Shown piece by piece: positions 1 to 64,000 of a stretch of 64,000 nucleotides of DNA (positions within the stretch are counted from its first letter, which is position 1; each line of letters begins with the position of its first letter). The stretch is from positions 229,616 to 293,615 of the forward strand of contig CAZEVT010000001.1 of assembly GCA_964515005.1 (NCBI GenBank), given 5' to 3'. Origin of the DNA: an uncultured Gammaproteobacteria bacterium (GTDB lineage: Bacteria; Patescibacteriota; Microgenomatia; UBA10105; UBA927). Made by a program: the position numbers and the translations under genes. Below the pieces are notes generated by a model. The model was given only the letters and a program-made list of their open reading frames with translations, was not told where the DNA came from and ran no database searches.

Positions 1-20
1 TTATACTTGCCTTTTGGCTT

Positions 21-995
21 TTGGCCGGACGAAAGAAATTTTCAGTTTCTTGGATTCCGGTCATTGCGATTGCCGGATTTATCGGGCTAAATATTTTTTT
101 TGCCGTCAGCCCCATGGTCGCCGCATACAAGTGGCTCAAGGTCCTAGAGTTCGGGCTTCTTGGGTTGTACATTGTTCAAACCAGGCCGCATATGTCTCGG
201 GTGGTATTTTTTTTGAGTATCGGTGGCCTATATTCTTCGCTTCTTGCCATTCTCCAGTTTTTGCTTCAGCGAGCGCTCGGCGGACCGCTATGGCTGTTGG
301 GCGAGCGGGCATTTAGTGCTTCGACCCCGGGAATAGCGCAGGTTAATTTTACCCGACTGCTCCTGCGCTCGTATGCTACCTTCCCCCATCCGAATGTTCT
401 TGGGGGATTTTTGGCAATACTGCTCCCACTCATGATACGCGAGGCAAAAAATCGAAAAGTATATTATGTGACGACGATCGTTTTGGGAATGATTGCGCTT
501 GTTGTAACATTCAGCCGCAGCGCGTGGATCGTAGGCGCCGCAGGGATTGCGTATGCACTGGGCAAGAAAAACAAGAAGCTCTTTATTCCGCTTGCTATTC
601 TTACGTTTCTTATACTGTTTTTTGTCGGCACCACAGTGGGTCTGCAGGAAGAAGCCGTCGTTATCCGCGAAGAGTTAAACCGTTCAGCAATAACTATGTT
701 TTATGAGTCCCCCCTCATTGGAAAGGGGCTCGGTAATTTTCTCGTGCATTTGCCGCAGACGCTGGTATCCAGAGAAATTTATTTTCTACAGCCCGTACAC
801 AACATGTTCTTACTTGCATTATCCGAAACCGGCATCATTGGATTTAGTTTTTTTATTTGGATTATATGGCGTGCCCGGAAGAATTGGATCATAGCAGCGG
901 TTATTTTCTTAGGACTAGTTGATCATTATTTTCTTACCCTGCAACAGGGCCAACTTTTGCTGACTATTCTTCTTGCGTGTACAATGGCTCTATGA
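21..995 (+). CDS. O-antigen ligase (Wzy_C)-like polytopic membrane protein; frame is open back to the window edge, so the 5' end may be truncated
   Basis: Many predicted TM helices; TFSRSAWIVGAAGIA and HNMFLLALSETGIIG segments resemble the O-antigen ligase family; no in-frame stop between nt 1 and 21. Confidence 0.5.
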   Translation: MAGRKKFSVSWIPVIAIAGFIGLNIFFAVSPMVAAYKWLKVLEFGLLGLYIVQTRPHMSRVVFFLSIGGLYSSLLAILQFLLQRALGGPLWLLGERAFSASTPGIAQVNFTRLLLRSYATFPHPNVLGGFLAILLPLMIREAKNRKVYYVTTIVLGMIALVVTFSRSAWIVGAAGIAYALGKKNKKLFIPLAILTFLILFFVGTTVGLQEEAVVIREELNRSAITMFYESPLIGKGLGNFLVHLPQTLVSREIYFLQPVHNMFLLALSETGIIGFSFFIWIIWRARKNWIIAAVIFLGLVDHYFLTLQQGQLLLTILLACTMAL

Positions 996-2215
996 ACTCC
1001 GTTGTTGCAAAAAATACGCTGAGTCAACTCATTGGCCGCGGAGTAAGTGCAATTGCGATGTTCGTTGTCACCCTCATCGTCGCCCGGCAGTTTGGCGCTG
1101 CGGGTTACGGAGACTTTGTGAAGGTGACGACCTACGTCGCCTTTTTTTATTTGATCGCTGACTTTGGCATCAATGCGATTTTTCTTCAGCAAAAATCGCC
1201 GCGTGCCTTTCCCGCGCTTCTTTTCTTGCGCTTAGTCGGCGGCGCGGGGCTTGTCGCGCTTGCACTTTTTCTCGCCTCAATTCTTCCGGGGACTGCAGAC
1301 AACGGATACACGCCGGTCGTTCGCTTAGGGATTCTCATCCTGTCCCCGACTATCCTGCTGCAAGGATTGATCACTACCGCCAACGCGGTTTTTCAAAAAC
1401 ATCTTCGTTATGACTTGGCGGCGTGGGCAATTTTTTTTGGGTCTGTCGCGACCGTTGCGGCGACGTGGAATTTTGTTGCCCTTCGCCCGTCATCCAATTT
1501 CCTGCCGGTTGTGGGATCCCTGGGTCTTGGGGCGCTCGTGAGCGCGGTTGTTTCTTTGTTTTTTGCGCGACGTCTCCAGGGGCCGACCCATTTTGCCGTA
1601 CGCATGCCGGATGTGACGCGGCTCCTTATGCCCTCGATTCCATTGGGGATTACCCTCCTTTTTAATCTTGTCTATTTTCGGGCAGACAGTTTTATCATCA
1701 CCGTAACGAGACCCACCGCCGAAGTCGGCATCTACGGACTCGCGTATAAAGTGTTTGAACTCATCCTGGTGTTCCCTACCTTTTTTATGAACGCAGTGTA
1801 CCCCGTGCTTCTCAAACAGAAGACCGTTCAATTTACGCGAGTCGTTGCAAAGTCGCTCGTGTTTCTTCTGGTAAGCTCGATATTGGCAACCGGCGTTTTA
1901 TGGACGGCGGCTCCTCTGCTTACCATTATTCAGCCCGATTTTGCCCCAAGCATTTCGGCGCTGCGGACGCTGGCCCTCGGGCTTCCTTTTTTCTTTCTGT
2001 CCGCTGCGCTCATGTGGGGGCTGATTGCGATGAAAAAACAACTGGTGCTTGCAACTATCTACGGCGCCTCTATGATAGTAAACGTGCTGGGGAACATGCT
2101 GCTGGTTCCGCGGAACGGATTTATTGCTGCGGCCTGGATGACGGTTGCCTCCGAAGCGCTGGTGTTGGTCTTGTCAGGAATCGTTTTGGTGAGGGTTTTG
2201 CGAAGTCAGGAATAA
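992..2215 (+). CDS. Polysaccharide/lipid-linked oligosaccharide flippase (Wzx/MOP superfamily)
   Basis: 412-aa polytopic membrane protein with N-terminus MNSVVAKNTLSQLIGRG typical of Wzx-type polysaccharide biosynthesis proteins; overlaps the stop of the upstream Wzy-like gene. Confidence 0.65.
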   Translation: MNSVVAKNTLSQLIGRGVSAIAMFVVTLIVARQFGAAGYGDFVKVTTYVAFFYLIADFGINAIFLQQKSPRAFPALLFLRLVGGAGLVALALFLASILPGTADNGYTPVVRLGILILSPTILLQGLITTANAVFQKHLRYDLAAWAIFFGSVATVAATWNFVALRPSSNFLPVVGSLGLGALVSAVVSLFFARRLQGPTHFAVRMPDVTRLLMPSIPLGITLLFNLVYFRADSFIITVTRPTAEVGIYGLAYKVFELILVFPTFFMNAVYPVLLKQKTVQFTRVVAKSLVFLLVSSILATGVLWTAAPLLTIIQPDFAPSISALRTLALGLPFFFLSAALMWGLIAMKKQLVLATIYGASMIVNVLGNMLLVPRNGFIAAAWMTVASEALVLVLSGIVLVRVLRSQE

Positions 2216-2218
2216 TCT

Positions 2219-2623
2219 ATGAAATTACTAGTCCACACCGATGGGGGAGCGAGGGGAAATCCCGGGCCGGCCGCAGTAGGCGTGGTCATTGAGGAAGAGG
2301 GAAAGACTATTTCCAAGTTTGGAAGGGCGATAGGGGAGGCAACCAACAATGTTGCAGAGTATATGGGAGTAATCGAGGCGCTCGAAAAAATCAAAGAGAT
2401 TCGGAGGGGCCCGGACGCCTATTTCTATCTGGACTCGGTTCTGGTCGTCAACCAGCTCAACGGATTGTTTAAAGTGAAAGACGCGCGTCTTCGGGATTTG
2501 TTGTCTCGGGTTCGGATATTGGAACAAGAGGTTGGAGGGTCGGTTCACTATGTTTCTATCCCCCGCGAGCAAAATAGACGCGCAGATTTTTTGGTGAACC
2601 AGGCCCTTGACCGCGGCATATAA
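2219..2623 (+). CDS. rnhA: Ribonuclease HI (RNase H type 1)
   Basis: HTDGGARGNPGPAAVG N-terminus with DGG catalytic Asp; C-terminal NRRADFLVNQALD motif; 134 aa. Confidence 0.8.
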   Translation: MKLLVHTDGGARGNPGPAAVGVVIEEEGKTISKFGRAIGEATNNVAEYMGVIEALEKIKEIRRGPDAYFYLDSVLVVNQLNGLFKVKDARLRDLLSRVRILEQEVGGSVHYVSIPREQNRRADFLVNQALDRGI

Positions 2624-2677
2624 TCGCCTCATGTCTGATTGATCTGGTTATCAGTGGATTAGACCGCTTTTTTCAGG

Positions 2678-5188
2678 TTGTTTTCGGCGCCCCTTTTTGC
2701 CATAATGCGAACGCATAGTTTGAGCCATATTATGAACGCCGCTGCCCCCCCACCACTGACAGACGAAAACGACTCTTTTCCGGTGGCACGTATTGATGCG
2801 CAGGACACCCCGTACGTATTACCGCTTCGGGAATTTTTGGAAACCAACGGGGTTCGGGTGTTTGTGAATGAAAACCCGAACAGAGATCCCTTGTATCACA
2901 TCGTGGTCGGAGAGGTTGATTTTGTGAAACATATCCTTTCACGACCGCGACAGTCGGAGGCAAAAAGGCTGGCAATTATAGTCGGACTTCCCACGGATGG
3001 CACCCTTGAAGAAGGCCTGCATGCAAAAATATATCTTGCGGATGCGGCGCCGATTTCCCCATCCGGTGCCTTTGACATATTTGAATTTTTCTTTACCGGG
3101 GAGAAGGCGGTACTTGACGGGCGAAAACAGACGTCAAAGACGACACGGGTTGCGCCTGAGATACCCGAGCCTCCCGACGAGGCGCGGGGAGACGATTCAG
3201 AGCGCATAGGCAACATTATTGCGGACGTGTTTGCAGCCGAGCCCAAGTCGCCTGCAAAAAAAGAGAAACCCCGACGCCGAAAAAAGCCGCACATGTTTTT
3301 CCGGGTGTTTGGTTTTGTGGCAACCATCGTGATTGTGTCAGTATTCTGGTATGGGGTGAGCCTCGGGGCCGGTACCGCGGCAATCGTGGCTGGAGCGCGG
3401 TCGCTTGAAAAAGGAGCGGAGGCGTCAGCGGGCTGGAAACTCTCGGCGGCAAGATACTGGACGAATCAGGCTCGATTCGTCCTTGGTGCCTGGTCTTTTC
3501 CCCTGACTTTTATTGGATTTGAGAAAAGCCTTCGGGGGCAAGAGCGGCTCATATCATTTCTCACGGATGCCGAGCGTGCAGTCTCGGAAATTCAGGCTGT
3601 GGCGGTAGCAGGGAAGCGTGTGGCTTCGGGACTATTAAATCAGGTGGATGTGACGAGTACCGGCACGACGCCCGCCTCAGACATCGGGGAACTTCGCACG
3701 TCTGTGATGAGTGCACAAAACACCTTGGGTTTGGCCCAGGCGCAGCTTGCGCTTCTTTTGGAAGAACGGACCTTTCCTTTTTCGCTCTCTCAGGTTGCCA
3801 ACCGAGGAACAGAGGCGGTACGCATGCTTTCGAGCCTCAGGATGCGTACCGCGGACATCGACCGCCTCCTGTCGCTTTTTTTACAACTGTCGGGATTTGG
3901 CAGCCCCAAAACCTACCTCATTCTTCTCCAAAACAGCATGGAGCTTCGGCCTACTGGTGGATTTATCGGTAGTGTTGCAATTGCGACGTTTGCAGACGGC
4001 CGTCTCACGAACCTGGACATTCAGGATGTCTACACGCTTGATGGCCAGCTGAAGGGCCACGTCGATCCACCCATACCCATTCGCGAGATTCTCGCTTCCG
4101 AACATTGGTATCTGCGGGATTCAAACTGGGATCCGAATTTTTTCGCCTCGGCCACGCGCGCCGCTTGGTTTTACCAGAAAGAAACCGGGTCCACGGTTGA
4201 CGGGGTATTTGCCGTCAACGTGCCGTTTGTGGCGCATCTGCTTGCGGCCACTGGGCCTGTTGATTTACCCGACTATGATGACCGGATTACGGCGGACAAT
4301 TTTTACGGAAAAGCCCTCTACTATACCCAGCAGGATTTTTTCCCAGGATCGACGCAGAAAAAAGATTTCCTCGGCAGCCTCGCCCGCGCGCTTATTGAAA
4401 AAACAACCACCGGCAAGGGGGTAAATTCTACGAGTCTTTTTGATGCAATCACCACGTCGCTTGCGGCGCACGACCTCCTTTTTATGCTTGAGAAGGATGA
4501 TCTTCAGGCGATGGTGGAACATTTTGGGTGGGCCGGGCGTGTGCCTTCAGTTTCCGGCTGTACAGGGAGCCCGGCGGGCTGTCGTTTTGATTCTCTGGCG
4601 ATTGTGGAAGCCAATCTGGGGGTCAACAAGGGAAGCTATTTCATCAAGCGATCTCTCGACCGGGACGTGACAGTAGACGCACAGGGGCTCATCCATGAGG
4701 CCGTTACCCTCAAGCTAACAAACACGAGCGGGGGAGACTCTTCGGTGCCGTACCGCGCGTATATTCGATTGGTGTTGCCGCAAGGCCATTCGATACGAGA
4801 GGTGAGCCTAAACGGATCCCCCTTAAAGTTCCGTGCGGTGGGGAAGGCCCCGAGCCTGCCATATATGGAGCGTAGTGACGCAGCGGCGCTGGGAATAGCG
4901 CTGGATATTGCTCCGGGAACAGAAAGCCGGCTTGTGGTTTCGTATGAGCTACAAGACCCGATCGTGTTTGGCCCGGCCGGCGCGGTATTGGAACTTTTTG
5001 ACCAAAAACAGCCGGGCGTAGACGGCGTGGCTGAACACGTGACTGTTTTGTATCCGTCGGATTGGACCGCAGGCGTGGAGGAAGGCGCGCTTGGGGCGGG
5101 CGAGGATTTTATTGCAAAAGAGGGAAAACTCGAGTACAATACGGTTCTTACCCGGGATGTGCTCACAAGAATTCGGCTGACTAGGTAG
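2678..5188 (+). CDS. Large membrane-anchored DUF4012-like surface protein (start codon uncertain: 2678, 2705 or 2732)
   Basis: 836 aa; Lys/Arg-rich stretch then a single TM (FFRVFGFVATIVIVSVFWYGV); RPTGGFIGS...DGQLKGHVDPP core resembles DUF4012. Confidence 0.5.
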   Translation: MFSAPLFAIMRTHSLSHIMNAAAPPPLTDENDSFPVARIDAQDTPYVLPLREFLETNGVRVFVNENPNRDPLYHIVVGEVDFVKHILSRPRQSEAKRLAIIVGLPTDGTLEEGLHAKIYLADAAPISPSGAFDIFEFFFTGEKAVLDGRKQTSKTTRVAPEIPEPPDEARGDDSERIGNIIADVFAAEPKSPAKKEKPRRRKKPHMFFRVFGFVATIVIVSVFWYGVSLGAGTAAIVAGARSLEKGAEASAGWKLSAARYWTNQARFVLGAWSFPLTFIGFEKSLRGQERLISFLTDAERAVSEIQAVAVAGKRVASGLLNQVDVTSTGTTPASDIGELRTSVMSAQNTLGLAQAQLALLLEERTFPFSLSQVANRGTEAVRMLSSLRMRTADIDRLLSLFLQLSGFGSPKTYLILLQNSMELRPTGGFIGSVAIATFADGRLTNLDIQDVYTLDGQLKGHVDPPIPIREILASEHWYLRDSNWDPNFFASATRAAWFYQKETGSTVDGVFAVNVPFVAHLLAATGPVDLPDYDDRITADNFYGKALYYTQQDFFPGSTQKKDFLGSLARALIEKTTTGKGVNSTSLFDAITTSLAAHDLLFMLEKDDLQAMVEHFGWAGRVPSVSGCTGSPAGCRFDSLAIVEANLGVNKGSYFIKRSLDRDVTVDAQGLIHEAVTLKLTNTSGGDSSVPYRAYIRLVLPQGHSIREVSLNGSPLKFRAVGKAPSLPYMERSDAAALGIALDIAPGTESRLVVSYELQDPIVFGPAGAVLELFDQKQPGVDGVAEHVTVLYPSDWTAGVEEGALGAGEDFIAKEGKLEYNTVLTRDVLTRIRLTR

Positions 5189-5197
5189 ACCCATTTT

Positions 5198-5911
5198 ATG
5201 AAAACACACGCGCTCGCGGCTCAAGTCCGCACCATGGTCGGCAGAAAAGTAAAAAACCTCAGGGCCCAGGGTCAGCTTCCCGGCACCGTCTACGGCAAAA
5301 AAGTCAAAAGCCTGTCCGTGACAGTAGCTCAAGACGCATTTGTAAAAGTCTACCGGGTAGCAGGGGAGACCGGAGTTGTCGAGTTGTCTGTGGATGGACA
5401 GGTTCGGCCTGTCCTTATCCACACCGTACAAAAAGATCCGGTCAAAGGGCAGATTCTTCACGTTGAATTTTATCAGGTAGACCTCAAGGAGAAGGTAACG
5501 ACCCGCGTACCGCTTGAATTTACGGGGGACGCGCCTGCGGTTGTCAATAAATTGGGCGTACTGTTGACGCTTCTTGACGAAGTGGAAGTGGAAGCGCTCC
5601 CGACGGATCTTCCGGAAAAGATTGCCGTTGATGTTTCTGGCCTTGCGGACGTTGATCAGGAAGTCAATGTATCAGGGCTTTCGGTGCCGTCTGGCGTCAC
5701 AATCCTCACCGATCCCGCGCAATCCGTTATTCGTGTGGGAGCGCTGGTGAGTAAACAAGCAGAAGCCCAGGCCGCAGAAGAGGCTGCAACCGCAGCAGCT
5801 GCCGCGGCAGAAGTGCCTCCCGAAGGCGCCCCAGCCAAGGAAGAAGGCGGGGAAGAAAAACCTGTGGAAGCGGCAGCTGTCAAAGCCGGAGAAGAGAAGA
5901 AAGTGGAGTAA
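5198..5911 (+). CDS. rplY: 50S ribosomal protein L25 / general stress protein Ctc, with Ala/Glu/Lys-rich C-terminal tail
   Basis: N-terminus LAAQVRTMVGRKVKNLRAQGQLPGTVYGK is typical of L25/Ctc; low-complexity acidic tail. Confidence 0.85.
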   Translation: MKTHALAAQVRTMVGRKVKNLRAQGQLPGTVYGKKVKSLSVTVAQDAFVKVYRVAGETGVVELSVDGQVRPVLIHTVQKDPVKGQILHVEFYQVDLKEKVTTRVPLEFTGDAPAVVNKLGVLLTLLDEVEVEALPTDLPEKIAVDVSGLADVDQEVNVSGLSVPSGVTILTDPAQSVIRVGALVSKQAEAQAAEEAATAAAAAAEVPPEGAPAKEEGGEEKPVEAAAVKAGEEKKVE

Positions 5912-5916
5912 TTCTT

Positions 5917-6456
5917 TTACTTAGTAGTCCTCGAAAGTATTTCCAGGATTTTCCCAATAGTTGGGTTATTCGGATCAATGGTTTGGGCCGCACGTACGTA
6001 CGATACTGCCTCATCTGTCTTCCCCAGCGTGTACAAAAGCGACGCCAGTTGGATATACCCGTCGCGGTAGTCCGGGTAGTTTTTGATAATTTGTTCCCAA
6101 TACTGACGGCGCTGTTCATCTTGGACTGGCGCATTCTGCCACATGGTAAAAAGATCATCCGGGGTCGTCGTAGTACCCAAAACTCTCGATTCAGGGATTT
6201 TTTGTGCATACAGCTCTTGGGAGATGGCAACCTCCTGCACTGCGGTTTGGCGGGCTCCCTGATTCCACAAGTCAACGGCAAGCGCCGCGTGTGGTTCCCA
6301 TGAGAACGGTTGGGAAAATATGGAAGAAAGCCTGCTCCCATAGGCCAGGGGGTAGTTTGCGATGGCAAACACGTTGACTGAAAGAAACGCCAAAAGCAGT
6401 ATCCAAAGGATAGCTGCGGAGAAAATTCGGGAAATGTGCGGTAATTTTAGCCTCAT
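5917..6456 (-). CDS. Membrane-anchored TPR-repeat protein
   Basis: N-terminal TM helix; C-terminal TPR-like helical repeat (YIQLASLLYTLGKTDEAVSYVRAAQTIDPNN). Confidence 0.45.
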   Translation of the reverse strand: MRLKLPHISRIFSAAILWILLLAFLSVNVFAIANYPLAYGSRLSSIFSQPFSWEPHAALAVDLWNQGARQTAVQEVAISQELYAQKIPESRVLGTTTTPDDLFTMWQNAPVQDEQRRQYWEQIIKNYPDYRDGYIQLASLLYTLGKTDEAVSYVRAAQTIDPNNPTIGKILEILSRTTK

Positions 6457-6501
6457 AGGTCAAATGTGGTACCATTGTAGGGATAGAAGGGGATCTTTGC
6501 A

Positions 6502-7206
6502 ATGGCTGACAACAAACGGGCCGCTATGGCGGTCCAAATTCTCAAAAAATCCTACCCCAATGCCAAAATAGTTCTTCAGTATGGATCGCCGTGGGAGCTT
6601 CTGGTTGCCGTTATTCTTTCTGCCCAGTGTACGGATGTGATGGTCAACAAGGTCACCGAGAAGCTATTCGCGAAGTATCGGACTCTTGAGGACTACGTAC
6701 GGGCCGACCTACATGAATTTGAAGCCGACATTAAATCCACAGGCTTTTATCGGGCCAAGGCCAAAAATATTCTTGCAGCCGCGCACCTTATCAAAGAAAA
6801 ATTCAAGCGCCGCGTGCCCAAAATCATGGAGGAGCTTCTCACCATCCCGGGCGTCGCCAGAAAAACCGCCAACGTGGTTTTAGGGAACGCATACGGGGTC
6901 GTGGAGGGTATTGCCGTTGACACCCATGTCTCGCGTCTGAGCCAGCGTCTTCGGCTGGTGGACCTTGGTAAAATCGGAGGGAAGAAGGAGTTTTCCTTTA
7001 CCAAGAATGGGCGCAGGGTCGTTGACTTCAAAAAAGACGCAGATCCGGTAAAAATCGAGCGGGAACTCATGGGCGTGATTCCCAAGAAAGACTGGTTTGC
7101 CACAACCTATATGCTTATCGATCACGGCCGGGCTGTCTGCAAATCCCAAAACCCCAACTGCGCCTCCTGCGTCCTCAACACGCTTTGCCCCGCCTCGCGG
7201 GTCTAG
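6502..7206 (+). CDS. nth: Endonuclease III (DNA glycosylase/AP lyase) with ~25-aa insertion before the Fe-S cluster
   Basis: HhH-GPD region LLTIPGVARKTANVVL; C-terminal 4Fe-4S motif CKSQNPNCASCVLNTLC. Confidence 0.85.
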   Translation: MADNKRAAMAVQILKKSYPNAKIVLQYGSPWELLVAVILSAQCTDVMVNKVTEKLFAKYRTLEDYVRADLHEFEADIKSTGFYRAKAKNILAAAHLIKEKFKRRVPKIMEELLTIPGVARKTANVVLGNAYGVVEGIAVDTHVSRLSQRLRLVDLGKIGGKKEFSFTKNGRRVVDFKKDADPVKIERELMGVIPKKDWFATTYMLIDHGRAVCKSQNPNCASCVLNTLCPASRV

Positions 7207-7245
7207 CGTCTTGCGGGGCTCGTGGCACTGTGGTATCCTTTCCCC

Positions 7246-7890
7246 ATGGCACGAAAGAAATCTTCAATAAAATTACCGCCAGTAGGACTTGTGCCCCAAG
7301 CGCCCATGATGCCTAAGGCCCCCATGCCGATGAAGAAGCTTGCGCTTGTTGTCCTTATTCTTGGTCTTGTTGCCATATTTGTCAGCAATAAAGGACTCTT
7401 GGTGGCGGCAGTCGTCAACGGCAAGCCTATTTTCCGTTGGCAACTGAATAAGACCATGCTTTCCCGCTTCGGTAATCAGACGTTGGAAGGGATGATCAGT
7501 GAATCCCTCATCGCCGACGAAGCGAAAAAAACAGGGGTGATCGTCAGCCAGGCAGACGTTGACGCCAAGGTAAATGTCGTGGTTTCGAGCTTGGGAGGCT
7601 CGGTGAGTATTGACGAGCTTTTGAAGTATCAGGGGATGACCAAGGCTGAATTTGAAAATCAAATTCGGCTTCAGTTGACCGTCGAAAAGCTATTGGGCAA
7701 GGACGTGGTCATCACGGATAACGATGTAAAAAACTTTATTGCAACGAATGCGGCGAGCCTTACCGCCACCGATGAAGCCGGGCTCAAGACTGAAGCACGC
7801 GAGGCCATCATGTCCGCCCATATCAACGAGCGCCTGCAGTCGTGGTTTCTGGAAATCAAAGACAAGGCAAAGATTTTGCGATTCATCTAA
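7246..7890 (+). CDS. SurA N-terminal-domain-like periplasmic chaperone
   Basis: Signal/TM anchor then SurA_N-like helical domain (ISESLIADEAKKTGVIVSQADVDAKV...EFENQIRLQLTVEKLL); ATG at 7246 is the first ATG after the upstream stop. Confidence 0.5.
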   Translation: MARKKSSIKLPPVGLVPQAPMMPKAPMPMKKLALVVLILGLVAIFVSNKGLLVAAVVNGKPIFRWQLNKTMLSRFGNQTLEGMISESLIADEAKKTGVIVSQADVDAKVNVVVSSLGGSVSIDELLKYQGMTKAEFENQIRLQLTVEKLLGKDVVITDNDVKNFIATNAASLTATDEAGLKTEAREAIMSAHINERLQSWFLEIKDKAKILRFI

Positions 7891-7899
7891 TTTCTGCGC

Positions 7900-8580
7900 A
7901 TGAAGACGATCTACATTTTCGCTGTCGTTCTAGTTGTCGGGATTGTGGGTGGCCTATTTATTTGGAGTAAGAATAAAACCCAATCTACAGCAGGCATGCC
8001 GGTCCCAGAAACGACCGGCGTTGAGGAGAAAATAGTAGAATCTATGAAACCAAAACAATACAGTGCCCCGCCCCAAATGGCGATTGATCCGACGAAATCA
8101 TATACCGCGACCATTACGACCGACAAAGGCGTCATGAAGGTCAAACTCAACGCCCGCGAAACGCCCGTCACGGTCAACAACTTCGTATTTCTGTCCCGGG
8201 AAGAGTTTTACAACAACACGGTGTTTCACCGGATCATAAAGGGATTCATGGTCCAGGGGGGAGATCCGCTCGGAAATGGCACAGGAAGTCCGGGGTACAA
8301 ATTTGCAGACGAAAAAATTACAGGTACCTATACGCGCGGCACCATTGCCATGGCAAACAGCGGCCCCAACACCAACGGCAGCCAGTTTTTCATCATGCAC
8401 GCCGACTACGGCCTCCCGAAAAACTACGTCATTTTCGGCGCAATTGATCCCGGCGACGCCGCAAGCCTGGCAACTCTGGACGCCATTGCGGCAACTCCGG
8501 TTGTCTCAAGCGGAATGGGGGAGCAGTCAAAACCAATCACCCCGCCTGTAGTACAGTCAATTACGATAAACGAACTTTGA
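7900..8580 (+). CDS. ppiB: Cyclophilin-type peptidyl-prolyl cis-trans isomerase, membrane anchored
   Basis: FHRIIKGFMVQGGDP and SQFFI motifs of cyclophilins; N-terminal TM. Confidence 0.85.
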   Translation: MKTIYIFAVVLVVGIVGGLFIWSKNKTQSTAGMPVPETTGVEEKIVESMKPKQYSAPPQMAIDPTKSYTATITTDKGVMKVKLNARETPVTVNNFVFLSREEFYNNTVFHRIIKGFMVQGGDPLGNGTGSPGYKFADEKITGTYTRGTIAMANSGPNTNGSQFFIMHADYGLPKNYVIFGAIDPGDAASLATLDAIAATPVVSSGMGEQSKPITPPVVQSITINEL

Positions 8581-9611
8581 TGAAAACATGGAAGAGGCTT
8601 CGAAAGAGCCCGCAGCTTTGGGAGCGGTATTTTATCCGCGAACAGGTCATCAAGAGGGTTCGAGCATTTTTTGACAAAGAAAAGTTCCACGAAATAGAAA
8701 CGCCTCTCCTCATTGCCCATCCGCCTGCAGAGTCCTATCTTGATGTATTTGAAACAACGCTTTTGAACCGCCTCCGGAAGCCCACGAAAGCGTATTTGTC
8801 TACCTCGCCCGAGGTACCTCTCAAAAAACTTATGGTCGCGGGTCTCGGGAACTGTTATTCCATCACAAAAAGTTTCCGCAATATGGAAACACAAAGTACG
8901 CTCCATAATCCGGAGTTTACGATTCTCGAGTGGTACCGGGTCGGCGCAGATTACATGCGTCTTATGGAAGACTGCGAAAATCTCGTTCGGGCAATCGTTG
9001 GCCACGATATACTCACGTATCAAAATCAAGTGATTGATCTCACAAGCCCCTGGAACCGGATCACCGTGGCTAGCGCTTTTAAAACATATGCAGACGTGAA
9101 TTTCGACGATTTTTTGGACGAAGAAGCAGCGCGCAAGATTGCCAAGGGTAAGGGGTATCAGGTAGAAAAGGGAAACACATGGGAAGAGTTGTATAACCAG
9201 ATATTCTTAAACGAAGTCGAGCCACACCTGGGGCAGGGGAAGCCGACGATTCTCTACGAGTTTCCATCAGTCATGGGTGCCCTTGCCAAGAAAAAAGAAA
9301 GCGACCCAAGATTTGCCGAGCGGTTTGAGTTTTATATCGCGGGACTCGAGTTGGGGGATGCGTACAGCGAGCTCACTGATCCGGTTGAACAGGAAAAGCG
9401 GTTTAAGAAAGAGCTTAGTGAGATTAAGCGGTTAGGAAAAACGAGCTACGACTACGACTTCGATTTTATCGAAGCGCTCAAGGTTGGTCTTCCGAAGTGT
9501 AGCGGCATCGCTGTGGGTGTTGACCGTCTTGTCATGCTGTTGGCCGATGTTGCCAACATTGCCGACACCCTCTTTTTCCCGGCGGGTGAGGAGTTTCCAT
9601 TGTCAGAATAA
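8580..9611 (+). CDS. epmA: EF-P lysine ligase EpmA (PoxA/GenX, class II LysRS paralog)
   Basis: Class II aaRS catalytic-core-like protein of ~340 aa lacking an anticodon-binding domain; sits immediately upstream of efp; ATG overlaps upstream stop (ATGA). Confidence 0.6.
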   Translation: MKTWKRLRKSPQLWERYFIREQVIKRVRAFFDKEKFHEIETPLLIAHPPAESYLDVFETTLLNRLRKPTKAYLSTSPEVPLKKLMVAGLGNCYSITKSFRNMETQSTLHNPEFTILEWYRVGADYMRLMEDCENLVRAIVGHDILTYQNQVIDLTSPWNRITVASAFKTYADVNFDDFLDEEAARKIAKGKGYQVEKGNTWEELYNQIFLNEVEPHLGQGKPTILYEFPSVMGALAKKKESDPRFAERFEFYIAGLELGDAYSELTDPVEQEKRFKKELSEIKRLGKTSYDYDFDFIEALKVGLPKCSGIAVGVDRLVMLLADVANIADTLFFPAGEEFPLSE

Positions 9612-9635
9612 GGAAACATAGCTATAATAAAAGCC

Positions 9636-10199
9636 ATGTCTACCATCTCAACCGCAGATTTTACCAAGGGCGGATTTATTGAGTTCAAAAGCGAACCGCA
9701 TCAGATTGTGGAATTTCAGCATGTGAATCCGGGGAAGGGGAGCGCGTTTGTCCGGACGCGCCTCAAGTCCCTTAAAACCGGTAAAGTGCAGGAGTTTACA
9801 TTCAAGTCAGGCGAAACCGTCACCGAAGTGCCGGTTGCGACCCGCGAAATGCAATATCTCTACAAAGAAGGTGACGCCTATGTGTTTATGGATAACACCT
9901 CGTATGAGCAGTTCAGCATTTCTGAGGGAATGCTGGGTCAGTACGTCCATTATCTTAAACCCAACGACACCTACCAGATATTAGTAAATGGAGACGCAGC
10001 CGTCGGCCTTCGGTTTCCCAAGAAAGTTTGCCTGAAGGTCACCGAGGCCACCGAAGGGGCAAAGGGTAACACCGTATCGGGAGCAACCAAAACCGTGATA
10101 GTGGAAACCGGCGCGGTTGTCACCGTTCCTTTATTTATCAAAGAAGGCGAGACTATCGCCATTGACCCGGAAACCGGAACGTATCTGGAGCGGGCATGA
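9636..10199 (+). CDS. efp: Elongation factor P
   Basis: N-terminus MSTISTADFTKGGFIEFKSEPHQIVEFQHVNPGKGSAFVRTRLK with conserved PGKG loop lysine. Confidence 0.9.
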   Translation: MSTISTADFTKGGFIEFKSEPHQIVEFQHVNPGKGSAFVRTRLKSLKTGKVQEFTFKSGETVTEVPVATREMQYLYKEGDAYVFMDNTSYEQFSISEGMLGQYVHYLKPNDTYQILVNGDAAVGLRFPKKVCLKVTEATEGAKGNTVSGATKTVIVETGAVVTVPLFIKEGETIAIDPETGTYLERA

Positions 10200-10714
10200 A
10201 GCGAATACTTCTCCTATTGGCAATTGGTATTGTCACCCTCCTCACATTTTCTTCGCAAAAATCCATTGAGGTTACGAAAGAGGCTACCTCAAGCGGGTCG
10301 CTCACGGTTGTCAAAGAAGAATTCTCACGTGTTAGTCGGGTTATTGATGGGGATACTGTCGAAATAGAGGGAGGGCGGCGGGTTCGGTATATTGGTGTTG
10401 ATACTCCGGAGGTAGCTCACGAAACGAAACCCCAAGAATGCTTTGCAAAAGAAGCAAGTGAGATCAATTCGTCCATCGTGTCCGGGAGTACCGTTCGATT
10501 AGTTCCAGATATTTCGGATACGGATGATTATGGCAGACTTCTGCGATATGTGTATGTGGGAGATATCCTGGTCAATGAAGCGCTCGTCCGGCAAGGGGCC
10601 GCCCGCGCAACTCCCATCCGGCCCGACACCACATTTGCAAACCGTCTGTATGCGGCCCAGCAGGAGGCCCGCGAAAACAACAGGGGATTGTGGAGTGGGT
10701 GTCTTGCCCAGTAG
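10196..10714 (+). CDS. Secreted thermonuclease (staphylococcal nuclease/SNase-like)
   Basis: VIDGDTVEI...RVRYIGVDTPE and DRYGRLLRYVYV...NEALVRQGAARA SNase motifs; signal/TM N-terminus. Confidence 0.75.
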   Translation: MKRILLLLAIGIVTLLTFSSQKSIEVTKEATSSGSLTVVKEEFSRVSRVIDGDTVEIEGGRRVRYIGVDTPEVAHETKPQECFAKEASEINSSIVSGSTVRLVPDISDTDDYGRLLRYVYVGDILVNEALVRQGAARATPIRPDTTFANRLYAAQQEARENNRGLWSGCLAQ

Positions 10715-10723
10715 ACTGGATAT

Positions 10724-11911
10724 ATGAAGTTTAAGCTGCCCCGGCGTCCATGGCACCACTGGGTATTTGCTGTGGTGATTGCGGGTATTGTTGTGTTGAC
10801 TCTTGCCACGTGGGGCTTAAAGACTATTGTCGTTCTTCAGCAGAAACTTGCCGGTACAACCCGAGAAAAAGATACATTGTCGGAACAGATGGCTTCGATT
10901 TCGGCAGAACTTGCGAGTCTGCAACATGAGGATCAGTTCAAAAAGAACCAGCAGCTTTCAACTGACATCAAACAAATCGAGTCGACCTACTCCCAAACCG
11001 TTGTCGTCTACGAAGATCTTCTGCGTCTCAAAGAGGTCTCAAAAGATACAAAAAAATTTGATGACGGATTTGCCGCTATCCTTTCTCTTCTTGCAAAACG
11101 CGACTATACCAAGGCCGCCGCAAGCCTCTTGAGTCTTCGTGATGACATAAAGGCGGCGCAGGGTAAAATCGCCTCATCGTTTGTTATCCCGCCGAACGTG
11201 CCGGCAAGTAACGCCGCTCCGGGATCCGGCTACAGCAGACAATCGGTAACCACGGACGCCGGCACCTTTATGGTCAGTCTCATCGCCGCAGACTTGGGAA
11301 GTACCCGTGTGTATGTGGATACGGCCTCCGCAAGTACGTGTACCAACAATTGTCCGGTACTATCTCTTGCCGATTACGTCTCCCGCAACGGTGCGTTTGC
11401 AGGGGTCAACGGTTCGTATTTTTGTCCGGCGGACTATCCCAGCTGCAGCGGCAAAACCAATTCGTTTGATACGTTGCTGATGAACAAAAATAAAGTATAT
11501 TTTAATTCGGAAAACAATGTGTACAGCAATGTCCCGGCGGTCATATTCGGAAACGGATCTATCCGCTTTGTGGGGGCCTCGAGCCAGTGGGGACGCGATA
11601 CGGGGATCGATAGCATGATTGCCATGCAGCCGCTTCTTTTGTCCGGAGGCGCCATTGCCTTCGGCGCCAATAGTGATCCCAAAGAAGGATCCAAGGGAAG
11701 CCGGTCGTTTGTTGCGAGCCGCGGAAACACCGTCTACATAGGCGTCGTCCACAGTGCAACCGTTGCCGAGTCTGCGCGAGTGATGAAAGCCCTTGGCATG
11801 GACAACGCCCTTAATTTGGACGATGGAGGCTCCACCGCGCTCTGGTCCGGCGGCTACAAAGTCGGTCCGGGAAGAGCACTCCCGAACGCAATATTGTTTG
11901 TGAGAAAATAA
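10724..11911 (+). CDS. Phosphodiester glycosidase family protein (NAGPA-like) with N-terminal TM and coiled coil
   Basis: C-terminal NLDDGGSTALWSGGYKVGPGRALPNAILFV is characteristic of the phosphodiester glycosidase/DUF2233 family. Confidence 0.55.
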   Translation: MKFKLPRRPWHHWVFAVVIAGIVVLTLATWGLKTIVVLQQKLAGTTREKDTLSEQMASISAELASLQHEDQFKKNQQLSTDIKQIESTYSQTVVVYEDLLRLKEVSKDTKKFDDGFAAILSLLAKRDYTKAAASLLSLRDDIKAAQGKIASSFVIPPNVPASNAAPGSGYSRQSVTTDAGTFMVSLIAADLGSTRVYVDTASASTCTNNCPVLSLADYVSRNGAFAGVNGSYFCPADYPSCSGKTNSFDTLLMNKNKVYFNSENNVYSNVPAVIFGNGSIRFVGASSQWGRDTGIDSMIAMQPLLLSGGAIAFGANSDPKEGSKGSRSFVASRGNTVYIGVVHSATVAESARVMKALGMDNALNLDDGGSTALWSGGYKVGPGRALPNAILFVRK

Positions 11912-11952
11912 ACCTTGTAAAAAAACGCTGTCAATGAAACAATAACGGTGCC

Positions 11953-12816
11953 ATGCCAGATCCTATTTCTACTGACGATTTATATGGTCCATCCAATCCG
12001 CCGACACCGGAAGGGACGCCGCCCGCGCCCGCAGCGCCGCAAATCCCCATAGAAGAGACGCCGGAAATACCCATGCAGAAACCCAGCGTGCCGCCGCGCC
12101 CTGCGCATAAAGGATCGTTTTTATCCAGTCTTGGCGCGCTCATCATATTTGTCGGCCTGTTCGGTGTGGGCGTATGGCTGTCGAGTTACATTCGGCAGTA
12201 TATGCCCGACGGTTTAGTAGGTTTGACGCCCGCCCAGCAGGAAGTCGTCAGTGCCCCCACCCCGACGCCGATACCCGTTGATCCTCTAGCCTCGTGGAAA
12301 ACGTATCCGGTGATAAGCGGGGTAGCAAAGACTCCGGTTTCGGGGATTTCTTTCAGGCTTCCTCCAGATATGCTTGCCCCAGATTGCGATACGACCACCT
12401 GCATGTCGCAGGGGACCTATTTAACCGGTGGCACCAGACTGACCGTTGCCCCCCGCGGTACCGGTCAGGGGCTTGTTGATTTCCGCGGGAGCACCATAAC
12501 CGACGCGGCAGGAACATTCTTCACGACCAAAACAGCAGTCGTTGGGGGACACCGGGCTCTGTCGTTTACCGGAATATTCGCGGGTAAAACCGCGGGCGGA
12601 TACGGATTTTCCCAGATGCACGGATATATGATTGAGGCGACCCCCACGCTGTCTTTGGAAATCAATCACTTTACCCCGACCGGCGTGACTGCCGACTGGG
12701 CAAACGATGAGGCTCTTTTTGAACAGATTGTAGGAGCCCTCATGCTTCCTTCTGCCGCGCCAACAATTCCCATTGCGACCTCGACCCCCAAGCCCGCAAC
12801 AACATCAGGATATTAA
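11953..12816 (+). CDS. Proline-rich membrane-anchored hypothetical protein
   Basis: Pro-rich N-terminus, one TM (FLSSLGALIIFVGLFGVGVWL), Pro/Thr-rich linkers; no recognisable domain. Confidence 0.4.
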   Translation: MPDPISTDDLYGPSNPPTPEGTPPAPAAPQIPIEETPEIPMQKPSVPPRPAHKGSFLSSLGALIIFVGLFGVGVWLSSYIRQYMPDGLVGLTPAQQEVVSAPTPTPIPVDPLASWKTYPVISGVAKTPVSGISFRLPPDMLAPDCDTTTCMSQGTYLTGGTRLTVAPRGTGQGLVDFRGSTITDAAGTFFTTKTAVVGGHRALSFTGIFAGKTAGGYGFSQMHGYMIEATPTLSLEINHFTPTGVTADWANDEALFEQIVGALMLPSAAPTIPIATSTPKPATTSGY

Positions 12817-13370
12817 TAAAACGCGGTTAAAGGCTTCACTTGTGCAGGAGGTGTCATTTTAAAATTCATTACCTTAAGCTGAGCAGCCACAAGAGGCTCA
12901 TCATGTAACTTCGAATTAAAGCGAAATAATGACCATACGGTCTTTGTTAAAGGTTCTTTTGTCCCACCTCGCATTTCTGTACTAGATAATCTTGAAAGAT
13001 AAACTTCTGGAACGGAGGTTGTAAACCAATCATTTGTTTGAATATATTCATGTTCTGGGGAAGAATCTGATTCTCCTTGTCCATATAGTTTTGGTGATAA
13101 TGTATCCAAAAGTAATTTTTTGAAACGATCGAGCGAAGGGTGTTCTGGCGACGCATCGTCTGATACATGTCTCCATAAACCGCGTTGCTCTGCTTTTCCT
13201 TGTAAAACTTCTAGAACGCTATCCCGAGCTTCGTTTACCTCGTTATCATCATGGAGAACACCGGCTTTTTTATGCAGCTGCCTGTATTGCTTTTGTTCGA
13301 CTGGAGTTATTCGAAATGCGCTGATCGCATTGACTATTGATGCGTCTACTTCTTTCGCTAGGTCTGCCAT
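12813..13370 (-). CDS. Hypothetical protein (ORFan) in an AT-rich, compositionally atypical segment
   Basis: 185-aa ORF; local GC (~40%) is clearly below the flanking genes; no motif recognised. Confidence 0.4.
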   Translation of the reverse strand: MADLAKEVDASIVNAISAFRITPVEQKQYRQLHKKAGVLHDDNEVNEARDSVLEVLQGKAEQRGLWRHVSDDASPEHPSLDRFKKLLLDTLSPKLYGQGESDSSPEHEYIQTNDWFTTSVPEVYLSRLSSTEMRGGTKEPLTKTVWSLFRFNSKLHDEPLVAAQLKVMNFKMTPPAQVKPLTAFY

Positions 13371-13382
13371 ATGTGAGCAAAA

Positions 13383-15455
13383 TTATAGCACGGGCCACGG
13401 AGAAATGATAAGGGGAGTTTTTTCTTCGTGTGAAAGTTTGCTCCAGATCTCCTCCGTCACAAACGGCATGAACGGGTGGAGGAGAGTCAGTAACGTCTTA
13501 TAAGAATCCGAAAGTACAGAATAGGAGATTTCCTGCTTCTTATATGCTTCAAGGAACCTGTCTGCAAATGTGTGCCAAATGAATTCATACAGTTCTTCCG
13601 CGGCTTGACCAAATTGATAGGCGTCTAATCGTTTTGTCGTCGTTTTTACGATCGCAGATATTTCTGTCTGTAATTTTTTATCCAGCGGTGAGTCGTTTTC
13701 ATTTTTTGTTTCTATCGTCGTTATGAACCGTGCGATATTCCAGAGTTTGTTGGCAAAGTTGCGCATTCCCCGAATTTTATCTTCGGAGACGGATAGGTCA
13801 TTGCCCGCGGCCGACCCATGGACAAGCGACATGCGGAGCGCATCGGCGCCGTATTGGTCGACCATTTTAAGAGGATTGATCACATTCCCCTTGGATTTGC
13901 TCATTTTCGCACCCTTGGCATCACGAACCAAGCCATGGAGGTAGATTGTCCGGAAAGGCACCTCACGGGTCATGTACAGCCCCAGCATGAGCATGCGGCA
14001 TACCCATACGGGCAAAATATCATAGCCTGTTTCCATGACTGACGTCGGGTAAAAATATTCAAAGTCTCCGGGTTGATTTGCCTTCAGTGTCGCAAATGGC
14101 CATTGGCCGGAAGAAAACCATGTGTCAAAGTTGTCGGCGTCCTGCACAAGATTGGTTTTGCCGCACGCAATACACGCCGTTGGTGTTTCACCGCTTGTTA
14201 CGGTCCAGGCATTGCAATCATCGCAGTGCCAAGCCGGAATCCGAATGCCCCATACAATCTGCCGGGAAATATTCCAATCATGGAAATTGGTAAGCCACAT
14301 GGTGGCGATTTTTTCAAATCGTCTCGGGACAAAGGTAATTTTTTTCTCCTTAATGGCTTTTTTGGCTTCATCGGTTACCGGTTTTACTTTTATATGCCAC
14401 TGGGAAAGCGGCAAAGGTTCCAGGACGTTGCCGCACTTATAGCAGGTGGCAACGGTGTGTGTATAGGCGGCATCGATGTGATCCAAGAGTCCTTTGGCCT
14501 CCAAATCTTTTGCGACCTGTTCACGGGCGGCATTCACCTTCATGCCTTTATAGTGGCCTGCGATATCGGTGAGTCTGCCGTCAAAGCCTATGACCTGTTT
14601 CATCGGCAAGTCATGGCGTTTTCCAATTTCAAAATCCGTAAAGTCATGAGCGGGTGTAACTTTGGCAACGCCGGTCCCGAATGTCGGATCAATAGCGGCA
14701 TCGCCTACGACTTTCACCTTGAAAGGTCCGAGTAGTCCTTCAACCGTAATTTCTTTGCCGATCCACTGTTTGTACCGCTTGTCTTTTGGGTGGACTGCAA
14801 CCGCGGTGTCGCCGAATTTCGTTTCCGGGCGTACGGTTGCAAGAACGAACGGTCCATATTTCATGTAATACAACGGATCAGTGCGCTCCACGTGGACGAC
14901 TTCTAAATCGGAAAAGCTTGTGCCATCGCGCGTACAATAATTTACGAGCCCTGCGGCCCGGTACACCAAGCCGTCATCAAACATTTTTTTGAACGTTTGA
15001 TGGACAATCGCGACGATTTTCGGGTCCAAGGTAAAAGTATTTCGAGACCAGTCAAGCGAAAATCCAAGCCGCCGGAGCTGATTTTCCATGGTGCCGCGAT
15101 TGGCATGCACGAAGTCCCAGATATTTTTGTAGAGCGTCTCGCGGTCAAAATCAAAGCGGCTCTTGTTCTCTTTCCCTAGTTGTTTTTCGTACACATACTG
15201 CGTTTCGAATCCCGCGTGATCGGCGCCAGGGAGCCAGAGCGTGGGGTCTCCTTTCATTCGGTGGTAGCGAACCATGATATCTTCAACCACATACATCGCG
15301 TGCCCGAGGTGTAGGTCTGCATTGGCGTTCGGGGGAGGGAGGAGGACGGTAAAAGGTTTTTTCTTTTTATCAATCTTTGGCGAAAAATACCCCCCCTTTT
15401 CCCACAGTTCGTAGATTTTTCCTTCAACGGCCGCTGGATTGTACGCTTTGTCCAT
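13383..15455 (-). CDS. valS: Valyl-tRNA synthetase, short form lacking C-terminal coiled-coil
   Basis: HLGH (HIGH-type) motif, KMSKS motif, editing-domain region, N-terminus MDKAYNPAAVEGKIYELWEK; start at Met-13 of the ORF (ORF-track ATG at 15491 is the alternative). Confidence 0.9.
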   Translation of the reverse strand: MDKAYNPAAVEGKIYELWEKGGYFSPKIDKKKKPFTVLLPPPNANADLHLGHAMYVVEDIMVRYHRMKGDPTLWLPGADHAGFETQYVYEKQLGKENKSRFDFDRETLYKNIWDFVHANRGTMENQLRRLGFSLDWSRNTFTLDPKIVAIVHQTFKKMFDDGLVYRAAGLVNYCTRDGTSFSDLEVVHVERTDPLYYMKYGPFVLATVRPETKFGDTAVAVHPKDKRYKQWIGKEITVEGLLGPFKVKVVGDAAIDPTFGTGVAKVTPAHDFTDFEIGKRHDLPMKQVIGFDGRLTDIAGHYKGMKVNAAREQVAKDLEAKGLLDHIDAAYTHTVATCYKCGNVLEPLPLSQWHIKVKPVTDEAKKAIKEKKITFVPRRFEKIATMWLTNFHDWNISRQIVWGIRIPAWHCDDCNAWTVTSGETPTACIACGKTNLVQDADNFDTWFSSGQWPFATLKANQPGDFEYFYPTSVMETGYDILPVWVCRMLMLGLYMTREVPFRTIYLHGLVRDAKGAKMSKSKGNVINPLKMVDQYGADALRMSLVHGSAAGNDLSVSEDKIRGMRNFANKLWNIARFITTIETKNENDSPLDKKLQTEISAIVKTTTKRLDAYQFGQAAEELYEFIWHTFADRFLEAYKKQEISYSVLSDSYKTLLTLLHPFMPFVTEEIWSKLSHEEKTPLIISPWPVL

Positions 15456-15786
15456 GAGGCAATTGTACTCTAGGGGCGCGCTGTGCGGCAAGCGTACTGG
15501 TGTTACCAGTCTTTTGAGGAACTATCCCTGCGGGCGCCCAGGCCAGCCAACAATCCACTGAGCCACGGTTGGATGTGGTGTGGTCGTCCGTTCGGTTGGC
15601 TTCTGTCAGGACGCCTGAATAGTCGACGAATATTGCGGGCAAACAAATTTTGTTGCCGGGTGGTTGCATCATTACCCGCAAAGACGTCTTCAATACCGTC
15701 TGTAAGATGTGTTTGGGGAACTTCTATTGATATCTTTGCCATGACGGTGATTATACCGTCAGCACCAGGAGGCGACAAGCGGAGAA

Positions 15787-16647
15787 TTAGAGCTCTTCGA
15801 GTTTGACGGCATCGGTGGCTTTGTCCTTCACCAGTTCTAGGTACCGTTCGGTTGTGGAGAGTCGCTTGTGGCCGACGAGCTTACTAAGCGTTGTGATTGA
15901 GGTTCCCGCCATTAAATGGTGGGCGATGAAAGTGTGGCGCAAATCGTTGACCTTCGCGCCTTCAATTCCCGCGATTCTAAAGTATCGGTCAATCGCGGTC
16001 CTAATGTTGCGGATAAGAAGCGGCCTGCCGGTTTTGGTGATAAAGAGGGCCTTGCTTTGTGCGTTTGTATTTCGCGTGGAAACATACCTATCCAGCGCCT
16101 CCTTAGCCGCTTTATTCAAGGGCACATCGCGTTCAGCGTGGCCTTCCTGGGCCGCAACATGGAGCTCGGTGTCGCTGGCGTCCGGTACGGTTAAGGCCGC
16201 AAGCTCGCCGATTCTGATGCCGGTTTGAAGGAACAGTTCCACAATGGCGTACATTCGGATGTCTCCGCGGCACGCGTCCCGAAGGGCCCGGTATTCGATT
16301 TTAGAGAGAATCCGGGGTGGCTTGACCTCATATTTGGGATGCGCAATTTCAATCGCCGGATCCATGGTGACGGCGCCTGAAGCCTTTAAAAATCGGAAAA
16401 AGGTCTTGATGGAGTTGATTTTACGGGAGATCGACTTGGGCGTGTATTTGTCGCTTGCGAGTTTCTTCAAAAACGCCTCGAGTTCGTCGCGGGTGATCTC
16501 GCCAATCGTCTTTTTGCCCATATTGGTCAAAAACTGGACGACCTGTTCGATGTCTTTGCCGTATGCTACGATGGTAGCGCGGGCCCGCCTGCGGCTCGTC
16601 AGGTACTCGGTAAATTGCGTATGTGCGGTCTTCAGGTCAAGTGCCAT
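15787..16647 (-). CDS. xerD: Tyrosine-type site-specific recombinase (XerC/XerD-like)
   Basis: Phage-integrase SAM-like N-domain and catalytic region with R...HxxR...Y (LRHTFIAHHLMAG...RYLEL). Confidence 0.8.
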   Translation of the reverse strand: MALDLKTAHTQFTEYLTSRRRARATIVAYGKDIEQVVQFLTNMGKKTIGEITRDELEAFLKKLASDKYTPKSISRKINSIKTFFRFLKASGAVTMDPAIEIAHPKYEVKPPRILSKIEYRALRDACRGDIRMYAIVELFLQTGIRIGELAALTVPDASDTELHVAAQEGHAERDVPLNKAAKEALDRYVSTRNTNAQSKALFITKTGRPLLIRNIRTAIDRYFRIAGIEGAKVNDLRHTFIAHHLMAGTSITTLSKLVGHKRLSTTERYLELVKDKATDAVKLEEL

Positions 16648-16704
16648 ATGGGTATTAGAGTCCTATAATATCACGAAATACGCTTAAGTTCAAGGGAGAA
16701 TATT

Positions 16705-17073
16705 ATGCCTGAACATATTGTATTCAAAATAGCACGAAATAGGTACATACGAGGGCTTGTTCTCGTATTTTTGGTCCTCGTGGGAGTCGGGGTCCTGCGC
16801 ACAGTCTATACCATATCCCAAAAACAAGGAATTGTTGCCGAAAGGAAAGCGGTCCTTGAGGCTGAAGAGGCGAAAAACAGGGAGCTTACCGCACGCCTGG
16901 AGGAAGCCACAAGCGCGGCGTTTGTTGAACGGATTGCACGGGACAAGCTGGGGCTGGTTCGCGCGGGGGAGACGGTGATTATCATGGATAAATCACAAGT
17001 TTTAAACCTCAACGACAAAGGAAGGCTTCAAGAATTGCCTTCATGGAAGCAGTGGTGGGAGCTATTTTTCTAG
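16705..17073 (+). CDS. ftsB: Septum formation initiator FtsB/DivIC-like cell division protein
   Basis: Single TM, coiled coil, and ERIARDKLGLVRAGETVI signature of the FtsB/DivIC family. Confidence 0.6.
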   Translation: MPEHIVFKIARNRYIRGLVLVFLVLVGVGVLRTVYTISQKQGIVAERKAVLEAEEAKNRELTARLEEATSAAFVERIARDKLGLVRAGETVIIMDKSQVLNLNDKGRLQELPSWKQWWELFF

Positions 17074-17145
17074 TGCCAGCGGCAGGGATCGGACCTGCTA
17101 CCAATGCTTTATGATAGCATCGCTCTACCAATGAGCTACGCTGGC
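17074..17145 (-). tRNA. tRNA-Met (anticodon CAU; elongator-type or possibly tRNA-Ile2), CCA not encoded
   Basis: Folds by hand into a cloverleaf: acceptor GCCAGCG/CGCUGGC, D arm GCUC-AUUGGUA-GAGC, anticodon loop AUCAUAA, T arm GCAGG-UCCGAUC-CCUGC; no GGG/CCC anticodon stem, so not an initiator. Confidence 0.6.
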
Positions 17146-17285
17146 AATGAGATCCCTCGACTTCGCTCGGGATGATGACTACATCATTTTACCGGTTTTG
17201 AGGCCAAAAGGCAATTTAGGCCGCATCAAATGCGGCACAAAGGGCCGTAATCGTAAATAACGTGTAGTTATTTACGAACGAGCCC

Positions 17286-17834
17286 TTAGTACGTCGTGAT
17301 GTGAATGCGGGATTGAGAGAGATTGGCGGTGAACTTCAGCTGCGTTTTCATTTGGACCTGATAAAGCTTACTTCCTTTATCCAGGGTAATGGGGGAGGAG
17401 GTTAAAAGAATGGGTCCCGTGGTATCCATCGAGACATCGGAAAACCACACCGGATGCTTATCGGTCGCGTTAAACAGGCGCGCGTACGCGGTTTGATTGC
17501 CGGTTGGCACGGAAACCGTTGCTTCAAACACGACTTTTTTGATTTTAGGGTACTGCGCCGTGTCCACATATGCCGAGGCGCCGGCTACATCCGTCCACTC
17601 ATCGGTGACGTTCGTGCCAGTGCCTAGCGGCACAAAATACTCTTTGGCTGTTGACCCTGCGGTTCCGGTGAGTTTGTTGATGGCCGACAGACAAGCAGAC
17701 GGACAGGCCGATGCGGCGGTTGTTTGGCCAAGCACGAACGTCTCGTTCCGGAAATTTTTGATGACGAAATAGTTAAGCACGATGAGGTTGACCAGAATGA
17801 GAATCAGTGGCAACGAAAACTTTTTGGTTTTCAT
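17286..17834 (-). CDS. Secreted/membrane-anchored hypothetical protein
   Basis: N-terminal TM/signal; Thr/Ser-rich; 4-nt overlap with relE stop suggests co-transcription. Confidence 0.4.
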   Translation of the reverse strand: MKTKKFSLPLILILVNLIVLNYFVIKNFRNETFVLGQTTAASACPSACLSAINKLTGTAGSTAKEYFVPLGTGTNVTDEWTDVAGASAYVDTAQYPKIKKVVFEATVSVPTGNQTAYARLFNATDKHPVWFSDVSMDTTGPILLTSSPITLDKGSKLYQVQMKTQLKFTANLSQSRIHITTY

Positions 17835-18088
17835 TTATATACTCCTTGCCGGTGTTCGATTTTCACAACTCTCACTGTACTCGTTTTTACATCAAAACGA
17901 TAGATGATGCGATAATCTCCAACTCGATACTTATAATACCCTTTAAGTTCTCCATGTAATTTGATTCCGGAAATTGGATTTTGCTTTAAAGATGCGTAGG
18001 CATGGATAATCCGTTCCTGTGTTGATAAGGGAAATTTCAAAAAAAGCTTATCTGTGCTTCGTTCAACGACGAAATATCTAGCGGGCAT
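17831..18088 (-). CDS. relE: RelE/ParE-family type II toxin (mRNA interferase)
   Basis: 85 aa, C-terminal YRIIYRFD...VRVVKIEHRQ typical of RelE/StbE; overlaps upstream antitoxin. Confidence 0.75.
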   Translation of the reverse strand: MPARYFVVERSTDKLFLKFPLSTQERIIHAYASLKQNPISGIKLHGELKGYYKYRVGDYRIIYRFDVKTSTVRVVKIEHRQGVYK

Positions 18089-18350
18089 GAGATGTAAATC
18101 GTTTCTTTATATTTTTTAGGGTTACATAATTGCCTTTAGCGATTTCTTTTTCGGCTTTACGAATATCGCTCATTGAATGGGTGAGAGAGTAAATGGTTTC
18201 TTCCAGTTCATCAAGATAATCAGGGGATATGAGTGTGGCCTTAACCCGACCATTTTTTGTGACGTCCACACGGGTATATTCCTCGTCAATTTTATCAACG
18301 AGGGTAAGGAAATTTTTTCGAGCTTGGGTTACAGGAATAACATACGTCAT
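18078..18350 (-). CDS. yefM: Phd/YefM-family antitoxin
   Basis: MTYVIPVTQARKNFLTLVDKI N-terminus typical of YefM/Phd; precedes relE with overlap. Confidence 0.7.
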   Translation of the reverse strand: MTYVIPVTQARKNFLTLVDKIDEEYTRVDVTKNGRVKATLISPDYLDELEETIYSLTHSMSDIRKAEKEIAKGNYVTLKNIKKRFTSHAR

Positions 18351-18356
18351 AATGAA

Positions 18357-18386
18357 AGTGTACACTTAAATGTACACTTTGTCAAT
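18357..18386 (-). promoter_or_regulatory. Promoter/operator of yefM-relE: TTGACA-17nt-TACACT on the minus strand with two TGTACACTT direct repeats overlapping it
   Basis: Minus-strand read ...cATTGACAaagtgtacatttaagtgTACACTttcattATG; TGTACA cores match the known YefM operator type. Confidence 0.55.
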
Positions 18387-18423
18387 GAGTTGTCGTTTGA
18401 CGAGCATTGAGCTATAATAGGGT

Positions 18424-18745
18424 TGTTCTTTAGAAGAATCGCGGGGTAGTGTAGAGTAGCACAGAAGGCTCAATATGGGCCCGTCGATATGCAAGTATCG
18501 GATGAAAATTTGGCTGTATCGGTGAAACCCAGATCGGGCAATACCGAGGCAACCTCCGATTAATCGGAGAGAGTCCGTAGAGACTATACGCCAAACCCTC
18601 ACAATACAGTGAGGAGATGATATAGTCCGGCACTCCCAGGAATGGGAGAATAACAGAAAAGCATAATCTTCTAGACCAGGCGCGCCTCCTGGCCCCGCAA
18701 CCAAGACACAAAAAAGCGACCGGAAGGGTCGCTTTTTGTTTGATA
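18424..18745 (+). ncRNA. Candidate structured non-coding RNA (~320 nt) of unknown class
   Basis: Non-coding interval bounded by a plus-strand TTGTCG-17-TATAAT promoter (18390-18418) and a GC hairpin plus T-run terminator (18712-18745); many short perfect stem-loops, including a GGAA-capped one; no class could be assigned. Confidence 0.35.
18712..18745. terminator. Bidirectional intrinsic terminator (aaaaaaGCGACCggaaGGGTCGCtttttg)
   Basis: 6-bp GC stem with A-run upstream and T-run downstream; serves rbp (minus) and the plus-strand candidate RNA. Confidence 0.7.
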
Positions 18746-18756
18746 TACAAATTTGT

Positions 18757-19146
18757 TTACCAATTTCTTCCTCCGCGGTCATCGCCTCTGTCACCACCTC
18801 TTCCTCCTCCACCTCCTCTAAACCCACCGCCTCCTCCTCGTCCTCCACCACCGCCATATCCGCCTCCACCACCACCGAATCCTCGGTTTTCTCGTGGGGC
18901 CATTGGCTTGGCTTCATTAACGACGATTGCTCGTCCATCAAGGGTTTTGCCATTGAGTTCTGCAATTGCCTTTTTCGCTTCGTCATCTGTGCTCATTTCG
19001 ACAAATCCGAATCCTCGTGATTTCCCGGAGAATTTATCGGAAATGATTGTTGCAGATGTCACCGTACCGATCGTTGCAAAAAAGCTGCGAAGAGAGTCTT
19101 CTGTCGTATCCCATGAAAGTCCCCCAACAAATAATTTAACTGCCAT
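18757..19146 (-). CDS. rbp: RRM-type RNA-binding protein with Gly/Arg-rich C-terminal tail
   Basis: RNP-2 LFVGGL and RNP-1 RGFGFVEM motifs; GGGGGYGGGGGRGGGGG tail; strong GGAGGTG RBS 10 nt upstream. Confidence 0.85.
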   Translation of the reverse strand: MAVKLFVGGLSWDTTEDSLRSFFATIGTVTSATIISDKFSGKSRGFGFVEMSTDDEAKKAIAELNGKTLDGRAIVVNEAKPMAPRENRGFGGGGGGYGGGGGRGGGGGFRGGGGGRGGDRGDDRGGRNW

Positions 19147-19275
19147 AAATAATATTCACCTCCTCGGTAGACCTCATCTATTACCTGACTAACCCACTGT
19201 TGGGGCATAGATCACGAACAGAAAGGTTGATAGTCGCATTGTATCACGAATAGGGAGATATGGTATGCTTGATCT

Positions 19276-20094
19276 ATGCTGCCCTACAAGAAGATAGACC
19301 ATTGGAAAGCTCTTTCTGAACTCTCTCCTCTTACCGATTTGTCTAATCCTCCCCGACAATTATATTTCGCCGGACGAAGAAGCGCGGGTCTTTTTGCCAA
19401 TTGTGTTGCCATTGTCGGCAGCCGCAGAATGACAGAATACGGCCGGCGGGTAATAGAAAAAATCATCCCCCGGCTTGTGTTTGAAAAGAAAACTATAGTA
19501 TCTGGGTTTATGTACGGGGTAGATCAGTACGCACACCAGATGTGCTTAGAAAACGGCGGTAAAACAATTGCCGTGTTGGGGTGGGGAATCGGCGAGCCCC
19601 TTGAAGGAACCGACCGCAAACTTGCAGGGCGTATTATTTCGTCCGGCGGGCTCCTGATGAGCGAATGGGAAAGACAAAAGCCTACGCTATGGACCTTTCC
19701 GGTGCGCAATCGCATTGTGGCGGCGCTCTGCAATGAGGTGATCGTTGTTGAAGCGGCGGTCAAAAGCGGGTCGCTTATTACCGCCAATATCGCGCGCAAA
19801 CTGAAGCGCACCGTGTGGGCAGTTCCCGGTCCGATCACCAGTAGGACCTCTGCCGGGACCAATGCGCTTATCGCCGCGGGCGAGGCCGCGATGTGGCTGG
19901 GAGATGTTCCGCCACCTGCGGCCGTTTCGGATGACCCCATTGTGTCCGTGCTTGCTTCCGAAGCGTTAAGCGCAAGTGAACTGGCGCGAAAACTTGGGAA
20001 ACCGGTCTCAGACGTGGGTGCACAACTTTCTTTTCTTGCCATCACCGGACAGCTCACCGAGCGGGGAGGGAAATATTACGTTAGTCAAAATTAA
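19276..20094 (+). CDS. dprA: DNA processing protein DprA (Smf)
   Basis: Rossmann-like DprA core (AIVGSRRMTEYG...VVSGFMYGVDQYAH...IAVLGWGI) with C-terminal winged-helix extension. Confidence 0.8.
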   Translation: MLPYKKIDHWKALSELSPLTDLSNPPRQLYFAGRRSAGLFANCVAIVGSRRMTEYGRRVIEKIIPRLVFEKKTIVSGFMYGVDQYAHQMCLENGGKTIAVLGWGIGEPLEGTDRKLAGRIISSGGLLMSEWERQKPTLWTFPVRNRIVAALCNEVIVVEAAVKSGSLITANIARKLKRTVWAVPGPITSRTSAGTNALIAAGEAAMWLGDVPPPAAVSDDPIVSVLASEALSASELARKLGKPVSDVGAQLSFLAITGQLTERGGKYYVSQN

Positions 20095-21607
20095 ATCAAT
20101 CGCCAATGTGGGCCTTGAAAGTGTACCTGTGGACGTGGAAGTGGATGTAGCGTCTGCGGGTTTTCCGGGTTTTACGATTGTGGGTTTGGCAAGTAAGGCG
20201 GTCGAGGAAGCACGTGAGCGGGTAAAAACGGCGATCGTCAATTCCGGTTTTGATTTTCCGCCCAAAAAAATTACGGTCAACCTCGCTCCGGCGGATTTGC
20301 CGAAAGACGGCGCGGCCTACGATTTGCCGATCGCAATTGGCGTCCTTATCGCAAGCGGGCAGGTTACGTTGCCTAAAGGAAACATATATTTTTATGGAGA
20401 GCTTTCTCTTGACGGGGCGCTTCGGTCTACCCGCGGTATTTTGCTTTTAGCCCTTCATGCTGCAAAAAAGAAAGACGCTATTATTTTTATCCCTGCTTCG
20501 TCGGCTGCGGAGGCGAGCGTGGTGTCGGGCGTTACGGTATTGCCGGTCCCCATGCTTGTTGATCTCGTCCGGCACATGACCGGCGAAAAAATAATTCCTG
20601 CACTTCCCCATACGGCATACGAGAGTATTGACGAGGAAGTATCGATTGATTTTGATCTTAAAGAAATTGCCGGTCAGGAGCAGGCCAAGCGGGCGCTCGT
20701 TATTGCTGCCGCGGGTGGACACAACATGCTCATGTGGGGCCCGCCGGGAACGGGGAAGACCATGCTTGCGCGCGCACTCCCCGGCATATTACCGCCACTT
20801 ACCGACGCCGAGGCGCTTGAGGTAACACGAATTTTTTCGATTTCCGGGCTCTTATCGCCGGGTGTAGCACTTATCAAAAAACGTTCATTTCGGTCTCCGC
20901 ATCATGGGGTATCGGCGGCGGGTGTCATCGGCGGGGGAACCAATCCGTTGCCGGGAGAGGTTTCGCTGGCTCATTTGGGCGTATTGTTTTTGGACGAAAT
21001 GCCCGAGTTTCCGCGAAGTGTTTTGGAGAGCCTTCGGCAGCCCATGGAGGATGGCGTGGTGGAGATCGTCCGCGTCTCGGGCCACGTACGGTATCCGGCA
21101 AGTTTTACTTTAATTGCTGCCATTAATCCGTGTCCGTGCGGGTATTTGGGTCACCCGCGCCGGGAATGTAAATGCACCGATAAACAGATCGCCAAATATC
21201 GTCACCGCATTTCCGGGCCTATTTTGGATCGTATTGATTTGACCGTCTCGGTCGCGCCGGTTGAAGTGGAAAAATTATCTATTACAAAAGCCCATGCGGG
21301 TGAAGCGCTCACCTCAAAAGAGGCAAAAGCGTTGGTGATACAAGCACGAAGAACTCAGGCCAAACGTTTTGCGGGAACGCCCTTGTATACCAATTCCCAA
21401 ATGCGAAATCGCGAGGTGAAAGCGCTTTGTCAGTTGACTCCGGAGGCGGAGAATTTTTTGAAACTCGCAGCCGAAAAATACGACTTTTCCGCTCGAAGCT
21501 ACATGCGGCTTATCAAAGTAGCCCGTACAATTGCAGATTTATCCCACGAAAAAACCATTCTTCCCGCGCACATGGCAGAAGCCATTCAATACAAACAATT
21601 GGTATGA
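20084..21607 (+). CDS. comM: YifB/ComM-family Mg-chelatase-like AAA+ ATPase (start uncertain; ORF-track ATG at 19976 would overlap dprA by 118 nt)
   Basis: N-terminal Lon-protease-like domain, Walker A GPPGTGKTMLARAL, C-terminal Mg-chelatase subunit ChlI domain; alignment to family N-terminus suggests a start near 20078-20105. Confidence 0.8.
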   Translation, partial: VKIKSIANVGLESVPVDVEVDVASAGFPGFTIVGLASKAVEEARERVKTAIVNSGFDFPPKKITVNLAPADLPKDGAAYDLPIAIGVLIASGQVTLPKGNIYFYGELSLDGALRSTRGILLLALHAAKKKDAIIFIPASSAAEASVVSGVTVLPVPMLVDLVRHMTGEKIIPALPHTAYESIDEEVSIDFDLKEIAGQEQAKRALVIAAAGGHNMLMWGPPGTGKTMLARALPGILPPLTDAEALEVTRIFSISGLLSPGVALIKKRSFRSPHHGVSAAGVIGGGTNPLPGEVSLAHLGVLFLDEMPEFPRSVLESLRQPMEDGVVEIVRVSGHVRYPASFTLIAAINPCPCGYLGHPRRECKCTDKQIAKYRHRISGPILDRIDLTVSVAPVEVEKLSITKAHAGEALTSKEAKALVIQARRTQAKRFAGTPLYTNSQMRNREVKALCQLTPEAENFLKLAAEKYDFSARSYMRLIKVARTIADLSHEKTILPAHMAEAIQYKQLV

Positions 21608-21957
21608 AAGCCTTAAACCGCGTGACCGGTCGCTCCGGAGAAGATGTTGCCGCCCGTACTCTTCAAGACAAGGGATATACAATTCTCGAGCGAAATTTTG
21701 GGAGTAAATTTGGGGAAATAGATATTATTGCGAAAGATAAAAACACCCTCGTGTTTGTGGAGGTGAAGGCAAAAACCGGAATTGCATTTGGATCACCGGA
21801 AGAGATGGTCGGGCGGGGTAAATTGCAGCGGATTCGCAACATGGCGACCATCTATATGAACGGTACGTCTGTCTCATGCCGCATCGACGTGGTCGCGATT
21901 GTTTTGGGTGACAATAACGAAGTTGTCAGACTTACACATTATGAGAATGTGACTTAA
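21604..21957 (+). CDS. yraN: YraN-family (UPF0102) endonuclease
   Basis: EIDIIAKDKNTLVFVEVKAK motif of the UPF0102/YraN PD-(D/E)xK family; ATGA overlap with comM stop. Confidence 0.7.
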   Translation: MKALNRVTGRSGEDVAARTLQDKGYTILERNFGSKFGEIDIIAKDKNTLVFVEVKAKTGIAFGSPEEMVGRGKLQRIRNMATIYMNGTSVSCRIDVVAIVLGDNNEVVRLTHYENVT

Positions 21958-22318
21958 GCCATGAAGCAATACTTTTGAGGTCGGGTTTTTGGTTGTCTAC
22001 ATGCACCATAAAGTCGGCCGCGTCGTGGGCTTTTGCCAATAGATGATAGTTGTTGATCCAAAGAAATCGCTTGGTTGCTGCCCACGCCGTCCTTTTATTT
22101 CCATCAGTAAATGGATGGTTCATACATAAGGATTGCAAGAGTGCGGCCGCCATGGCAAAAATAGTGGGGTAGAGGTTTCGCCCGCCGAATGTTGCCTTCG
22201 GTCGTTCAATAGCAGAATGAAGCAACGTAAAATCCCGAACAATAGCTTTTGTTTTCGCGCGAGCAATAATTGCCTCATGGATGGCATATACCTCTTCAAT
22301 ATCAATGAATGCGATCAT
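21932..22318 (-). CDS. doc: Doc (death-on-curing) Fic-fold toxin
   Basis: HPFTDGNKRTA Doc-type Fic motif; 128 aa; immediately downstream of its antitoxin. Confidence 0.75.
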   Translation of the reverse strand: MIAFIDIEEVYAIHEAIIARAKTKAIVRDFTLLHSAIERPKATFGGRNLYPTIFAMAAALLQSLCMNHPFTDGNKRTAWAATKRFLWINNYHLLAKAHDAADFMVHVDNQKPDLKSIASWLKSHSHNV

Positions 22319-22320
22319 GA

Positions 22321-22575
22321 TTATCGATGCGCGAGTTCATCAAGCAGATCAGCATCTTCCTTGAGAAAGCCCTCAAGCCACTCGTGAAATTCTTTTTCGG
22401 ATCGGGATGGTTTTTGAAAATCTTTTTTGATGCGACGAATGAGAAATCCGTCCGCGTCGGGAATATAATTAACCGATACTTTTTGTCCCCGCCGCCATTT
22501 TGCCTCCTGCATGAGGGGCGCAGCAAGAACAACAGCGTCGCTGTTTCCGAGTTGTGTAACCTTTGTGATTTGCAT
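22321..22575 (-). CDS. phd: AbrB/MazE/Phd-like antitoxin partnered with Doc
   Basis: 84 aa, N-terminal swapped-hairpin-like (VVLAAPLMQEAKWRRGQKVSV), acidic C-terminus; 3-nt gap to doc. Confidence 0.65.
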   Translation of the reverse strand: MQITKVTQLGNSDAVVLAAPLMQEAKWRRGQKVSVNYIPDADGFLIRRIKKDFQKPSRSEKEFHEWLEGFLKEDADLLDELAHR

Positions 22576-22632
22576 ATGTACGAACCATGTTAGTACATAT
22601 CGTTTGACATGTCAAGAGCTATGTGATATACT
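22576..22632. promoter_or_regulatory. Divergent promoter region: palindromic TTGACATGTCAA supplies a -35 for both strands; plus-strand -10 TATACT (22627-22632) drives the trpB2-trpS leader; minus-strand promoter plus TATGTAC/GTACATA inverted repeat serves phd-doc
   Basis: TTGACA at 22604-22609, 17-nt spacer, TATACT; inverted repeat tatgtac...gtacata at 22575-22600, a likely antitoxin operator. Confidence 0.6.
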
Positions 22633-22639
22633 TCTTATT

Positions 22640-22917
22640 ATCTTAATACAAGCCATGAGGGCGTGTGGATGGAACCCCTCAATCCGAAAGGAAGGCTGAC
22701 CATAATCAGGTACGGAGGCGAAACCGTAAAAAGTCTGTCAACATATGTCGCAATAAGCGGAGTATGTCATGAATGAGACTTTCTCATTGTTTTGACGCAC
22801 TCCCCGTAAGGGGAGTTTTTGTGTCAACTAACGGGGAAGCGAAGCAAGGTGGCAACACGGTCGGACCGTCCTTGCAAATTTCGATGGGAACATCGGGGTT
22901 TGCACGGGCGGTTTTTT
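22640..22917 (+). promoter_or_regulatory. T-box riboswitch leader, putatively tRNA-Trp responsive
   Basis: T-box-like sequence AAGCAAGGUGGCAACACGG (22842-22860); canonical antiterminator GCAAGG / 7-nt bulge UGGCAAC / ACGG-UCGGA-CCGU / CCUUGC; competing terminator CCGUCCUUGCAAA...UUUGCACGGGCGG plus U6 (22866-22917); stem III hairpin CUCCCCGUAAGGGGAG; candidate UGG specifier in GUGGAUGGAAC; RBS GGAAAGGAGG precedes the ATG at 22939. Confidence 0.6.
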
Positions 22918-22938
22918 GGTGGAAAGGAGGTGAAAATT

Positions 22939-24246
22939 ATGAAACTGAATAATTTAAGGCAAGTAGAGATTCCGACACATTATCTTAATCTTCTCTACTT
23001 TCTCAAAACGTATCTTGGGGAATTGCCAGCGCCGCCGCTTGATCCCAAGACGAAACAGCCGATTGGTCCGGATGCTTTGGCGCGGTTATTTCCGATGGAA
23101 CTTATCAAACAGGAAGTTTCATTGGATCGGGAAATTCCAATTCCTGAAGAGGTGAGAGAGTTATATAAAATATACCGTCCATCGCCGCTTTTACGGGCAC
23201 GACGTTTGGAGAATGTACTCGGAACGCCCGCGCATATTTATTTCAAATACGAAGGCGTTTCGCCGGTGGGGAGTCACAAGTTGAATACCGCTTTGGCGCA
23301 GGCATATTACAACAAGAAAGAAGGTGTCATGGGTTTGACGACGGAAACCGGTGCCGGCCAATGGGGGTCAGCGCTCGCGCTTGCATGCAAGTTGTTTGAC
23401 CTAAAGTGTCGGGTGTTTATGGTGCGGACGTCCTTTGACAACAAGCCGTACAGGAAAACGGTTATGAATATTTATGGCGCGCAGGTGGTCGCCAGTCCTT
23501 CTCACGAAACGGCAGCCGGACGGTCGTTTCTGAAAAAGGACCCAAAGACATCCGGAAGTTTAGGGATGGCGATTTCTGAGGCAATCGAAGTGGCTGTAAC
23601 GACACCCAAGACACATTATGCATTAGGGAGTGTCCTGAACCATGTGCTTTTGCACCAAACCATTATCGGTCAGGAAGCCAAAAAGCAAATGGAAAAGGAA
23701 GGCGTGTATCCTGATATTGTCATCGGTTGTTGCGGGGGTGGGAGTAATCTCGCCGGGATATCCTTTGCTTTTCTGGCAGATAAGATTGCCGGAAAGAAAA
23801 AGAGCTTGCGGGTGGTAGCCGTCGAACCTACGGCGTGTCCCACGCTAACTCGTGGTGAGTATCGATACGATTCGGGTGATACGGCGGGGATGACACCTCT
23901 CATGAAAATGTATACGGTAGGGAGCGATTTTGTGCCGTCACCAATACACGCAGGGGGTTTGCGATATCACGGTGATGCCCCGTTGATTTGTTTTTTGTAC
24001 CACAGGAAGCTCATCGAAGCGGTGGCATACGATCAGTTGTCGGTTTTTGAGGCGGCTGAGCTTTTTGCCCAAACTGAAGGCATTATCTCGGCTCCCGAGT
24101 CCGCGCATGCCATTAAGCACGTGATTGTTGAGGCACTCCGTGCCAAAAAAGAAGGGAAAAAGAAAACGATTCTTTTTAACCTTTCCGGGCACGGGCTTTT
24201 GGATTTGGGTGCATATGAAGAGTTTTTGGAGGGGCGGATGAAATAA
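22939..24246 (+). CDS. trpB: TrpB2-type tryptophan synthase beta-like PLP-dependent enzyme
   Basis: PLP-lysine motif VGSHKLNTA; glycine-rich loop GCCGGGSN; ~435 aa as in TrpB2 subfamily; no trpA in window. Confidence 0.8.
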   Translation: MKLNNLRQVEIPTHYLNLLYFLKTYLGELPAPPLDPKTKQPIGPDALARLFPMELIKQEVSLDREIPIPEEVRELYKIYRPSPLLRARRLENVLGTPAHIYFKYEGVSPVGSHKLNTALAQAYYNKKEGVMGLTTETGAGQWGSALALACKLFDLKCRVFMVRTSFDNKPYRKTVMNIYGAQVVASPSHETAAGRSFLKKDPKTSGSLGMAISEAIEVAVTTPKTHYALGSVLNHVLLHQTIIGQEAKKQMEKEGVYPDIVIGCCGGGSNLAGISFAFLADKIAGKKKSLRVVAVEPTACPTLTRGEYRYDSGDTAGMTPLMKMYTVGSDFVPSPIHAGGLRYHGDAPLICFLYHRKLIEAVAYDQLSVFEAAELFAQTEGIISAPESAHAIKHVIVEALRAKKEGKKKTILFNLSGHGLLDLGAYEEFLEGRMK

Positions 24247-24305
24247 TACGTAAATGCCGCCCCGCAAAATCTGCGGGGCGGCATGATAGAATGAAAGGAG
24301 AATCT

Positions 24306-25658
24306 ATGAAACGAATTTTGTCAGGTATTACACCAAGTGGGGACGGAAGCCTGCATATCGGCAACTATTTAGGTGCCGTCAGGCAGTTTAATGAGCTCGC
24401 AAAAACGCATGAGTGTTTTCTGATGGTTGCCGATCTTCACGCACTTACCACCATTCAGGACAAAGCCATGCTTCAAAAAAATACCGAGACACTGATTCTC
24501 AACGAACTTGCGCTTCTTGGTGATTTGAAAAATATTACGTTTTTCCGGCAGTCCGATGTGCCGGCGCACACGGAACTGCAATCCATTCTCAACAACGTCA
24601 CGCCGCTTGGGCTTCTGAAACGGGCCCATGCGTATAAAGATAAACTCGGGAAAGACGTGATGGTGGATGATATTAACGTGGGACTCTTCAGTTACCCCAT
24701 GCTTATGGCGGCAGATATACTCCTCTACAAACCCGACCTCGTGCCGGTGGGGAAGGACCAGAAGCAGCATATTGAAATAACCCGCGATATCGCCCAGCGG
24801 TTTAACAAGATTTTCAAGAAAAATGTTTTTAAACTTCCTGACCCATACATCCCGGAAGAGGTCGCCGTTATTTCGGGAACTGACGGCAAACGGAAAATGA
24901 GCAAATCATTGGGGAACATCATCAGCATCTTTGAAAACGAAGAAATTATTCGCAAACAAGTCAACAGTACGTACACCGATCCGACCAGGAAACACGCAAG
25001 CGACCCCGGACACATTGAGGGGAACATGGTGTTCGCGTATCTTGAATTTTTCGGCGAAAAGGCCAAAAATGGCCAGTTGAAAGAGTTCTATACAAAAGGC
25101 CAAGTATCAGATGTTGAGGTAAAAAAGTATTTATTCGATTCTTTGATGAAAACATTCAAAAATGCCCGCGCGCGGTACGCGGATTTGGTTGCTCACCCCG
25201 AAAAAGTCAAAAAGATTTTGGAAGAGGGAGCGGCAAAAGCAAGAGCGGTTGCGGGGGTCACTACGAGTGAAGTACGGGAGGCAATAGGGTTAGTCAATAG
25301 CTATTCCATAGGAGCGGTTGGTCAGTCCTCGACCATAACGATTGATGAATTTACGCGTATGGAAATGCGGGTGGGGAAGGTGCTCGAGGCAACGAATAAA
25401 GAGGGGAGTGACAAACTTATTCGTCTACTGGTAGATGTAGGAGAACAAAAGTCTCGCGTAATATTTACCGGCGTCCGGCCTTTTGGTTACACTCCTGAAT
25501 TTTTCGCGGGTAAGCAGTTTTTCTTTATTACTAATCTCGCGCCTCGCCGCATGATGAATGAGGAGTCCCAAGGCATGATTATGGCCGTTGATGGCCCAGA
25601 CGGTAAACCGCTGTTTATATCCGCGGACGATATGCCGGTGGGTGCAAAGATACGATAA
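24306..25658 (+). CDS. trpS: Tryptophanyl-tRNA synthetase fused to a C-terminal OB-fold tRNA-binding (Myf/EMAP-like) domain
   Basis: Class I motifs GDGSLHIGNY (HIGH-type) and KMSKS; ~330-aa TrpRS core; ~115-aa C-terminal extension RMEMRVGKVLEATN...FFFITNL resembling the MetRS-C/CsaA tRNA-binding domain. Confidence 0.9.
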   Translation: MKRILSGITPSGDGSLHIGNYLGAVRQFNELAKTHECFLMVADLHALTTIQDKAMLQKNTETLILNELALLGDLKNITFFRQSDVPAHTELQSILNNVTPLGLLKRAHAYKDKLGKDVMVDDINVGLFSYPMLMAADILLYKPDLVPVGKDQKQHIEITRDIAQRFNKIFKKNVFKLPDPYIPEEVAVISGTDGKRKMSKSLGNIISIFENEEIIRKQVNSTYTDPTRKHASDPGHIEGNMVFAYLEFFGEKAKNGQLKEFYTKGQVSDVEVKKYLFDSLMKTFKNARARYADLVAHPEKVKKILEEGAAKARAVAGVTTSEVREAIGLVNSYSIGAVGQSSTITIDEFTRMEMRVGKVLEATNKEGSDKLIRLLVDVGEQKSRVIFTGVRPFGYTPEFFAGKQFFFITNLAPRRMMNEESQGMIMAVDGPDGKPLFISADDMPVGAKIR

Positions 25659-25662
25659 CAGC

Positions 25663-27570
25663 TTAGGAATCTATTGCAGGCGTTTTCTTGGGGCCGCCCA
25701 TGAGGGCAGCAAATTCATCTCCCTCGATGGTTTCTTTCTTCTTGAGTTCCTCGGCGACCCGGTCTAACTCTTTACGGTGTTTTTTGAGGACTTCTGCGGC
25801 TTTTTTGTAGCCTTCGTTGAGGAACTTCTGGATCTCGGTGTCAATTTTGGAAAGCATCTCCGGGGAGATTTGTGAGGCTTCCATAAACGATTTGCCCCAT
25901 TCGGTAACATCCATCTGCGGGCCGAAGTTGACGGGACCGATGTCCGACATGCCAAACTCCATCACCATATAGCGGGCGATGCGGGTTGCCTGGTCAATGT
26001 CATTTGCCGCCCCTGAGGTCATTTCGTTGAAAATTAACTGTTCGGCGGCGCGTCCTCCCATGGTCATGGCAATCTGGTCAATGAGGCGCGAGCGGGTTTC
26101 GTGCAGGCGGTCTTTCTCGGGAGGGGCCATGGTAAAGCCCAGAGCCATACCGCGGGAAACGATACTGATGCGGTGCACCGGGTCCAAATACGGGCTATAG
26201 TAATTGACGATCGCGTGACCCGCCTCGTGGTAGGCAGTCATTTTGCGGTCCATATCGGTTTGGAGTCGCTTTTTCTCCGGCCCCAACTTCACCTTCGTCG
26301 CCGCTTCCTCAAGGTCTGCCATGTCTATTTCTTTCTTGTTGCCGCGGGCCGCTTGAATGGCTGCTTCGTTCAGCATGTTTTCAATGTCCGCCCCTGAAAA
26401 TCCGACCGTGCGTTTGGAGACTTTGTCCCAGTCAACGGCTGCGGTAAATGGCTTGCCTCTGGCGTGAATGGCAAGGATGTCTTTCCTTCCGGCCATATCA
26501 GGGAGATCAAGAACGACCCTGCGGTCAAATCTTCCCGGGCGAAGAAGCGCCGGGTCCAACAGATCGCCGCGGTTGGTGGCGGCAACGATCAAAACGGCGG
26601 TATTGGGTTCAAATCCGTCCATTTCAACAAGAATTTGATTCAATGTCTGTTCGCGCTCATCATGCCCGCCCATGATCCCGACGCTGCGCATTCGTCCTAT
26701 CGCGTCAATCTCGTCGATGAAAATAATGGCGGGGGCGTTTTTCTTGGCTTGGCCAAAGAGGTCCCGCACGCGCGCGGCGCCAACGCCGACGAGCATTTCC
26801 ATAAATTCAGATCCGGCGATCGAGTAAAATGCAGTTTTTGCTTCACCCGCCAAAGCCTTGGCAAGCAGTGTTTTCCCCGTGCCGCTGGGTCCAACGAGGA
26901 TGACACCTTTGGGTGTACGGGCGCCCAGGGCCTTGTATTTCGTTGGATTTTTGAGGAAGTCGACGACTTCTTCCAGCTCCTTTTTGGCCTCGTCCACGCC
27001 TGCAACATCGGCAAACGTCACTTTCGGAAGGTCTTTGTTCCAGATTCTTGCTTTACTCTGTCCGAAGCTAAAGAGATTGTCCTGCGCGCCCCGGGCCTGG
27101 CGGAAAATGAAGAGGAAGAACAGTACGGTAAGAACCAAGGGGAGGACATTGGAAATAATCCCAAGCCACATTTGGCCGACGCTTAAATCCTTAACTTGGA
27201 TTTCGACTGATTTGGGATCTACCTGCGCCCCTTCCAAGAGTTTATAGAGCGACTCCTGGGGTTCTTTGTGGGAAATCGCCTTGTCGCCATTCTTATATTC
27301 AACAAACAACTTTTCTTCCTCCACTTCAATTTTGGCGACTGTCCCGGATTTGACATCGGCAATCACCGTGGAGAGTGGTTTCTGGGGGAGCAGTCGTTCC
27401 TGGCTGCCCACGCTTCCCAAAAGGGAAAGAAGCATAAATGCTACAAACAGAACGATAAAGACATTTTTGAGATTAAAGTTCAGCTGAAACATCCACACTT
27501 TGCCCTTTTTACCATTGGGTTTATGGGTGCCGTTCTTCTGCAGGTGTTTCGGGTGAGCCTTTTCTGCCAT
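25663..27570 (-). CDS. ftsH: ATP-dependent zinc metalloprotease FtsH
   Basis: Two TM helices, Walker [22 protein letters not shown] region, zinc motif HEAGHAIV. Confidence 0.9.
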
Positions 27571-27614
27571 AGATGAACGAAGTATACCACGAATAAAGGT
27601 GCTACAATAGCCTC

Positions 27615-28502
27615 ATGAATCGCCTCGTTCTTATCGATGGCAACGCGGTTTTGCACCGCGCGTACCATGCAATTCCACCCCTCACCGCGCCTGATGGGTC
27701 GGTCGTCAATGCGGTCTACGGATTTGCATCGATGCTTGTCCGGCTCGTCCACGATCTCAAGCCTACTCATATTGCGGTAGCCTTTGACCGCCCCAAGCCC
27801 ACTTTCCGGAAGAAACTGTTTGAAGGCTACCAGGCCAAGCGTCCGAAGATGGACGACGCGCTTTCCGACCAGATTCCCAAAGTGCATGATTTGATCACCG
27901 CCTTCGGGATTCCGATTTTTGAAAAAGACGGATTTGAGGCAGATGACGTGCTCGGAACACTGGCAAAAAAAGCCAGAGATCAAGTGATCATTGTGACGGG
28001 GGATAGAGATATATTGCAGCTTGTTAAAGATGATAAAGTTTTTGTGTACATGCCTACGAAAGGGTTATCCGAGGCGAAATTGTACGATGAAAAAGCCGTG
28101 GTCGAACGGATGGGAGTGGCACCAAACAAAATTCCGGATTTTAAGGCACTGGCCGGAGATCCATCCGATAACTATCCCGGAGTACCCGGCATTGGTCCCA
28201 AAACAGCGGTCGCACTCCTCACCAAATACAAATCTCTTGAAAAAATTCTTGCAACAAAAGAGCTATCATCAACTGAAAAAGAAAGTGCGCGCATGTCCTA
28301 CGATCTTGCAACAATCCGTACAAACGTGCCTCTTGAAGGCTCCCTCGCGCCCACAGGAAGCCTGAATACGCCGGAAGCGATCGAGGAGTTGAGTAGATAT
28401 GGATTTCGGTCACTCATTAAACGGATAACAGGGGAGGTCAAACAGGAAGTCTCCAAAAAACAAAAGACTCAAAAAACATCCGAGCAGCAGCTGCTGCTGT
28501 AA
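27615..28502 (+). CDS. 5'-3' exonuclease (FEN-like, Pol I N-terminal-domain homolog)
   Basis: LVLIDGNAVLHRAYHAIPP N-terminus, 5'-3' exonuclease acidic motifs, H3TH region GIGPKTAVALL. Confidence 0.8.
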   Translation: MNRLVLIDGNAVLHRAYHAIPPLTAPDGSVVNAVYGFASMLVRLVHDLKPTHIAVAFDRPKPTFRKKLFEGYQAKRPKMDDALSDQIPKVHDLITAFGIPIFEKDGFEADDVLGTLAKKARDQVIIVTGDRDILQLVKDDKVFVYMPTKGLSEAKLYDEKAVVERMGVAPNKIPDFKALAGDPSDNYPGVPGIGPKTAVALLTKYKSLEKILATKELSSTEKESARMSYDLATIRTNVPLEGSLAPTGSLNTPEAIEELSRYGFRSLIKRITGEVKQEVSKKQKTQKTSEQQLLL

Positions 28503-28504
28503 CT

Positions 28505-29632
28505 ATGAAGATCGCTCTTGTTCATGATTATTTAGGAGAATTTGGTGGCGCGGAACGGGTCCTTCTTTCCCTCTGCGAGATGTTCCCCGAGGCGCCGATT
28601 TACACCGCATTTACCCGCCCGGGGCCGGCGTTGGACCGGTTTGGCGGCCGTGATATCCGTGTCTCCTGGGCCCAGCATATCCCCGGATTTGCAACGAAAC
28701 TCCATAGTCCGCTACGGTTTCTGGCGCCCGCCATCTGGAACAGTTTTGATTTTTCCGGCTACGACGTCATTATCGGTTCCTCAAGTTGGTACATTACCAA
28801 GGGGTTTGCCAAAAAAGGCCCTTCGACAGGCTCAGGGCGATCGAAGACGATCGAGATTTGCTATTGTCACACGCCACCCCGATGGCTTTATGGCTATCCG
28901 ACGTCCATTGAGTGGCAACGGTATGGAATTGTCCGCGCGTATGCCACGGTTGTCGGATTTTTCATGCGGCAGTACGACTACACCGCCGCCCAACGGGTTG
29001 ACTGGTTCATCGCCAACTCCAAAGAAACACAAAAAAGAATTCAGAAATTTTACCGGCGGGACTCGACCGTCATCTACCCGCCGATTGAACTCCCCAAGAT
29101 CCCAAAAGTGAAAAAAGGAAATTATTATCTTGTTGCATCGCGCTTGGTCGGCGGCAAAGGACTAACGCTTGCGGTTGCTGCAGCCAAAAAACTGGGATTT
29201 CCCCTGAAGATTGTCGGGGCGCCGGCCGGATATGGGAGAGAGTTTGAAGCCCTGCAAAAACACGCCGGCAAAAATATTGAATTTCTTGGCTACATTTCCG
29301 ATATGGAGCTGGCCCGGCTCTACGCCGGAGCGAAAGCATTTTTGGCTTTGGCCACCGACGAAGATTTTGGTATGACGCCGGTTGAGGCAATGGCCGCAGG
29401 CACTCCAGTTATTGCATTCGATGGGGGAGGATACCAGGAGTCGGTTATTGACGGAAAGACAGGAGTATTATTCCGTGCGCCTTCCGTTGACGGTCTTGTC
29501 TCAGCAATCGAAAAGTTGAACAAGATAACAATTTCTTCCGCCGCCTGCATCGCCCAGGCCCAAAAATTCAGCAAACGGAGATTTCAAAAACAATTCAAAG
29601 CCTTCGTTGAGGAAAAGTACACTTCCCAGTAG
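28505..29632 (+). CDS. Glycosyltransferase family 4 (GT-B)
   Basis: EDFGMTPVEAMAAGTPVIA E-x7-E-type C-terminal motif of GT4 enzymes. Confidence 0.75.
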   Translation: MKIALVHDYLGEFGGAERVLLSLCEMFPEAPIYTAFTRPGPALDRFGGRDIRVSWAQHIPGFATKLHSPLRFLAPAIWNSFDFSGYDVIIGSSSWYITKGFAKKGPSTGSGRSKTIEICYCHTPPRWLYGYPTSIEWQRYGIVRAYATVVGFFMRQYDYTAAQRVDWFIANSKETQKRIQKFYRRDSTVIYPPIELPKIPKVKKGNYYLVASRLVGGKGLTLAVAAAKKLGFPLKIVGAPAGYGREFEALQKHAGKNIEFLGYISDMELARLYAGAKAFLALATDEDFGMTPVEAMAAGTPVIAFDGGGYQESVIDGKTGVLFRAPSVDGLVSAIEKLNKITISSAACIAQAQKFSKRRFQKQFKAFVEEKYTSQ

Positions 29633-29660
29633 CCTCGAAAACGCGTATACTTAGATTCAT

Positions 29661-30581
29661 ATGGGGGTACTCACGGTAAAAAATCTTACGAAGCGGTTTG
29701 GAAAATTTACCGCAGTAGACAACATTTCTTTTGACGTAGCGGAAGGAGAGATTGTCGGGCTTCTTGGCCCCAATGGGGCAGGGAAGACGACCACCATTCA
29801 GATGTTATTGGATTTGGTTACCCCTAGCTCCGGGGCGATTTGCTATTTCGGTAAGCCGTTTCCCAAAGAGCGCCAGTACATTCTTTCCCGCATTAACTTT
29901 GCTTCAGCCTACGCGCATATGCAAGGGAGGATGACCGTGGGCCAAGACTTGGATATTTACGCAGGATTGTATGAGGTAAAAAATCCCCGTCAGAAAATCC
30001 GTGAACTACTGGTGCTTTTGGAAATCGAAGGCCTTGAACACGAGTTGTTTTGGCATTTGTCTGCGGGTCAAAAAACACGGGTAATATTGGCAAAAGCGTT
30101 CCTCAATAGCCCGCAGCTCATCCTTATGGACGAGCCAACCGCGAGTCTTGACCCTGATATTGCCAACAAAGTGGTGGAATTTATAGAGGGGCTGCAAAAA
30201 AAGGAGCGCGTATCGATTTTGTATACCTCGCATAATATGGCAGAGGTAGAGAGGCTTTGCGACCGGGTGATATTCTTGGATCACGGCAAGATTGTTGCCG
30301 AGGATACGCCCTTGGGGCTCACCAAGCGCGTCGGAAACTCACGCCTTATCCTCACCTTTGACGGAGATAAGGGCCCGGTCGCACGATACTTAGACACAGA
30401 AGGTTTAGCACACACATTTCCGCGGGCACATGCGGTCGCTATTTCCCTCCTTGAAACGGACATACCAAAGGTGCTCTTTGGGTTTCGGAAACACAAGGTT
30501 TGGATTACGGAAATCGATGTTGAGAAACCCGATTTAGAAGACGTATTTTTATCAATTGCCGGAGGAACATATGAGCAGTAA
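29661..30581 (+). CDS. ABC transporter ATP-binding protein (Wzt/TagH-like, no extra C-domain)
   Basis: Walker A GPNGAGKTTT, signature LSAGQKTRV, Walker B ILMDEP. Confidence 0.85.
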   Translation: MGVLTVKNLTKRFGKFTAVDNISFDVAEGEIVGLLGPNGAGKTTTIQMLLDLVTPSSGAICYFGKPFPKERQYILSRINFASAYAHMQGRMTVGQDLDIYAGLYEVKNPRQKIRELLVLLEIEGLEHELFWHLSAGQKTRVILAKAFLNSPQLILMDEPTASLDPDIANKVVEFIEGLQKKERVSILYTSHNMAEVERLCDRVIFLDHGKIVAEDTPLGLTKRVGNSRLILTFDGDKGPVARYLDTEGLAHTFPRAHAVAISLLETDIPKVLFGFRKHKVWITEIDVEKPDLEDVFLSIAGGTYEQ

Positions 30582-31353
30582 GAGACTTAAGGTCGTCCTT
30601 CTCCATACGTGGTATCACTTTTTACATAGTGTCGAAACATGGGTGGATGTATTTTGGCAACCGGCTATTCAGATGTGGGTGTATACCTTGATCGCCCTTT
30701 CCTTTGGGGCAACCGGAGACGCGCGGGGCACGAATATCATGGTGGGCATGATTTTTTGGAATTTTATATGGGTGGGGGAGTATGCAATTACCGTCGGAGC
30801 GCTGTGGGAAGTGTGGGCGCGAAGCTTCAGCAGTCTGTTTATTTCGCCTTTATCGATGGAGGAGTTTATTGTAGGTCAGATGATCTCAGGGACGCTCAAA
30901 TCACTCATGGCCTTTGCGATGACATCAGTCATTGCGTATTTTTTGTACCATTTTTCTATCCTCTCACTTGGGTGGACGACGATCATCTACATTCTCGAAC
31001 TGTTGGTTTTTTCATGGGCGCTGGGTTTGATGGTTTTAGGCCTCATTTTCCGCTTCGGCATGCAGATACAGTCGTTGTCCTGGGCGCTGGTTTTTTTGAT
31101 ACAGCCCATTGGCGCCGTGTTTTATCCGGTATCGGTGTTGCCTGCTAGTATCAGGTGGATTTCCTACAGCATGCCCTCGACGTATGTATTTGAAACCATG
31201 CGTGGACAGTTGACTCATGGCGTTGTTGATTGGCGGGCGCTGGCGATTGCCGGCATACTCAATGTAGTGTGGTTTGTTGCGGGGTGGATTATTTTTCAGA
31301 TTATCTACCGAGGCGTGAAGCGAAGCGGAGCGTTTGTGAGGCTGGAGGGATAA
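30571..31353 (+). CDS. ABC-2 type exporter permease (Wzm/TagG-like)
   Basis: Six-TM ABC-2 permease; GGAGGA RBS inside the end of the ATPase gene; 11-nt overlap. Confidence 0.75.
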   Translation: MSSKRLKVVLLHTWYHFLHSVETWVDVFWQPAIQMWVYTLIALSFGATGDARGTNIMVGMIFWNFIWVGEYAITVGALWEVWARSFSSLFISPLSMEEFIVGQMISGTLKSLMAFAMTSVIAYFLYHFSILSLGWTTIIYILELLVFSWALGLMVLGLIFRFGMQIQSLSWALVFLIQPIGAVFYPVSVLPASIRWISYSMPSTYVFETMRGQLTHGVVDWRALAIAGILNVVWFVAGWIIFQIIYRGVKRSGAFVRLEG

Positions 31354-31376
31354 ATAGGTGGGCAGAAAAAAAAATC

Positions 31377-33938
31377 TTAGTTTTCTTGTTCTTCAACTTT
31401 CTTATCAAAGTGGTCAATGTTTAAATCATATGAGTAAATCCATGATTGTCCGTTCGGGTCGATGCGCGTTTGGCCTTGTAGTGCAGGCGAAGAATAATTT
31501 TCTTTATGGGGAAATAGTACCGCGAGTGCGGCTAAACGTTCTGCTAATTGATATTTCGCGTACCAGTCACGAATGGTACGTACAACAAATCGAGCTTGTT
31601 CAATGGCCGATTCGTCATCCATGAGTTTTTCTCCGATTTTGGGTATGACCGTTTCAACCAATTGACCAGATTTAGTGTCTACGGGTATGTTATAAGTGAT
31701 GAAGGTGTCGGCATCTTTTTCGTCAAGCTCCCGAAGGTGAGGTCCGTGCGGATGTATCTGAATGATAAACTCATTGTTGCTTGAGCAAGACGCGGTCCAG
31801 GCGCAGTGCTGAAATTTAATTTCGGGGATTTCGGATAATTTATCTTTTGGAATATGGCCGACAAAAATTTCTGTAAGCGCTGCGTTTCCCCGCCACGCGT
31901 GATATCCGCCATATTTTGATTTTGTATAAAATGGATTGGCAAAAAACTCATCAATATCCTCTTCTGATGTGAAGACGGCCCACGGGCCTTTCCCGCCGTC
32001 AACATCCGGGAAGTGTGCGGTTCGAAGCGTGGCATCCCCGCCCGAACGGAGAATTTCCTTCACACGGCTTTTGATACCCACCACATCGTCTGCTTGTTTG
32101 ATATCGTACTCCATACGGATGTCCCGGGGAATTACCTGAATAAATGCGGCTTCAATCTTGGCTTTTCTGGATTGATATTCTTCCAAAGAAGTAAGCTTTT
32201 GGGTTGCCGTTTCGGCAATGTCGGAGATTTTCCATTCATCTTCCGGCGTCACTAAAAGTTGCCAAGGGTTTTGTCTCCGCTGCACATCCCACGATTTTGC
32301 TATTTCCAGAGCGTCCGCTGTTAAAAGGCTGCTCCCTGGTATTTCGGCGAGGGGGATAATCCCTCGGAATACTTCCCCAGTGGTTCCGTTTATGGTGACG
32401 ACGTCTCCTTTTTGTAGAGATTGATGCAGGCGGCCATCAAAAATGATCGGTCGATTCATACGCGCTCCTATGCGACCGGAGTGCGCGCCAATGCCTCCGC
32501 CGTGAGTGAACACACCTGCCACATTTTGAGGAAGTTTCAATAGATCGATCTTGGTGTTTTTTGGGGCCATCAGTACAACGTCAAGACGTGGTTGTTTTTT
32601 GGCCTCTTCTATGGAAAATACGACTACCCCGGTCGCGTGCCCATTCGTTATTCGTTGTCCGGTCGTGACCAAATCCCGAAGTCTTGCTTTTTCCATGGCT
32701 TTGGGGTCCAAATCGTAGTCCAAAACTGAATAGAGAATTCCCGCGGTTGCCAGCCGCATTGCAGTTTTTTCTGACATCTTTGCATCCTTTATTTGTTCGA
32801 GGAGCCAGAGAACATATGCGGGATTGGTGAGTGGTTCTCTGCGATCCTGAAGACCCCATCTATGTTCGTGTCCTTCAGCATCAACTTGGATGGTAAATTC
32901 AAAGTCCCGGGGGAATTGATAATAACTTTCAAGATCCTGGATCCACCTGCGTATTTCCTGTTTACCCGCATCGGAAATTGGAAGATCATCAATACTCATC
33001 TGTCTGTGTGGCGAGTCGCCGACAGGCGCATTTCCTTGCACGTGGGGTAACCATCCGACCACAGGCTCCTTGTCCAGTGTTTGCGGATCCCGCGAAAGCA
33101 CAACGCCGGACCCAGACCCTTCCCATTGAGAATTACCCCATACCATTCTCTGTACGGTGACTGCGGTTCCCAAATACTCCGATATACCAAACCGCCTGCG
33201 GTAGGCAATAGCTTCCGGACTGTTCCAAGATTCAAATACCGCATTCGTAGCCAAACGAAGTTGTTCATGAGGGTCCTGGGGAAATTCTTGGCACATATAT
33301 TTTACCCGAGCCTTCGTTATTTCCAAAAAAGATTTGATCATGAATAAGGGCAGTTCGTTGATACGTGCAAACCCCAGTGCTTCTTTGGCCGTGTCTTTGA
33401 GTTTTTCAATAACGGACATGTCGACGTGACAGATGTCCTCGGCAAATTGTTTGACGAAATGGTAATATGCAATCCACGCAGCATTTTCTCCAATTTCCTT
33501 TGCAAGCGCATGGATGGTATTTTTATTGAGTCCGATATTGAGGATTGTTTTCATGGCACCGGGCATGGAAGTTTCAGCGCCGGATCGGACGGAAACAAAT
33601 AAGGGGTGTTCCGGGTCACCGAAGCGTTCCTTAGTGATCTTTTCCAACTGACCCACGCGTGTCGTCAATTCTTCAGCCACTGGTTTCGGTAAAGCATTTT
33701 CAGAAAGATATGCTCTTCCTACATCGGTGCTTAAAGTAAACTCCGGGGGAATGGGGATTCCAAGCTTCGTCATTACCAAAAGACTTAACGCTTTACCACC
33801 GAGGGCTTCCTTCGTTGCGGGAACGAGTGAGTCTTCATCGGTATCCCAGGATGCCCGGCTGTATGAAAATTGCCGCGGTTCTCCCTCGGTTGAATGTAAT
33901 CTGTCCTGTTCTGGCCGTCTTAACGATGTGGATGCCAT
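31377..33938 (-). CDS. PEP-utilizing-enzyme family phosphotransferase: PPDK-type N-terminal ATP-grasp domain + central phospho-His swivel domain + unrecognised ~300-aa C-terminal domain (no TIM-barrel PEP domain)
   Basis: N-terminus GGKALSLLVMTKLGIPIPPEF...YYHF like PPDK/PpsA nucleotide-binding domain; swivel domain ...VAGVFTHGGGIGAHSGRIGARMNRPIIFDG...DVVTINGTTGEVF; C-terminal region matches nothing I recognise. Confidence 0.65.
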   Translation of the reverse strand: MASTSLRRPEQDRLHSTEGEPRQFSYSRASWDTDEDSLVPATKEALGGKALSLLVMTKLGIPIPPEFTLSTDVGRAYLSENALPKPVAEELTTRVGQLEKITKERFGDPEHPLFVSVRSGAETSMPGAMKTILNIGLNKNTIHALAKEIGENAAWIAYYHFVKQFAEDICHVDMSVIEKLKDTAKEALGFARINELPLFMIKSFLEITKARVKYMCQEFPQDPHEQLRLATNAVFESWNSPEAIAYRRRFGISEYLGTAVTVQRMVWGNSQWEGSGSGVVLSRDPQTLDKEPVVGWLPHVQGNAPVGDSPHRQMSIDDLPISDAGKQEIRRWIQDLESYYQFPRDFEFTIQVDAEGHEHRWGLQDRREPLTNPAYVLWLLEQIKDAKMSEKTAMRLATAGILYSVLDYDLDPKAMEKARLRDLVTTGQRITNGHATGVVVFSIEEAKKQPRLDVVLMAPKNTKIDLLKLPQNVAGVFTHGGGIGAHSGRIGARMNRPIIFDGRLHQSLQKGDVVTINGTTGEVFRGIIPLAEIPGSSLLTADALEIAKSWDVQRRQNPWQLLVTPEDEWKISDIAETATQKLTSLEEYQSRKAKIEAAFIQVIPRDIRMEYDIKQADDVVGIKSRVKEILRSGGDATLRTAHFPDVDGGKGPWAVFTSEEDIDEFFANPFYTKSKYGGYHAWRGNAALTEIFVGHIPKDKLSEIPEIKFQHCAWTASCSSNNEFIIQIHPHGPHLRELDEKDADTFITYNIPVDTKSGQLVETVIPKIGEKLMDDESAIEQARFVVRTIRDWYAKYQLAERLAALAVLFPHKENYSSPALQGQTRIDPNGQSWIYSYDLNIDHFDKKVEEQEN

Positions 33939-34039
33939 AGCGACTACACGAGCGCGTGTCGGGGGATTGTACCAAAATTAGTCCGAAGAGTAAAACTATG
34001 AGGTTGCTATTGATTGTATTGTATCACACAGTGTAATCG

Positions 34040-34663
34040 TTAAACAGAGGCACGTATTACTGAGGGAGGTTTGATGGTGAGCGCAATGGTTCTAATAATA
34101 TCTTTTTTGAGCCCTTCATGTTCTAGATCGCGTGAGTGGATTGAAACAACCGGAAGATGTGTTTGGGCTACCCACTCATTGTGAAGCCGTGTGAGCGTAT
34201 CGACAAAATCAGGGTCGGCATCGTCATGACCTTTATTGCGACGTTTTAGCCTTGCCATAAGAAAATCCTTGTCATCTTTGAGGTATAGCGTGAGGTCGGG
34301 GATAGCGAGATGTTGGGTAAGTCGCGCGGCTAAATCACCATATCGGGTGTTTTGGTCGGGAGTCAGAATAATTGTTGAATGCAGGAGGTATGTGGGAAAA
34401 CCAGAATCGATAATCGCGATTTTTCCGTCTTCCAGAAGACGCGTCGCCTCTGAGAGACGCCGGACGTACTGTTGCAAAAACCAAACTTGGTTGTTCCACG
34501 AGTGTTCGCCGCTGCGGTGCGCGTCGGCCATATACGGGTTGTCTTCGGTGGTTTCCAAAAAAACAGTAGCGCCTAACGCCACCCCCAGATCTTTGGCAAA
34601 TGTAGTTTTGCCCCCACATGTGGGGCCGATAAGCTCAATGAGCTTGCCGTATTCTGGAGTCAT
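34040..34663 (-). CDS. Deoxynucleoside kinase (dCK/dGK family)
   Basis: P-loop IGPTCGGKTTFAK; dNK-family E-R-S-like region and LID; 207 aa. Confidence 0.75.
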   Translation of the reverse strand: MTPEYGKLIELIGPTCGGKTTFAKDLGVALGATVFLETTEDNPYMADAHRSGEHSWNNQVWFLQQYVRRLSEATRLLEDGKIAIIDSGFPTYLLHSTIILTPDQNTRYGDLAARLTQHLAIPDLTLYLKDDKDFLMARLKRRNKGHDDADPDFVDTLTRLHNEWVAQTHLPVVSIHSRDLEHEGLKKDIIRTIALTIKPPSVIRASV

Positions 34664-34723
34664 ACGTGACGGGAGTATAGCAGAATGGATACGGAGAGTA
34701 AAACTATAAGATTAAATAGTGTA

Positions 34724-34936
34724 TTAATCTTTTCTACTTGGTTGGTCGCTTCTAACAGCAGTTGTGGCTTCACTCATTGCAGCGCCGGCCGCTTGCGAAG
34801 GCGTGGCACCTGCATCTATGGCGCCTTGTCTCAGTATATCGGCGGTTCTTGCTGCTTTTTTAGCCACTTTCCTGTGGGCATCGGCAATCATTCCTGGTGT
34901 AATTGGTGTTTCCGGTGTGGGTGGTCCTGCTGTCAT
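34724..34936 (-). CDS. Small hypothetical protein (70 aa), possibly first gene of the dNK/phosphotransferase transcript
   Basis: AGGAAG RBS 7 nt upstream of ATG; Ala-rich; an overlapping plus-strand ORF lacks an RBS. Confidence 0.3.
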   Translation of the reverse strand: MTAGPPTPETPITPGMIADAHRKVAKKAARTADILRQGAIDAGATPSQAAGAAMSEATTAVRSDQPSRKD

Positions 34937-35021
34937 ATATTTTCTTCCTAAGTATTGCTAGTTTAACATAGTATGGCTTCGTTGACAAATACGTGAGGTT
35001 CCCGTAAGATGATTGCATTGT

Positions 35022-35726
35022 ATGGCTGATAAGAATGGTACATTTATTCTTTCTGTTGGCGGATCTCTCATCATCCCCAATGGTATTGTCGACACCAAAT
35101 TTTTGAGTGAGTTTAATACCTTTATCCGAAAACAAGTCTCCGAAAAAAAGCGGAGATTTTTTATCGTGGTGGGGGGCGGGTCGATTGCCGCTAAATACAT
35201 CGACGCGGCCAAAGAAATACGGGGGAAGGATTTGAGCGACGCAGACAAAGACTGGCTTGGTATTCACGCGACGCGTCTCAACGCTCAACTCGTCCGTACT
35301 GTTTTTCAGGATATTGCCGATGCCCGGGTCATCAAACACTATGAAATTATTTTGAAAATTACCCACCCGGTGGCGGTTGCGGCCGGTTGGAAGCCCGGAT
35401 GGAGTACCGACTACGATGCGGTAACCTTGTGCGCGGATTATGGGGTGCGGGAAGTTATAAACTTAACCAATATCGACAAAGTCTATGACAAAGATCCGAA
35501 TAAGTTTACCGATGCCAAACCGATGGATGAGATCACCTGGAAAAAGTACCGCGCGCTCGTCGGCGACACCTGGAGCCCGCGGATGAGCGCTCCCTTTGAC
35601 CCGATTGCATCCAAGCTCGCCCAGGAGCTCGGGATCACCGTCAAAATCCTCAACGGCAAGAATCTCGAGAACCTCGGAAAAGCCCTGGACGAGAAGCCTT
35701 TTTTTGGCACCACGATTCGGGCATGA
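35022..35726 (+). CDS. pyrH: UMP kinase (archaeal-type PyrH, amino-acid-kinase fold)
   Basis: FILSVGGSLI glycine-rich N-motif and IVVGGGSIA motif of archaeal UMP kinases. Confidence 0.7.
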   Translation: MADKNGTFILSVGGSLIIPNGIVDTKFLSEFNTFIRKQVSEKKRRFFIVVGGGSIAAKYIDAAKEIRGKDLSDADKDWLGIHATRLNAQLVRTVFQDIADARVIKHYEIILKITHPVAVAAGWKPGWSTDYDAVTLCADYGVREVINLTNIDKVYDKDPNKFTDAKPMDEITWKKYRALVGDTWSPRMSAPFDPIASKLAQELGITVKILNGKNLENLGKALDEKPFFGTTIRA

Positions 35727-36742
35727 TTCTCACTGAGCTTAGCCTCCAACAATTCCGAAGCTACGGAAAAAAATCATTTGTGTTTTCTCCCACGACCACT
35801 CTTGTCGTGGGTCCTAATACCGCGGGGAAAACAAATATTCTTGAGGCGATTATGATGATGGCAACGGGTAAAAGTTTCCGCGCGGACCGGGATGCAGAGA
35901 TGATTCGGTGGGGGGATTCGTTCTGCCGAATCAAGGCTCAAATTTCAGATCAAACAACATTGGAATTACTATTAACCCCGACAAAAAAATTTCTCGTCAA
36001 TGGTATTGCACGCCGGCAAATTGACTTTGTCGGTAATCTGCGGGCAGTTCTTTTTTGGCCGGAACACCTGGAACTCGTGACCGATAGCCCCTCGATGCGG
36101 CGAAAGTATTTGGATTATGTACTGGTGCAGATAGACCGCGAGTATCGCAGAAATTTAATTTCTTACGAGCGGGGATTGCGGCAGAGAAACCGTCTTCTAG
36201 ATCTTATTAGCGAGGGCCGCGCGCACCGGCACCAGCTTGGGTTTTGGGACCAGCTGCTGATCCGTTCCGGAGGGTATTTGACGGATAAACGGGCAGCGTA
36301 TATTGACTTTGTCAACAGTTTTCAGTCTTTGGTTGAAGGGTTTCAGATCGAATACGACAAGAGCGTCATCTCAGAGGGGAGACTCCAGCAGTATGGCCAG
36401 GAAGAGGTGGCGGTCAAAGCAACACTGGTGGGACCGCACCGGGATGACTTCGTAGTTCTCAAGAATGATCTGGATTTAAGTAAATACGGAAGCCGCGGGG
36501 AGCAACGCCTCGCCATTTTATGGTTGAAGCTTGCGGAACTTGCGTATATTGATGGTGAAACCGGGGAGCGGCCGCTCCTCATCTTGGATGATATATTTTC
36601 AGAGCTAGACGCGCGTCACCGAAAATTAGTTTTGGATCTTTTGGGTAAACAGCAAACGGTCGTCAGTTCGGCGGAGGAAGAAGTGGTGACCCTTTTCAAA
36701 AGGCGCAAGCTTGCGGCAACCATTATCCGGTTAGGCGGATAA
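35723..36742 (+). CDS. recF: DNA replication and repair protein RecF
   Basis: L.L..FRSY N-terminus, Walker A GPNTAGKTNILEAI, signature and Walker B LLILDDIFSELD. Confidence 0.85.
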   Translation: MILTELSLQQFRSYGKKSFVFSPTTTLVVGPNTAGKTNILEAIMMMATGKSFRADRDAEMIRWGDSFCRIKAQISDQTTLELLLTPTKKFLVNGIARRQIDFVGNLRAVLFWPEHLELVTDSPSMRRKYLDYVLVQIDREYRRNLISYERGLRQRNRLLDLISEGRAHRHQLGFWDQLLIRSGGYLTDKRAAYIDFVNSFQSLVEGFQIEYDKSVISEGRLQQYGQEEVAVKATLVGPHRDDFVVLKNDLDLSKYGSRGEQRLAILWLKLAELAYIDGETGERPLLILDDIFSELDARHRKLVLDLLGKQQTVVSSAEEEVVTLFKRRKLAATIIRLGG

Positions 36743-36744
36743 TT

Positions 36745-37545
36745 GTGTACAATACACTCATGAAAGCAGTAACGACAGATGACGTCAAAATGCTCGTCAC
36801 CCCAGCACGCGGCTCACATAAAGGGCAAAACGGCCGACTTCTGGTTATCGGCGGATCCCACCTGTTTCATGCCGCGAGCCTGTGGGCGCTCACGGTTGCG
36901 TCCCGGATTGTAGACCTCGTGCATTACTCTTCGGTGCCGGAAAACAATGCGATAGTGCACGAAGAAAAAAAAGAATTCAGAAACGGAATCGTGGTACCAC
37001 GAACGGATGTGGATGCCTACATTGAGGAGGACGACGTTATTCTTTTAGGTCCCGGCATGACGCGGGATAGTGAAACAGAAACACTCACGAATTCGTTGCT
37101 TAAGAAATATCCAAATAAACAGTGGGTTTTGGATGCCGGGGCGCTGCAGATGATGGATCTGAATTTTATTCCCAACCACGCCATTCTAACGCCCCACCAC
37201 GGTGAATTTGCGCACGCTTTTGGAGAGGCAGATGTTGCCAGTGTTGCCCGCAAATATCAATGTATTGTGCTTCTCAAAGGAGATAAAGATATCGCTTCTG
37301 ATGGCCGAGAAACACGGATCATTGAGGGCGGAAATCCCGGGATGACCAAGGGTGGGACCGGAGATGTGCTTGCCGGGCTTATTGCGGCTTTGGCCTGTAA
37401 AAACGACCCATTTCTGGCGACAATAGCAGGATCATTTATCAATAAAAAAGCAGGAGACGCGTTATTTGCAAAAGTCGGTCCCTACTTTAATGCCACGGAC
37501 CTTGCCAACCAAATTCCCCTGACGATGAAAGAGCTTCTTTTATAG
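36745..37545 (+). CDS. nnrD: ADP-dependent NAD(P)H-hydrate dehydratase (YjeF C-terminal/Nnr family)
   Basis: Carbohydrate-kinase-like fold with GGTGDVLAGLIAAL motif. Confidence 0.75.
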   Translation: MYNTLMKAVTTDDVKMLVTPARGSHKGQNGRLLVIGGSHLFHAASLWALTVASRIVDLVHYSSVPENNAIVHEEKKEFRNGIVVPRTDVDAYIEEDDVILLGPGMTRDSETETLTNSLLKKYPNKQWVLDAGALQMMDLNFIPNHAILTPHHGEFAHAFGEADVASVARKYQCIVLLKGDKDIASDGRETRIIEGGNPGMTKGGTGDVLAGLIAALACKNDPFLATIAGSFINKKAGDALFAKVGPYFNATDLANQIPLTMKELLL

Positions 37546-38352
37546 CGCGCCGCCTTGAAAATTTGGACAGTTAGCCTCATACCAACTCATCGCTTCCGGC
37601 GAACATGCTTTCTTTTTGGTTTCGTCCATAATGGGCATGCAGTCTACGTATCCACTCGGCGGACAGGTATATATCATTGACGACTTCGGGCACATATCCG
37701 ACGTTTCGGGGATCATGCACCTAGGTGTAGCATCCAGACAGGCTGGACGAGGTATACAGGTAGGCGTGGGTATTTGATCTGTAAATTTAAACGTGGAGAG
37801 GATTTGAGTGAAAGCTTGTTCATTGTTTACAGAACCGGAGAATGCAAAAGTATTCCCTCCGTGATCAAGGTAGCTTAAACCTAATCCAACCTTATTAGTA
37901 TTAGGAATTGGGCTGATACAAGAGCGAATATTTTGGTCAGCAATCGTTAACGTTTTATCGTTTTCAGGTAGACATCCACCACCGCCAAATCCTGTTCCAC
38001 AGGTTATTCCAACCCACTCATCGTCTTTCGCGATTCTATATGCCTGGTAGATCTCTGAATCGGCATTTTTTGTAATAGTCCAACCTGTTGGTGGCATAAT
38101 ACTAAATCTGGTTTTAGGTTGGGCAGATCCACAAATGTCAAAGGTGTTTTGGGGAAGATTGTTCTCATTTGGAGTAGGTGATGGAATTGGTGTAGAAGTC
38201 AACGATGTAATTTGTTTGGTAAGCTGCATGTTTTGGTAGGCGAGGAAACCGGTGGATAGGAGTAAAAGTAACGAAAACAATGAAAGCAGGACGGGTAAGA
38301 GGGGAAAAGGCTTTGGCGGAGTTGGGGTCGGAGCCTCGGGTTGGGTATCCAT
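37540..38352 (-). CDS. Secreted Cys-rich hypothetical protein
   Basis: Pro-rich N-terminus, one TM, 14 Cys in the C-terminal half; no known domain. Confidence 0.4.
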   Translation of the reverse strand: MDTQPEAPTPTPPKPFPLLPVLLSLFSLLLLLSTGFLAYQNMQLTKQITSLTSTPIPSPTPNENNLPQNTFDICGSAQPKTRFSIMPPTGWTITKNADSEIYQAYRIAKDDEWVGITCGTGFGGGGCLPENDKTLTIADQNIRSCISPIPNTNKVGLGLSYLDHGGNTFAFSGSVNNEQAFTQILSTFKFTDQIPTPTCIPRPACLDATPRCMIPETSDMCPKSSMIYTCPPSGYVDCMPIMDETKKKACSPEAMSWYEANCPNFQGGAL

Positions 38353-38364
38353 ACATTCAGTGTA

Positions 38365-39705
38365 TCACACCTCTACCCATCTTCCCGCGGCCTTTTTCAC
38401 TTTTTGCCAAAAGGAGTTCTGGCGGCAAAGACGCGCAACATCTTCTTTGTTTTTCAAGAGCAATTTGATGCTTTCTTCAAGCCACAGGTCGCCTTGGGAG
38501 CCCTTAAAAAGGATAAGGGATCGTTTCGGGATATCGGCGAGGGCCTCGTTGAACTCGATGATGGAGGGAAACCACTTTGCGTTTTTTACGACCGGCAGAA
38601 TGAACCGTTTTGTAAGCGGGCCGACGAGATACAGGGTATCCGGAATTTTGCCGATTGCGCGCGCGACGGCTTCGTGTTCAATCTGCGCCTCGTTGCCGAG
38701 CTCCAGCATGTCAGCCAGAACGACGATGGTGTGACGTTTCGTCTGTTTCTTGAGTAGGCGTATCATTTCCAAAAATGAAAGAACGGACGGTCTGGATGCG
38801 TTGTAGGATGAATCAATAATGACCGCGTTGTTGATGCCCTCAAACAAACTTTCGCGGCCTTTTGGGGGAGTAAAGTTTTTTTCTAAATTTTCCCGGATGA
38901 CCTCTAAGGGAATATTCAGCTTATACCCCACAAGAATAGCGGGCGCAAACACGTGACCTAGCTCTTGGGGGAAAGCGAAACCCTTAAATTGAAGAATAAC
39001 AGGCGTATTATCAAGCGTATACGAAAACGTAGTTTCTTTGGTGTTTACGGAGTAGCCAGTGATATGAATAGTTGAACCTTTTGTGTTGCCGAACGTAAAA
39101 TTTTTGGGCCCATGCAACTCTTTTGTAAGAAACCGGTTATCGCCGTTTATGATGCCAATCTCGCTGTGTTTGAGCATTTTGGCATCTTCGCGGGTGATGG
39201 CAAGAATAAGACTGTTGAGACGCTCGTGGTCTGACATGATGGCTCCGGGATCCAGTATTTTTTCAAACTGCATGGTGTGGGCCGCAGACTCTTCGGTGAT
39301 GATGCCGATTTGGGGCTTCACAATAGTCAAAAGATATTCCATGTTTTTGGGTGGGAAGGGGTCGTCGATGCCCATTTCGACGATGATATAGCGCATATTT
39401 CTCAAAAACCCGATGCGGAAGGGGGCCGAAAGAAGCATGCGGGCCCAATCAAATGGGGAGTAATCGGTCGGAAATAACCCGACCAAACCCAAGGGTACGC
39501 CGGTTTCTGAGTTGCCGCTTGCCATGTGGGTGGGGGCAATATCGCGGAGGACCGCAAAGATGGCTTCGCGAGTGCTGGTTTTGCCAACCGAGCCCGCTAC
39601 ACCGATAATCGTGGCACGGCTCTGTGCGATGGCCAGACGCGCAATCGCCCGCAAATACCAGAGGACAAACAAGACGAGAGCCTTTCGAAGCGCCCCATAT
39701 TGCAT
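38365..39705 (-). CDS. murF: Mur ligase family protein, MurF-like (UDP-MurNAc-tripeptide--D-Ala-D-Ala ligase) with short N-domain
   Basis: P-loop IIGVAGSVGKTSTRE, Mur-ligase central region, C-terminal HTIVVLADMLELGNEA...KGSQG resembling MurF; GAGGT RBS supports ATG at 39705. Confidence 0.6.
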   Translation of the reverse strand: MQYGALRKALVLFVLWYLRAIARLAIAQSRATIIGVAGSVGKTSTREAIFAVLRDIAPTHMASGNSETGVPLGLVGLFPTDYSPFDWARMLLSAPFRIGFLRNMRYIIVEMGIDDPFPPKNMEYLLTIVKPQIGIITEESAAHTMQFEKILDPGAIMSDHERLNSLILAITREDAKMLKHSEIGIINGDNRFLTKELHGPKNFTFGNTKGSTIHITGYSVNTKETTFSYTLDNTPVILQFKGFAFPQELGHVFAPAILVGYKLNIPLEVIRENLEKNFTPPKGRESLFEGINNAVIIDSSYNASRPSVLSFLEMIRLLKKQTKRHTIVVLADMLELGNEAQIEHEAVARAIGKIPDTLYLVGPLTKRFILPVVKNAKWFPSIIEFNEALADIPKRSLILFKGSQGDLWLEESIKLLLKNKEDVARLCRQNSFWQKVKKAAGRWVEV

Positions 39706-39739
39706 TTCTAACCTCATGCGGTTATTATACAGGAAATTT

Positions 39740-40792
39740 ATGTATACTCCCAACTTCGCAATCACCAACAAGATTCTCAAATACACCGGTATTATTGAGT
39801 CGGCACGGGAAATTATTGAAAATGCGCCGCTTGTGCCCGCGTGGGAAGCAAAATTCCGTGAGGAGGCGCTCATCCGCACGGTGCACCACGGGACGCATAT
39901 TGAAGGAAACGAGCTGAATTTAGGTGAGGCGGAAAAAGTACTAGCTGGTGCCAAGATTGTCGGACGTGAACGCGATATTCAGGAGGTCCTCAATTACCGG
40001 AATGTCCTTCAGTTTATCGAATCGTACGACAACAATGAGATTACCTCCGACACCCTCAAACATGTCCATTCATTAACCGTGCACCGGATGCTTGACGACG
40101 CGCAAGTGGGGGAATATCGAAAGACCCAGGTTGTGGTCAAAAATAGTCAAACCGGAGAAATTACGTTCCGTCCGCCTCCCGCAGTCGAAATCTCTTTCTT
40201 ATTGGATGCATTTTTGCGTTGGCTCAATAGCGTAGGGGGAGACGAGTTACATCCGGTCCTCAAGGCCGGTATCGCCCACTATGAACTCGTACGCATCCAT
40301 CCGTTTTTGGACGGCAACGGCCGGGTTGCGCGGGCCGCGGCCACCCTTGTTCTTTTTAAACAGGGGTATGACATCAAGCGGTTCTTCTCGCTGGAGGAAT
40401 ACTACGACCGCGAGCCTTTGGCCTACTACGAAGCGCTTCAGAGTGTAGCACGCGGCGGCGGCAACATGAACGCGTGGCTTGAATATTTCACCGAGGGGCT
40501 GGCAATCGAGCTTGCCCGCATCAAGGAAAAGGTTAAGTCGCTCTCGACCGACCTCAAAATCAAAAAATCTATGGGCGGCCAGCAGCTTGCGCTTTCTGAG
40601 CGGCAGATTAAAATCGTCGAGTTTATCCAGGAGAATGGTTTTTTGCAGAACAAAGCGTTTTTTGAACTGTTCCCTATGATTTCTGAAGATACGGTCCTTC
40701 GGGAGATTAAAGACCTTGTCCACAAGGGCATCATCAAAAAAGAAGGCTCCACCAAGGGGGTCAAGTACGTCCTCAAAACCGGCGGAGAATAA
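39740..40792 (+). CDS. Fic-family protein (putative AMPylase) with C-terminal winged-helix domain
   Basis: Fic motif HPFLDGNGRVARAAATL; N-terminal THIEGN inhibitory-helix-like motif; AGGAAA RBS before ATG at 39740. Confidence 0.8.
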   Translation: MYTPNFAITNKILKYTGIIESAREIIENAPLVPAWEAKFREEALIRTVHHGTHIEGNELNLGEAEKVLAGAKIVGRERDIQEVLNYRNVLQFIESYDNNEITSDTLKHVHSLTVHRMLDDAQVGEYRKTQVVVKNSQTGEITFRPPPAVEISFLLDAFLRWLNSVGGDELHPVLKAGIAHYELVRIHPFLDGNGRVARAAATLVLFKQGYDIKRFFSLEEYYDREPLAYYEALQSVARGGGNMNAWLEYFTEGLAIELARIKEKVKSLSTDLKIKKSMGGQQLALSERQIKIVEFIQENGFLQNKAFFELFPMISEDTVLREIKDLVHKGIIKKEGSTKGVKYVLKTGGE

Positions 40793-40837
40793 GGCGAGGT
40801 GATTGATTTCCGAGAAGAATTGATGGATTATTAGAGT

Positions 40838-41023
40838 ATGGATTTCTCCGGACCCGGTGTCACCTACGCGTTTATGATTGTTCCTTCGCTTATTGCCCTG
40901 GTTGTGGTCATTCAGGGGATAGAAAAGCTCACGCACCGTGATCCCGAAGGGGGAGTGGCGATCGGATTTGGAATATTGTTTCTTGTCCTTATCGTTCTTG
41001 CCTATTACCTATACATCAAATGA
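40838..41023 (+). CDS. Small membrane protein (61 aa, two TM helices)
   Basis: ORF with two hydrophobic helices; stop overlaps ligase start. Confidence 0.3.
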   Translation: MDFSGPGVTYAFMIVPSLIALVVVIQGIEKLTHRDPEGGVAIGFGILFLVLIVLAYYLYIK

Positions 41024-42723
41024 CATTCTCCGAGCTTGCCAAATACTTCCAAAGACTGGAAGAGACGGCATCACGAAATACGATGACGGAGATCCTTGCC
41101 GACCTTTTCCGCAAGGCGAAACCTCAAGAGATCGGTGAGATCTGCTATCTTTTACAGGGTCGTACGGTTCCCCTGTATGAAGCCGTTGAGTTTGGTATCG
41201 CAGATAAATTCATGATCCGGGCAATTGCTCTTGCGTATCATGCTCCGGAAAGAGAGGCGCAAAAAGCATTTAAAAAGCTCGGTGATCTGGGATCTGCCGC
41301 CCAGTCTCTTCATCGCGGCGGGGGCACCATGCGCGTATCGGACGTATTTGCGAAGCTTGACGCACTCTCGCGAGTGGGGGGACAAGGCTCCCAGGAGAAA
41401 AAAATTGCACTTCTTGCCGATCTTCTGAAGGGCGTTGACGGACTGTCTGCCCGGTACCTTGCACGTATTCCTTTGGATAAGCTTCGGTTGGGATTTTCGG
41501 ATATGACGATTCTCGATGCGCTCTCCTTTATGGAAGCAGGAAATAAGTCGCTCCGCCCGCGGCTTGAGGAAGTATATAACGTGCGGCCGGATATTGGACT
41601 TTTGGCCCAGACGGTTAAATCTGAGGGAGTGAAGGGGCTGGTACGGGTGAAGGCAAAAGTTGGGGCGCCTATTCTTGCCGCCCTGTGCTCCCGGCTCCCC
41701 AATGCCGATGAGATGATTAAAAAAATGGGAGAAGTAGCCGTGGAACCCAAATATGACGGGGTGCGGGTTCAAATTCACGTAACGAGAAACGAAGTAAAAA
41801 CGTTTTCACGGAATTTAGAAAACACGACCGACATGTTTCCGGAGCTTTCAGAAATTAGAAAACAACTGAATGCCTATGAAGTGATCCTCGATAGCGAGGC
41901 GGTGGGTGAAGATCCCAAGACCGGCAGACTTTTTTCTTTCCAAGAAACCATGACCCGGAAGCGGAAACATGAAATTACCGCCGCACTGGCGTCAGTGCCT
42001 TTGAAGTTTTTCGTTTTCGACATCCTCTACCGCGACGGACAGGATTTACTCAGTAATCCACTTTCGGAACGTCGCAGTCAGCTTGAAAAGACTGTTCAAA
42101 AAGGAAATATGCTCGTGATTTCTCCGCAGATGGTGACGAAAGATGCGGGGGAGATCCGTGAGTTTCATGATGCCCAAATCAAGAAGGGATTGGAGGGGGC
42201 GGTCGTCAAAAAATGGCATAGTCCATACGAACCGGGTCGGAAGGACTTTAGTTGGGTGAAGTTTAAGGAAGAAGAAGGGAAAACCGGCAAGCTGACCGAT
42301 ACGATCGACGCCGTCGTCATGGGATACTACCGGGGAGAAGGAAAACGCAGTAGCTTTGGAATCGGGGCATTCCTCGTAGGGGTCGCCCGCGGAGACGGAT
42401 TTGTGACCGTGACCAAAATCGGGACCGGCGTGTCTGACGCGCTATGGAAGGAGCTACGGAATAGGCTTAATGACATTAAGGTGAGCAAACAACCGAAGGA
42501 ATATAGAGACGTGAATACCATGTTTGTCCCTGATGTGTGGGTTGCGCCCAAAATCGTCGTTGAAATAGCAGGCGATGATCTCACGAAATCTCCGACACAC
42601 GGGGCCCAGTACGCTGTCCGGTTCCCGAGGTTGGTACGCATCCGAGATGACAAGTCTCCCGGCCAGGTAACAACGGTTACGGAAATAGCCACTATGTACC
42701 GCCAGCAGGGGTCGCAGAAATAA
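41020..42723 (+). CDS. lig: ATP-dependent DNA ligase (archaeal/eukaryotic type, with N-terminal DNA-binding domain)
   Basis: Adenylation motif I EPKYDGVRVQIH (KxDG), OB-fold domain, ~570 aa. Confidence 0.85.
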   Translation: MTFSELAKYFQRLEETASRNTMTEILADLFRKAKPQEIGEICYLLQGRTVPLYEAVEFGIADKFMIRAIALAYHAPEREAQKAFKKLGDLGSAAQSLHRGGGTMRVSDVFAKLDALSRVGGQGSQEKKIALLADLLKGVDGLSARYLARIPLDKLRLGFSDMTILDALSFMEAGNKSLRPRLEEVYNVRPDIGLLAQTVKSEGVKGLVRVKAKVGAPILAALCSRLPNADEMIKKMGEVAVEPKYDGVRVQIHVTRNEVKTFSRNLENTTDMFPELSEIRKQLNAYEVILDSEAVGEDPKTGRLFSFQETMTRKRKHEITAALASVPLKFFVFDILYRDGQDLLSNPLSERRSQLEKTVQKGNMLVISPQMVTKDAGEIREFHDAQIKKGLEGAVVKKWHSPYEPGRKDFSWVKFKEEEGKTGKLTDTIDAVVMGYYRGEGKRSSFGIGAFLVGVARGDGFVTVTKIGTGVSDALWKELRNRLNDIKVSKQPKEYRDVNTMFVPDVWVAPKIVVEIAGDDLTKSPTHGAQYAVRFPRLVRIRDDKSPGQVTTVTEIATMYRQQGSQK

Positions 42724-42750
42724 GGCCGATAGAGTATAATAGAGAGCATC

Positions 42751-43560
42751 ATGGCCGCTCGTTTCTCGGTTATCATTCCTACCTTAAACGAAGAAAAATT
42801 TTTGCCGCACCTTCTTGATTCTCTTGCCCGCCAAACAAAAAAAGACTTTGAAGTTATTGTGGTGGACGGTTCAAGTAAAGACAAAACGGTCGCGGTAGCA
42901 AAATCCTTCACAAGAAAACTTCCAAAGCTTCGGATTATTGTCAGTAAAACAGCAAGCTTGCCGCTCCAGCGCAACCTCGGGGAGAAAGAAGCAAAAGGGA
43001 AGTGGCTTATTTTTGTCGATGCGGACGGTATTTTTTTGCCCTACGCCATGGAGCGAATTATCGACTACATTCACGAGGCAAACCCGAAGATATTTAGCAC
43101 GTGGGCCAAATCTGATTCGTCACTCGTCAACGATGCCATTGTAACGCTTCTTGGAAACATCTACTGGGAGAGTACCGTGCTTCTGAAACGCCCGGTTGCT
43201 CCCGGGCCTTTGACTATCGTAAGAAAAGATGTGTTTGAATCGATCGGCGGATATGACGAATCCCACCAGTACAATGAAGACGTCGATTTGGGTTTGCGGT
43301 TGAGTGAGCGGGGAGTCATGCTGCAAATACTCAGGGAGACGCTCTACGTTTGGTCCATGCGGCGAATTCGGCGCGAGGGGAAGATGAAACAAATAAGTCA
43401 GTATATACTCGCACTATTGCCAGTTTTACTGTTCAGACGACCCCTCAAACACATGCCCGGGTATATCATGGGCGGACAGTTGTACGGGAAAAAACAGCAG
43501 ACAGTTCTCAAAAAATACGAGAAAAAGTTTCGGATACTCCTTAAAGAATTATTTGAGTAA
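42751..43560 (+). CDS. Glycosyltransferase family 2
   Basis: FSVIIPTLNEEKFL and VVDGSSKD GT-A motifs; DAD (DxD) present. Confidence 0.75.
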   Translation: MAARFSVIIPTLNEEKFLPHLLDSLARQTKKDFEVIVVDGSSKDKTVAVAKSFTRKLPKLRIIVSKTASLPLQRNLGEKEAKGKWLIFVDADGIFLPYAMERIIDYIHEANPKIFSTWAKSDSSLVNDAIVTLLGNIYWESTVLLKRPVAPGPLTIVRKDVFESIGGYDESHQYNEDVDLGLRLSERGVMLQILRETLYVWSMRRIRREGKMKQISQYILALLPVLLFRRPLKHMPGYIMGGQLYGKKQQTVLKKYEKKFRILLKELFE

Positions 43561-43629
43561 TACGAAAAAGTTATTTGAGTAACGCAGTATAAATTTTCAG
43601 CTTCGCTGAATCTTTGAAGCTGCGCTATA

Positions 43630-44952
43630 ATGGGGCAAGCTATGCAGGTTATTGCGGATCTTCAGCTTCATTCCAAATATTCTCGGGCGGTGTCTCCCCA
43701 GATGGTATTGCCACAAATTTGCGCATGGACCAAGCGTAAAGGCATGGGACTGGTTGCCACCGGTGACTGGACACACCCCCTGTGGTTTCGGGAAATACAG
43801 GCGAACCTGGAAGAGACAGGGACCGGTTTATTAAAACTCAAAAATGCCGCGCCTGACGATCCGCTCTTTTTACTTGCCACGGAAGTTTCCTGCATTTATT
43901 CCCAAGGGGGGCACGGCAGGCGCGTCCATACCCTTATCTGGGTTCCCAGCATAGAATCGGCAGGCAAAATTAACAAGGAAATGACCAAGCGGGGCTGTAA
44001 CCTCTTAAGCGACGGCCGGCCGATTATCGGGCTCACTTCCATACACGTTGCGGAACTCGTCTTTACCATTGAGCCCAAAGCCCTCATCATTCCGGCGCAT
44101 GCCTGGACACCCTGGTTTTCGGTATTTGGCAGTATGAGTGGATTTGACAGTCTTGAGGAAGCATTTGGACCATATGCTAAACATATATATGCAGTCGAGA
44201 CTGGGTTATCGAGTAATCCGGCCATGAACTGGAGGATCAAGGAGCTTGATAATCGTTCGATTGTCTCGTTTTCTGACGCCCATTCAGGACCCAAGTTAGG
44301 GCGGGAAGCGACGGTGTTTGATTTGACCGACTTAAGCTACGACTCAATTTATAAGGCGATCAAGCAGGACGGGCCTTCAAAAATAGCCCATACCATCGAA
44401 TTTTACCCAGAAGAGGGGAAGTACCACTGGTCCGGACACCGCGCCTGCAACATTCGGTGGGGACCCAAGGAAACCGAAAAAAATGGCACGACCTGTCCGG
44501 TCTGCGGAAAGCCCCTCACACAGGGAGTAGAACAGCGCGTCGCCGAGCTTGCGGGAAGAAGCGAGGAGGAGCTTGGGATTACCAAGACAAAAACGGGGAT
44601 GACAACGAGCAAGCTGTTTCCGAAGCGTCCGCCGTTTGTGAGCTTAGTCCCTTTGCAGGAAATAATATCCGAAAGCATAGGATCGCCGGTTGCTTCGCCC
44701 AAAGTTCAGACTCCGTACCTTCAGCTTACCGATGCGTTGGGAGGAGAATTCAATATTCTTCTGTCTGTTAAACATGCTGAGATTGCCAAGATTGCCGGAG
44801 AGCGTATAGCGGTTGGGATAGACAAAGTACGTTCTGGGGATATTGTGATTGACCCGGGCTATGATGGAATCTTTGGCGTGGTGAAGCTTTGGCGCGAAGG
44901 AGAGGAAAAACCGCTGATTGATGCCTCAAAGGAGCAACTGTCGATATTTTGA
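43630..44952 (+). CDS. PHP-domain nuclease with zinc finger, Endonuclease Q-like
   Basis: N-terminus ADLQLHSKYSRA...GMGLVATGD resembles the EndoQ PHP domain; CPVCGK Zn-ribbon; ~440 aa. Confidence 0.5.
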   Translation: MGQAMQVIADLQLHSKYSRAVSPQMVLPQICAWTKRKGMGLVATGDWTHPLWFREIQANLEETGTGLLKLKNAAPDDPLFLLATEVSCIYSQGGHGRRVHTLIWVPSIESAGKINKEMTKRGCNLLSDGRPIIGLTSIHVAELVFTIEPKALIIPAHAWTPWFSVFGSMSGFDSLEEAFGPYAKHIYAVETGLSSNPAMNWRIKELDNRSIVSFSDAHSGPKLGREATVFDLTDLSYDSIYKAIKQDGPSKIAHTIEFYPEEGKYHWSGHRACNIRWGPKETEKNGTTCPVCGKPLTQGVEQRVAELAGRSEEELGITKTKTGMTTSKLFPKRPPFVSLVPLQEIISESIGSPVASPKVQTPYLQLTDALGGEFNILLSVKHAEIAKIAGERIAVGIDKVRSGDIVIDPGYDGIFGVVKLWREGEEKPLIDASKEQLSIF

Positions 44953-45031
44953 CCCGCTGCCTGCGGGATTCCCCATTGACGAAGCAAGATGTATTCCAGT
45001 ATGGTGGATGAAGAGAGGGGAGGTGATACGA

Positions 45032-45358
45032 ATGGCAGCAAAAGGAAATGAAAATTTATTGGCAGCCGCATCCTACTTATTAGGATTTGTTACCGGTATT
45101 GTCATACTTCTTGTCGAAAAAGAAAGTAAATTTGTCCGCTTTCACGCGATGCAGTCGACGATACTGTTCGGCGGCATATTCGTCATAAATATCGCCCTCG
45201 GATTTATCCCCATATTGGGGTGGTTTACGGGACTGATTCTTTCATTTGTCGCATTTATCCTCTGGATTGTTCTTATGTGGAAATCCTTCCAGGGAGAAAT
45301 GTACAAAGTCCCCTACGTGGGTGAGTTGGCAGAGAAGCAGTTGGCGAAAATGAAGTAA
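45032..45358 (+). CDS. DUF4870-like small membrane protein
   Basis: GAGGTGA RBS then ATG at 45032; LLAAASYLLGFVTGIVILLVEKESKFVRFHAMQS signature. Confidence 0.5.
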   Translation: MAAKGNENLLAAASYLLGFVTGIVILLVEKESKFVRFHAMQSTILFGGIFVINIALGFIPILGWFTGLILSFVAFILWIVLMWKSFQGEMYKVPYVGELAEKQLAKMK

Positions 45359-45433
45359 TGGATGGAGTAACTGACGAAACGCGCGCGAGTACCCTCGCGC
45401 TTGTTTCGCTGATTGGTGATTGGGTAGACTTCC

Positions 45434-45931
45434 ATGTTCAATGATCGCGCGCATGCAGCTTCGCTTCTTGCCCAAAAACTTCTTCCTTATCGGGGAAAGA
45501 TAGACCTTATCCTTGGGCTTGCGCGTGGCGGCGTTGTCGTTTCCCGCGAGCTTTCGCGCACGCTTGGCATTCCCCACAACGCGCTGGTCGTCAAAAAGAT
45601 CGGTAGCCCGGGCAATCCGGAGCTTGCCATTGGGGCCGTGGTGCCCGAGGGACAGCCAATTGACGTTCGGGATAAAGCGGTTATGGTAACAGACGACGGG
45701 GCGGCAACCGGGGCAACCATGGTAGCCGCAATCTCGTGGGTCAAAAGCCACGAGGCAAGAAAAATTGTCGTTGCTTTGCCCGTCGCGCCTCCGGAGGTGG
45801 CGGTTACACTCCATACGCTCGCAGATGACGTTGTTGTGCTCGCAACCCCCGCGGATTTCGGCGCAGTAGGACAGTATTACAAAAACTTTCCGCAGCTTTC
45901 GGACAAAGAAGTGGTAACATTACTTGTATGA
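45434..45931 (+). CDS. Phosphoribosyltransferase-domain protein
   Basis: PRPP-binding-like motif VMVTDDGAATGATM; PRTase type I fold. Confidence 0.6.
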   Translation: MFNDRAHAASLLAQKLLPYRGKIDLILGLARGGVVVSRELSRTLGIPHNALVVKKIGSPGNPELAIGAVVPEGQPIDVRDKAVMVTDDGAATGATMVAAISWVKSHEARKIVVALPVAPPEVAVTLHTLADDVVVLATPADFGAVGQYYKNFPQLSDKEVVTLLV

Positions 45932-46521
45932 AATTTATTGTCGGTCTTGGCAATCCCGGGGCAGAGTATCAAGATACCCGCCATAACATCGGGTTTATGG
46001 TTTTAGATAAACTCCAAAAAGAACTCGTGCAGGGGGTGCCCTCTCCGTGGCAAAAGGATGAGAAGAAGAACGTTCTGACGGCAAAAATCGGCGACTTGAT
46101 CCTCGTCAAACCGCAAACATTTATGAATAAATCCGGGTTTGCCGTGCGGGCCTTATTAGATTTTTATAAACTGACGCCAGAGAACATCTGGGTAATTCAT
46201 GACGACATTGACCTTCCTTTGGGGAAAATTAAAATCCGGGAAAAAGGCGGAAGTGCCGGCCACAACGGCGTTATTTCCATCATCGAACAAGTGGGCACCG
46301 ATGCGTTTGTCCGGTTTCGCCTGGGAATAGGACGGGGAGTAGATACGCCCAAGAAGGGGGAAAACAGAAATCTTCACCACCGTTCGGTCATTTCATTTGT
46401 TTTGTCGCGGTTCCGGCAAAGTGAGGCAGGGGAGCTCAAACACCTCGTAAAACACGGCACAGAGGCCGTACAGATGGCGCTAGACAAGGGGATAGACAAA
46501 GCCATGAATCGTTTTAACTAG
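45928..46521 (+). CDS. pth: Peptidyl-tRNA hydrolase
   Basis: KFIVGLGNPGAEYQDTRHNIGFM N-terminus and GHNG motif. Confidence 0.9.
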   Translation: MKFIVGLGNPGAEYQDTRHNIGFMVLDKLQKELVQGVPSPWQKDEKKNVLTAKIGDLILVKPQTFMNKSGFAVRALLDFYKLTPENIWVIHDDIDLPLGKIKIREKGGSAGHNGVISIIEQVGTDAFVRFRLGIGRGVDTPKKGENRNLHHRSVISFVLSRFRQSEAGELKHLVKHGTEAVQMALDKGIDKAMNRFN

Positions 46522-46523
46522 GT

Positions 46524-46802
46524 ATGACCGATCAAACCGCGATCCCAACCATCGGAGATATCCTCAAGAAATTTAATCCCATGGAGGACAAATATATTTC
46601 CCGGGAGTTTCAGTCGTATGGCATATATCTATCGGAAACGCTTGATGATTATAAACATAAGGCGCTTTATATACGGCTTGCCAAAACGGTCCCGCGGGCA
46701 ATTTTGGAAAAAGCATTAACCTTCGTCAAAGATGCAAATGCAAAGAGCCGCGCCCGCCTCTTTATGTGGAAAATGAAAAAGCTTCGGGAAGGAACGGAGT
46801 GA
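46524..46802 (+). CDS. Hypothetical protein (92 aa)
   Basis: ORF tightly packed between pth and acyP; no motif recognised. Confidence 0.35.
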   Translation: MTDQTAIPTIGDILKKFNPMEDKYISREFQSYGIYLSETLDDYKHKALYIRLAKTVPRAILEKALTFVKDANAKSRARLFMWKMKKLREGTE

Positions 46803-47071
46803 AACGTATCCGTTGTATTGTTTCGGGCGACGTGGTCGGGGTAGGGTATAGAGCGTGGGCCCGGCGTCAGGCGAAAGGCCTGGAGCTCGTCGGCTGGGTA
46901 AAAAATAGGGAAGACAAGACGGTCGAGCTTGTCGCCGAAGGCACGCGCGAGTCGCTTGAGGAGTTTATTGCTCTTTGCAGGCGAGGCCCGGATGTTGCGT
47001 GGGTCAAACACGTTGATGTGTCTTGGCAAAAAGCAACAGGTGAGTTTGTGGGATTTGAGGTGGTATACTAG
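46799..47071 (+). CDS. acyP: Acylphosphatase
   Basis: VSGDVVGVGYRAW and GWVKNREDKTVE acylphosphatase signatures; GTG start at 46799 after GGAAGGAACGGAG. Confidence 0.8.
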   Translation: MKRIRCIVSGDVVGVGYRAWARRQAKGLELVGWVKNREDKTVELVAEGTRESLEEFIALCRRGPDVAWVKHVDVSWQKATGEFVGFEVVY

Positions 47072-47076
47072 AGTGG

Positions 47077-47544
47077 ATGGACAAAGTTCTTGCGATTATC
47101 AAACGAAAGCCCCCCTTGTTTCTTTTTGTTTCCCTCGGATACCTCGTCCTCATAGGTCTTATCAAATGGCAGATTCATCCGCCGATCGGGGCATTATGGT
47201 TTCTTTTGGGAGGCGCAATCGGGGTGTATTTACTGGACGGGGCGGAAGTCTTTTTTGCCCTCGCACCTTCTCCCTTTCGCAGTATCGTTTTTGTCAGCGC
47301 ATTTACCCTTGTTTCTCTGTTTGTTCTGACTTCTTCCGGGAGCTTGTTGGCGCAGGGCCTGGTGTTTTCTTTGTACCTGACGCTTATTCTCTGGCAAGCG
47401 GGTCAGTGGCAGCAGACGGGAAATCTCAATGAGTGGTACCGGATGGTCGCAGTACCCGTATCGACGACCGCCCAGCGGTGGGGACTTATCCTATTTGCGT
47501 CGGTCTTTTTTGTAGAAACGTTTTTGTTCCTTGCATGGGCATGA
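47077..47544 (+). CDS. Hypothetical membrane protein (four TM)
   Basis: Hydrophobic ORF; no motif. Confidence 0.4.
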   Translation: MDKVLAIIKRKPPLFLFVSLGYLVLIGLIKWQIHPPIGALWFLLGGAIGVYLLDGAEVFFALAPSPFRSIVFVSAFTLVSLFVLTSSGSLLAQGLVFSLYLTLILWQAGQWQQTGNLNEWYRMVAVPVSTTAQRWGLILFASVFFVETFLFLAWA

Positions 47545-48020
47545 TCAACGCCTCTGGACGACTCTGGCAGTACTTATCTCCCGAAATGCAGGCCATCCTC
47601 AAGGACGGAGAGTTTCTGGTTGAGGATAGCCTCCGTCACCACGACGCGCCGCCGACGGATTTTTCGTACCTGGTTTTCCCGTTTGCCAAGCTCTATGAGG
47701 GATTTTTGAAGAAACTATTTTTGGATGCAGGCATCATCACCGCGCGTGAGTACCAAAGCGATCACTTCCGCATCGGGAAAGTGCTTTCACCGAATTTAGC
47801 CCGTCGCCTGGGAGCCAAAAGTGCATATGGGCAAATCACAAATAAATACGGCAACGAGTTTGCGGCACGTCTATGGCACGCGTGGAAAGAGGGGAGGAAC
47901 CTTGTGTTCCATTATTTCCCCCATAACTTCCGCAGCTTGTCACGCGCGGAAGCTTTAGAGCTTATCAATAGACTGTTGCATACCATGACCGAATCCGTTG
48001 AGATTTTTGGGGTCGGATAA
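47535..48020 (+). CDS. Hypothetical cytoplasmic protein with a possible HEPN-like Rx4H motif
   Basis: EGRNLVFHYF contains R-x4-H; alpha-helical; start overlaps upstream gene end. Confidence 0.35.
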   Translation: MGMINASGRLWQYLSPEMQAILKDGEFLVEDSLRHHDAPPTDFSYLVFPFAKLYEGFLKKLFLDAGIITAREYQSDHFRIGKVLSPNLARRLGAKSAYGQITNKYGNEFAARLWHAWKEGRNLVFHYFPHNFRSLSRAEALELINRLLHTMTESVEIFGVG

Positions 48021-48060
48021 CCTCTTGCGTACGACGGAAAGAGTAGGGTAATCTAGAGGT

Positions 48061-48732
48061 ATGGCCAAGAGTTCAAAGTTGTCAGCATTCGCCCCGAGCC
48101 TCACGTCTGTCTACCGACTATGGGCGTGGATTCTTTTGGCTTGGGCACTCTACCGGTACTTTGTGCACGTTCCCGAATGGGCAGACGAATTTATTTTCAA
48201 GCCGCTCGTGTTTGTCGTACCCGTCATCTGGTATGTGCGAACCCGCGAACGGCAGGCGCTAGACTCGATCGGGCTTACGGCACAAAACCTGTTCTCCAGT
48301 ATCTATATCGGGTTGGGTTTTGGCGTCCTTTTTGCCATCGAAGGCGTGGTGACGCACGCGATAAAGTACGGGACTATGGACGTCAATCCGATAACCGCAT
48401 TTGGGCAGTATGGATTTTTCCTCATCCTGCTTTCGGTAGCCACTGCATTTTCAGAGGAACTCCTGTCCCGTGGGTTTGTATTTAGTAGAATTCTCGATAG
48501 TAGCAAGAATCTCATATACGCGACGTTTGTGTCGTCCATCATGTTTATGACTCTCCATATTCCCATTCTGGTGACCATGAATAAACTGCAGGGGGTGACG
48601 CTTATCCTGTTTTTTGTGACGGATTTTGTCCTTGCGGTTGCCAACAGCTTGCTTTTTTACAACACGAGGTCGCTGGTTGCCCCCATCCTCGTTCACATTT
48701 TCTGGAATATGACGGTTGCCCTCTACCTCTGA
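48061..48732 (+). CDS. CPBP-family (CAAX) intramembrane metalloprotease
   Basis: EELLSRG (EExxxR) and FxxxH/HIFWN motifs characteristic of CPBP/Abi proteases. Confidence 0.7.
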   Translation: MAKSSKLSAFAPSLTSVYRLWAWILLAWALYRYFVHVPEWADEFIFKPLVFVVPVIWYVRTRERQALDSIGLTAQNLFSSIYIGLGFGVLFAIEGVVTHAIKYGTMDVNPITAFGQYGFFLILLSVATAFSEELLSRGFVFSRILDSSKNLIYATFVSSIMFMTLHIPILVTMNKLQGVTLILFFVTDFVLAVANSLLFYNTRSLVAPILVHIFWNMTVALYL

Positions 48733-48734
48733 CC

Positions 48735-48762
48735 AAAAAACCCGCTTTGGGCGGGTTTTTTA
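48735..48762. terminator. Bidirectional intrinsic terminator aaaaaaCCCGCtttgGGCGGGtttttt
   Basis: GC stem flanked by A-run and T-run, between convergent genes. Confidence 0.75.
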
Positions 48763-48780
48763 GGTTAAACAAGATTCTTG

Positions 48781-49065
48781 TTAATATCCCTTCATCATCA
48801 CATCCATCGTGGATGTCATCATGCCGCCTCTTTCCGTCATCATTATTCCGCTGTCTTTGAGCTCGCGGTCTCCATATCTGGTGCCTCGTTGTTCCATCAA
48901 TTTTCCCATCGTATCCATCATTGTCGTGGCATCACGAAAGCCGGTGAGCTGAGTAATAACGCTTGATTTCCCGATATAGAATCCGACAATGCCGCCAAAG
49001 ACTGCCATAATAAGAAGGACGGTGATACTCATGGTATCCAATGTGTGTTTGTTTCCTCTTGCCAT
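48781..49065 (-). CDS. Small membrane protein (one TM, Met-rich C-terminus)
   Basis: Strong GAGGAGGTGA RBS 7 nt upstream of ATG at 49065; C-terminal Met-rich tail (MMTERGGMMTSTMDVMM) could be metal-binding. Confidence 0.4.
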   Translation of the reverse strand: MARGNKHTLDTMSITVLLIMAVFGGIVGFYIGKSSVITQLTGFRDATTMMDTMGKLMEQRGTRYGDRELKDSGIMMTERGGMMTSTMDVMMKGY

Positions 49066-49129
49066 ACGTATCACCTCCTCTCCGGGTAGATGTACAAAAA
49101 TGTTTCTATACAATCATAGTAGCACACCT

Positions 49130-49891
49130 TTATGTGGCGAGCCACCCCCCGTCAATGTACAGGGTGGCGCCGGTGGTGTAGGAAGATTCATCGGAAGACA
49201 AATACACGACCGCGGCGGCAATCTCCTCAGCTTTCCCCGCTCGTTTTAAAGGCGCCCTGTTCAGCATGGCCTCGGCCTGTTTGGGATCCTTCAGTATAGC
49301 TTCGGTCATCTCCGTTTCAATGACCCCCGGCCCTATGGCATTGACCAGTATCCCCATGGGTGCCAACTCATCTGCCATGGCTTCGGTAAGTCCGATGACG
49401 CCGCCCTTTGATGCGCAATATTGAGCAACCTGCGGAAATCCAACCCCCACACCCGCAGATGCGATCGAAGAGATCATAATAATACGCCCCCATTTATTTT
49501 TGGCCATTTCGCGCGCTGCTGCCTGGGCGACGAGAAAATATCCTTTCAGATTCGTGTCAATTGTTTTGTCCCACTGGGCCTCCGTCATATCTAAAAACGG
49601 CACAAACTCGGCAACGCCCGCGCTGTTGAGGAGGATATCCAGGCGTCCGAAGGTTTTTATGGTTTGGGCAACTGCGGCATCAATATCCGCTTTTTTGGTG
49701 ACGTCCATAGTCACCGCAAGACCGTCTTTTCCGTGATTTTTAATCTCTGCAACCAGCGCCTGCAGACGGTCAAGTCTGCGTGCGGCAACGACGACCTTGG
49801 CTCCTTGGTTGGCCAAGGCCAGAGCACTTGCTCGTCCGATACCGCTTGATGCACCCGTGACGAGGGCGACTTTTCCGGTGAGATCAAACAT
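49130..49891 (-). CDS. SDR-family oxidoreductase (FabG-like 3-oxoacyl-ACP reductase type)
   Basis: TGASSGIGRA NAD(P)-binding motif, catalytic YxxxK (YCASKGG), 253 aa. Confidence 0.8.
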   Translation of the reverse strand: MFDLTGKVALVTGASSGIGRASALALANQGAKVVVAARRLDRLQALVAEIKNHGKDGLAVTMDVTKKADIDAAVAQTIKTFGRLDILLNSAGVAEFVPFLDMTEAQWDKTIDTNLKGYFLVAQAAAREMAKNKWGRIIMISSIASAGVGVGFPQVAQYCASKGGVIGLTEAMADELAPMGILVNAIGPGVIETEMTEAILKDPKQAEAMLNRAPLKRAGKAEEIAAAVVYLSSDESSYTTGATLYIDGGWLAT

Positions 49892-49894
49892 GGG

Positions 49895-50320
49895 CTAGGT
49901 ACCTTTCTTTTCCAGTATATAGCTTTTGAGTGAGAGGCCAAAGAGGACAAACATGTTAACGGTTGAAATGGCGCACCATGTGCACACGCCGCGGATGACA
50001 AAAAGTTCCGTGTAGGTAAACCATGTGGTGAAGGCAACGCCAAAGGCGGTCATGCCCAGGATTCCTTTGATGAGATTTTTGTTTTTGTGAGAGGTACGCA
50101 AAAATGCCAGGATCGCGATGATTGAGTAGCCCACAAGTCCGACTGCAGGCACCGGAATGCCGTAAATATAGCTTGCCGGACTCTTCCGCACGAGCTCACA
50201 GCCGCCGGTGGCACAGATGATGCCCACTTGGCGAAGGAAGCTTTGGGTGACATAGAGGGCAATCAGAATGCCCACGATGGCAAGGATGAATATGATCCGG
50301 TTCAGTCGGGTCGAGCTCAT
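49895..50320 (-). CDS. Vitamin K epoxide reductase (VKOR)-family membrane thiol oxidoreductase
   Basis: Four-TM protein with loop Cys pair CATGGC and active-site CTWC (CxxC) in the last TM. Confidence 0.6.
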   Translation of the reverse strand: MSSTRLNRIIFILAIVGILIALYVTQSFLRQVGIICATGGCELVRKSPASYIYGIPVPAVGLVGYSIIAILAFLRTSHKNKNLIKGILGMTAFGVAFTTWFTYTELFVIRGVCTWCAISTVNMFVLFGLSLKSYILEKKGT

Positions 50321-50402
50321 ACGATGATAGTATCAGAAATCAATTGTACAGTGTGTATGATATAGTACATATTTATTGCGAAATAGGAGTATACTCCAGC
50401 GT

Positions 50403-51050
50403 ATGGACGCGTCACCAAACAAGATTATTGACGAGTTTTTCAACCGGTTTACCCATCTCAAATACAAAAAAGGCGATATTATATTGCGCGCCCAAGACTC
50501 GCCACAGGGCGCGTTTTACCTCAAGAAAGGCTACGTGCGCCAGTATGTAGTTGCCGACTCCGGTGGGGCGCTCATGCTTCATATTTTTAAGCCCGGATCA
50601 TTTTTCCCAATGACGTGGATTGTAAACGACACGCCCAATACTTACTATTTTGAGGCGGTGACGGCGGTCGAGATCTGGCGGGCACCCAAAGAAGCGGTGC
50701 GGAAATTCCTTAAGAATCACCCAGCCGTGGTCTACCATTTTGCCAGCCGGCTTCTATTGGGGGTCACGGGCATGATGAAGCGGATGGAGTATTTGGTTCT
50801 GGATAATGCGTACAAAAAAACCATCTTACTTCTTTTATATCTTGCACAAAATCTCGGAGAAAAAGAGGGGAATGCCATAGCGCTTCCCGTGCCGGTGACG
50901 CATAGGGAAGTTGCCGCCTGGATAGGGACGACCCGCGAAACGGCAAGTTTACAGGTGGAAACACTCAAGAAAAAGGGGCTTATTTCTTACCGCAAGCGTC
51001 AACTGATGATTCCGAGTGTCAAGGCGCTGGAAAAAGAAATTGGACGGTAG
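50403..51050 (+). CDS. Crp/Fnr-family transcriptional regulator
   Basis: cNMP-binding beta-barrel region then C-terminal HTH (THREVAAWIGTTRETASLQVETLKKKG). Confidence 0.75.
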   Translation: MDASPNKIIDEFFNRFTHLKYKKGDIILRAQDSPQGAFYLKKGYVRQYVVADSGGALMLHIFKPGSFFPMTWIVNDTPNTYYFEAVTAVEIWRAPKEAVRKFLKNHPAVVYHFASRLLLGVTGMMKRMEYLVLDNAYKKTILLLLYLAQNLGEKEGNAIALPVPVTHREVAAWIGTTRETASLQVETLKKKGLISYRKRQLMIPSVKALEKEIGR

Positions 51051-51342
51051 GAAAATCAGCAATTCTGTTGCCCGAGATTTTAATCCCCTCGCTGCGTAGC
51101 ATCCGCATCTTCTTTTGAATTTTTTTCCCGCTTCGTTTTCCCATAAACCCACCGATTGTACCATCCGCGGCCACCACGCGGTGGCAGGGGACCATGGGGG
51201 CATGGGGATTGGTCCGCATAAATTGTCCGATGGCTCGATAGCTGCGGGTCCCAAGCGCCTCGGCAAGCGCCTTATATGTCGTTACTCTCCCGCGAGGGAC
51301 TTTTTTGAGCAGCGCATATGTTTGTTTAGCAAGCGGCGTCAT
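51019..51342 (-). CDS. ogt: Methylated-DNA--protein-cysteine methyltransferase, C-terminal-domain-only form (start could also be 51360)
   Basis: PCHRVV active-site motif and RVTTYKALA HTH; ~105 aa. Confidence 0.7.
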   Translation of the reverse strand: MTPLAKQTYALLKKVPRGRVTTYKALAEALGTRSYRAIGQFMRTNPHAPMVPCHRVVAADGTIGGFMGKRSGKKIQKKMRMLRSEGIKISGNRIADFPTVQFLFPAP

Positions 51343-51368
51343 ATCCTCATTATAATACATGTTCCCGC

Positions 51369-51662
51369 TTATTTTTCGACAAAATAATTGTACACGACGG
51401 CAAAAAGGTAGCCGATGAGCCATGCTGTTACCGCTGATGATACGAGTCCCAACATGAATGTAGACGTTGTTATATTCAGCGTATCAAGTCTTGCAAGCTG
51501 GACTCCGTGGAACCATGATTGGGCGACAGTAAACATAAAGTCGGGAACTATGCCTACCAACAGTCTACATGCGACAAAAATAACTGCTGCCACAACTCCT
51601 GCGGCGTTTGCAGTTGCCATCGGGTCTTTAAGGCCAAATGATTTAGCCATGATGATGTTCAC
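51369..51662 (-). CDS. Small hypothetical membrane protein
   Basis: 97 aa, two or three TM helices; no motif. Confidence 0.35.
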   Translation of the reverse strand: MNIIMAKSFGLKDPMATANAAGVVAAVIFVACRLLVGIVPDFMFTVAQSWFHGVQLARLDTLNITTSTFMLGLVSSAVTAWLIGYLFAVVYNYFVEK

Positions 51663-52305
51663 CTCCTTTCTTATACCATATCATATATTTGATTGACGGC
51701 CACCATCCCGGGGTGGATTTTTTATATTCGATAAAGCTCTGGCCGAATGTTTTAAGTATATATGTTTCTTCTTGAGATGCCAGACGGATGTATCGGAAGA
51801 TAAGCAGTGGCGCCATGATAAGGGTAATGAGCGTTGGCCATTGCAGGAGAAATCCGACGATGATCAAGATAAATCCTGCATATTGCGGGTGGCGAATATA
51901 CCGGTAGGGTCCGGTAGTAGCTAATGTCTTTTTTTGTACGGCTTGATAGAGCACGTTCCATGCATAAGAAATAAGAAGCAATCCTCCAATAATGAATATA
52001 TTGCTGACTATATGTAAAAAGCTCCAATGTGGATTGACGGTATTGTTCAAGAGGACTTCCCACAAGTGGCCGGAGGTGTGAGAAAAGTTCAATTGGGGGA
52101 ATCGGGATCCAAACCACGAGGTGAGAAGATAAATAGTCAGCGGAAATCCGTACATTTCGGCAAAAAGAGCAACCACAAATGCTCCAAATGAGCTAAAGGT
52201 ACGCCAATCCGTACCTGTTTTTGGCTTAAACGCGTCAAACAGAAACAAAAGAAACACCGCACTTATACCGATGACCAGAAGCCAATTGCCGTATGCGTAT
52301 TCCAT
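51643..52305 (-). CDS. Isoprenylcysteine carboxyl methyltransferase (ICMT)/phospholipid methyltransferase-family membrane protein
   Basis: C-terminal GPYRYIRHPQYAGFIL...EE motif of the ICMT/PEMT family. Confidence 0.65.
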   Translation of the reverse strand: MEYAYGNWLLVIGISAVFLLFLFDAFKPKTGTDWRTFSSFGAFVVALFAEMYGFPLTIYLLTSWFGSRFPQLNFSHTSGHLWEVLLNNTVNPHWSFLHIVSNIFIIGGLLLISYAWNVLYQAVQKKTLATTGPYRYIRHPQYAGFILIIVGFLLQWPTLITLIMAPLLIFRYIRLASQEETYILKTFGQSFIEYKKSTPGWWPSIKYMIWYKKGGEHHHG

Positions 52306-52308
52306 ATA

Positions 52309-52503
52309 TTATGTTCCATGTGTATCACTATGGTTTTTGTGTTTGCCGTGGCCATCATGTTTCATGAGAAACATGTGTGCTAATGGACACGCAAGAAATA
52401 GACCAATTGTTGCGAGGTTACTGATATTTTTTCCCGCCAAAAACCAGAGTGCTATACCGACAAACGGTAAGGCACACAGTACTGGCATGAGCCATTTTTT
52501 CAT
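52309..52503 (-). CDS. Small membrane protein with His-rich C-terminus (possible metal-binding)
   Basis: 64 aa; one or two TM; tail HDGHGKHKNHSDTHGT. Confidence 0.35.
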   Translation of the reverse strand: MKKWLMPVLCALPFVGIALWFLAGKNISNLATIGLFLACPLAHMFLMKHDGHGKHKNHSDTHGT

Positions 52504-52505
52504 AG

Positions 52506-52934
52506 TTATTTCACCTCCCAGGTAAATGTCCGGGTGGGGATGCCGGCAATGTCGCGGAATGTCAGTGTCATCATTTTGGGACGGGTAAGGTCGGGTATAA
52601 ACCGAAGCATCCCTTTCCTATGATGTCCTCCCGGAGGCGAGCCCTCCCAGACAGGCGTATATGTTTCCTTCGTTCCGTCTGTAAATGCTGCGATCTTTTC
52701 TACGTCAAACGCCAAATCAACTGAATGGGTTTCAAAAGCCACATCAAATGAAGCCGGAAAGCCCTTCTTGAGGCGTATCGGGGTGACAGAAACCGTCACT
52801 TCGCCGCCTTCAACCTCTTTTGTTTCATATGCCGCGACCAGCGTGGGTTTTGGTCGGGAAGCTATAAGAAAAACAGCAAGAATCGTGAATCCAACGATGA
52901 GGGCGAGGATGATGGTTCGGGCAATCCGGTTCAT
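52506..52934 (-). CDS. Secreted hypothetical protein (start at internal Met-97 of the ORF)
   Basis: MNRIARTIILALIVGFTILAVFL signal anchor then beta-rich domain; the upstream 96 codons of the ORF overlap the neighbouring gene and are likely not translated. Confidence 0.4.
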   Translation of the reverse strand: MNRIARTIILALIVGFTILAVFLIASRPKPTLVAAYETKEVEGGEVTVSVTPIRLKKGFPASFDVAFETHSVDLAFDVEKIAAFTDGTKETYTPVWEGSPPGGHHRKGMLRFIPDLTRPKMMTLTFRDIAGIPTRTFTWEVK

Positions 52935-53344
52935 AGTTTTACAAGATACTTTCGCAGGTGCAGTATTCCGTACACATTGATGCCGAGACTTATAAAAAGA
53001 ATCGGTTTTTGGTAGCGGATAAGAAAGATGCTTAGTGCTGACATCCCGAGGATTGGAAGAACATCCGTGGCATGATGGACGCAGCAGGCGAGCATACCCA
53101 TGCCTGCCGAGGCGCCGCCGGTTGCGATTGTGGCCGCGTTTTTGGCCCGCAACGATTGTTTGAGTCGGACGAAGAGTCCTACCTGTGTACCAAACGCGAT
53201 GGAAAGCGGCACAAGCAGCCACCAGAGCGTCTGAAACTGTTCTTCGGCCGCTGGCCAGCCGTTGAATGCGGTCATGGTGGCGACATAAAACCCGAGGAGG
53301 AGAGCTCCCGAGGCTATGCCACTTGCTATTGGCAGTGTATTCAT
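52931..53344 (-). CDS. Hypothetical membrane protein (start at internal Met of the ORF)
   Basis: Four TM helices; contains CCVHHATD motif; within the copper island. Confidence 0.4.
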   Translation of the reverse strand: MNTLPIASGIASGALLLGFYVATMTAFNGWPAAEEQFQTLWWLLVPLSIAFGTQVGLFVRLKQSLRAKNAATIATGGASAGMGMLACCVHHATDVLPILGMSALSIFLIRYQKPILFISLGINVYGILHLRKYLVKL

Positions 53345-53345
53345 A

Positions 53346-54545
53346 TTACGCGCCGCAGCCTCCCGCCGACGGGGCGGGACGGTAGGGAAGTGGGCCCACT
53401 TTTTTAGTGATGTCGGCCGCCCCTTGGCCGCTTGAATACGTCGCTCCGAGCACTTCCTTGGCATCCACCTTGTTCCATGGTGTCCCCTGGCGGGCGAAAT
53501 AGGTAGCGACCGTGAGGTAGCTATCGGCAAACCAGTAGCTGTTGAGCGCCAAGACGTTGCGATAAATCGTCGCCTCGTCCACCGCAGCAGCCACCATCAT
53601 TTCTATGGCAGCAAGGGCAGCCATGCCGTGATTGCAGTCGGGGAACCACGTTGAGTTGCCGCAGCACGGGCGATAGACGTTTTTGGCGATCTCACCGACT
53701 TTTTTTTGTTCTTCATCTGTAAGCTTGATGAAGTCAAACCGATTAAGATATTGCATCGCATCCCCTCGGGCTAAACTCCATCCGCCGGTTGAGGCGAAAT
53801 TGCCGGCGTTTGCTTTTTCCTCTTTACCCATTGGGCCGTCCGTGTACACAATGCTTTTTTGTGCAAGACCTATGGCCCAAAGCATGTCGACGATGAATTG
53901 GCTGTTTGCGTTATCGATTCTGATGGGATCTTTTGACTCTTTCAGAAATATCTCTTTTTGGCTGTCCGTCATCGTGACGGTTTTTGCAAATTTTGCCATA
54001 TCAATAACGCCTGCATTCACGAGCTTCATCGGCAGATCGCCCCAGGAGATGGGAAGTTCGATACCGGCCGCGGGCGTGACCTCCTGATCAAGTTTGCTTA
54101 AGTCCAATAATGTGCCACCGCTTTTTTGCCACGCATCCATGCCGCCAGTGAGGTGCCGCACATTGGTGTAGCCGAGTTTTTTAAGAACCGGCAACGCCTC
54201 CGCACTCATGCGGCCGGATTTGCAGTAGAGAATAATAGGTGCGTTTTTGTCTTCGGGGAGACTCGCGGAATTTGCAACGATCTGATCGTAGGGGACGAAG
54301 GTATCGGTACCCGCTATTTCTCCTTCATACGGCACATGGACATTAATAAAAGTAAAATCCTTGTTTTTGAGCATTTTGGCAAGCTGTTTGGCGCTTACAG
54401 AATCTGCCTGCGCCATACCTATTGCGCGCGGATTGGAAAGAAATGAACCAATACGGGGCGCATTTATTCCGATCAGAAATCCCCCGAGAACTAAGACAAA
54501 GATAGTAAAAAATACCGTGGTTTGGCGAATGTTTTTCTTTTTCAT
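53346..54545 (-). CDS. Membrane-anchored rhodanese-domain protein with unrecognised C-terminal domain ending in a Cys-rich tail
   Basis: Rhodanese active-site loop CKSGRMS; C-terminal domain with CCGN...CNHG and terminal GGCGA. Confidence 0.55.
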   Translation of the reverse strand: MKKKNIRQTTVFFTIFVLVLGGFLIGINAPRIGSFLSNPRAIGMAQADSVSAKQLAKMLKNKDFTFINVHVPYEGEIAGTDTFVPYDQIVANSASLPEDKNAPIILYCKSGRMSAEALPVLKKLGYTNVRHLTGGMDAWQKSGGTLLDLSKLDQEVTPAAGIELPISWGDLPMKLVNAGVIDMAKFAKTVTMTDSQKEIFLKESKDPIRIDNANSQFIVDMLWAIGLAQKSIVYTDGPMGKEEKANAGNFASTGGWSLARGDAMQYLNRFDFIKLTDEEQKKVGEIAKNVYRPCCGNSTWFPDCNHGMAALAAIEMMVAAAVDEATIYRNVLALNSYWFADSYLTVATYFARQGTPWNKVDAKEVLGATYSSGQGAADITKKVGPLPYRPAPSAGGCGA

Positions 54546-55378
54546 GATTTCCTTCCTCTCCGAATGAGAAAAATAATAAATACTAGTAAAAGTGCTAAAA
54601 ATAGATATTCACTGTTGGGAAAGCCTCGAACCGTTCGCACCAGGTTCATAACACCCGCACCCAACGTTTCCTCGATGGGTTTTTCCATTCCCATAGTGAT
54701 ATTGCCGGTTGCCGCAAGGAGGGCAAACATGATACCGACCGCAATAAAGAGGAATCCTGCGATAACGTCGGTAAGCAGGCGAGACTTTCCAAATAGTGTC
54801 ACTGTTTTTCCTTTGACTTTCATCACCTTTTGCCAGTCGACGCGGTCCAATAGGAGTGCCAGAACGACCAGCGGCACGACCATGCCGGCAACATAGGAGA
54901 GCCCGGCCAATCCGGCCCAGAGGAAAGAAGGGGAGAGAAAGCTCAATGTCAAAATTCCCGCCAGAACCGGCGTGCAGCAGGAGCTGGTGATTCCCGAAAA
55001 TACGCCCAGTACGTAGACCGCCCACGGGCTTTTGTGGGTGTTGAGGTCAATGGTGAGATTGAGCATCGGGAGAGTGATTTTTTTGCCGGTAAGCTCCATA
55101 AGACCCAAGAGGATCATAAATCCGCCGCCGATAAGATATGTTTGGGTATGGTACTGCTGGAAAATTTGCCCGACGGCGCGGATGCCCAGGGCGGTGGGGA
55201 CGAGAATGGTAGCAATCCCTAAACCAAACAAGAGGGTGAGGCCTAAGATGTTCCTTTTCCCGCGGAAGATGTTGGCCAGGTAGCTCGGGAGAAGGAACGT
55301 GATGCAGCACGGCGCAAACAGCGCCACCATGCCGCCGGCAAATGCAGTGATCAGTGACACTGTGTTTACTATGTTCAT
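54542..55378 (-). CDS. ccdA: Cytochrome c biogenesis/thiol-disulfide transporter CcdA (DsbD transmembrane-domain family)
   Basis: APCC in the first TM and a conserved Cys in a later TM; polytopic, 278 aa. Confidence 0.7.
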   Translation of the reverse strand: MNIVNTVSLITAFAGGMVALFAPCCITFLLPSYLANIFRGKRNILGLTLLFGLGIATILVPTALGIRAVGQIFQQYHTQTYLIGGGFMILLGLMELTGKKITLPMLNLTIDLNTHKSPWAVYVLGVFSGITSSCCTPVLAGILTLSFLSPSFLWAGLAGLSYVAGMVVPLVVLALLLDRVDWQKVMKVKGKTVTLFGKSRLLTDVIAGFLFIAVGIMFALLAATGNITMGMEKPIEETLGAGVMNLVRTVRGFPNSEYLFLALLLVFIIFLIRRGRKS

Positions 55379-55875
55379 AATACGTTGGCCGCCACGCTCA
55401 CTTCCACATTCTGGTTCTCCGGATCGTTGGTAGAAAAGTTCACCTGACGGGTAACCGCCCCCGTGATCGGCATGACCTTCGGCCGGTAGGTGACCTTGAG
55501 TTCTGCCTTTTCCCTACCCGGAATCTCACCAATCCAATTTTTAAGGTTGCTCCCCATATGCATCGCCATATTAAACTCGCCGGTCGTCTGGCCGTTGATG
55601 ATGACGCTCGCGAACGTGCAGTCGCATGACGTGGCGATGTTCCACATGCGGAGGATCGAATCGCTGGTATTGGTGATGGTAAAGGTCGCCGTACGTTCTT
55701 CGTCAGCTTTCATGGTACCGAAATCCTCTGTTTTTTTGTCGATCGTCATGCTTGACGCTCCCAGCTCTGCCCGCGCAGGTGGGGGTTTTTGATTATTAAA
55801 CAGGGCAAATGCTCCGCCGATGATAAGAACGCTCGCGCCTATGGCGCCGAGGATAATTTTCGTGTCTGTTTTCAT
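55375..55875 (-). CDS. DUF1573-like secreted protein
   Basis: N-terminal anchor then beta-sandwich region with CDCTF motif; translationally coupled to copA and ccdA. Confidence 0.5.
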
Positions 55876-57992
55876 ACTCTGACTCCTTTCAGTCGGAGAG
55901 AATTTCCGACAACAGAAATACTACTGGCTGCCATGGCAAAAGCGGCGAGCGCGGGGTTCAAAAGCCACCCGGTCGCGGGGTAGAGAACTCCGGCGGCAAC
56001 GGGGATGAGGATGACGTTGTACCCAAATGCCCAAAAAAGGTTTTGCTTAATAACCGAAAGGGTTGCGCGGGAAAGTTTAATTGCAGATATGACACTCGTA
56101 AGATTTTTGTTCAATAATGTTATTCCGGCTGATTCCATAGCAATATCCGTCCCTGTTCCCATGGCGATACCAACGTCGGCGGATGCCAGAGCAGGCGCAT
56201 CGTTTATACCATCGCCCACAAACGCGACGATTTGATTTTTTTGTTTCAATTCTTTAATCTTTTGGGCCTTTTGGTCCGGTAAGACTCCGGCCATGACGTT
56301 TGTAATTCCTACCTCTGATGCAATTGCCTTTGCCGTGCGCTCGTTATCGCCTGTGATCATCCAGACAGCGACATGCATGCGGTGGAGGGCCGAAACCATG
56401 TCTTTAGCCTGATCTTTGAGTGTGTCGGCAACGGCAATAATTCCCAACGTTGTCTTGCCTGACGTAAGCTCCATAACGGTTTTTCCCTTTTTTTCAAAAT
56501 TAGGGTACTCCTTCGCGGGTTTACCAAAAAAGTATCGTTTCCCGCTTATCAACCCGGAAATACCTTGCCCCGGAATAGCCTTAAACTCCGATACGTTGAA
56601 AAGCTTCTGTCCTTTCGCTTTTTCTAGGATTGCATCTGCAAGCGAATGTTCTGATCCTCTCTCCAGAGACGCGGCGATTGAGAGAATAGACGCGGGAACG
56701 ACGTCAGTAACAATTGGTTTTCCTTGCGTCAGTGTGCCGGTTTTGTCAAATACTGCGACTTTGATGGCGTTGGCAATCTCGAGGCTTTGGGCGTCTTTAA
56801 TCAAAATACCGTGTTCGGCGCCCCGTCCGGTGCCGACCATGATGGCGGTGGGAGTTGCCAGCCCTAAGGCACACGGACAGGCAATGATAAGGACGGCAAT
56901 CATATTGGTGAAAGCAGGGGTAAACGTACCCAGGTCAAACCATACGATAAATGTAGCTACAGCTAGCATAAGAACAATGGGCACAAAATAGCCGGAAACG
57001 GTATCCGCAAGCCGTTGGATGGGCGCCCGGGAGCTTTGGGCTTCGGAGACCATTTTTACAATCCGGGCAAGCATGGTCTCGCTGCCGACTTTGGTTGCCA
57101 GAAAAAGGAACGTGCCAGTTTTGTTCATCGTGGCGCCGATGACGAGGTCACCCTTTTTCTTGTCAACCGGGATTGATTCGCCGGTAACCATGGACTCATC
57201 GATAGAACTGACCCCTTCCGTAATTTTTCCGTCCACGGGAATCTTTTCTCCTGGACGGACGCGGATCACATCCCCTACATTTACCTGATCAATCGGCACG
57301 TCAATTTCGCGCCCGGCACGCACGACTCGAGCGGTCTTCGCTTGTAGATGCAGAAGTTTTTTAATGGCATCGCTCGTGTGGGCTTTGGCTTTTGCTTCCA
57401 AGAATCGTCCCAAAAGAATAAGGGTGATAATGATGGCTGCGGTGTCGAAATATTTGGTTGTGGATACGAGGGAATAGCCGTATGCGGCAGTGGTGCCGAT
57501 GGCAATGAGCGTATCCATGCTGGCGGTGCGATTTTTGAGCCCGGACCAGGTGGCCTGATAGAACCCCCATCCGGCCCAAAACTGCACCGGTGTGGCCAAG
57601 AGAAGCAATACAAAAAAATTGGAGAGCGGCGTGACCCCAAACCATTCAGGAAAGCTACCCAAAAGTATAAAAAAGCTTAATACTGCCGATACCCATACTT
57701 TTGCTTTCAGATCGGTAAGCTCGGCCTTTTTTGCTTCTTCTTTGAGTTCATCTGGGGTTCGCCGGCCGGCGGATGTTTTTTCTCCCTCAACGATTGCTTT
57801 ATACCCTGCATCCGCGACGGCATCAGAGAGCACTTTTGGCGTGACGGTGTCGTCACATTCAACTGTGGCCTCTTCGCTTCCGTAGTTTACGGAAGCAGCA
57901 ATCACTCCAGAAGTTTTGGTAAGCTTTTTTTCGATTATGCGCGCGCAACTTGCGCAATGCATGCCGATGATGGGGAAGGAGGTTTTGGTCAT
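55872..57992 (-). CDS. copA: Copper-translocating P1B-type ATPase
   Basis: N-terminal HMA domain [11 protein letters not shown] motif in TM6 ([11 protein letters not shown]), DKTGT phosphorylation site, GDGINDAP. Confidence 0.9.
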
Positions 57993-58342
57993 ACGACCTC
58001 AATCCTCCCGTGAAACATGTTCATGCCGCAGTGGATGCCATAGACTCCCGGTTTAGTAGGGGAGATGGTGATGGTAACCGGTGTATTCATGGGTAAAAAT
58101 GCTTTAATTTTAAAATCTTCTATTATTACCTCTTCAAGGCAGCTGTTTGGGTCTTTGCGGGTGAACGTGATCGTGGCGGGTTTGCCCGTTGGGATTTTGA
58201 CGGTTGACGGTTTATATCCGCCCTCAACGATAATATTCCACGCACTTGAGGCGGTCATAGTTTCCTCCTTTTTTCCAAAGAAAAACCAGTATATGAGACC
58301 GATAAGTGCCGTGCCAAAGAGAGTAACGAGTGTTTTATCCAT
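57989..58342 (-). CDS. Membrane-anchored cupredoxin-like putative copper-binding protein
   Basis: N-terminal TM; C-terminal HCGMNMFHG with Cys/His/Met ligand-like spacing. Confidence 0.5.
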
Positions 58343-58619
58343 TTTTTTTCTCCATGACCTTCATAACTTCATCAATGACTTCGCGCGCGTTGCCTTTCTT
58401 AATTTCTGTAGCTACACACGTTTCCATGTGATTTCTAAGAACTAGTTCGTCGATTTGCTTCAAAGCGGCCTGGACGGCGAGCGACTGGTGGATGACGTCG
58501 ATACAGTAGTGGCCGTCTTCGACCATTTGGACTACACGGTCCAAGTGACCGCGGGCAATTTTCATGCGGTGGAGTATGGTGTGTTCTACAGATTTATCCC
58601 TCGGTATTCCTTTCGGCAT
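58335..58619 (-). CDS. csoR: CsoR/RcnR-family copper-sensing transcriptional repressor
   Basis: 94 aa helical protein with the C-H-C (HYCIDVIH...C) metal-ligand pattern of CsoR. Confidence 0.8.
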   Translation of the reverse strand: MPKGIPRDKSVEHTILHRMKIARGHLDRVVQMVEDGHYCIDVIHQSLAVQAALKQIDELVLRNHMETCVATEIKKGNAREVIDEVMKVMEKKNG

Positions 58620-58690
58620 TTTATCCCCCTATAGGGGATATAATACGGAACCTCGACAATCTTGTCAAGTGTCTTGTACAATACATATCT

Positions 58691-59704
58691 ATGAATGTTG
58701 TGTGGCTTGCGTTTCTCACTGGGCTTACGACCGGCGGACTGTCTTGTCTTGCAATCCAGGGGGGCTTACTAGCCTCTGCGGTTGCTTCCCGGTCGGGGGA
58801 GGAGCCCGTAGCATTATCCAAAAAGATGCCCCAGATAGGCATGTTTATTGCCGCAAAGCTCGTAAGTTATACGCTCCTGGGACTGGTTCTCGGGCTTATT
58901 GGATCCACTCTCGTCTTGTCGCCGAAAATTTTTGGTTGGGTGCAGATTGGAGCCGGACTCTTCATGGTGGCAACGGCACTTCGCCTTATTGACGCACACC
59001 CTATATTTCGCTATTTCGTGGTAACGCCTCCGCGTTGGGCGTTCCGACTTCTCAAAAACACAAGCCGCAACGCGTCGTTGTTTGCACCGGCGACACTCGG
59101 ATTTCTTACCGTTCTTATGCCCTGCGGCATCACTCAAGCGACTATGGCGGTTGCGGTTGCATCCGGAAGCCCGATACTTGGCGCCGCCATTATGGCCGCT
59201 TTTGTTTTGGGTACGAGTCCGGTCTTCTTTGCGCTGGGGGCAACCGTTGTTGAACTGATGCAGAAGCGGGCATTTTCCTACGTTGCAGCTGCGGTGGTTG
59301 CGGTGTTTGCCGTGCTTTCCATCAACGGGGGAGTTGTCCTCACCGGCAGCCCATATACTATCCAGAATTTTTATCGTGCGGCAACCACGCCGATTGATCA
59401 GCTTGCAATGGTCAGGAGTGGAGCTCCCATCGTCGGCGGCGCGCAGGAAGTAACGATCGATGTGGCAAGCGACGGCTACCGGGCGTCAGCAATGACCATC
59501 AAAAAGGGCGTCCCTGTGCGTCTCAGGCTTCAAACGAACAATACCAACGGCTGTTCGCGCGCATTCACCATACCGGATTTGGGGATTTCTAAGGTGCTGC
59601 CAGTGACCGGGAGCGAGGTTATAGAGTTTACGCCCAAAAAAACCGGACGGTTAGCCTACACCTGCAGTATGGGAATGTATACCGGAGCATTTCAGGTGCT
59701 ATGA
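58691..59704 (+). CDS. Polytopic membrane protein (DsbD_2/TauE-like permease fold) fused to a C-terminal cupredoxin-like domain
   Basis: N-terminal GGLSCLAIQGG and later MPCGITQATM TM motifs; C-terminal domain ...YTCSMGMYTGAFQV similar to the 57989-58342 protein. Confidence 0.5.
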   Translation: MNVVWLAFLTGLTTGGLSCLAIQGGLLASAVASRSGEEPVALSKKMPQIGMFIAAKLVSYTLLGLVLGLIGSTLVLSPKIFGWVQIGAGLFMVATALRLIDAHPIFRYFVVTPPRWAFRLLKNTSRNASLFAPATLGFLTVLMPCGITQATMAVAVASGSPILGAAIMAAFVLGTSPVFFALGATVVELMQKRAFSYVAAAVVAVFAVLSINGGVVLTGSPYTIQNFYRAATTPIDQLAMVRSGAPIVGGAQEVTIDVASDGYRASAMTIKKGVPVRLRLQTNNTNGCSRAFTIPDLGISKVLPVTGSEVIEFTPKKTGRLAYTCSMGMYTGAFQVL

Positions 59705-59901
59705 CAAAAAAAACATACAAGATAGACGGGATGCACTGCACGAGCTGTGCGCTTATGATTGAAAGCGATCTTGAGGATGCCGGGGTGAAAGCTACATGTA
59801 ATTACGCCAAGGAGATACTCGAAGTGGAGTTTGATGAGCAAAAGATCGGAGAAAAAAAGATTACTGAAGTTGTTGCTTCAGCAGGGTATCAAATTGTTTG
59901 A
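59701..59901 (+). CDS. copZ: Copper chaperone CopZ (HMA domain)
   Basis: MHCTSCA metal-binding motif; 66 aa. Confidence 0.8.
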   Translation: MTKKTYKIDGMHCTSCALMIESDLEDAGVKATCNYAKEILEVEFDEQKIGEKKITEVVASAGYQIV

Positions 59902-60286
59902 GTGCATCTTCTTCTGACGTAAAGATTAACTCTTTTTTAACGGCAGGGCATCCCCGGAGCATGCGGGAGATGCGTTTGCCTTTTTCATACAGAATATAAA
60001 CGGGGATGTTTTGCCTGTGGGCATATTCTATTTCAATCCCGGTACCGGTACTGGGTTCTCCCATATATGCGACCATAAGGTCACTGTGTGTGAGCTGGTG
60101 CGTATCGATTTTGTAGACTTCAGTGGGGGAAACGTCCGGGTTTTTAATAGGATCCGTACCTTTCAAAAATGCCCAAAAGTAGTCAAAGCCGTTTTTTTGC
60201 GCAACAGCCGCCAAGCGTCGATAAAACGCTTTTGTTTTGACAGGGTTTTTGAGGTCCGTCAGCGGTCCGGCAAAGAATATGCGCAT
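59861..60286 (-). CDS. Nucleoside 2-deoxyribosyltransferase-like protein (start at internal Met of the ORF)
   Basis: MRIFFAGPL...YMGEPSTGTGIEIEYA pattern of the NDT/Rcl-like flavodoxin fold; 3' end overlaps copZ by ~40 nt convergently. Confidence 0.5.
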   Translation of the reverse strand: MRIFFAGPLTDLKNPVKTKAFYRRLAAVAQKNGFDYFWAFLKGTDPIKNPDVSPTEVYKIDTHQLTHSDLMVAYMGEPSTGTGIEIEYAHRQNIPVYILYEKGKRISRMLRGCPAVKKELIFTSEEDALKQFDTLLKQQLQ

Positions 60287-60316
60287 AAGGTCTTTATATG
60301 ATACACTAAAACTCTT

Positions 60317-60640
60317 ATGGCAGATATTGCAATTACCGATGCGAATTTTGATGACCAGGTTTTGAAAAACGATAAGCCCGTGCTCGTCGACTTTTGGGCG
60401 GTTTGGTGCGGCCCGTGTCAGGTCCAGGGGCCGATTATTAAAGACATAGCCAAGGAGATGGAGGGGAAAGCAGTCGTATGGGAGTTTAATGTTGATGAAA
60501 ATCCGCAGATGGCACAAAAGTACAATGTCATGAGTATTCCGACCCTCATGATCTTCAAGGGCGGCACGGTGGTGCGGCAGTTTATCGGTGTGCAGTCAAA
60601 AGAAACACTTCTTGGAGAACTCAACAAACTTATCAACTAA
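60317..60640 (+). CDS. trxA: Thioredoxin
   Basis: WCGPC active site; 107 aa. Confidence 0.9.
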   Translation: MADIAITDANFDDQVLKNDKPVLVDFWAVWCGPCQVQGPIIKDIAKEMEGKAVVWEFNVDENPQMAQKYNVMSIPTLMIFKGGTVVRQFIGVQSKETLLGELNKLIN

Positions 60641-60641
60641 T

Positions 60642-61583
60642 ATGACCCACGATGTCATCATATTAGGGTCCGGTCCAGCCGGATACACAGCAGCACTCTA
60701 TACGTCACGGGCGTTTCTCAAAACGCTTATGTTTACTGGGCTTGAAGTGGGCGGGCAGCTGACGACCACCACCGAAGTTGAAAATTATCCCGGATTTCCC
60801 AAGGGCATCATGGGTCCGCAACTTATGCTGGATATGAAATCTCAAGTAGAGCGGTTTGGGACCGAGATTCAACAAAAGATGGTTACCAAGGTCGAAAAAA
60901 AAGACGCGACATTTGTCGTAACCGCGGAGGGAACATCATACGAGGCAAAAACCGTGATTATTGCGTCTGGCGCCTCCGCCATGTATCTAGGACTGCCGTC
61001 AGAAAAAAAATTTGCCGGGAAAGGCGTTTCCGCGTGTGCAACGTGTGATGGATTTTTTTTCCGGGGAAAAGAAGTGGTCGTGGTCGGGGGCGGAGATACC
61101 GCCATGGAAGAGGCCACATTCTTGACGACGTTTGCCCCGAAAGTGACTATTATCCATAGGCGTGACGAGTTTCGCGCAAGCCCCATCATGCTTGAGCGCG
61201 CAAAGAAGAATCCTAAAATTACCATGCTGACCAATAAGATCATTGAAGAAATTCTCGGTGACACGAATGTCACCGGCGTTCGTATCAAAGATACGGTTAC
61301 CGGAACAGTTGAAGAGTATCCCACCCAAGGAGTGTTTTTGGCAATCGGTCACAAACCCAACACAGAATTTTTGAAAGACCTCATCACGCTTGACCCGAAA
61401 GGATATGTCACGATCCACGGGCTGCGAAAGCCCGGTGACTTCCATACGGCAACAAATGTTCCCGGCATTTTTGCCGCGGGGGACTGCGTGGATTACCAGT
61501 ACCGCCAAGCCGTGGTTGCGGGAGGTATGGGGTGCATGGCAGCCCTCGATGCGCAAAAATATCTTGAGGACACACGCGTATGA
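60642..61583 (+). CDS. trxB: Thioredoxin-disulfide reductase
   Basis: FAD motif GSGPAGYTAA, redox-active CATC, NAD(P) motif GGGDTAME. Confidence 0.9.
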   Translation: MTHDVIILGSGPAGYTAALYTSRAFLKTLMFTGLEVGGQLTTTTEVENYPGFPKGIMGPQLMLDMKSQVERFGTEIQQKMVTKVEKKDATFVVTAEGTSYEAKTVIIASGASAMYLGLPSEKKFAGKGVSACATCDGFFFRGKEVVVVGGGDTAMEEATFLTTFAPKVTIIHRRDEFRASPIMLERAKKNPKITMLTNKIIEEILGDTNVTGVRIKDTVTGTVEEYPTQGVFLAIGHKPNTEFLKDLITLDPKGYVTIHGLRKPGDFHTATNVPGIFAAGDCVDYQYRQAVVAGGMGCMAALDAQKYLEDTRV

Positions 61584-62293
61584 TACCGCTTCCCAAACCC
61601 CAGAAATTTACGAGCCGTTTAATCTCGATCGAGAAGGTTTCAAGCAAAATGTATCTGGAGCGCTTTGAGCTTCAGACGCCTACGGATATTACGTTTATCC
61701 CCGGACAAACTATCATGCTCTATGTTGCTCCGGGTATGAACAGGAGTATGTCCATTGCTTCGCCTCCCAATGAACGTCATATCCTTCTTCTGGCTCATGA
61801 CGTAGCGCCTAATGGGGTATATGCCAAATGGGCCTTAGGAGCCAAAGTCGGGGATACGATGAATTTCATGGGGCCACTAGGGATGTTTATATTGGACCGC
61901 GACAGTCACCGAAAAAAGCTCCTTGTTGCGACCGGATCGGGTATTGCTCCATATCGATCCATGATCCTAGACTACTTGAACCAAGGAGGAACGGATGAAA
62001 TTATTCTCTATTGGGGACTGCGACATGAAGAGGATATGTTTTGGCAGAAAGAATTTGACGAATTGGTGCAACACCATCCGAATTTCACATTTGTTCTGAC
62101 GCTTTCACAAGGGGCAGATACGTGGCAGGGAAAGCGGGGACATGTTCAAGAACATATCTTCGCGGAGCAAAAAAATCTGTCCGAGAACGACTGGTATCTT
62201 TGCGGCAGTAAAGAGATGATCAATGAAATGCGAGATAAACTTGAATTACTTGGTGTTCCTGAGGCTCAGGTGAAGTTTGAATTGTTTTTCTGA
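61580..62293 (+). CDS. FNR-family FAD/NAD(P)-binding oxidoreductase (no Fe-S domain)
   Basis: RxxS-like FAD site (RSMSIAS), GPLG, GSGIAP NAD(P) motif; ATGA overlap with trxB stop. Confidence 0.65.
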   Translation: MIPLPKPQKFTSRLISIEKVSSKMYLERFELQTPTDITFIPGQTIMLYVAPGMNRSMSIASPPNERHILLLAHDVAPNGVYAKWALGAKVGDTMNFMGPLGMFILDRDSHRKKLLVATGSGIAPYRSMILDYLNQGGTDEIILYWGLRHEEDMFWQKEFDELVQHHPNFTFVLTLSQGADTWQGKRGHVQEHIFAEQKNLSENDWYLCGSKEMINEMRDKLELLGVPEAQVKFELFF

Positions 62294-62307
62294 TATACTC
62301 ATGACCT

Positions 62308-63600
62308 ATGGCAACCGTGAATCCGTTTGAGAGCGCAATGGCCCAGCTTAAAAAAGCCGCCGCATACCTTCCTGCGCGTGATGCAAAGAAAGCATTGACC
62401 CTCCTTAGCCAGCCCCAGCGGATCCTGAACGTCACGATTCCGGTCGTGATGGATGATAAAACGACAAGAATTTTTCAAGGGTACCGCGTACAATTTAACA
62501 ACGCCCGCGGGCCGTACAAAGGGGGTATCCGGTATCATCCGCAGGTTTCCCTCGACGAGGTGAAGGCGCTTTCTTTCTGGATGGCGATGAAATGTGCAGT
62601 TGCTGATCTTCCTTTGGGAGGCGGCAAAGGCGGGATTATCGTCGACCCGAAAAAGCTATCGGCGAGAGAACTCGAACGGCTTTCGCGCGGATATATCCGG
62701 GCCATCTGGGATTGTATCGGGCCTACTAAGGACGTGCCCGCGCCGGACGTAAACACCAACGGCGTCATCATGGGGTGGATGGTCGACGAATATCTGAAGC
62801 TTAAAGACGCGGCATGGGGGCTGACCGCCAAAGAAAAGAAAGAATATCGGTCCACATTTACGGGCAAGCTCATAAAAGATGGGGGATCGGAAGGGCGGGA
62901 AGAGGCGACGGGACTCGGAGGGCTGTATGTACTCCAAACGATTTTAAAACACCATAAACTTGCGGGGAAACAATTGACCGCTGCAGTGCAGGGGTTCGGA
63001 AATGTTGGATACAATATTGCCAAATTTTTAATAGAAGCGGGGATTAAGGTGGTAGCGGTATCCGATTCCCGGGGTGGCATCCACGTGCCTACTGGCGTGA
63101 ATCCTATGCTCACCCTCGAGTGCAAGAGGAAAAATGGCTATTTGGCGGGCTGCTACTGTTCGGGATCGGTCTGCGATCTGACCAAAGGGAAACCTATAAC
63201 CAATGACGCGCTTCTTGAGCTTCCGGTCGACATCCTCGTTCCCGCAGCTTTGGAAAACGTCCTGACGAAGCAAAATGCCTCCAAGATTAAAGCAAAGGTT
63301 GTGCTGGAAATGGCCAACGGCCCCACGACGCCCGAAGCTGATGCTATTTTTCATAAACGCGGAATTCCCGTCATTCCAGATATACTTTCGAACTCCGGGG
63401 GCGTCACCGTATCGGCATTTGAATGGGAACAGAACCTCAAAGGTCAACACTGGACGAAAGAAGCGGTAAACCGCAAGCTCAAGGCCAAGATGGAAAAGGA
63501 AGCAACTGCCGTATGGGGAGCCTCCAAGAAGCACAAGACTGATCTCCGTACGGCTGCTTTTGTCGTGGCACTTGAGCGTATTCTTCGTGTGATGAAATAG
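62308..63600 (+). CDS. gdhA: NAD(P)-specific glutamate dehydrogenase
   Basis: KGGIRYH...GGGKGG catalytic-lysine region and GFGNVG dinucleotide motif. Confidence 0.9.
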
Positions 63601-63608
63601 CTTGTTTC

Positions 63609-63632
63609 GCAAGCTCAACAGAGCTTTTTTCG
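63609..63632 (+). terminator. Intrinsic terminator after gdhA (AAGCUC-AACA-GAGCUU followed by U-run)
   Basis: Hairpin followed by tttttt immediately 3' of the gdhA stop. Confidence 0.5.
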
Positions 63633-63969
63633 TATCCTCAAATAGCCCCATAGTTTTGACACTCCTTCGGATTTCTGATACTATTCCCAGACTTTGCTCT
63701 TTAACAATACCTATATCGTAGGGAGCTACTATAAGAGAAGAAGGAATCGAGTTATCCAAAATGCTGGAAATTATTCGTCAACTTTTTCTCTTATGATCGT
63801 CTCCCTGCGAACAAGTAATTGGGTGGGGATTTTTGCGTAAGGAATCTGTCTTACTCAGAAATCCACCATCCAATTATGTTACTGGATTCCGGATAAGCGG
63901 AGCGTACGCGGTAGGACAACAATTCTTCGTCAACTCGCATCAGCGAGAGAAAAGAAAAGAGGTTTATTC

Positions 63970-64000
63970 ATGAGAACAATTGTTATGAGGTCAACGTACG
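63970..64000 (+). CDS. 5' end of an unidentified gene running off the window
   Basis: ATG preceded by AGAAAAGAGG; only 10 codons visible. Confidence 0.2.
   Translation, partial: MRTIVMRSTY

Follow-up and report, generated by a model that had tools for sequence, protein, structure and literature searches.

What is encoded in the 391 nt that separate two minus-strand genes, a Phd/YefM gene (18078-18365) and a gene for an RRM protein (18757-19146), in a window of 64 kb (the whole stretch of DNA analysed, 64,000 nucleotides long) whose source is a Gottesmanbacteria-like CPR bacterium? An earlier note, made from the sequence by eye, had described this gap as a promoter-to-terminator non-coding unit (18389-18745, plus strand), rich in short hairpins, and had suggested an unclassified structured RNA. 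The non-coding unit is borne out by a promoter scan, a terminator scan and the failure of ORFs to match Pfam: on the minus strand, a Pfam search at E <= 0.1 finds nothing for either of the two mechanical ORFs that overlap the gap (18430-18750 and 18366-18986), and the coding reading was rejected. As to what the unit is, we conclude that it is very probably a stand-alone tRNA(CAU) gene, most likely specifying initiator tRNA-fMet, that is split between positions 33 and 34 by a 191-nt group I self-splicing intron; that a group I intron resides in a tRNA(CAU) gene can be stated with high confidence.

The Rfam scan that had been suggested identifies the core of the unit. At the gathering threshold, the entire window yields only two matches, a tRNA at 17074-17145 (minus strand) and RF00028, the group I intron, at 18461-18649 (plus strand; 58.8 bits, the gathering score being 50; E = 2.3e-12), the latter covering model positions 1-253 of 253. 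The RNA is not tmRNA, SRP, 6S or RNase P RNA, to none of which the earlier note could assign it by eye. The fragments that had looked like RNase P are present, but they are elements of a group I core rather than of RNase P: GGUGAAACC runs from the 3' end of P4 through J4/5 to the 5' strand of P5, AUAGUCCGG supplies P7 with its 3' strand, and ACAGAAAAG|C holds the intron's 3' end with its terminal G.

Relatives of the split gene were sought by scanning species-representative genomes with the pattern CGCGGGG-N(115-145)-GTAGAGACTA-N(90-120)-CCCCGCA. The scan returned 92 loci (~4 being expected by chance), all with the same split-gene layout; since the pattern itself dictates the acceptor stem, GTAGAGACTA (part of P7) and the size range, it is no evidence that none of these varies among the 93 genes (the window and 92 others). 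Most of the 92 genomes are Microgenomates (CPR/Patescibacteria: Levy-, Davies-, Gottesman-, Roizman- and Woesebacteria), and a few of the loci come from other Patescibacteria or from MAGs titled Elusimicrobia or Planctomycetales. Closest to the window is OY969569.1 (L088), a chromosome from Gottesmanbacteria, with ~75% identity over a syntenic tRNA-rbp-dprA-comM block. RF00028 passes its gathering score in 11 of 14 relatives that were tested.

The intron itself extends from 18471 to 18661 on the plus strand (191 nt), an identification resting on the RF00028 match, on covariation among the 93 homologues and on the fold. Its minimum free energy is -63.2 kcal/mol, compared with -44.0 +/- 4.1 for dinucleotide shuffles (z = -4.64), and 0/200 shuffles fold as well; together with the Rfam E-value of 2e-12 for the whole window, this sustains the description of the region as highly structured. 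A group I core can be drawn in full, with P3-P8 and P4-P6 domains and a P3/P7 pseudoknot containing the G-binding site, and every hairpin that had been listed by eye is present and can now be named as a helix of the intron or of the tRNA. The 3' strand of P1, the internal guide sequence GGGCC (18477-18481), pairs with 18467-18471 (GGCU|C), U18470.G18478 being the splice-site wobble; P1 is 98.7% paired, with U.G in 92/93 genes. A P10 helix is possible, as read from the sequence, between UAUG (18474-18477) and the first bases of the 3' exon, CAUA. P2 (18484-18501) is the hairpin GUCGAUA/UAUCGGAU, with 6/6 pairs changed on both sides, and appears, like P8, in the minimum-free-energy fold of the intron.

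The 5' strand of P3, UUUGGC (18509-18514), has its partner GCCAAA at 18590-18595; 98.9% of its cells are paired and 5/6 pairs show compensatory changes in the 93-sequence alignment. P4 (18519-18522/18544-18547) is almost invariant and 100% paired, and the segment that it bounds (18519-18547) contains J4/5 (UGAAA) and the P5 hairpin (18528-18538), all three of whose pairs covary. P6 (18548-18550/18574-18576), whose third pair is GC in 44 cases, AU in 15 and CG in 8, encloses P6a (18554-18569), the hairpin CUCCGAUU/AAUCGGAG, with a UUAA loop and a stem of 6 bp that is perfect in the window; P6a aligns poorly in MAFFT and is missing from two relatives (L038 and L063). P7, the guanosine-binding helix, which forms a pseudoknot with P3, consists of GACUA (18582-18586) and UAGUC (18623-18627) and is 99.8% paired. 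Its 5' strand is followed directly by the 3' strand of P3, leaving no room for P7.1/P7.2, the helices diagnostic of subgroup IA. P8 (18597-18614) is CCUCAC-AAUACA-GUGAGG, with compensatory changes in 5/6 pairs; P9 (18633-18648) is CUCCCA-GGAA-UGGGAG, capped by a GNRA tetraloop, 93.4% paired, with 5/6 pairs covarying. The terminal G at 18661 (omega-G), which marks the 3' splice site, is invariant in 93/93 genes and is directly followed by CAUAA in 93/93. No ORF lies within the intron, which hence encodes no homing endonuclease.

The flanks of this intron are the two halves of a tRNA. The 5' exon (18440-18470, plus strand; CGCGGGGUAGUGUAGAGUAGCACAGAAGGCU) provides the acceptor strand CGCGGGG and the D arm GUGU-AGAGUA-GCAC and ends with the 5' strand of the anticodon stem, GAAGG, followed by C32 and U33, its last four bases, GGCU, being the exon side of P1. 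The 3' exon (18662-18703, plus strand; CAUAAUCUUCUAGACCAGGCGCGCCUCCUGGCCCCGCAACCA) opens with the anticodon C34 A35 U36, followed by A37 and A38, the anticodon-stem strand UCUUC, the variable region UAGA and the T arm CCAGG-CGCGCCU-CCUGG (the hairpin CCAGG/CCUGG of the earlier note is its stem), and closes with the acceptor strand CCCCGCA, the discriminator A and an encoded CCA. The intron lies between U33 and C34 of the anticodon loop. Joining the exons at the predicted junction, ...GAAGGCU|CAUAAUCUUC..., generates a 73-nt cloverleaf with acceptor, D, anticodon and T stems of 7, 4, 5 and 5 bp, an anticodon loop CUCAUAA and the anticodon CAU. ARAGORN, with introns of up to 400 nt allowed, calls no tRNA in the native region, and none in the spliced product. 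We take this to be a limit of the tool arising from the T-loop, because 85/93 spliced homologues are called as tRNA-Met(cat).

Covariation was counted on a MAFFT alignment of the 93 sequences, misalignment in which under-counts P6a (43% paired) and P8 (69% paired). In the ribozyme structure as a whole, 86.7% of cells are paired and 33/50 pairs have changed on both sides; its covariation score, 0.374, compares with a shuffle mean of 0.167, is reached by 0/500 shuffles and falls to 0.164 or less when partners are slid. The corresponding values for the spliced tRNA are 99.6% of cells paired, 10/20 pairs changed on both sides and a score of 0.327 against a shuffle mean of 0.106, again reached by 0/500 shuffles; a shift of partners by one column lowers its pairing to ~43%. 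Within the intron, P2, P3, P5, P6, P8 and P9 show covariation and P4 and P7 are invariant, the latter so nearly completely (and in part by construction of the search pattern) that it is uninformative on this count. In the tRNA, the T stem covaries in 5/5 pairs. Two upper pairs of the anticodon stem covary across the intron, between bases ~200 nt apart (UA46/GC21/CG19 and GC53/AU28/CG8). The earlier note had made its reading depend on covarying base pairs in orthologues; strong covariation is what is found, though for a known class of RNA. The sequence, secondary structure, covariation and homology of the split gene are established by these comparisons.

The signals that bound the gene had been correctly spotted. 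A scan recovers the putative sigma-70-type promoter on the plus strand at 18390-18418 (TTGTCG, a 17-nt spacer and TATAAT; 10/12 matches), and TTGAC(G)-N17/18-TATAAT is found in five relatives (L088, L050, L091, L049 and L016) at the same distance from the start of the tRNA as in the window. The segment between promoter and tRNA (18419-18439, plus strand) is a pre-tRNA 5' leader containing TGTTCTTTA, which is kept in the nearest relatives; on the analogy of general tRNA biology, the leader is presumably removed by RNase P. The intrinsic terminator, also recovered by scan, lies at 18711-18737, with an 11-bp stem and a T-run. Six relatives (L088, L050, L001, L049, L085 and L016) likewise have a hairpin and T-run 3' of the gene. 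In the window, the hairpin sits between convergent genes, the tRNA gene on the plus strand and the RRM gene on the minus strand. An A-run as well as a T-run flanks it, so that either strand yields a terminator call, and it could therefore also serve the latter gene. (That gene, rbp, encodes an RRM/glycine-rich RNA-binding protein.) Two other candidates raised by a permissive Rfam scan of 18300-18800, RNAI and MicX, were discarded: both are sub-threshold, on the minus strand, and pick up nothing but this hairpin.

Does the split gene specify the initiator or the elongator tRNA? Bacterial initiator tRNAs have A11:U24 in the D stem. The window tRNA and 87/93 relatives have U11:A24. An anticodon stem with three G-C pairs is a P-site feature (PMC5389676); in place of three consecutive ones (29:41, 30:40 and 31:39) the window has A29-U41, G30-C40 and G31.U39. 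Both properties are elongator-like, and Nakagawa et al. 2026 (mSystems, PMC13011429), in a survey of 4,934 complete bacterial genomes, label homologous Microgenomatia genes 'Met (CAT)' by way of the best intron-less BLAST match. That the same architecture, with its group I intron at 33/34, has an elongator tRNA-Met for its host is nevertheless unlikely. Natural initiator variants with an au/GC/gu anticodon stem exist, G30-C40 being the essential pair that suffices (PMC5389676); au/GC/gu is the stem of the window tRNA and of 86/93 relatives, with G30-C40 kept. The determinants for Fmt are a mismatch at 1:72 (C1:A72) together with 2:71 and 3:70 (PMC5389676), and the window tRNA has the set, C1xA72, G2-C71 and C3-G70 (CGCGGGG/CCCCGCA-ACCA); in the relatives these positions are fixed by the search pattern, and only the window counts as evidence. 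Moreover, the homologues grade into fully canonical initiator sequences, A11:U24 included, that carry the intron in the identical position (L031, L053 and L075). Finally, the window has another tRNA(CAU), 1.3 kb distant at 17073-17145 (minus strand), whose end is paired (G1-C72) and which is the only tRNA that ARAGORN calls in the 64 kb; the inventory covers just these 64 kb of the genome, and a canonical tRNA-fMet elsewhere is possible. On the strength of these sequence features, the split gene probably encodes initiator tRNA-fMet.

For an initiator tRNA gene interrupted in this way, we infer catalysis, processing, charging and formylation at the locus along the following lines. Transcription would be directed by TTGTCG/TATAAT, start ~15-20 nt upstream of the tRNA and stop at the hairpin 18711-18737. 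In the precursor, GGCU of the exon would pair with GGCC of the intron's guide sequence to form P1, the U33.G wobble marking the 5' splice site. The intron core (P3-P8, P4-P6 and the guanosine pocket in P7) would bind free guanosine or GTP, which would attack after U33. The terminal G at 18661 would then enter the pocket, P10 (CAUA with UAUG) would align the 3' exon, and the 3'-OH of U33 would attack in turn. Ligation of U33 to C34 would create the anticodon, CAU, together with its stem; the latter being incompatible with P1, it would form only once P1 is gone. RNase P and 3' trimming would yield the 73-nt tRNA with its encoded CCA end, which may be charged with methionine and then formylated, given C1xA72, G2:C71 and C3:G70.

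A further layer may be imagined on top of this pathway, in which splicing is a regulated checkpoint: the level of guanosine or GTP, or Mg-dependent folding, would control how much initiator tRNA is available to a bacterium whose genome encodes few protein regulators. Nakagawa et al. suggest (PMC13011429) that introns may be RNA-based regulatory elements in Patescibacteria, and at least 92 species have kept the intron, which encodes no homing endonuclease. However, it is a minimal intron with no sensor domain or extra aptamer, and the difficulty of losing it precisely would account just as well for its being kept. A checkpoint of this kind is thus quite improbable.

The tRNA that would emerge from splicing has an unusual elbow. 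The contacts G18.Psi55 and G19.C56 are almost universally conserved in tRNA (PMC1851642). The window tRNA departs from the canonical elbow (G18G19 with T54-Psi55-C56-R57-A58): its D-loop is AGAGUA (A18 G19) and its T-loop CGCGCCU, that is, C54 G55 C56 G57 C58, so that only G19-C56 and R57 are retained. Across the 93 genes, D-loops with GG go with U or C at 55 in 40/40 cases and D-loops with AG go with G55 in 53/53, while C56 is invariant. Parsimony on a neighbour-joining tree built from 226 other well-aligned columns counts ~11 changes at 18 and ~11 at 55, always coinciding (the tree being rough, the number of joint switches is approximate). The D-loop is reduced to 5-6 nt, and in the small Gottesmanbacteria clade to which the window belongs (with L050, L088 and L091) C58 replaces A58, position 54 is C and the T54.A58 pair is lost. 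The switch from G18.U55 to A18.G55 looks like real tertiary covariation. We raise only tentatively the possibility that the presumed initiator tRNA of the Microgenomates has rebuilt its elbow, A18/G55 replacing the near-universal G18.Psi55 contact. A shallow literature search on such an elbow turned up nothing relevant beyond tRNA-Pyl, which functions with a 5-nt D-loop and without G18G19 or T54-Psi55-C56 (PMC1851642). It resembles the window tRNA in having a non-canonical elbow and is unrelated to it in sequence and function; its 6-bp anticodon stem and the one base between its acceptor and D stems are absent from the window tRNA, which, unlike tRNA-Pyl, retains G19-C56.

These same loops are what might lead one to regard the locus as a pseudogene in decay, in which a dead intron sits in what remains of a tRNA and the odd T- and D-loops follow from lost function: CGCGCCU lacks T54, Psi55 and A58, and ARAGORN rejects the spliced product. 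The comparison with relatives makes this very improbable. Compensatory changes keep the stems in 93 genomes; the T-loop CGCGCCU is shared with three other species (L050, L088 and L091); the A18/G55 change is strict covariation, not random decay; relatives retain promoter and terminator; and the catalytic core of the intron is intact by its RF00028 match. The reading with which the earlier note ended, a free-standing unclassified small structured RNA, which has in its favour the promoter and terminator of its own and the lack of an annotated tRNA call at the site, is scarcely credible now that the core is known to score above the gathering cutoff of RF00028, the flanks have been joined into a covarying tRNA(CAU), and homologues are found to have been published.

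What follows from a functional split tRNA gene at this locus concerns, in the first place, annotation. The window holds a tRNA(CAU), probably the initiator, that ARAGORN misses twice over, before splicing through the intron and after splicing through the divergent T-loop; genomes of the window's clade would consequently seem to be without this tRNA(CAU). The scan also extends a known family of Microgenomatia introns to at least 92 species-level genomes. The intron itself is ordinary, and the strict A18/G55 covariation of its host tRNA is the sole point that may merit the attention of specialists. If the rebuilt elbow is true and undescribed, an essential bacterial tRNA would offer a natural alternative to the usual contact between D- and T-loop, with consequences for the enzymes that modify Psi55 and m5U54, for tRNA gene finders, and for the contacts that RNase P and the ribosomal P site make with the elbow.

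How does the split gene compare with those already known? The survey of Nakagawa et al. finds 33/34 of tRNA-fMet to be a common group I site, in agreement with previous studies, and for the insertion sites that are classical in tRNA it refers to Reinhold-Hurek & Shub 1992 and Paquin et al. 1997; it gives lengths of 184-894 nt for tRNA introns (PMC13011429), a range that includes the 191 nt of the window intron. For other tRNA introns of Patescibacteria (Asn and Asp, at 35/36), the same paper reports guanosine-dependent self-splicing. The closest counterparts are in its Table S3, which has Met(CAT) genes with 33/34 introns in two Microgenomatia genomes, GCA_001029755.1 and GCA_013426185.1. Bacterial class and insertion site are those of the window, and so are the exon type (..GGGGTAGTGTA..GCAC..AGGCT | CATAATCT..) and the core (GGCTATATCGG.GAA.., CCGAGG.AAG, GTAGAGACTAYACGCC and GATATAGTCCG.CACTC); the introns are 190 and 216 nt long, against 191 nt. 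These genes differ from the window in beginning with TGCGGGG (U1) rather than CGCGGGG (C1xA72), in having T-loops TTCAACT and TTCGATC and D-loops with GG in place of A18/G55 and C58, and in being labelled Met, not fMet.

Subgroup is harder to read from such comparisons. The survey assigns no Patescibacteria tRNA intron to IC, and places the tRNA-fMet(CAU) 33/34 introns of Cyanobacteriota and other phyla in subgroup IC3 (PMC13011429, Table S5). In local alignment, the window intron scores 106 against a Microgenomatia Met intron (the best), 65 against an IA3 Phe intron, and 58 and 39 against two IC3 fMet introns; its core is nearer to an IA3-labelled intron than to the IC3 fMet introns by this measure. 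Global pairwise identity to the published introns is 73-80% for all of them and non-discriminating. The Cyanobacteriota-type fMet introns share with the window the host tRNA, the site after U33, the junction GGCU|CAUAA and group I chemistry. Some cyanobacterial copies encode PD-(D/E)XK endonucleases (PMC13011429), whereas the window intron has no ORF. The cores differ as well, the Cyanobacteriota type having GTCAAATTCGG.GAAGC, CCGAGCCAAG, GGTGTAGAGACTxGAxGGC and AGTCCAGACCACAAAC and a larger P9 region; it is found in 7/93 loci, the window not being among the seven. The tRNA-Ile(CAU) intron of Azoarcus is similarly small (~200 nt), lies in the anticodon loop, and has the P7 segment GUAGAGACUA, a GNRA-capped P9 and no ORF; its host tRNA is another one, its insertion is after the anticodon, and it belongs to subgroup IC3. 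For a tRNA(CAU) split by a group I intron at 33/34, the kind of element, the site and the lineage have all been reported before, and the gene in the window is one more orthologue.

The elbow of the split tRNA(CAU) varies under strict constraint. When the columns of its D-loop (18453-18458 in the window) and T-loop (18681-18687) are compared across the window gene and the 92 homologous split-gene loci (L001-L092), a D-loop GG is accompanied by U or C at T-loop position 55 in 40 of 40 genes and a D-loop AG by G at that position in 53 of 53; C56 of the T-loop does not vary. On a neighbour-joining tree, the D-loop and position 55 switch jointly approximately 11 times. Covariation this strict, read from aligned sequences, suggests that the near-universal G18.Psi55 contact is replaced by A18.G55. 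Among the 93 genes, the T-loop CGCGCCU (C54 G55 C56 G57 C58) is confined to the Gottesmanbacteria clade of the window, L050, L088 and L091, implying that T54.A58 is also lost there. (ARAGORN makes no call for eight of the 93 spliced tRNAs, the window's among them.)

The window holds a second tRNA(CAU) at 17073-17145 on the minus strand (Rfam score of 62 bits, and an ARAGORN call), which is either elongator Met or Ile2. Its G1-C72 end is paired and A32 is present. Its T-loop, UCCGAUC, has C at position 55, which is thus a non-U there too.

In the short 5' leader of the split gene, past the -10 box and ahead of tRNA position 1, sits a TGTTCTTTA motif (18424-18432) that is conserved upstream of the tRNA in L088, L050 and L091. 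At the other end, a terminator scan identifies a hairpin (18711-18737) with an A-run and a T-run on its flanks, a single structure that scores as an intrinsic terminator on either strand and separates the convergent tRNA and rbp (RRM protein) genes. A ParE-toxin/Phd-YefM antitoxin pair (17831-18365, minus strand) falls inside the only part of window positions 16000-21000, ~17724-18413, that blastn does not match to L088, the window's nearest relative, which is otherwise syntenic. Judged from that comparison, the toxin-antitoxin stretch may be a lineage-specific insertion adjoining the tRNA gene.

The Microgenomates-type gene is present in many TPA MAG records that bear the title 'uncultured Gammaproteobacteria' or 'Pseudomonadales' (L001, L002, L016, L019, L020, L033 and ~25 others). 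The flanking DNA of L001 is 77-81% identical to that of the window, and these taxonomic titles are probably wrong. A match to the AdoCbl-II riboswitch aptamer on the Roizmanbacteria contig L015 (6824-6878, minus strand), barely above the gathering score (38.5 vs 36.5), has no relation to the split tRNA gene.

Two distinct types of intron core occupy the 33/34 site among the 93 sequences. The Microgenomates type (86 sequences) is closer to the IA3 example of Nakagawa et al. 2026 (PMC13011429). The IC3 type (L012, L022, L031, L053, L062, L075 and L078) is found too in MAGs titled Taylor-, Nomura- and Brennerbacteria and Saccharibacteria; that paper's survey of complete genomes detected no introns of group IC in the tRNA genes of Patescibacteria. 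Two very small members of the family, L038 (1952-2186) and L063 (511-747), have introns of ~166-168 nt, from which P6a is wholly absent in the 93-sequence alignment. Both fall short of 184 nt, the lower end of the length range that PMC13011429 gives for introns in bacterial tRNA genes.

Follow-up and report, generated by a model that had tools for sequence, protein, structure and literature searches.

The window, a 64,000-nt stretch of DNA, carries on its plus strand a leader (positions 22604-22941) followed by the trpB2 and trpS genes (Table 1). A promoter, a T-box core, an antiterminator, an overlapping terminator with its U6 tail and an RBS were all found in this leader. The sequence-only reading that preceded this work had proposed the promoter, the T-box sequence, the A1 and A2 helices with their bulge, the terminator and the RBS at these same positions, and it had taken the regulated genes to be a TrpB2-like enzyme and TrpRS, as the matches to NF009057 and TIGR00233 confirm.

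The promoter matches the sigma-70 consensus at 11 of 12 positions and carries in addition the TG of an extended -10 box. The region holds no excess of promoter-like sites (7, compared with 4.5 +/- 2.1 expected), but the TGnTATA -10 box is kept at the same place across the family alignment. It was observed that the -35 box sits inside a palindrome, TTGACATGTCAA, which this promoter has in common with a promoter-like site pointing the other way, on the minus strand. The leader folds more stably than its shuffled versions (z = -5.98; 0 of 200 shuffles as good).

Table 1. Features of the trpB2-trpS leader and downstream genes (window coordinates).
Feature	Position	Strand	Sequence, components or basis
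Sigma-70-type promoter	22604..22632	+	-35 TTGACA 22604-22609; 17-nt spacer; TG-extended -10 TATACT 22627-22632
Truncated stem I	22651..22697	+	P1 and upper helix covary; MFE of the window gives the same fold
Stem I basal helix P1	22651-54 / 22694-97	+	AGCC / GGCU; covariation
Stem I upper helix	22657-63 / 22675-80	+	covariation
Stem I terminal specifier loop	22664-74	+	MFE of the window
Specifier and purine	22670-72, 22673	+	UGG, A; UGG conserved at the equivalent place in the loop of trp-linked leaders
Mini-hairpin P2	22699..22711	+	ACC 22699-701 / GGU 22709-11; at canonical stem II position
Stem IIA/B pseudoknot	22712..22739	+	F-box-like CCGUAA; aligned to RF00230 IIA/B and F-box
IIA and IIB pairs	22712-15 / 22724-27; 22718 / 22739	+	IIA ACGG / CCGU; IIB G22718-C22739; pseudoknot
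Inserted central hairpin	22742..22766	+	CAUAU-G-UCGC / GCGG-A-GUAUG; insertion relative to RF00230
Purine-rich linker	22768..22778	+	CAUGAAUGAGA; conserved; aligned with the model's pre-stem-III linker
Extended stem III	22779..22839	+	basal 22779-85 / 22833-39 and 22792-98 / 22821-27; apical hairpin 22799-22816; U4 bulge 22817-20
T-box sequence	22842-22860	+	AAGCAAGGUGGCAACACGG
Antiterminator	22842..22876	+	A1 GCAAGG 22844-49 / CCUUGC 22870-75; A2 ACGGU 22857-61 / ACCGU 22865-69
7-nt bulge	22850-56	+	UGGCAAC; between A1 and A2
Intrinsic terminator	22863..22917	+	hairpin 22863-22911; U6 22912-17
RBS and trpB2 start	22921..22941	+	RBS GGAAAGGAGG 22921-22930; ATG 22939-22941
Gene 1, TrpB-like PLP enzyme (TrpB2)	22939..24246	+	PALP; NF009057, 692 bits (cut-off 366)
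Gene 2, tryptophan-tRNA ligase (trpS), C-terminal MetG-C-like tRNA-binding domain	24291..25658	+	TIGR00233, 294 bits (cut-off 177)

Structure and conservation of the leader

Two alternative folds are available to the 3' end of the leader, an antiterminator (MFE -12.4 kcal/mol) and an intrinsic terminator (-34.1 kcal/mol). They are mutually exclusive, because the terminator takes the 3' strands of both A1 and A2. Among the relatives described below, 62 of 79 leaders have a terminator that takes up 4 nt or more of the A1 3' strand, a hairpin with a U-tail is present in at least 62 of the 79, A1 is a helix of 5-6 bp in 77 of them, and A2 covaries. Since the RBS lies outside the terminator, control would be transcriptional. 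The T-box-type antiterminator/terminator arrangement proposed from the sequence alone is thereby upheld.

About 80 unique homologous leaders were recovered from CPR metagenomes and MAGs (Gottesmanbacteria, Gribaldobacteria), the metagenomic ones with an exact 20-nt search pattern. A covariance model, R1, was built with Infernal from a seed of 19 insertion-free relatives. It gave a single match in the window, at 22645-22748 (54 bits, E ~5e-13), and also detected leaders outside the selection made by the search pattern (L002, L013). In the seed alignment, 92.1% of cells were paired, compared with 73.2% in shuffled alignments and 12-34% when partners were slid, and double-sided changes were found in 13 of 19 pairs; in the full set of 79 sequences, 94.7% of cells were paired compared with 70.2% after shuffling, with double-sided changes in 14 of 17 pairs, and in neither case are the shuffle statistics probabilities, because the sequences were selected by pattern and are phylogenetically related. 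These pair counts rest on the seed alignment and the Infernal model in place of a MAFFT alignment of the 5' module (alignment A1), which was dropped for pair counting since it split the 3' strand of stem I at optional insertions and mis-registered the Pro loops. A second motif, GGGAATACTGGCG, is absent from the window.

Stem I is short: the P1 strands span 47 nt in the window and about 33 nt in insertion-free relatives, and the specifier loop measures 8-11 nt. Because P1 closes stem I at this short range and the specifier lies in so small a terminal loop, a distal domain has no room, and the distal platform (AG bulge and distal loop, IDTM) was absent from both the RF00230 and the family alignments. 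A K-turn is clear in the insertion-free relatives (NGC-GUU-GA...GA-GCN'), in which the AUGA that follows the 5' strand of P1 is the K-turn 5' strand. In the window, GCC-AU-GA is kept on the 5' side and the 3' side is broken by a 12-nt insert containing an extra hairpin, UCC-GAAA-GGA (22683-92), which creates a three-way junction in the window's sub-lineage; as the base of stem I is this junction variant, a K-turn cannot be asserted for the window itself. Visual inspection also suggested a pseudoknot joining UGAU, at the foot of stem I, to the loop AUCA of P2; it was discarded, the GA being accounted for by the K-turn reading.

In the terminal loop of stem I, the UGG-A of GUGGAUGGAAC lies at the 3' end, and its UGG would pair with the CCA anticodon of tRNA-Trp. 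UGG is found at the 3' end of the loop in leaders that precede trpB2, trpS, trpE or tRNA-Trp, and CCG in leaders that precede the genes for ProRS (proS) or ProC (proC); no Trp-linked leader with CCG and no Pro-linked leader with UGG was found at this position. Only this robust UGG/CCG split is reported: automatic specifier parsers were unreliable (a greedy hairpin finder went wrong on about 25 of 79 stems, as did taking the first MFE hairpin), and strict Infernal columns suffered from +/-1 register shifts and from mis-pairing with insertion hairpins.

At the other end of the leader, the predicted partner of UGGC (22850-53) is the 3' end of the tRNA, G73-C-C-A. About 20 relatives have the same leader directly upstream of a tRNA-Trp gene. 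The bulge base (the N of UGGN) and the discriminator of the adjacent tRNA-Trp gene were C and G73 in 15 cases, U and G73 in 4, U and A73 in 8, and C and A73 in none, four mis-registered rows having been corrected by inspection. L092, a leader nearly identical to that of the window, has UGGC and adjoins a G73 tRNA-Trp gene. No tRNA-Trp gene lies within the 64-kb window; pairing with G73 is therefore a prediction for the source organism. The Trp specificity advanced by the sequence-only reading agrees with these data, as the UGG that it had singled out is the conserved specifier and UGGC fits the G73 tRNA-Trp genes beside sibling leaders.

Between these two regions, P2 is paired in 99% of cases and all 4 of its pairs covary (alignment A3). 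The consensus of the stem II S-turn is unrecognisable in this hairpin of 3-4 bp, the GAA/AGUA positions of the model being deleted in the RF00230 alignment; an equivalent of the S-turn may lie elsewhere, for example in the inserted hairpin. The IIA/B sequence, ACGGAGGCGAAACCGUAA, aligns with IIA/B of the model, and its counterpart in the canonical T-box L010 is ACGGAGUGggCACCGUUA. Among 84 sequences, the IIB pair N-N' is G-C in 59, C-G in 19, G-U in 1 and another combination in 5 (Watson-Crick in 78 of 84); the invariance of IIA is uninformative, being an artefact of the exact search pattern. The inserted hairpin, which was predicted independently by RNAalifold, has an invariant U.G / G.A / U.G core and compensatory changes at 6 pairs, and may substitute for the missing tRNA contacts. 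The purine-rich linker that follows is the homologue of the AAAGUG purines that precede stem III in canonical T-boxes.

Stem III comprises 17 bp (-16.6 kcal/mol; 2 of 200 shuffles as good), and the median in the family is -10.8 compared with -5.1. Its basal helix is aligned as stem III by the Rfam model. The hairpin 22799-22816, previously taken for the whole of stem III, does exist, but it is only the apical part of an interrupted stem that extends from 22779 to 22839. A hairpin called Pc (UGAGA/UCUCA), which competes with the basal part, was also considered; both can pair, and Rfam homology and duplex statistics favour stem III.

Comparison with known T-boxes

A cmsearch with RF00230 had been suggested as a check of the sequence-only reading. 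It gave only a sub-threshold match to the window, 18.0 bits compared with a gathering threshold of 93 (E = 0.062 in 401 nt), in which the 3' half was aligned, and 17.6 bits for the sibling leader L003. None of 23 other family loci matched at threshold, and sub-threshold matches were obtained with permissive filters only. Canonical Trp T-boxes upstream of trpB2 score 109 bits (Chloroflexota, L010), 110 bits (Thermoanaerobacterium, L064) and 127 bits (Actinomycetota, L077) with RF00230, and these canonical T-boxes do not match R1. The RF00230 alignment of L003 is colinear, with a K-turn base, IIA/B with the F-box, the purine linker, stem III and the T-box core. The base of stem I falls on the canonical K-turn region, and above the specifier loop 75 model positions are deleted, with 9 nt in their stead. 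RF00230 thus fails because the distal platform of stem I and the stem II S-turn are missing. The leader had been called complete and textbook, which holds for the core elements and not for these two. The sequence-only reading would have been abandoned if cmsearch gave no significant match and no conserved stem I could be modelled; the match is indeed not significant and the distal elements of stem I are lacking, but a covarying stem I with a specifier loop was modelled, and a K-turn is present in many relatives.

The CPR leaders have the element order of class I (transcriptional) T-boxes (RF00230), among which are the Trp-specific T-boxes of Firmicutes, from a K-turn-type stem I base through IIA/B with the F-box, a purine linker and stem III to a competing terminator. 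They also have a specifier and purine beside the closing helix, a 7-nt UGGN bulge that separates A1 from A2, and target genes of the same type, and in our model they would follow the same logic, uncharged tRNA leading to readthrough. They differ from class I in that everything above the specifier loop (stem I S-turn, AG bulge and distal loop, the IDTM) is missing, stem II is a hairpin of 3-4 bp, IIA/B is followed by an additional hairpin, and stem III is long and extended at its apex; in addition, the bulge of the window is UGGCAAC and not UGGNACC. The IDTM has been called essential in transcriptional T-boxes, and the stem II S-turn essential in the known T-boxes with a truncated stem I (review PMC7583486).

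Earlier descriptions of a truncated stem I chiefly concern the translational ileS T-boxes of actinobacteria, among them the 'ultrashort' or intermediate stems I of M. tuberculosis and N. farcinica (first noted in PMC1262725; Sherwood et al. 2015, cited in PMC7583486). According to PMC7778990, use of the TBDB class II covariance model was confined to Actinobacteria and to RF00230 hits. The CPR leaders resemble these ileS T-boxes in their truncated stem I, with the specifier at or near its tip, in having no elbow platform and in keeping IIA/B. However, the ileS T-boxes are translational and Ile-specific, with a Shine-Dalgarno sequestrator and a long stem II that contains an S-turn, whereas the CPR leaders are set apart by a terminator and U-tract, by having no recognisable S-turn and by Trp or Pro specificity; a Shine-Dalgarno sequestrator is absent from the window, where the RBS lies outside the alternative hairpins. 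T-boxes of the glyQS type naturally have no stem II domain, which means that a T-box can work without the stem II S-turn. They have a long stem I with IDTM and a G/C-rich codon-anticodon pair, while the CPR leaders have IIA/B and no IDTM. The literature searched gave no relevant report on T-boxes of Patescibacteria/CPR or of metagenomes, nor on T-boxes located before tRNA genes or trpB2, in line with the earlier remark that T-boxes are rare or undocumented in small-genome, CPR-like lineages.

Proposed mechanism and alternative explanations

We conclude that the region is very probably a tRNA-Trp-responsive T-box riboswitch, which controls transcription of trpB2-trpS by antitermination. The basis for this conclusion is the sequence, the alternative folds, the element-by-element homology to T-boxes, the covariation, and the correspondence of specifier with gene and of bulge with discriminator. 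From these sequence features we infer tRNA binding, discrimination of its charging state and termination by the CPR polymerase, as well as the way in which affinity for tRNA would arise without an elbow platform and S-turn.

RNA polymerase would start about 7 nt past the -10 box. In the nascent leader, the terminal loop of the short stem I would offer UGG-A to the CCA anticodon of tRNA-Trp, and the 3' discriminator domain would be positioned by the IIA/B pseudoknot, the inserted hairpin and the long stem III. Pairing of the G73-C-C-A end of an uncharged tRNA with UGGC in the bulge would stabilise the weak antiterminator and allow readthrough. With the tRNA charged or absent, the far more stable terminator would form and transcription would stop at U22912-17.

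It is improbable, in our estimation, that the leader is a T-box-derived relic that has become unresponsive to tRNA and acts as a constitutive partial terminator or under the control of a protein. The IDTM and the stem II S-turn have been lost, both matter according to the mutational data summarised in PMC7583486, and in one relative (L083) the terminator has disappeared altogether, all of which would fit a relic. However, the specifier is still matched to the identity of the gene (UGG or CCG) and the bulge base to the tRNA discriminator, and each of the variable helices shows compensatory changes among about 80 diverged leaders.

Conversely, the leader could be a canonical T-box with a long stem I, whose platform and S-turn are too diverged or rearranged to be seen by RF00230 and by the alignments. 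The short distance at which the covarying P1 closes, the size of the terminal loop and the stem I positions deleted by RF00230 make this still less probable than a relic, even if the inserted hairpin (22742-66) and the purine strand could give equivalent contacts from another position.

Control of translation, or control by a small-molecule ligand (a Trp-binding riboswitch), instead of tRNA-dependent control of transcription is very unlikely. The known T-boxes with a truncated stem I do act on translation (PMC7583486, PMC1262725), but in the window the RBS is downstream of the terminator as well as outside it, and the hairpin with its U-tail is conserved in most of the relatives; no other Rfam family matches the region. 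Ribosome-mediated attenuation by a Trp leader peptide was rejected as hardly credible, since the short ORF of the window (AUG 22655 to UGA 22699), which does have one UGG codon in frame, contains no other Trp codon and has no Shine-Dalgarno sequence, its AUG is missing in most relatives (e.g. AAGCGUUGAUCCGG in L003 and L083-85), and the region is explained by helix covariation and not by codon conservation. No TRAP-type GAG/UAG repeats were seen on reading the leader sequence.

Significance for T-boxes and for CPR bacteria

T-boxes are the textbook tRNA-sensing riboswitch. In the current structural view, transcriptional T-boxes must capture tRNA quickly and bivalently, by its anticodon and elbow, and those with a truncated stem I need the S-turn of stem II. 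The CPR family, large and covarying, has a terminator but neither an elbow platform nor an S-turn, which challenges this generalisation. The CPR T-box is a pared-down variant of the known T-box that is missed by standard detection models, and annotation with RF00230, like the databases derived from it, systematically overlooks the CPR leaders. With a length of about 230 nt, the CPR leader is a naturally minimal scaffold for structural and engineering work.

We propose, tentatively and with rather less confidence than for the riboswitch itself, that CPR bacteria possess their own, hitherto undescribed class of minimal transcriptional T-boxes, which recognise tRNA without an elbow platform or a stem II S-turn and in which the family-specific inserted hairpin and the extended stem III may supply the affinity. 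In the many sister genomes where leader and terminator stand immediately before the tRNA-Trp gene, the riboswitch would then control the synthesis of its own ligand, in positive feedback with TrpRS and TrpB2. With the tRNA-responsive T-box as the preferred reading, CPR genomes, which are usually called regulation-poor, rely on RNA to sense the amino acids Trp and Pro. The link of the T-box to an indole-salvage enzyme and TrpRS (in relatives also to the tRNA-Trp gene itself) bears on how scavenged amino acids are handled in symbiont-like organisms.

Conservation and folding of the leader

The Rfam T-box model RF00230 reached its gathering score nowhere in the 64-kb window, and with permissive filters on 401 nt of the window it gave 18 bits vs 93 (E = 0.062), in an alignment confined to the T-box core, the antiterminator and a hairpin, with most of stem I deleted. 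At face value this check on the T-box assignment is negative, and comparative evidence was therefore sought. A protein-based scan of species-representative genomes yielded 80 trpB2 loci. UGGC T-box cores precede trpB2 by 100-250 nt in Chloroflexota, Actinomycetota, Thermoanaerobacterium and some CPR. Three non-CPR examples passed the RF00230 threshold (109-127 bits), so Trp T-boxes on trpB2 are not unusual in themselves. The whole window leader is conserved on contigs with close TrpB2 relatives. Its most conserved 20-nt block, ACGGAGNCGAAACCGTAAANAG, served as query for a metagenome scan; the 109 stretches retrieved were reduced to 84 unique complete leaders, and the invariance of this block is no evidence, as the search itself imposed it.

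The 5' half of insertion-free members opens with a basal helix of 3 bp (P1) and a K-turn-like internal loop, NGC-GUU-GA ... GA-GCN', followed by an upper helix of 4-6 bp, a terminal loop of 8-11 nt ending UGG-R, a P2 hairpin of 3-4 bp and an IIA hairpin with CCGUAA. In the 19-sequence seed, 92.1% of cells were paired (73.2% when shuffled, 12-34% when partners were slid), and 13 of 19 pairs showed double-sided changes. The 79-sequence Infernal alignment, which is fitted to the model and therefore biased towards the modelled structure, gave 94.7% (70.2% shuffled, 23-39% slid), with double-sided changes in 14 of 17 pairs and covariation in every variable helix. R1, the covariance model built from the seed, had one match in the 64-kb window, at 54 bits and E about 5e-13, and also detected leaders in two Gottesmanbacteria loci, L002 and L003, and in L013 (Gribaldobacteria), L002 and L013 being outside the pattern selection. 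Canonical T-boxes of other phyla gave no R1 match.

Further 3', the pseudoknot pair that joins the IIA loop to a base 6 nt ahead of the invariant UGU was G-C in 59 cases and C-G in 19; no such switch was seen at neighbouring control positions. The central hairpin was predicted independently by RNAalifold, with compensatory changes. The sequences flanking the apical 'stem III' hairpin, the 5' segment and the 3' linker, pair with each other (median duplex -10.8 kcal/mol, vs -5.1 in shuffles); in the window this duplex has 17 bp and -16.6 kcal/mol, equalled by 2 of 200 shuffles. Helix A1 has 5-6 bp in 77 of 79 leaders, A2 covaries (GCCU/AGGC, ACGG/CCGU, GUCC/GGGC, GCGG/CCGC), and the bulge is UGGNANN in all leaders (UGGCAAC, the window variant, in 11). 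The A1 3' strand is sequestered by the terminator (-19 to -47 kcal/mol) in at least 62 of 79 leaders, the others being mostly shortened by the U-run cut-off.

The promoter, T-box and terminator that the sequence-only reading had placed upstream of trpB2-trpS (22604-22941) were confirmed. The leader fold was far more stable than shuffles (z = -5.98), and the MFE of the full leader includes the terminator. When the leader was cut before the terminator 3' strand, the antiterminator formed with exactly the fold proposed earlier. Folded in isolation, antiterminator and terminator had energies of -12.4 and -34.1 kcal/mol; the 3' strands of A1 and A2 are common to both, in agreement with the mutual exclusion claimed for them.

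Positions of features in the window and at loci of relatives (L-numbers)
Feature	Position	Remark
Promoter TTGACA-17-TATACT with TG extension	within 22604-22941	opens element order
Leader, ~300 nt	within 22604-22941	after promoter
T-box-like string AAGCAAGGUGGCAACACGG		3' of ~300-nt leader
Long hairpin, then U6		3' of T-box-like string
GGAAAGGAGG, then trpB2 ATG	ATG at 22939	3' of U6
R1 match	22645-22748	
UGG specifier	22670-72	
Central hairpin	22742-66	inserted after IIA/B
Bulge UGGC	22850-53	
TrpRS gene	24291-25658	
Minus-strand promoter-like site	22587-22615 (-)	10/12 matches
Small ORF + Fic/DOC-family gene	21932-22575 (-)	
tRNA(CAU)-like gene	18442-18707 (+)	
Group I intron	18461-18649	Rfam, 58.8 bits
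tRNA-Trp(CCA) after leader	L084:1934-2006; L085:2326-2397; L002:1930-2003; L092:813-884	about 20 further loci
Leader lacking terminator	L083:1672-1786	close relative
GGGAAUACUGGCG motif	L083:1724-1760; L085 about 2420-2460; L087 about 2430-2470; L002:2440-2455; L003:2435-2450	
GGGAAUACUGGCG motif variants	L013:2434-2452; L024:1646-1664	
Second UGG-type stem I leader	L169:4640-4885 (-)	R1, 32 bits
Racemase-family gene	L083:3160-3864; L084:3875-4567	between trpB2 and trpS
TrpRS locus with separate tRNA-binding ORF	L087:4836-6223	also L120, others

Comparison with known T-boxes

Homology was mapped by comparing the Rfam alignment of L003 (17.6 bits) with the threshold-passing Chloroflexota Trp T-box L010, and the canonical elements are colinear in the CPR family. 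The canonical K-turn base AAGCGaUGA...GGA-GC has a near-perfect match, whereas the 75 positions between the specifier loop sides (S-turn, AG bulge, distal loop) are reduced to 9 nt, and stem II with its GAA/AGUA S-turn is collapsed to P2. The CPR ACGG...CCGUAA aligns with the IIA/B pseudoknot and F-box (L010: ACGGAGUGggCACCGUUA). The central hairpin is an insertion without canonical counterpart, although L010 also has an insertion at that site. AAGAAUGAG corresponds to the purines before stem III, and canonical stem III to the CPR long-range helix; the stem III hairpin noticed earlier is present, but as the apical extension of this longer stem and not the whole of it. This colinearity marks the CPR element as genuinely homologous to T-boxes, with a low score owed to large deletions and insertions; the earlier assignment to T-boxes stands, whereas 'textbook' does not fit such a pared-down form.

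Truncated ('intermediate' or 'ultrashort') stems I without the IDTM, the distal platform that binds the tRNA elbow, mark translational T-boxes, mostly of actinobacterial ileS; in these the stem II S-turn becomes essential, and in transcriptional T-boxes the IDTM is called essential (PMC7583486). The CPR family differs in that a terminator accompanies its truncated stem I and no S-turn is recognisable. The class I set of TBDB comes from RF00230, and its short-stem-I model was run on Actinobacteria and RF00230 hits only (PMC7778990), so TBDB would miss these leaders. Full-text literature searches with CPR names found no report of T-boxes in CPR, which is absence of evidence within the literature searched.

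Specifier, bulge and tRNA correspondence

Leaders whose stem I loop ends UGG-R precede tRNA-Trp genes, trpB2, trpS or trpE. Four same-scaffold leaders precede ProRS and/or P5C reductase (Pfam); three of them have CCG-R at the loop 3' end and a UGGU bulge, and in L180, the remaining one, CCG directly abuts the closing helix, leaving the register ambiguous. Automatic register calling was noisy; at the loop 3' end no CCG was found in Trp-linked leaders and no UGG in Pro-linked ones. Siblings with CCG specifier and UGGU bulge precede proC and/or proS in L091, L093, L102, L109 and L180, some behind small unannotated ORFs; L115 shares the scaffold, with the loop AUUGAAU and an 84-aa ORF without assigned identity. 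UGG leaders also precede a DIT1/PvcA-like gene (L142) and Pfam-unmatched ORFs (L104, L105, L173).

The bulge base was compared with the discriminator of the downstream tRNA-Trp gene in about 27 unique leaders. UGGC occurred with G73 in 15 and with A73 in none; UGGU occurred with A73 in 8 and with G73 in 4. A single U.U mismatch in the acceptor stem GGGUAAG/CUUUCCC made it necessary to correct four of these rows by eye. Most of these tRNA genes do not encode CCA. The window bulge is UGGC, and the near-identical leader L092 adjoins a G73 tRNA-Trp; the tRNA-Trp gene of the window organism does not lie within the 64 kb. In L169, a second UGG-type stem I leader without recognisable T-box core or terminator leads through a stem III-like hairpin with a U-run directly to a second tRNA-Trp gene.

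Covariation and the matches of UGG with trp genes and of bulge with discriminator support the earlier Trp T-box interpretation. Classical T-box antitermination driven by uncharged tRNA-Trp is very probably the mechanism, as read from the leader sequences; the basis of this reading is structure, homology, covariation and the specifier/gene and bulge/tRNA correspondences. Speculatively, the invariant U.G/G.A/U.G core of the central hairpin, amid covarying helices, is a candidate compensating contact. The proposals that the leader is a non-responsive T-box relic or hides a canonical stem I conflict with specific observations, as do attenuation by a leader peptide and control at translation or by a small molecule.

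Genomic context

The first downstream gene encodes a TrpB-like PLP enzyme (NF009057, 692 bits) and the second a tryptophan-tRNA ligase (TIGR00233, 294 bits). Their closest named relatives are from Candidatus Gottesmanbacteria/Microgenomates MAGs, which places the window in a CPR (Patescibacteria) genome. Since TrpB2 is an established indole-scavenging beta-2 protein (PMC2700814), 'indole salvage plus charging' is a reasonable reading of the operon. A MetG-C/Trbp111-like tRNA-binding domain forms the tail of the window TrpRS and is a separate downstream ORF in some relatives. An Asp/Glu/hydantoin-racemase-family gene lies between trpB2 and trpS in relatives; in L097 and L120 it comes first after a UGG-type leader, which points to a Trp-related role.

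The -35 hexamer lies within a perfect palindrome, TTGACATGTCAA, which also provides a minus-strand promoter-like site facing the small ORF and Fic/DOC-family gene, likely a toxin-antitoxin pair; the two units may have a common divergent promoter region. Elsewhere in the window, a tRNA(CAU)-like gene missed by ARAGORN seems to be split in its anticodon loop by a group I intron (GCGGGGU...GGCUCA / intron / ...UAAUCUUC...CCCCGCA); group I introns also lie near sibling leaders in L103, L152 and L169.

In relatives a second conserved motif, GGGAAUACUGGCG, precedes the trpB2 start by 40-70 nt, 3' of the T-box or tRNA, and could be a second regulatory element. L083 keeps stem I to T-box core fused to this motif, terminator and tRNA gene being deleted. 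Other CPR lineages have the counterpart GGGGA...CUGGCG. The motif matched no Rfam family at threshold, and the window holds chance-level matches only.

This pared-down T-box is of interest to specialists of RNA regulation and of CPR bacteria. Its most intriguing extension lies outside the window locus, in the roughly 20 relatives where a tRNA-Trp(CCA) gene starts roughly 5-40 nt past the T-box terminator and is followed by trpB2 and/or trpS. The tRNA-Trp gene of L084 has no plus-strand promoter-like site ahead of it other than that of the leader; therefore, in such relatives the riboswitch may control the gene of its own ligand.

Follow-up and report, generated by a model that had tools for sequence, protein, structure and literature searches.

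A putative tryptophan supply-and-charging module in a Gottesmanbacteria-like CPR bacterium, with a TrpRS carrying a C-terminal tRNA-binding OB-fold domain

The 64 kb stretch of DNA analysed here (the window) contains what is probably a minimal module for the supply and charging of Trp in a Gottesmanbacteria-like CPR bacterium, organised as two overlapping transcription units rather than as one attenuated operon. The module consists of trpB2, preceded by a Trp-specific T-box-like leader, and trpS, whose product is a TrpRS with a C-terminal OB-fold domain. By sequence, this TrpRS-OB fusion is real and is common in Microgenomates; the closest relatives of the window are Candidatus Gottesmanbacteria and Microgenomates MAGs. 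The features of the module, all on the positive strand, are as follows.

22604..22632, +, sigma-70-type promoter of the leader (TTGACA, 17 nt, TG-extended TATACT; 11/12 matches)
22646..22917, +, Trp-specific T-box-like transcriptional leader (weak Rfam match, 17-leader alignment, RNAalifold)
22670..22672, +, putative specifier triplet UGG (Trp codon), followed by a purine, in the loop of a short Stem I hairpin
22844..22875, +, putative T-box antiterminator (helix GCAAGG/CCUUGC, 7-nt bulge UGGCAAC, helix ACGGU/ACCGU)
22864..22917, +, predicted intrinsic terminator of the leader (-37.4 kcal/mol, z = -5.4; six U at 22912-22917)
22939..24246, +, trpB2, 435 aa, stand-alone TrpB2-type PLP enzyme (family HMMs, PDB sequence matches)
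24254..24284, +, perfect GC-rich hairpin of 13 bp with a 5-nt loop, 8 nt past the trpB2 stop codon and without a U-tract
24284..24292, +, putative extended -10 element TGATAGAAT for trpS, read from the sequence and kept in relatives
24295..24300, +, Shine-Dalgarno (SD) sequence AAGGAG of trpS, read from the sequence
24306..25295, +, TrpRS catalytic core and anticodon-binding helices (residues 1-330; class Ib; HIGN, KMSKS)
25296..25340, +, flexible linker (approximately residues 331-345; pLDDT below 50 in the full-length model)
25320..25658, +, Trbp111/MetRS-C-type tRNA-binding OB-fold domain and stop codon (residues ~339-450)

By family, the trpS product is a genuine class Ib TrpRS, scoring 293 bits against TIGR00233 over residues 2-329 (cut-off 176.75) and matching PF00579 with E = 9e-63. 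The motifs LHIGNYLG, near the N-terminus, and KMSKSLGN, at about residue 197, occupy invariant or near-invariant columns in the alignment of homologues. The linker that follows varies in length among these homologues, such that the alignment runs to 548 columns for a 450-aa protein, and it overlaps the OB domain in the list above, the Trbp111 sequence match beginning at residue 339 and low model confidence extending to residue 345. The C-terminal domain itself matches PF01588 (tRNA_bind) with E=1.2e-17 and 64.2 bits (cut-off 27) over residues 359-452 of a 455-aa form of the protein. Its score against metG_C_term (96.8 bits) is below the equivalog-domain cut-off of 116.65, and it is therefore assigned to the PF01588 family rather than being called a MetRS domain.

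Sequence searches of the PDB returned Trbp111 and MetRS-C as matches to this domain (E about 1e-19), with the alignment spanning positions 4-112 of the 113-residue Trbp111 chain. The predicted structure of the domain (pLDDT 90.8) superposes on 2cwp and 8vtz with TM 0.83-0.91 and rmsd 1.7-2.0 A, and when 3ers and 1mkh are included the ranges are 0.79-0.91 and 1.7-2.2 A, with a superposable five-stranded OB barrel throughout. In Trbp111, residues K33, R75, F78, S82 and M85 bind C75/A76 at the tRNA 3' end, and their mutation impairs binding (PMC11286949). Four of these five CCA-contact residues are kept in TrpRS: K33, R75, S82 and M85 correspond to K370, R414, S421 and M424, which are invariant or near-invariant among homologues, and the equivalent of F78 is M417. 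The sequences most closely related to the domain belong to Patescibacteria and are stand-alone Trbp-like proteins of ~110 aa. The original prediction that this TrpRS ends in a tRNA-binding OB fold of the Myf/Trbp111/MetRS-C type is thus borne out by profile, sequence and fold matches alike.

The fusion had also been called unusual. This description holds against textbook TrpRS and against a 2024 survey of aaRS-OB fusions, which names MetRS, PheRS, TyrRS and Entamoeba enzymes as hosts and does not include TrpRS (PMC11286949); it fails within Microgenomates, where the fusion is the common state, being found in-frame in 37/64 related genomes. In about 11 further related genomes the OB domain is encoded by a separate gene directly downstream of trpS, and this pattern of fusion and fission supports a functional link between the two. 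An N-terminal TrpRS extension of >100 aa is present in 23/64 related genomes and was confirmed as a PF04073 editing (YbaK) domain in one triple-domain cluster representative; the TrpRS of the window has no YbaK domain. Literature searches found no description of a TrpRS-OB fusion and returned nothing relevant on CPR T-boxes, CPR tryptophan synthase or Patescibacteria aaRS architectures.

Upstream of trpS, and preceded by the SD sequence AAGGAGG 7 nt 5' of its start, trpB2 encodes a product that is by family a bona fide TrpB2, in agreement with the TrpB2-type PLP enzyme first proposed at this position. Its sole Pfam match is PALP, and it exceeds the curated cut-offs of NF009057 (692 bits, cut-off 366) and TIGR01415 (627.5 bits, cut-off 518.85), whereas its score against the canonical trpB model TIGR00263 (157 bits) is below the cut-off of 392. 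In the PDB, the product is matched best by 6hul_B, 4qys_B and 6hte_B, all Sulfolobus TrpB2 chains (E = 1e-115 to 1e-130), and the motifs GSHK, TETGAGQWG and GGGSN align with the PLP lysine, the catalytic Glu and the PLP phosphate loop, respectively, of 6hul_B. In PMC11917138, characterised TrpB2 enzymes are credited with making Trp (citing Busch 2014 and Hettwer & Sterner 2002) and with using O-phospho-L-serine as substrate (citing Busch et al. 2014) in preference to serine, which speaks against a route from indole and serine as originally suggested. A small gene with a DGHHR motif located upstream of trpB2 in 7 relatives was considered as a ParB/SerK-like serine kinase that would provide O-phosphoserine; this candidate was dropped, as it had no Pfam match at E<=0.001, and the gene is not present in the window.

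Other genes of the Trp pathway appear to be lacking nearby, as had been predicted. Of 66 crude window ORFs, 50 were scanned with Pfam and gave no trpA, C, D, E, F or G; the remaining 16, including the four largest (2678-5188, 13383-15491, 31377-33938 and 55872-57992), were read by eye. With the TrpA and TrpB1 proteins of the lineage as tblastn queries, trpB2 itself was the sole match in the window. This absence applies to most ORFs of the 64 kb and not to the whole genome. The window also has no tRNA-Trp gene, and hence no discriminator base to be read there.

The -35 hexamer of the promoter upstream of trpB2 forms half of a perfect palindrome, TTGACATGTCAA, that also provides the -35 of divergent toxin-antitoxin genes at a mirror site on the minus strand. 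Downstream of this promoter, the leader that had been postulated for the module can be described as a divergent Trp T-box-like leader in which a short Stem I (with a GA/K-turn-like base and the specifier in its terminal loop) is followed by a Stem II region, Stem III and the antiterminator/terminator pair. Its match to the Rfam T-box model RF00230 is weak (18 bits, E=0.78), falling short of the gathering score of 93 bits, and no T-box or other known cis-regulator was matched at the gathering threshold in 13 related loci or at E<=1 in 6 related loci; the T-box assignment therefore draws on our own alignment and on covariation. Among 17 homologous leaders, RNAalifold identified compensatory changes in 22/33 pairs. 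The specifier UGG (T25, G26, G27 of the alignment) is invariant in 17/17 leaders, within a stem that covaries, and all 17 precede Trp-related genes. The same leader family is found 5' of tRNA-Trp, trpB2, trpB1-trpA and TrpRS-paralog genes in relatives, which ties it to Trp.

The predicted antiterminator folds at -12.4 kcal/mol when the 3' arm of the terminator is omitted. Its GGUGG and A are invariant across the 17 leaders and its helix A1 covaries (AAGG/CCUU, ACGG/CCGU, AGGG/CCCU), and the UGGC of its bulge would pair with the tRNA 3' G73-C-C-A. The terminator, with which it is mutually exclusive, is likewise kept with compensatory changes across the 17 leaders. Stem I is only ~45-60 nt, with the specifier in its terminal loop, and the distal interdigitated T-loop platform that characterises long Stem I was not seen. 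Transcriptional T-boxes are said to require a long Stem I (PMC7583486), and the short form would count against the T-box reading. A full-text literature search for 'T-box riboswitch' with 'Candidate Phyla Radiation' found no paper. A leader of this putative specificity before trpB2 fits a Trp-supplying role for the enzyme.

Of the 25 inverted repeats listed for the window, the hairpin between the two genes forms the longest perfect stem-loop; it has a dG of -30.6 kcal/mol (z = -6.2), with 0/200 shuffles folding as well. The original prediction recognised this perfect GC hairpin and its missing T-run correctly and underestimated its size, giving 24254-24280 and 10 bp for an element that extends over 24254-24284 with 13 bp. 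It has the stable GC-rich stem of an intrinsic terminator without the U-tract, the sequence following the stem being GAUAGAAUGAAAGG, and was not reported by a terminator scan of the window; canonical terminators with U-runs are found elsewhere in the window, in the leader and at 18711-18737 and 48735-48761. Strong stem-loops of differing sequence lie just past the trpB2 stop in 14/18 related trpB2 loci, with a U-tract in 0/14 and z from -4.3 to -7.1 in the 10 that were shuffle-tested, and they are found whichever gene comes after trpB2, be it a racemase, YbaK-trpS or trpS. Mimicry of a thrS-type operator by an anticodon-like CCA in the loops was rejected, as the loops are not conserved. The suggestion of a second attenuation checkpoint finds no support here, as no competing antiterminator-type pairing was seen, the U-tract is missing and the hairpin is associated with the 3' end of trpB2 rather than the 5' end of trpS. 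The suggested role in RNA stability is plausible, and the hairpin is read as a likely 3'-end stabiliser or at most a leaky terminator, not as an attenuator.

The putative -10 element of trpS begins where this hairpin ends, the T of its TG extension being the last base of the stem. It is kept in relatives as TGATAGAAT, TGATACAAT or TACAAT across loci with differing hairpin sequences. Within 40 nt of the trpS start, a -10-like hexamer occurs in 32/36 related genomes compared to 14.7% of random background windows, irrespective of the upstream gene, and the TG extension occurs in 15/36 loci compared to 1.5% of background. This excess over the 15% or so of random windows argues that trpS would have its own promoter, with read-through from the T-box leader at most additive. 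The claim that the two genes are co-transcribed under one leader is thus upheld as to the existence of a T-box leader and not as to its sole control, given the conserved extended -10 of trpS.

Many genes of the window lack an SD and have a -10 that ends ~6-12 nt upstream of the ATG, which indicates that short or absent leaders are normal here. A transcript from the trpS -10 would probably start inside or after AAGGAG, and this SD may thus serve mainly read-through transcripts; its retention right after the -10 does not sit easily with a transcript from this promoter that begins 3' of the SD. The better start for trpS is the ATG at 24306, giving 450 aa, and a public protein identical over the full length to this reading also has 450 aa. 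The ATG at 24291, which would give 455 aa, was rejected on three grounds: overlap with the -10 element, the lack of an SD, and a length that disagrees with the identical database protein.

The favoured explanation combines these elements as follows, with activities, transcript ends and the direction of regulation all inferred, and with the roles of the trpS -10 as a promoter and of the hairpin at a 3' end drawn from motifs and conservation. In the first unit, the sigma-70 promoter would drive the leader, whose short Stem I would place UGG opposite the tRNA-Trp anticodon. When this tRNA is uncharged, its 3' GCCA would pair with UGGC and stabilise the antiterminator, so that RNA polymerase could continue past the terminator into trpB2. 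TrpB2 would then form Trp from scavenged indole and O-phosphoserine, with serine as a possible alternative to the latter. The trpB2 message would end in the very stable hairpin, protecting its 3' end or terminating leakily at most. In the second unit, the extended -10 past the hairpin would give a presumably constitutive trpS transcript with a very short leader, to which read-through from the first unit would add SD-led expression of trpS during Trp starvation. The OB domain, by analogy with the MetRS C-domain, Arc1p and Trbp111, may capture the tRNA 3' CCA end in cis and non-specifically, raising the local tRNA concentration and lowering the Km for tRNA-Trp, and could pair up across the TrpRS dimer.

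An unlikely alternative is that trpB2 and trpS form one operon controlled by the upstream leader alone, with the hairpin as an internal processing or stability element or a second attenuator and TGATAGAAT no promoter at all. The genes share a strand and a gap of 59 nt with no U-tract terminator between them, trpS has a conserved SD as a polycistronic mRNA would use, and in relatives trpS is often the last gene of a string headed by a T-box. However, the strong enrichment of the -10-like element whichever gene is upstream argues against this arrangement, as do several relatives in which trpS has a -10 without an SD. An attenuator is disfavoured by the lack of an alternative pairing or U-tract at the hairpin, and the hairpin is present after trpB2 even where the next gene is not trpS.

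It is quite unlikely that the OB domain is a catalytic or quality-control module, holding or deacylating the aminoacylated CCA end together with the YbaK-type domain of relatives, and not mainly a tRNA affinity tag. In Arc1p and T. brucei MCP1, the OB fold does deacylate Ala-tRNA, using residues that correspond to those of the CCA pocket (PMC12021450). Of this pocket, S421 and R414 are kept in the window TrpRS, and the N-terminal extensions of related TrpRS, with their one confirmed PF04073 domain, would suit such a role. Against it, the MCP1-critical K326 and R331 correspond to Ala and Met in the window TrpRS when its motif NLAPRRMMNEES is aligned, by our own reading, with the EMAPII-type motif, and PMC12021450 leaves the enzyme status of stand-alone Trbp111-type folds unclear; the window TrpRS moreover lacks the YbaK partner. 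A bolder version, which we consider very unlikely, would make the Microgenomates enzyme the first TrpRS with dedicated tRNA 3'-end quality control, its OB domain and the YbaK domain of relatives proofreading the CCA end and the hairpin acting as an autoregulatory cis site for the OB domain. The need for proofreading could arise because a promiscuous TrpB2 and environmental indoles would yield Trp analogues that are loaded onto tRNA-Trp; the trpB2 hairpins, with stems of 12-13 bp and loops of 5-7 nt, are similar to an acceptor-T minihelix. A highly improbable alternative is that TrpB2 performs another PLP-dependent beta-replacement or elimination, such as deamination of serine or phosphoserine or formation of a different amino acid, with its adjacency to trpS being coincidental synteny. 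The physiological role of TrpB2 was long debated, and the window shows no evident source of indole. However, the leader with its invariant UGG would control trpB2, the catalytic motifs are intact, and the slot upstream of trpS in relatives holds trpB2 in 18 loci and the canonical trpB1-trpA in 11, as expected for interchangeable Trp-forming steps; characterised TrpB2 enzymes also make Trp, as cited in PMC11917138.

The module offers a testable picture of Trp supply in a CPR bacterium without amino-acid biosynthesis, based on one salvage enzyme and a tRNA-sensing leader switch. The addition of a tRNA-binding OB fold is a classic way for synthetases to increase their affinity for tRNA, and TrpRS, so far off the published list of hosts, carries one as a lineage-wide feature of an uncultivated group with reduced genomes, where nature provides fused, split and triple-domain (YbaK-TrpRS-OB) forms that can be compared. 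The fusion is a further case of a familiar type, and nothing in the module overturns known mechanisms; the combination of a short Stem I with transcription termination is atypical according to reviews.

Among known systems, the TrpRS OB domain is closest to the MetRS C-domain, Trbp111 (Aquifex, E. coli YgjH) and the Pyrococcus MetRS-related protein, all of which share the PF01588 family and a dimeric Myf-type OB fold. Identity to MetRS-C/Trbp111 is 35-38% with TM 0.83-0.91 over the whole ~110-residue domain, and the NLxPRK...ESQGM signature and the equivalents of K33, R75, S82 and M85 are shared. As in bacterial MetRS, the domain is placed at the C-terminus of a class I synthetase via a flexible linker; unlike in MetRS-C/Trbp111, the host is TrpRS, F78 is replaced by Met and the nearest relatives are stand-alone Patescibacteria Trbp-like proteins. 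The EMAPII-type domains of human TyrRS/AIMP1 and the OB domains of Arc1p/MCP1 belong to the same OB superfamily, and a C-terminal domain of tRNA_bind type is likewise present in TyrRS (class Ic), the sister enzyme of TrpRS. However, EMAPII-type domains are pseudo-dimers of ~165 aa, whereas the TrpRS OB domain is of the short, dimer-type form and matches them more weakly (E 1e-5 to 1e-7; TMt about 0.5-0.58).

The leader shares with T-boxes of RF00230, especially the Actinobacterial ileS leaders with short or ultrashort Stem I, the T-box sequence with its UGGN bulge, an antiterminator/terminator switch, a specifier in a short Stem I loop and a conserved Stem II region, its Stem I resembling the short Stem I class (PMC7583486). 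It is unlike known T-boxes in joining a short Stem I, typical of translational T-boxes, to a transcription terminator, and in its CPR source. The trpB2 product is like Sulfolobus TrpB2a/TrpB2i and Thermotoga TrpB2 (TrpEb_2) in exceeding the equivalog cut-offs and in being encoded outside any trp operon; unlike these, its gene adjoins trpS under a putative Trp T-box, in a region where no other trp gene was found. In the indole salvage of Chlamydia trpBA or Thermotoga TrpB2, an organism with a reduced genome obtains Trp from external indole by means of the last enzyme only. The module described here differs from that of Chlamydia in relying on TrpB2 alone, without TrpA, and on a putative T-box in place of TrpR control.

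The window encodes a TrpRS with a C-terminal tRNA-binding OB domain, preceded by a stand-alone trpB2 gene and a structured leader RNA, in the following order:

22604-32, plus strand: strong leader promoter, TTGACA and a TG-extended TATACT separated by 17 nt
22646-22917: T-box-like leader RNA
22939-24246, plus strand: trpB2 ORF, product of 435 aa
24254-24284: stem-loop between trpB2 and trpS
24284-24292: extended -10 element TGATAGAAT
24306-25658, plus strand: trpS, with AAGGAG 5 nt upstream of its ATG; an identical public database protein is 450 aa long

The position of AAGGAG and the length of the database protein make the originally proposed trpS start at 24291 less likely than ATG 24306. 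The core is that of a true TrpRS (TIGR00233, 293 bits, cut-off 177). The nearest relatives of the protein, at 70-85% identity, are found in metagenome-assembled genomes of Candidatus Gottesmanbacteria and other Microgenomates (CPR/Patescibacteria). The full-length model consists of two folded parts with a low-confidence linker between them (residues 331-345). Surrounding genes encode DprA, a ComM-type Mg-chelatase-like ATPase, UPF0102, a Fic/Doc toxin pair, FtsH, a 5′-3′ exonuclease, a glycosyltransferase and an ABC transporter, none of which is tied to Trp metabolism.

The original prediction that an extension of about 115 aa resembles a tRNA-binding OB fold is borne out by Pfam, NCBIfam, PDB and model superposition alike. 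The C-terminal 120 residues match the tRNA_bind domain (PF01588, E = 1.2e-17), with MetRS C-terminal and stand-alone tRNA-binding-protein models as the top NCBIfam hits. The top PDB sequence matches are Aquifex Trbp111, MetRS C-domains and the Pyrococcus MetRS-related protein (E ~1e-19), those to EMAPII and CsaA types being weaker. A structure predicted from 54 homologues (pLDDT 90.8) is an OB fold that superimposes on 2cwp, 8vtz, 3ers and 1mkh with TM 0.79-0.91 and rmsd 1.7-2.2 Å. Since the PDB match spans nearly the whole Trbp111 chain, the domain appears to be the short dimer-type form and not an EMAPII pseudo-dimer. Because TrpRS is obligately homodimeric, each dimer would carry two OB domains free to pair with each other.

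The Trbp111 co-crystal published in 2024 has the fold gripping the terminal C75/A76 of any tRNA, and binding is impaired by mutating R75, K33, S82, M85 or F78 (PMC11286949). In a HMMER alignment to 8vtz these residues correspond to TrpRS R414, K370, S421, M424 and M417, the first four of which are invariant or almost so among homologues. By analogy with the MetRS C-domain and Arc1p, which capture tRNA in cis independently of sequence and lower Km (as summarised in PMC11286949), the best-supported function of the domain would be cis-acting, sequence-independent tRNA capture that lowers Km. A rival role as a deacylating module draws on the 2025 report that the Arc1p and MCP1 OB folds also deacylate Ala-tRNA; however, its authors call it unclear whether Trbp111-type folds are catalytic (PMC12021450), and in our own alignment the TrpRS C-domain does not retain two of the three residues that are critical in MCP1.

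The gene upstream encodes, as had been proposed, a TrpB2-type PLP enzyme. Its sole Pfam family is the generic PALP, and it widely clears the cut-offs of the TrpB2 models NF009057 (692 bits, cut-off 366) and TIGR01415 (627, cut-off 519) but fails that of the canonical trpB model (157 bits, cut-off 392). The closest solved structures are Sulfolobus TrpB2 chains (6hul_B, 4qys_B and 6hte_B, E = 1e-115 to 1e-130), with which the PLP lysine (GSHK), TETGAGQWG and GGGSN align. A Pfam scan identified no Trp-pathway enzymes in 50 of 66 crude window ORFs, the other 16, including the four largest, being inspected by eye only, and tblastn of the window with lineage TrpA and TrpB1 queries matched trpB2 alone. 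The predicted absence of trpA, C, D, E and F nearby holds for most ORFs of the 64 kb. TrpB2 enzymes are reported to bind indole with high affinity and to favour O-phospho-L-serine over serine as the second substrate (Hettwer & Sterner 2002; Busch et al. 2014, as cited in PMC11917138); for the indole + serine route originally proposed, both donors would be candidates.

The strongest computational argument for TrpB2 supplying Trp is its predicted control by a Trp T-box, and the salvage reading of the original prediction is strengthened by this leader. Downstream of the leader promoter lies a structured RNA, roughly 270 nt long, with homologues in more than 25 related loci (e.g., L004 3217-3447, L015 2316-2589 and L066 2821-3081). 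Across 17 aligned leaders, UGG (22670-22672), which a short hairpin with a covarying stem presents in its loop, and GGUGG-A are invariant, and compensatory changes occur at 22 of 33 predicted pairs. Folded without the terminator 3′ arm, the 3′ part forms a textbook antiterminator (helices of 6 bp and 5 bp flanking the 7-nt bulge UGGCAAC; -12.4 kcal/mol), and with that arm a terminator (-37.4 kcal/mol) followed by six U. In relatives the homologous leader lies ahead of tRNA-Trp, trpB2, trpB1-trpA or TrpRS-paralog genes, which would fix its specificity as Trp; together with the invariant motifs, covariation and switch, this gene context suggests that the leader works like a transcriptional Trp T-box. 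Its Rfam T-box match is weak (18 bits, E = 0.78) and a long Stem I with distal platform is missing, in both of which it is like short-Stem-I T-boxes, a class described mostly for translational Actinobacterial T-boxes (PMC7583486). The window leader and its homologues make up a conserved CPR family of Trp T-box-like leaders, which combine a short Stem I and UGG in the terminal loop with a transcription terminator and score far under the Rfam T-box gathering threshold.

Within 22595-22624, a perfect 12-nt palindrome, TTGACATGTCAA, contains the leader -35 as one of its halves and supplies back-to-back -35 hexamers to the leader on the plus strand and to a divergent toxin-antitoxin pair:

21932-22318, minus strand: Fic/Doc gene
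22321-22575, minus strand: small upstream gene

Between trpB2 and trpS, the original prediction of a perfect 10-bp hairpin at 24254-24280 without a T-run was right as to its existence and the missing T-run; the stem-loop extends to 24284 with 13 perfect pairs (-30.6 kcal/mol, z = -6.2), the longest perfect one among those listed for the window. Ten related loci with trpS directly after trpB2 have an equally strong stem-loop (z -4.3 to -7.1) in the same place with unrelated sequences (e.g., GCCGCCCCGC, CGTGATTCCTGCCCGG, GCGGGCGGG, TCTCTGGGAGAG and TGGCGCCCCGTCA), and in four more a hairpin directly follows the trpB2 stop where the next gene is a racemase, YbaK-trpS or another. A hairpin thus follows trpB2 in 14 of 18 related loci and in the window, in none with a U-tract, although canonical terminators with U-runs are present elsewhere in the window. 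Its presence whatever gene follows suggests an element of the trpB2 3′ end that is not a standard terminator. The further proposal of a second attenuation checkpoint finds no support, as no alternative, attenuator-type pairing of the hairpin was seen and the U-tract is missing; rather, the hairpin would mark and probably protect the end of the trpB2 message controlled by the T-box.

Transcription of both genes from one leader, also predicted, is not supported, trpS having a candidate -10 element of its own. The extended -10 directly follows the hairpin, sharing its last base, and relatives with differing hairpin sequences have TGATAGAAT, TGATACAAT, TGGTAATAT, TGCTATTAT or TATAAT at this position. 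Of 36 related trpS genes that have no N-terminal extension, 32 possess a -10-like hexamer whose end falls 7-24 nt ahead of the ATG, against 14.7% of random 40-nt windows, and 15 have the TG extension (background 1.5%). This conservation and enrichment, independent of the upstream gene, lead us to conclude that trpS has its own predicted promoter, to which read-through from the trpB2 transcript would add. The trpS SD lies between the -10 and the ATG, and would therefore be absent from the promoter-derived transcript and serve read-through transcripts; some surveyed trpS genes have no SD at all. Many genes that open a transcription unit in the window lack an SD and have a TG-extended -10 whose end is about 6-12 nt ahead of the ATG (e.g., 27594-27617, 36739-36762, 62287-62310, 58671-58693, and 34664-34685 on the minus strand), which points to leaderless or very short-leadered mRNAs being common in this genome.

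The slot upstream of trpS varies among relatives, and T-box leaders precede trpS in 26 of the loci examined.

Content of the slot upstream of trpS in related loci
trpB2: 18 loci
trpB1-trpA: 11 loci
Asp/Glu-type racemase: 10 loci
TrpRS paralog and 308-aa partner: 8 loci
504-aa protein and BtpA-family protein: 4 loci

The window has the most reduced arrangement (leader, trpB2, hairpin, trpS-OB). In L004 and L005, the window's two nearest relatives, a tRNA-Trp gene and a small conserved ORF stand between leader and trpB2 as well, both missing from the window, where the sole tRNA gene is a tRNA-Met (17073-17145); the window has lost the tRNA-Trp gene. In four loci a tRNA-Trp(CCA) gene begins a few nt from the T-box terminator U-run, upstream of trpB2 (L004 3453-3526, L005 3457-3530, L023 3463-3535 and L030 3404-3476), suggesting that uncharged tRNA-Trp would govern how its own gene is transcribed. 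The small ORF (...(F/V)WK(T/S)(K/R)GREYWR...; about 24-30 codons, one to three of them for Trp) lies just upstream of trpB2 in L003, L004 (3528-3614), L005, L008, L019 (3517-3588), L021, L023, L030, L034, L051, L063, L066 and L072, and could be a leader/arrest peptide or a micro-protein.

Other genes recur at these loci. In seven, trpB2 is linked to a gene of 133-155 aa, ParB/Srx-like by eye and with an ...ILDGHHR... motif: L003 2456-2839, L019 3111-3509, L021 512-913, L034 2632-3030, L051 4492-4875, L063 3067-3510 and L066 3101-3496. Its product has no Pfam match at E<=0.001; a serine kinase supplying O-phosphoserine is a guess. The racemase, of the Asp/Glu/hydantoin-racemase family (PF01177), occurs directly upstream of trpS in ten related genomes, in some between trpB2 and trpS (L003 4300-5001, L006, L009, L012, L027, L028 3817-4518, L033, L053, L059 and L072). 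A T-box-led pair upstream of the main trpS encodes a 308-aa protein without a Pfam match and a 363-aa TrpRS/TyrRS-like paralog (PF00579, ~30% identical to the TrpRS core) in L007, L014 (1841-3842), L022, L026, L031, L054, L068 and L071. Group I intron matches over the Rfam gathering score were found on the minus strand at L004 1545-1755, near a tRNA-Met gene, and at L043 907-1112. Within the window, a truncated class II LysRS-like gene (8577-10199; EpmA/GenX type, PF00152 only) directly upstream of EF-P forms with it an EF-P lysylation pair.

All 120 homologue clusters listed for TrpRS contain PF00579 and PF01588, and about a quarter also PF04073. In related species-level genomes, 64 complete trpS genes were compared: the OB domain is fused in frame in 37, encoded by a separate gene directly downstream in about 11, and located 1-3 kb away in others; in 23 the N-terminus is extended by about 160 aa or more, an extension identified as a YbaK/ProX-type editing domain in the one triple-domain cluster representative scanned. 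The fusion is present in 14 of 18 loci with trpB2 and in 1 of 11 with trpBA, a difference to which shared ancestry may contribute. Such triple-domain enzymes of 615-650 aa (PF04073 at residues 25-142, TrpRS core and tRNA_bind) occur in many Microgenomates (L007, L008, L014, L018, L022, L025, L028, L033, L034, L070 and others; protein P0037). To our knowledge, no TrpRS with an editing domain has been reported. The C-domain is most closely related to stand-alone proteins of about 110 aa from Patescibacteria, suggesting that the fusion, which is the local norm, arose inside the Microgenomates lineage from a Trbp111-like gene beside trpS.

The description of the fusion as unusual is therefore apt for the published hosts of this domain, which include MetRS, PheRS, TyrRS and Entamoeba enzymes but not TrpRS (PMC11286949), and not for this lineage. 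No TrpRS-Trbp111 fusion was found in the searchable literature, where co-mentions of the two concern trypanosomatid complexes. As far as could be found in the literature, this genuine and lineage-wide fusion is undescribed; in mechanism it places a well-known appended domain on a new host. More surprising are, beyond the core claim, the short-Stem-I transcriptional T-box family and, outside the window, the triple-domain YbaK-TrpRS-OB enzymes.
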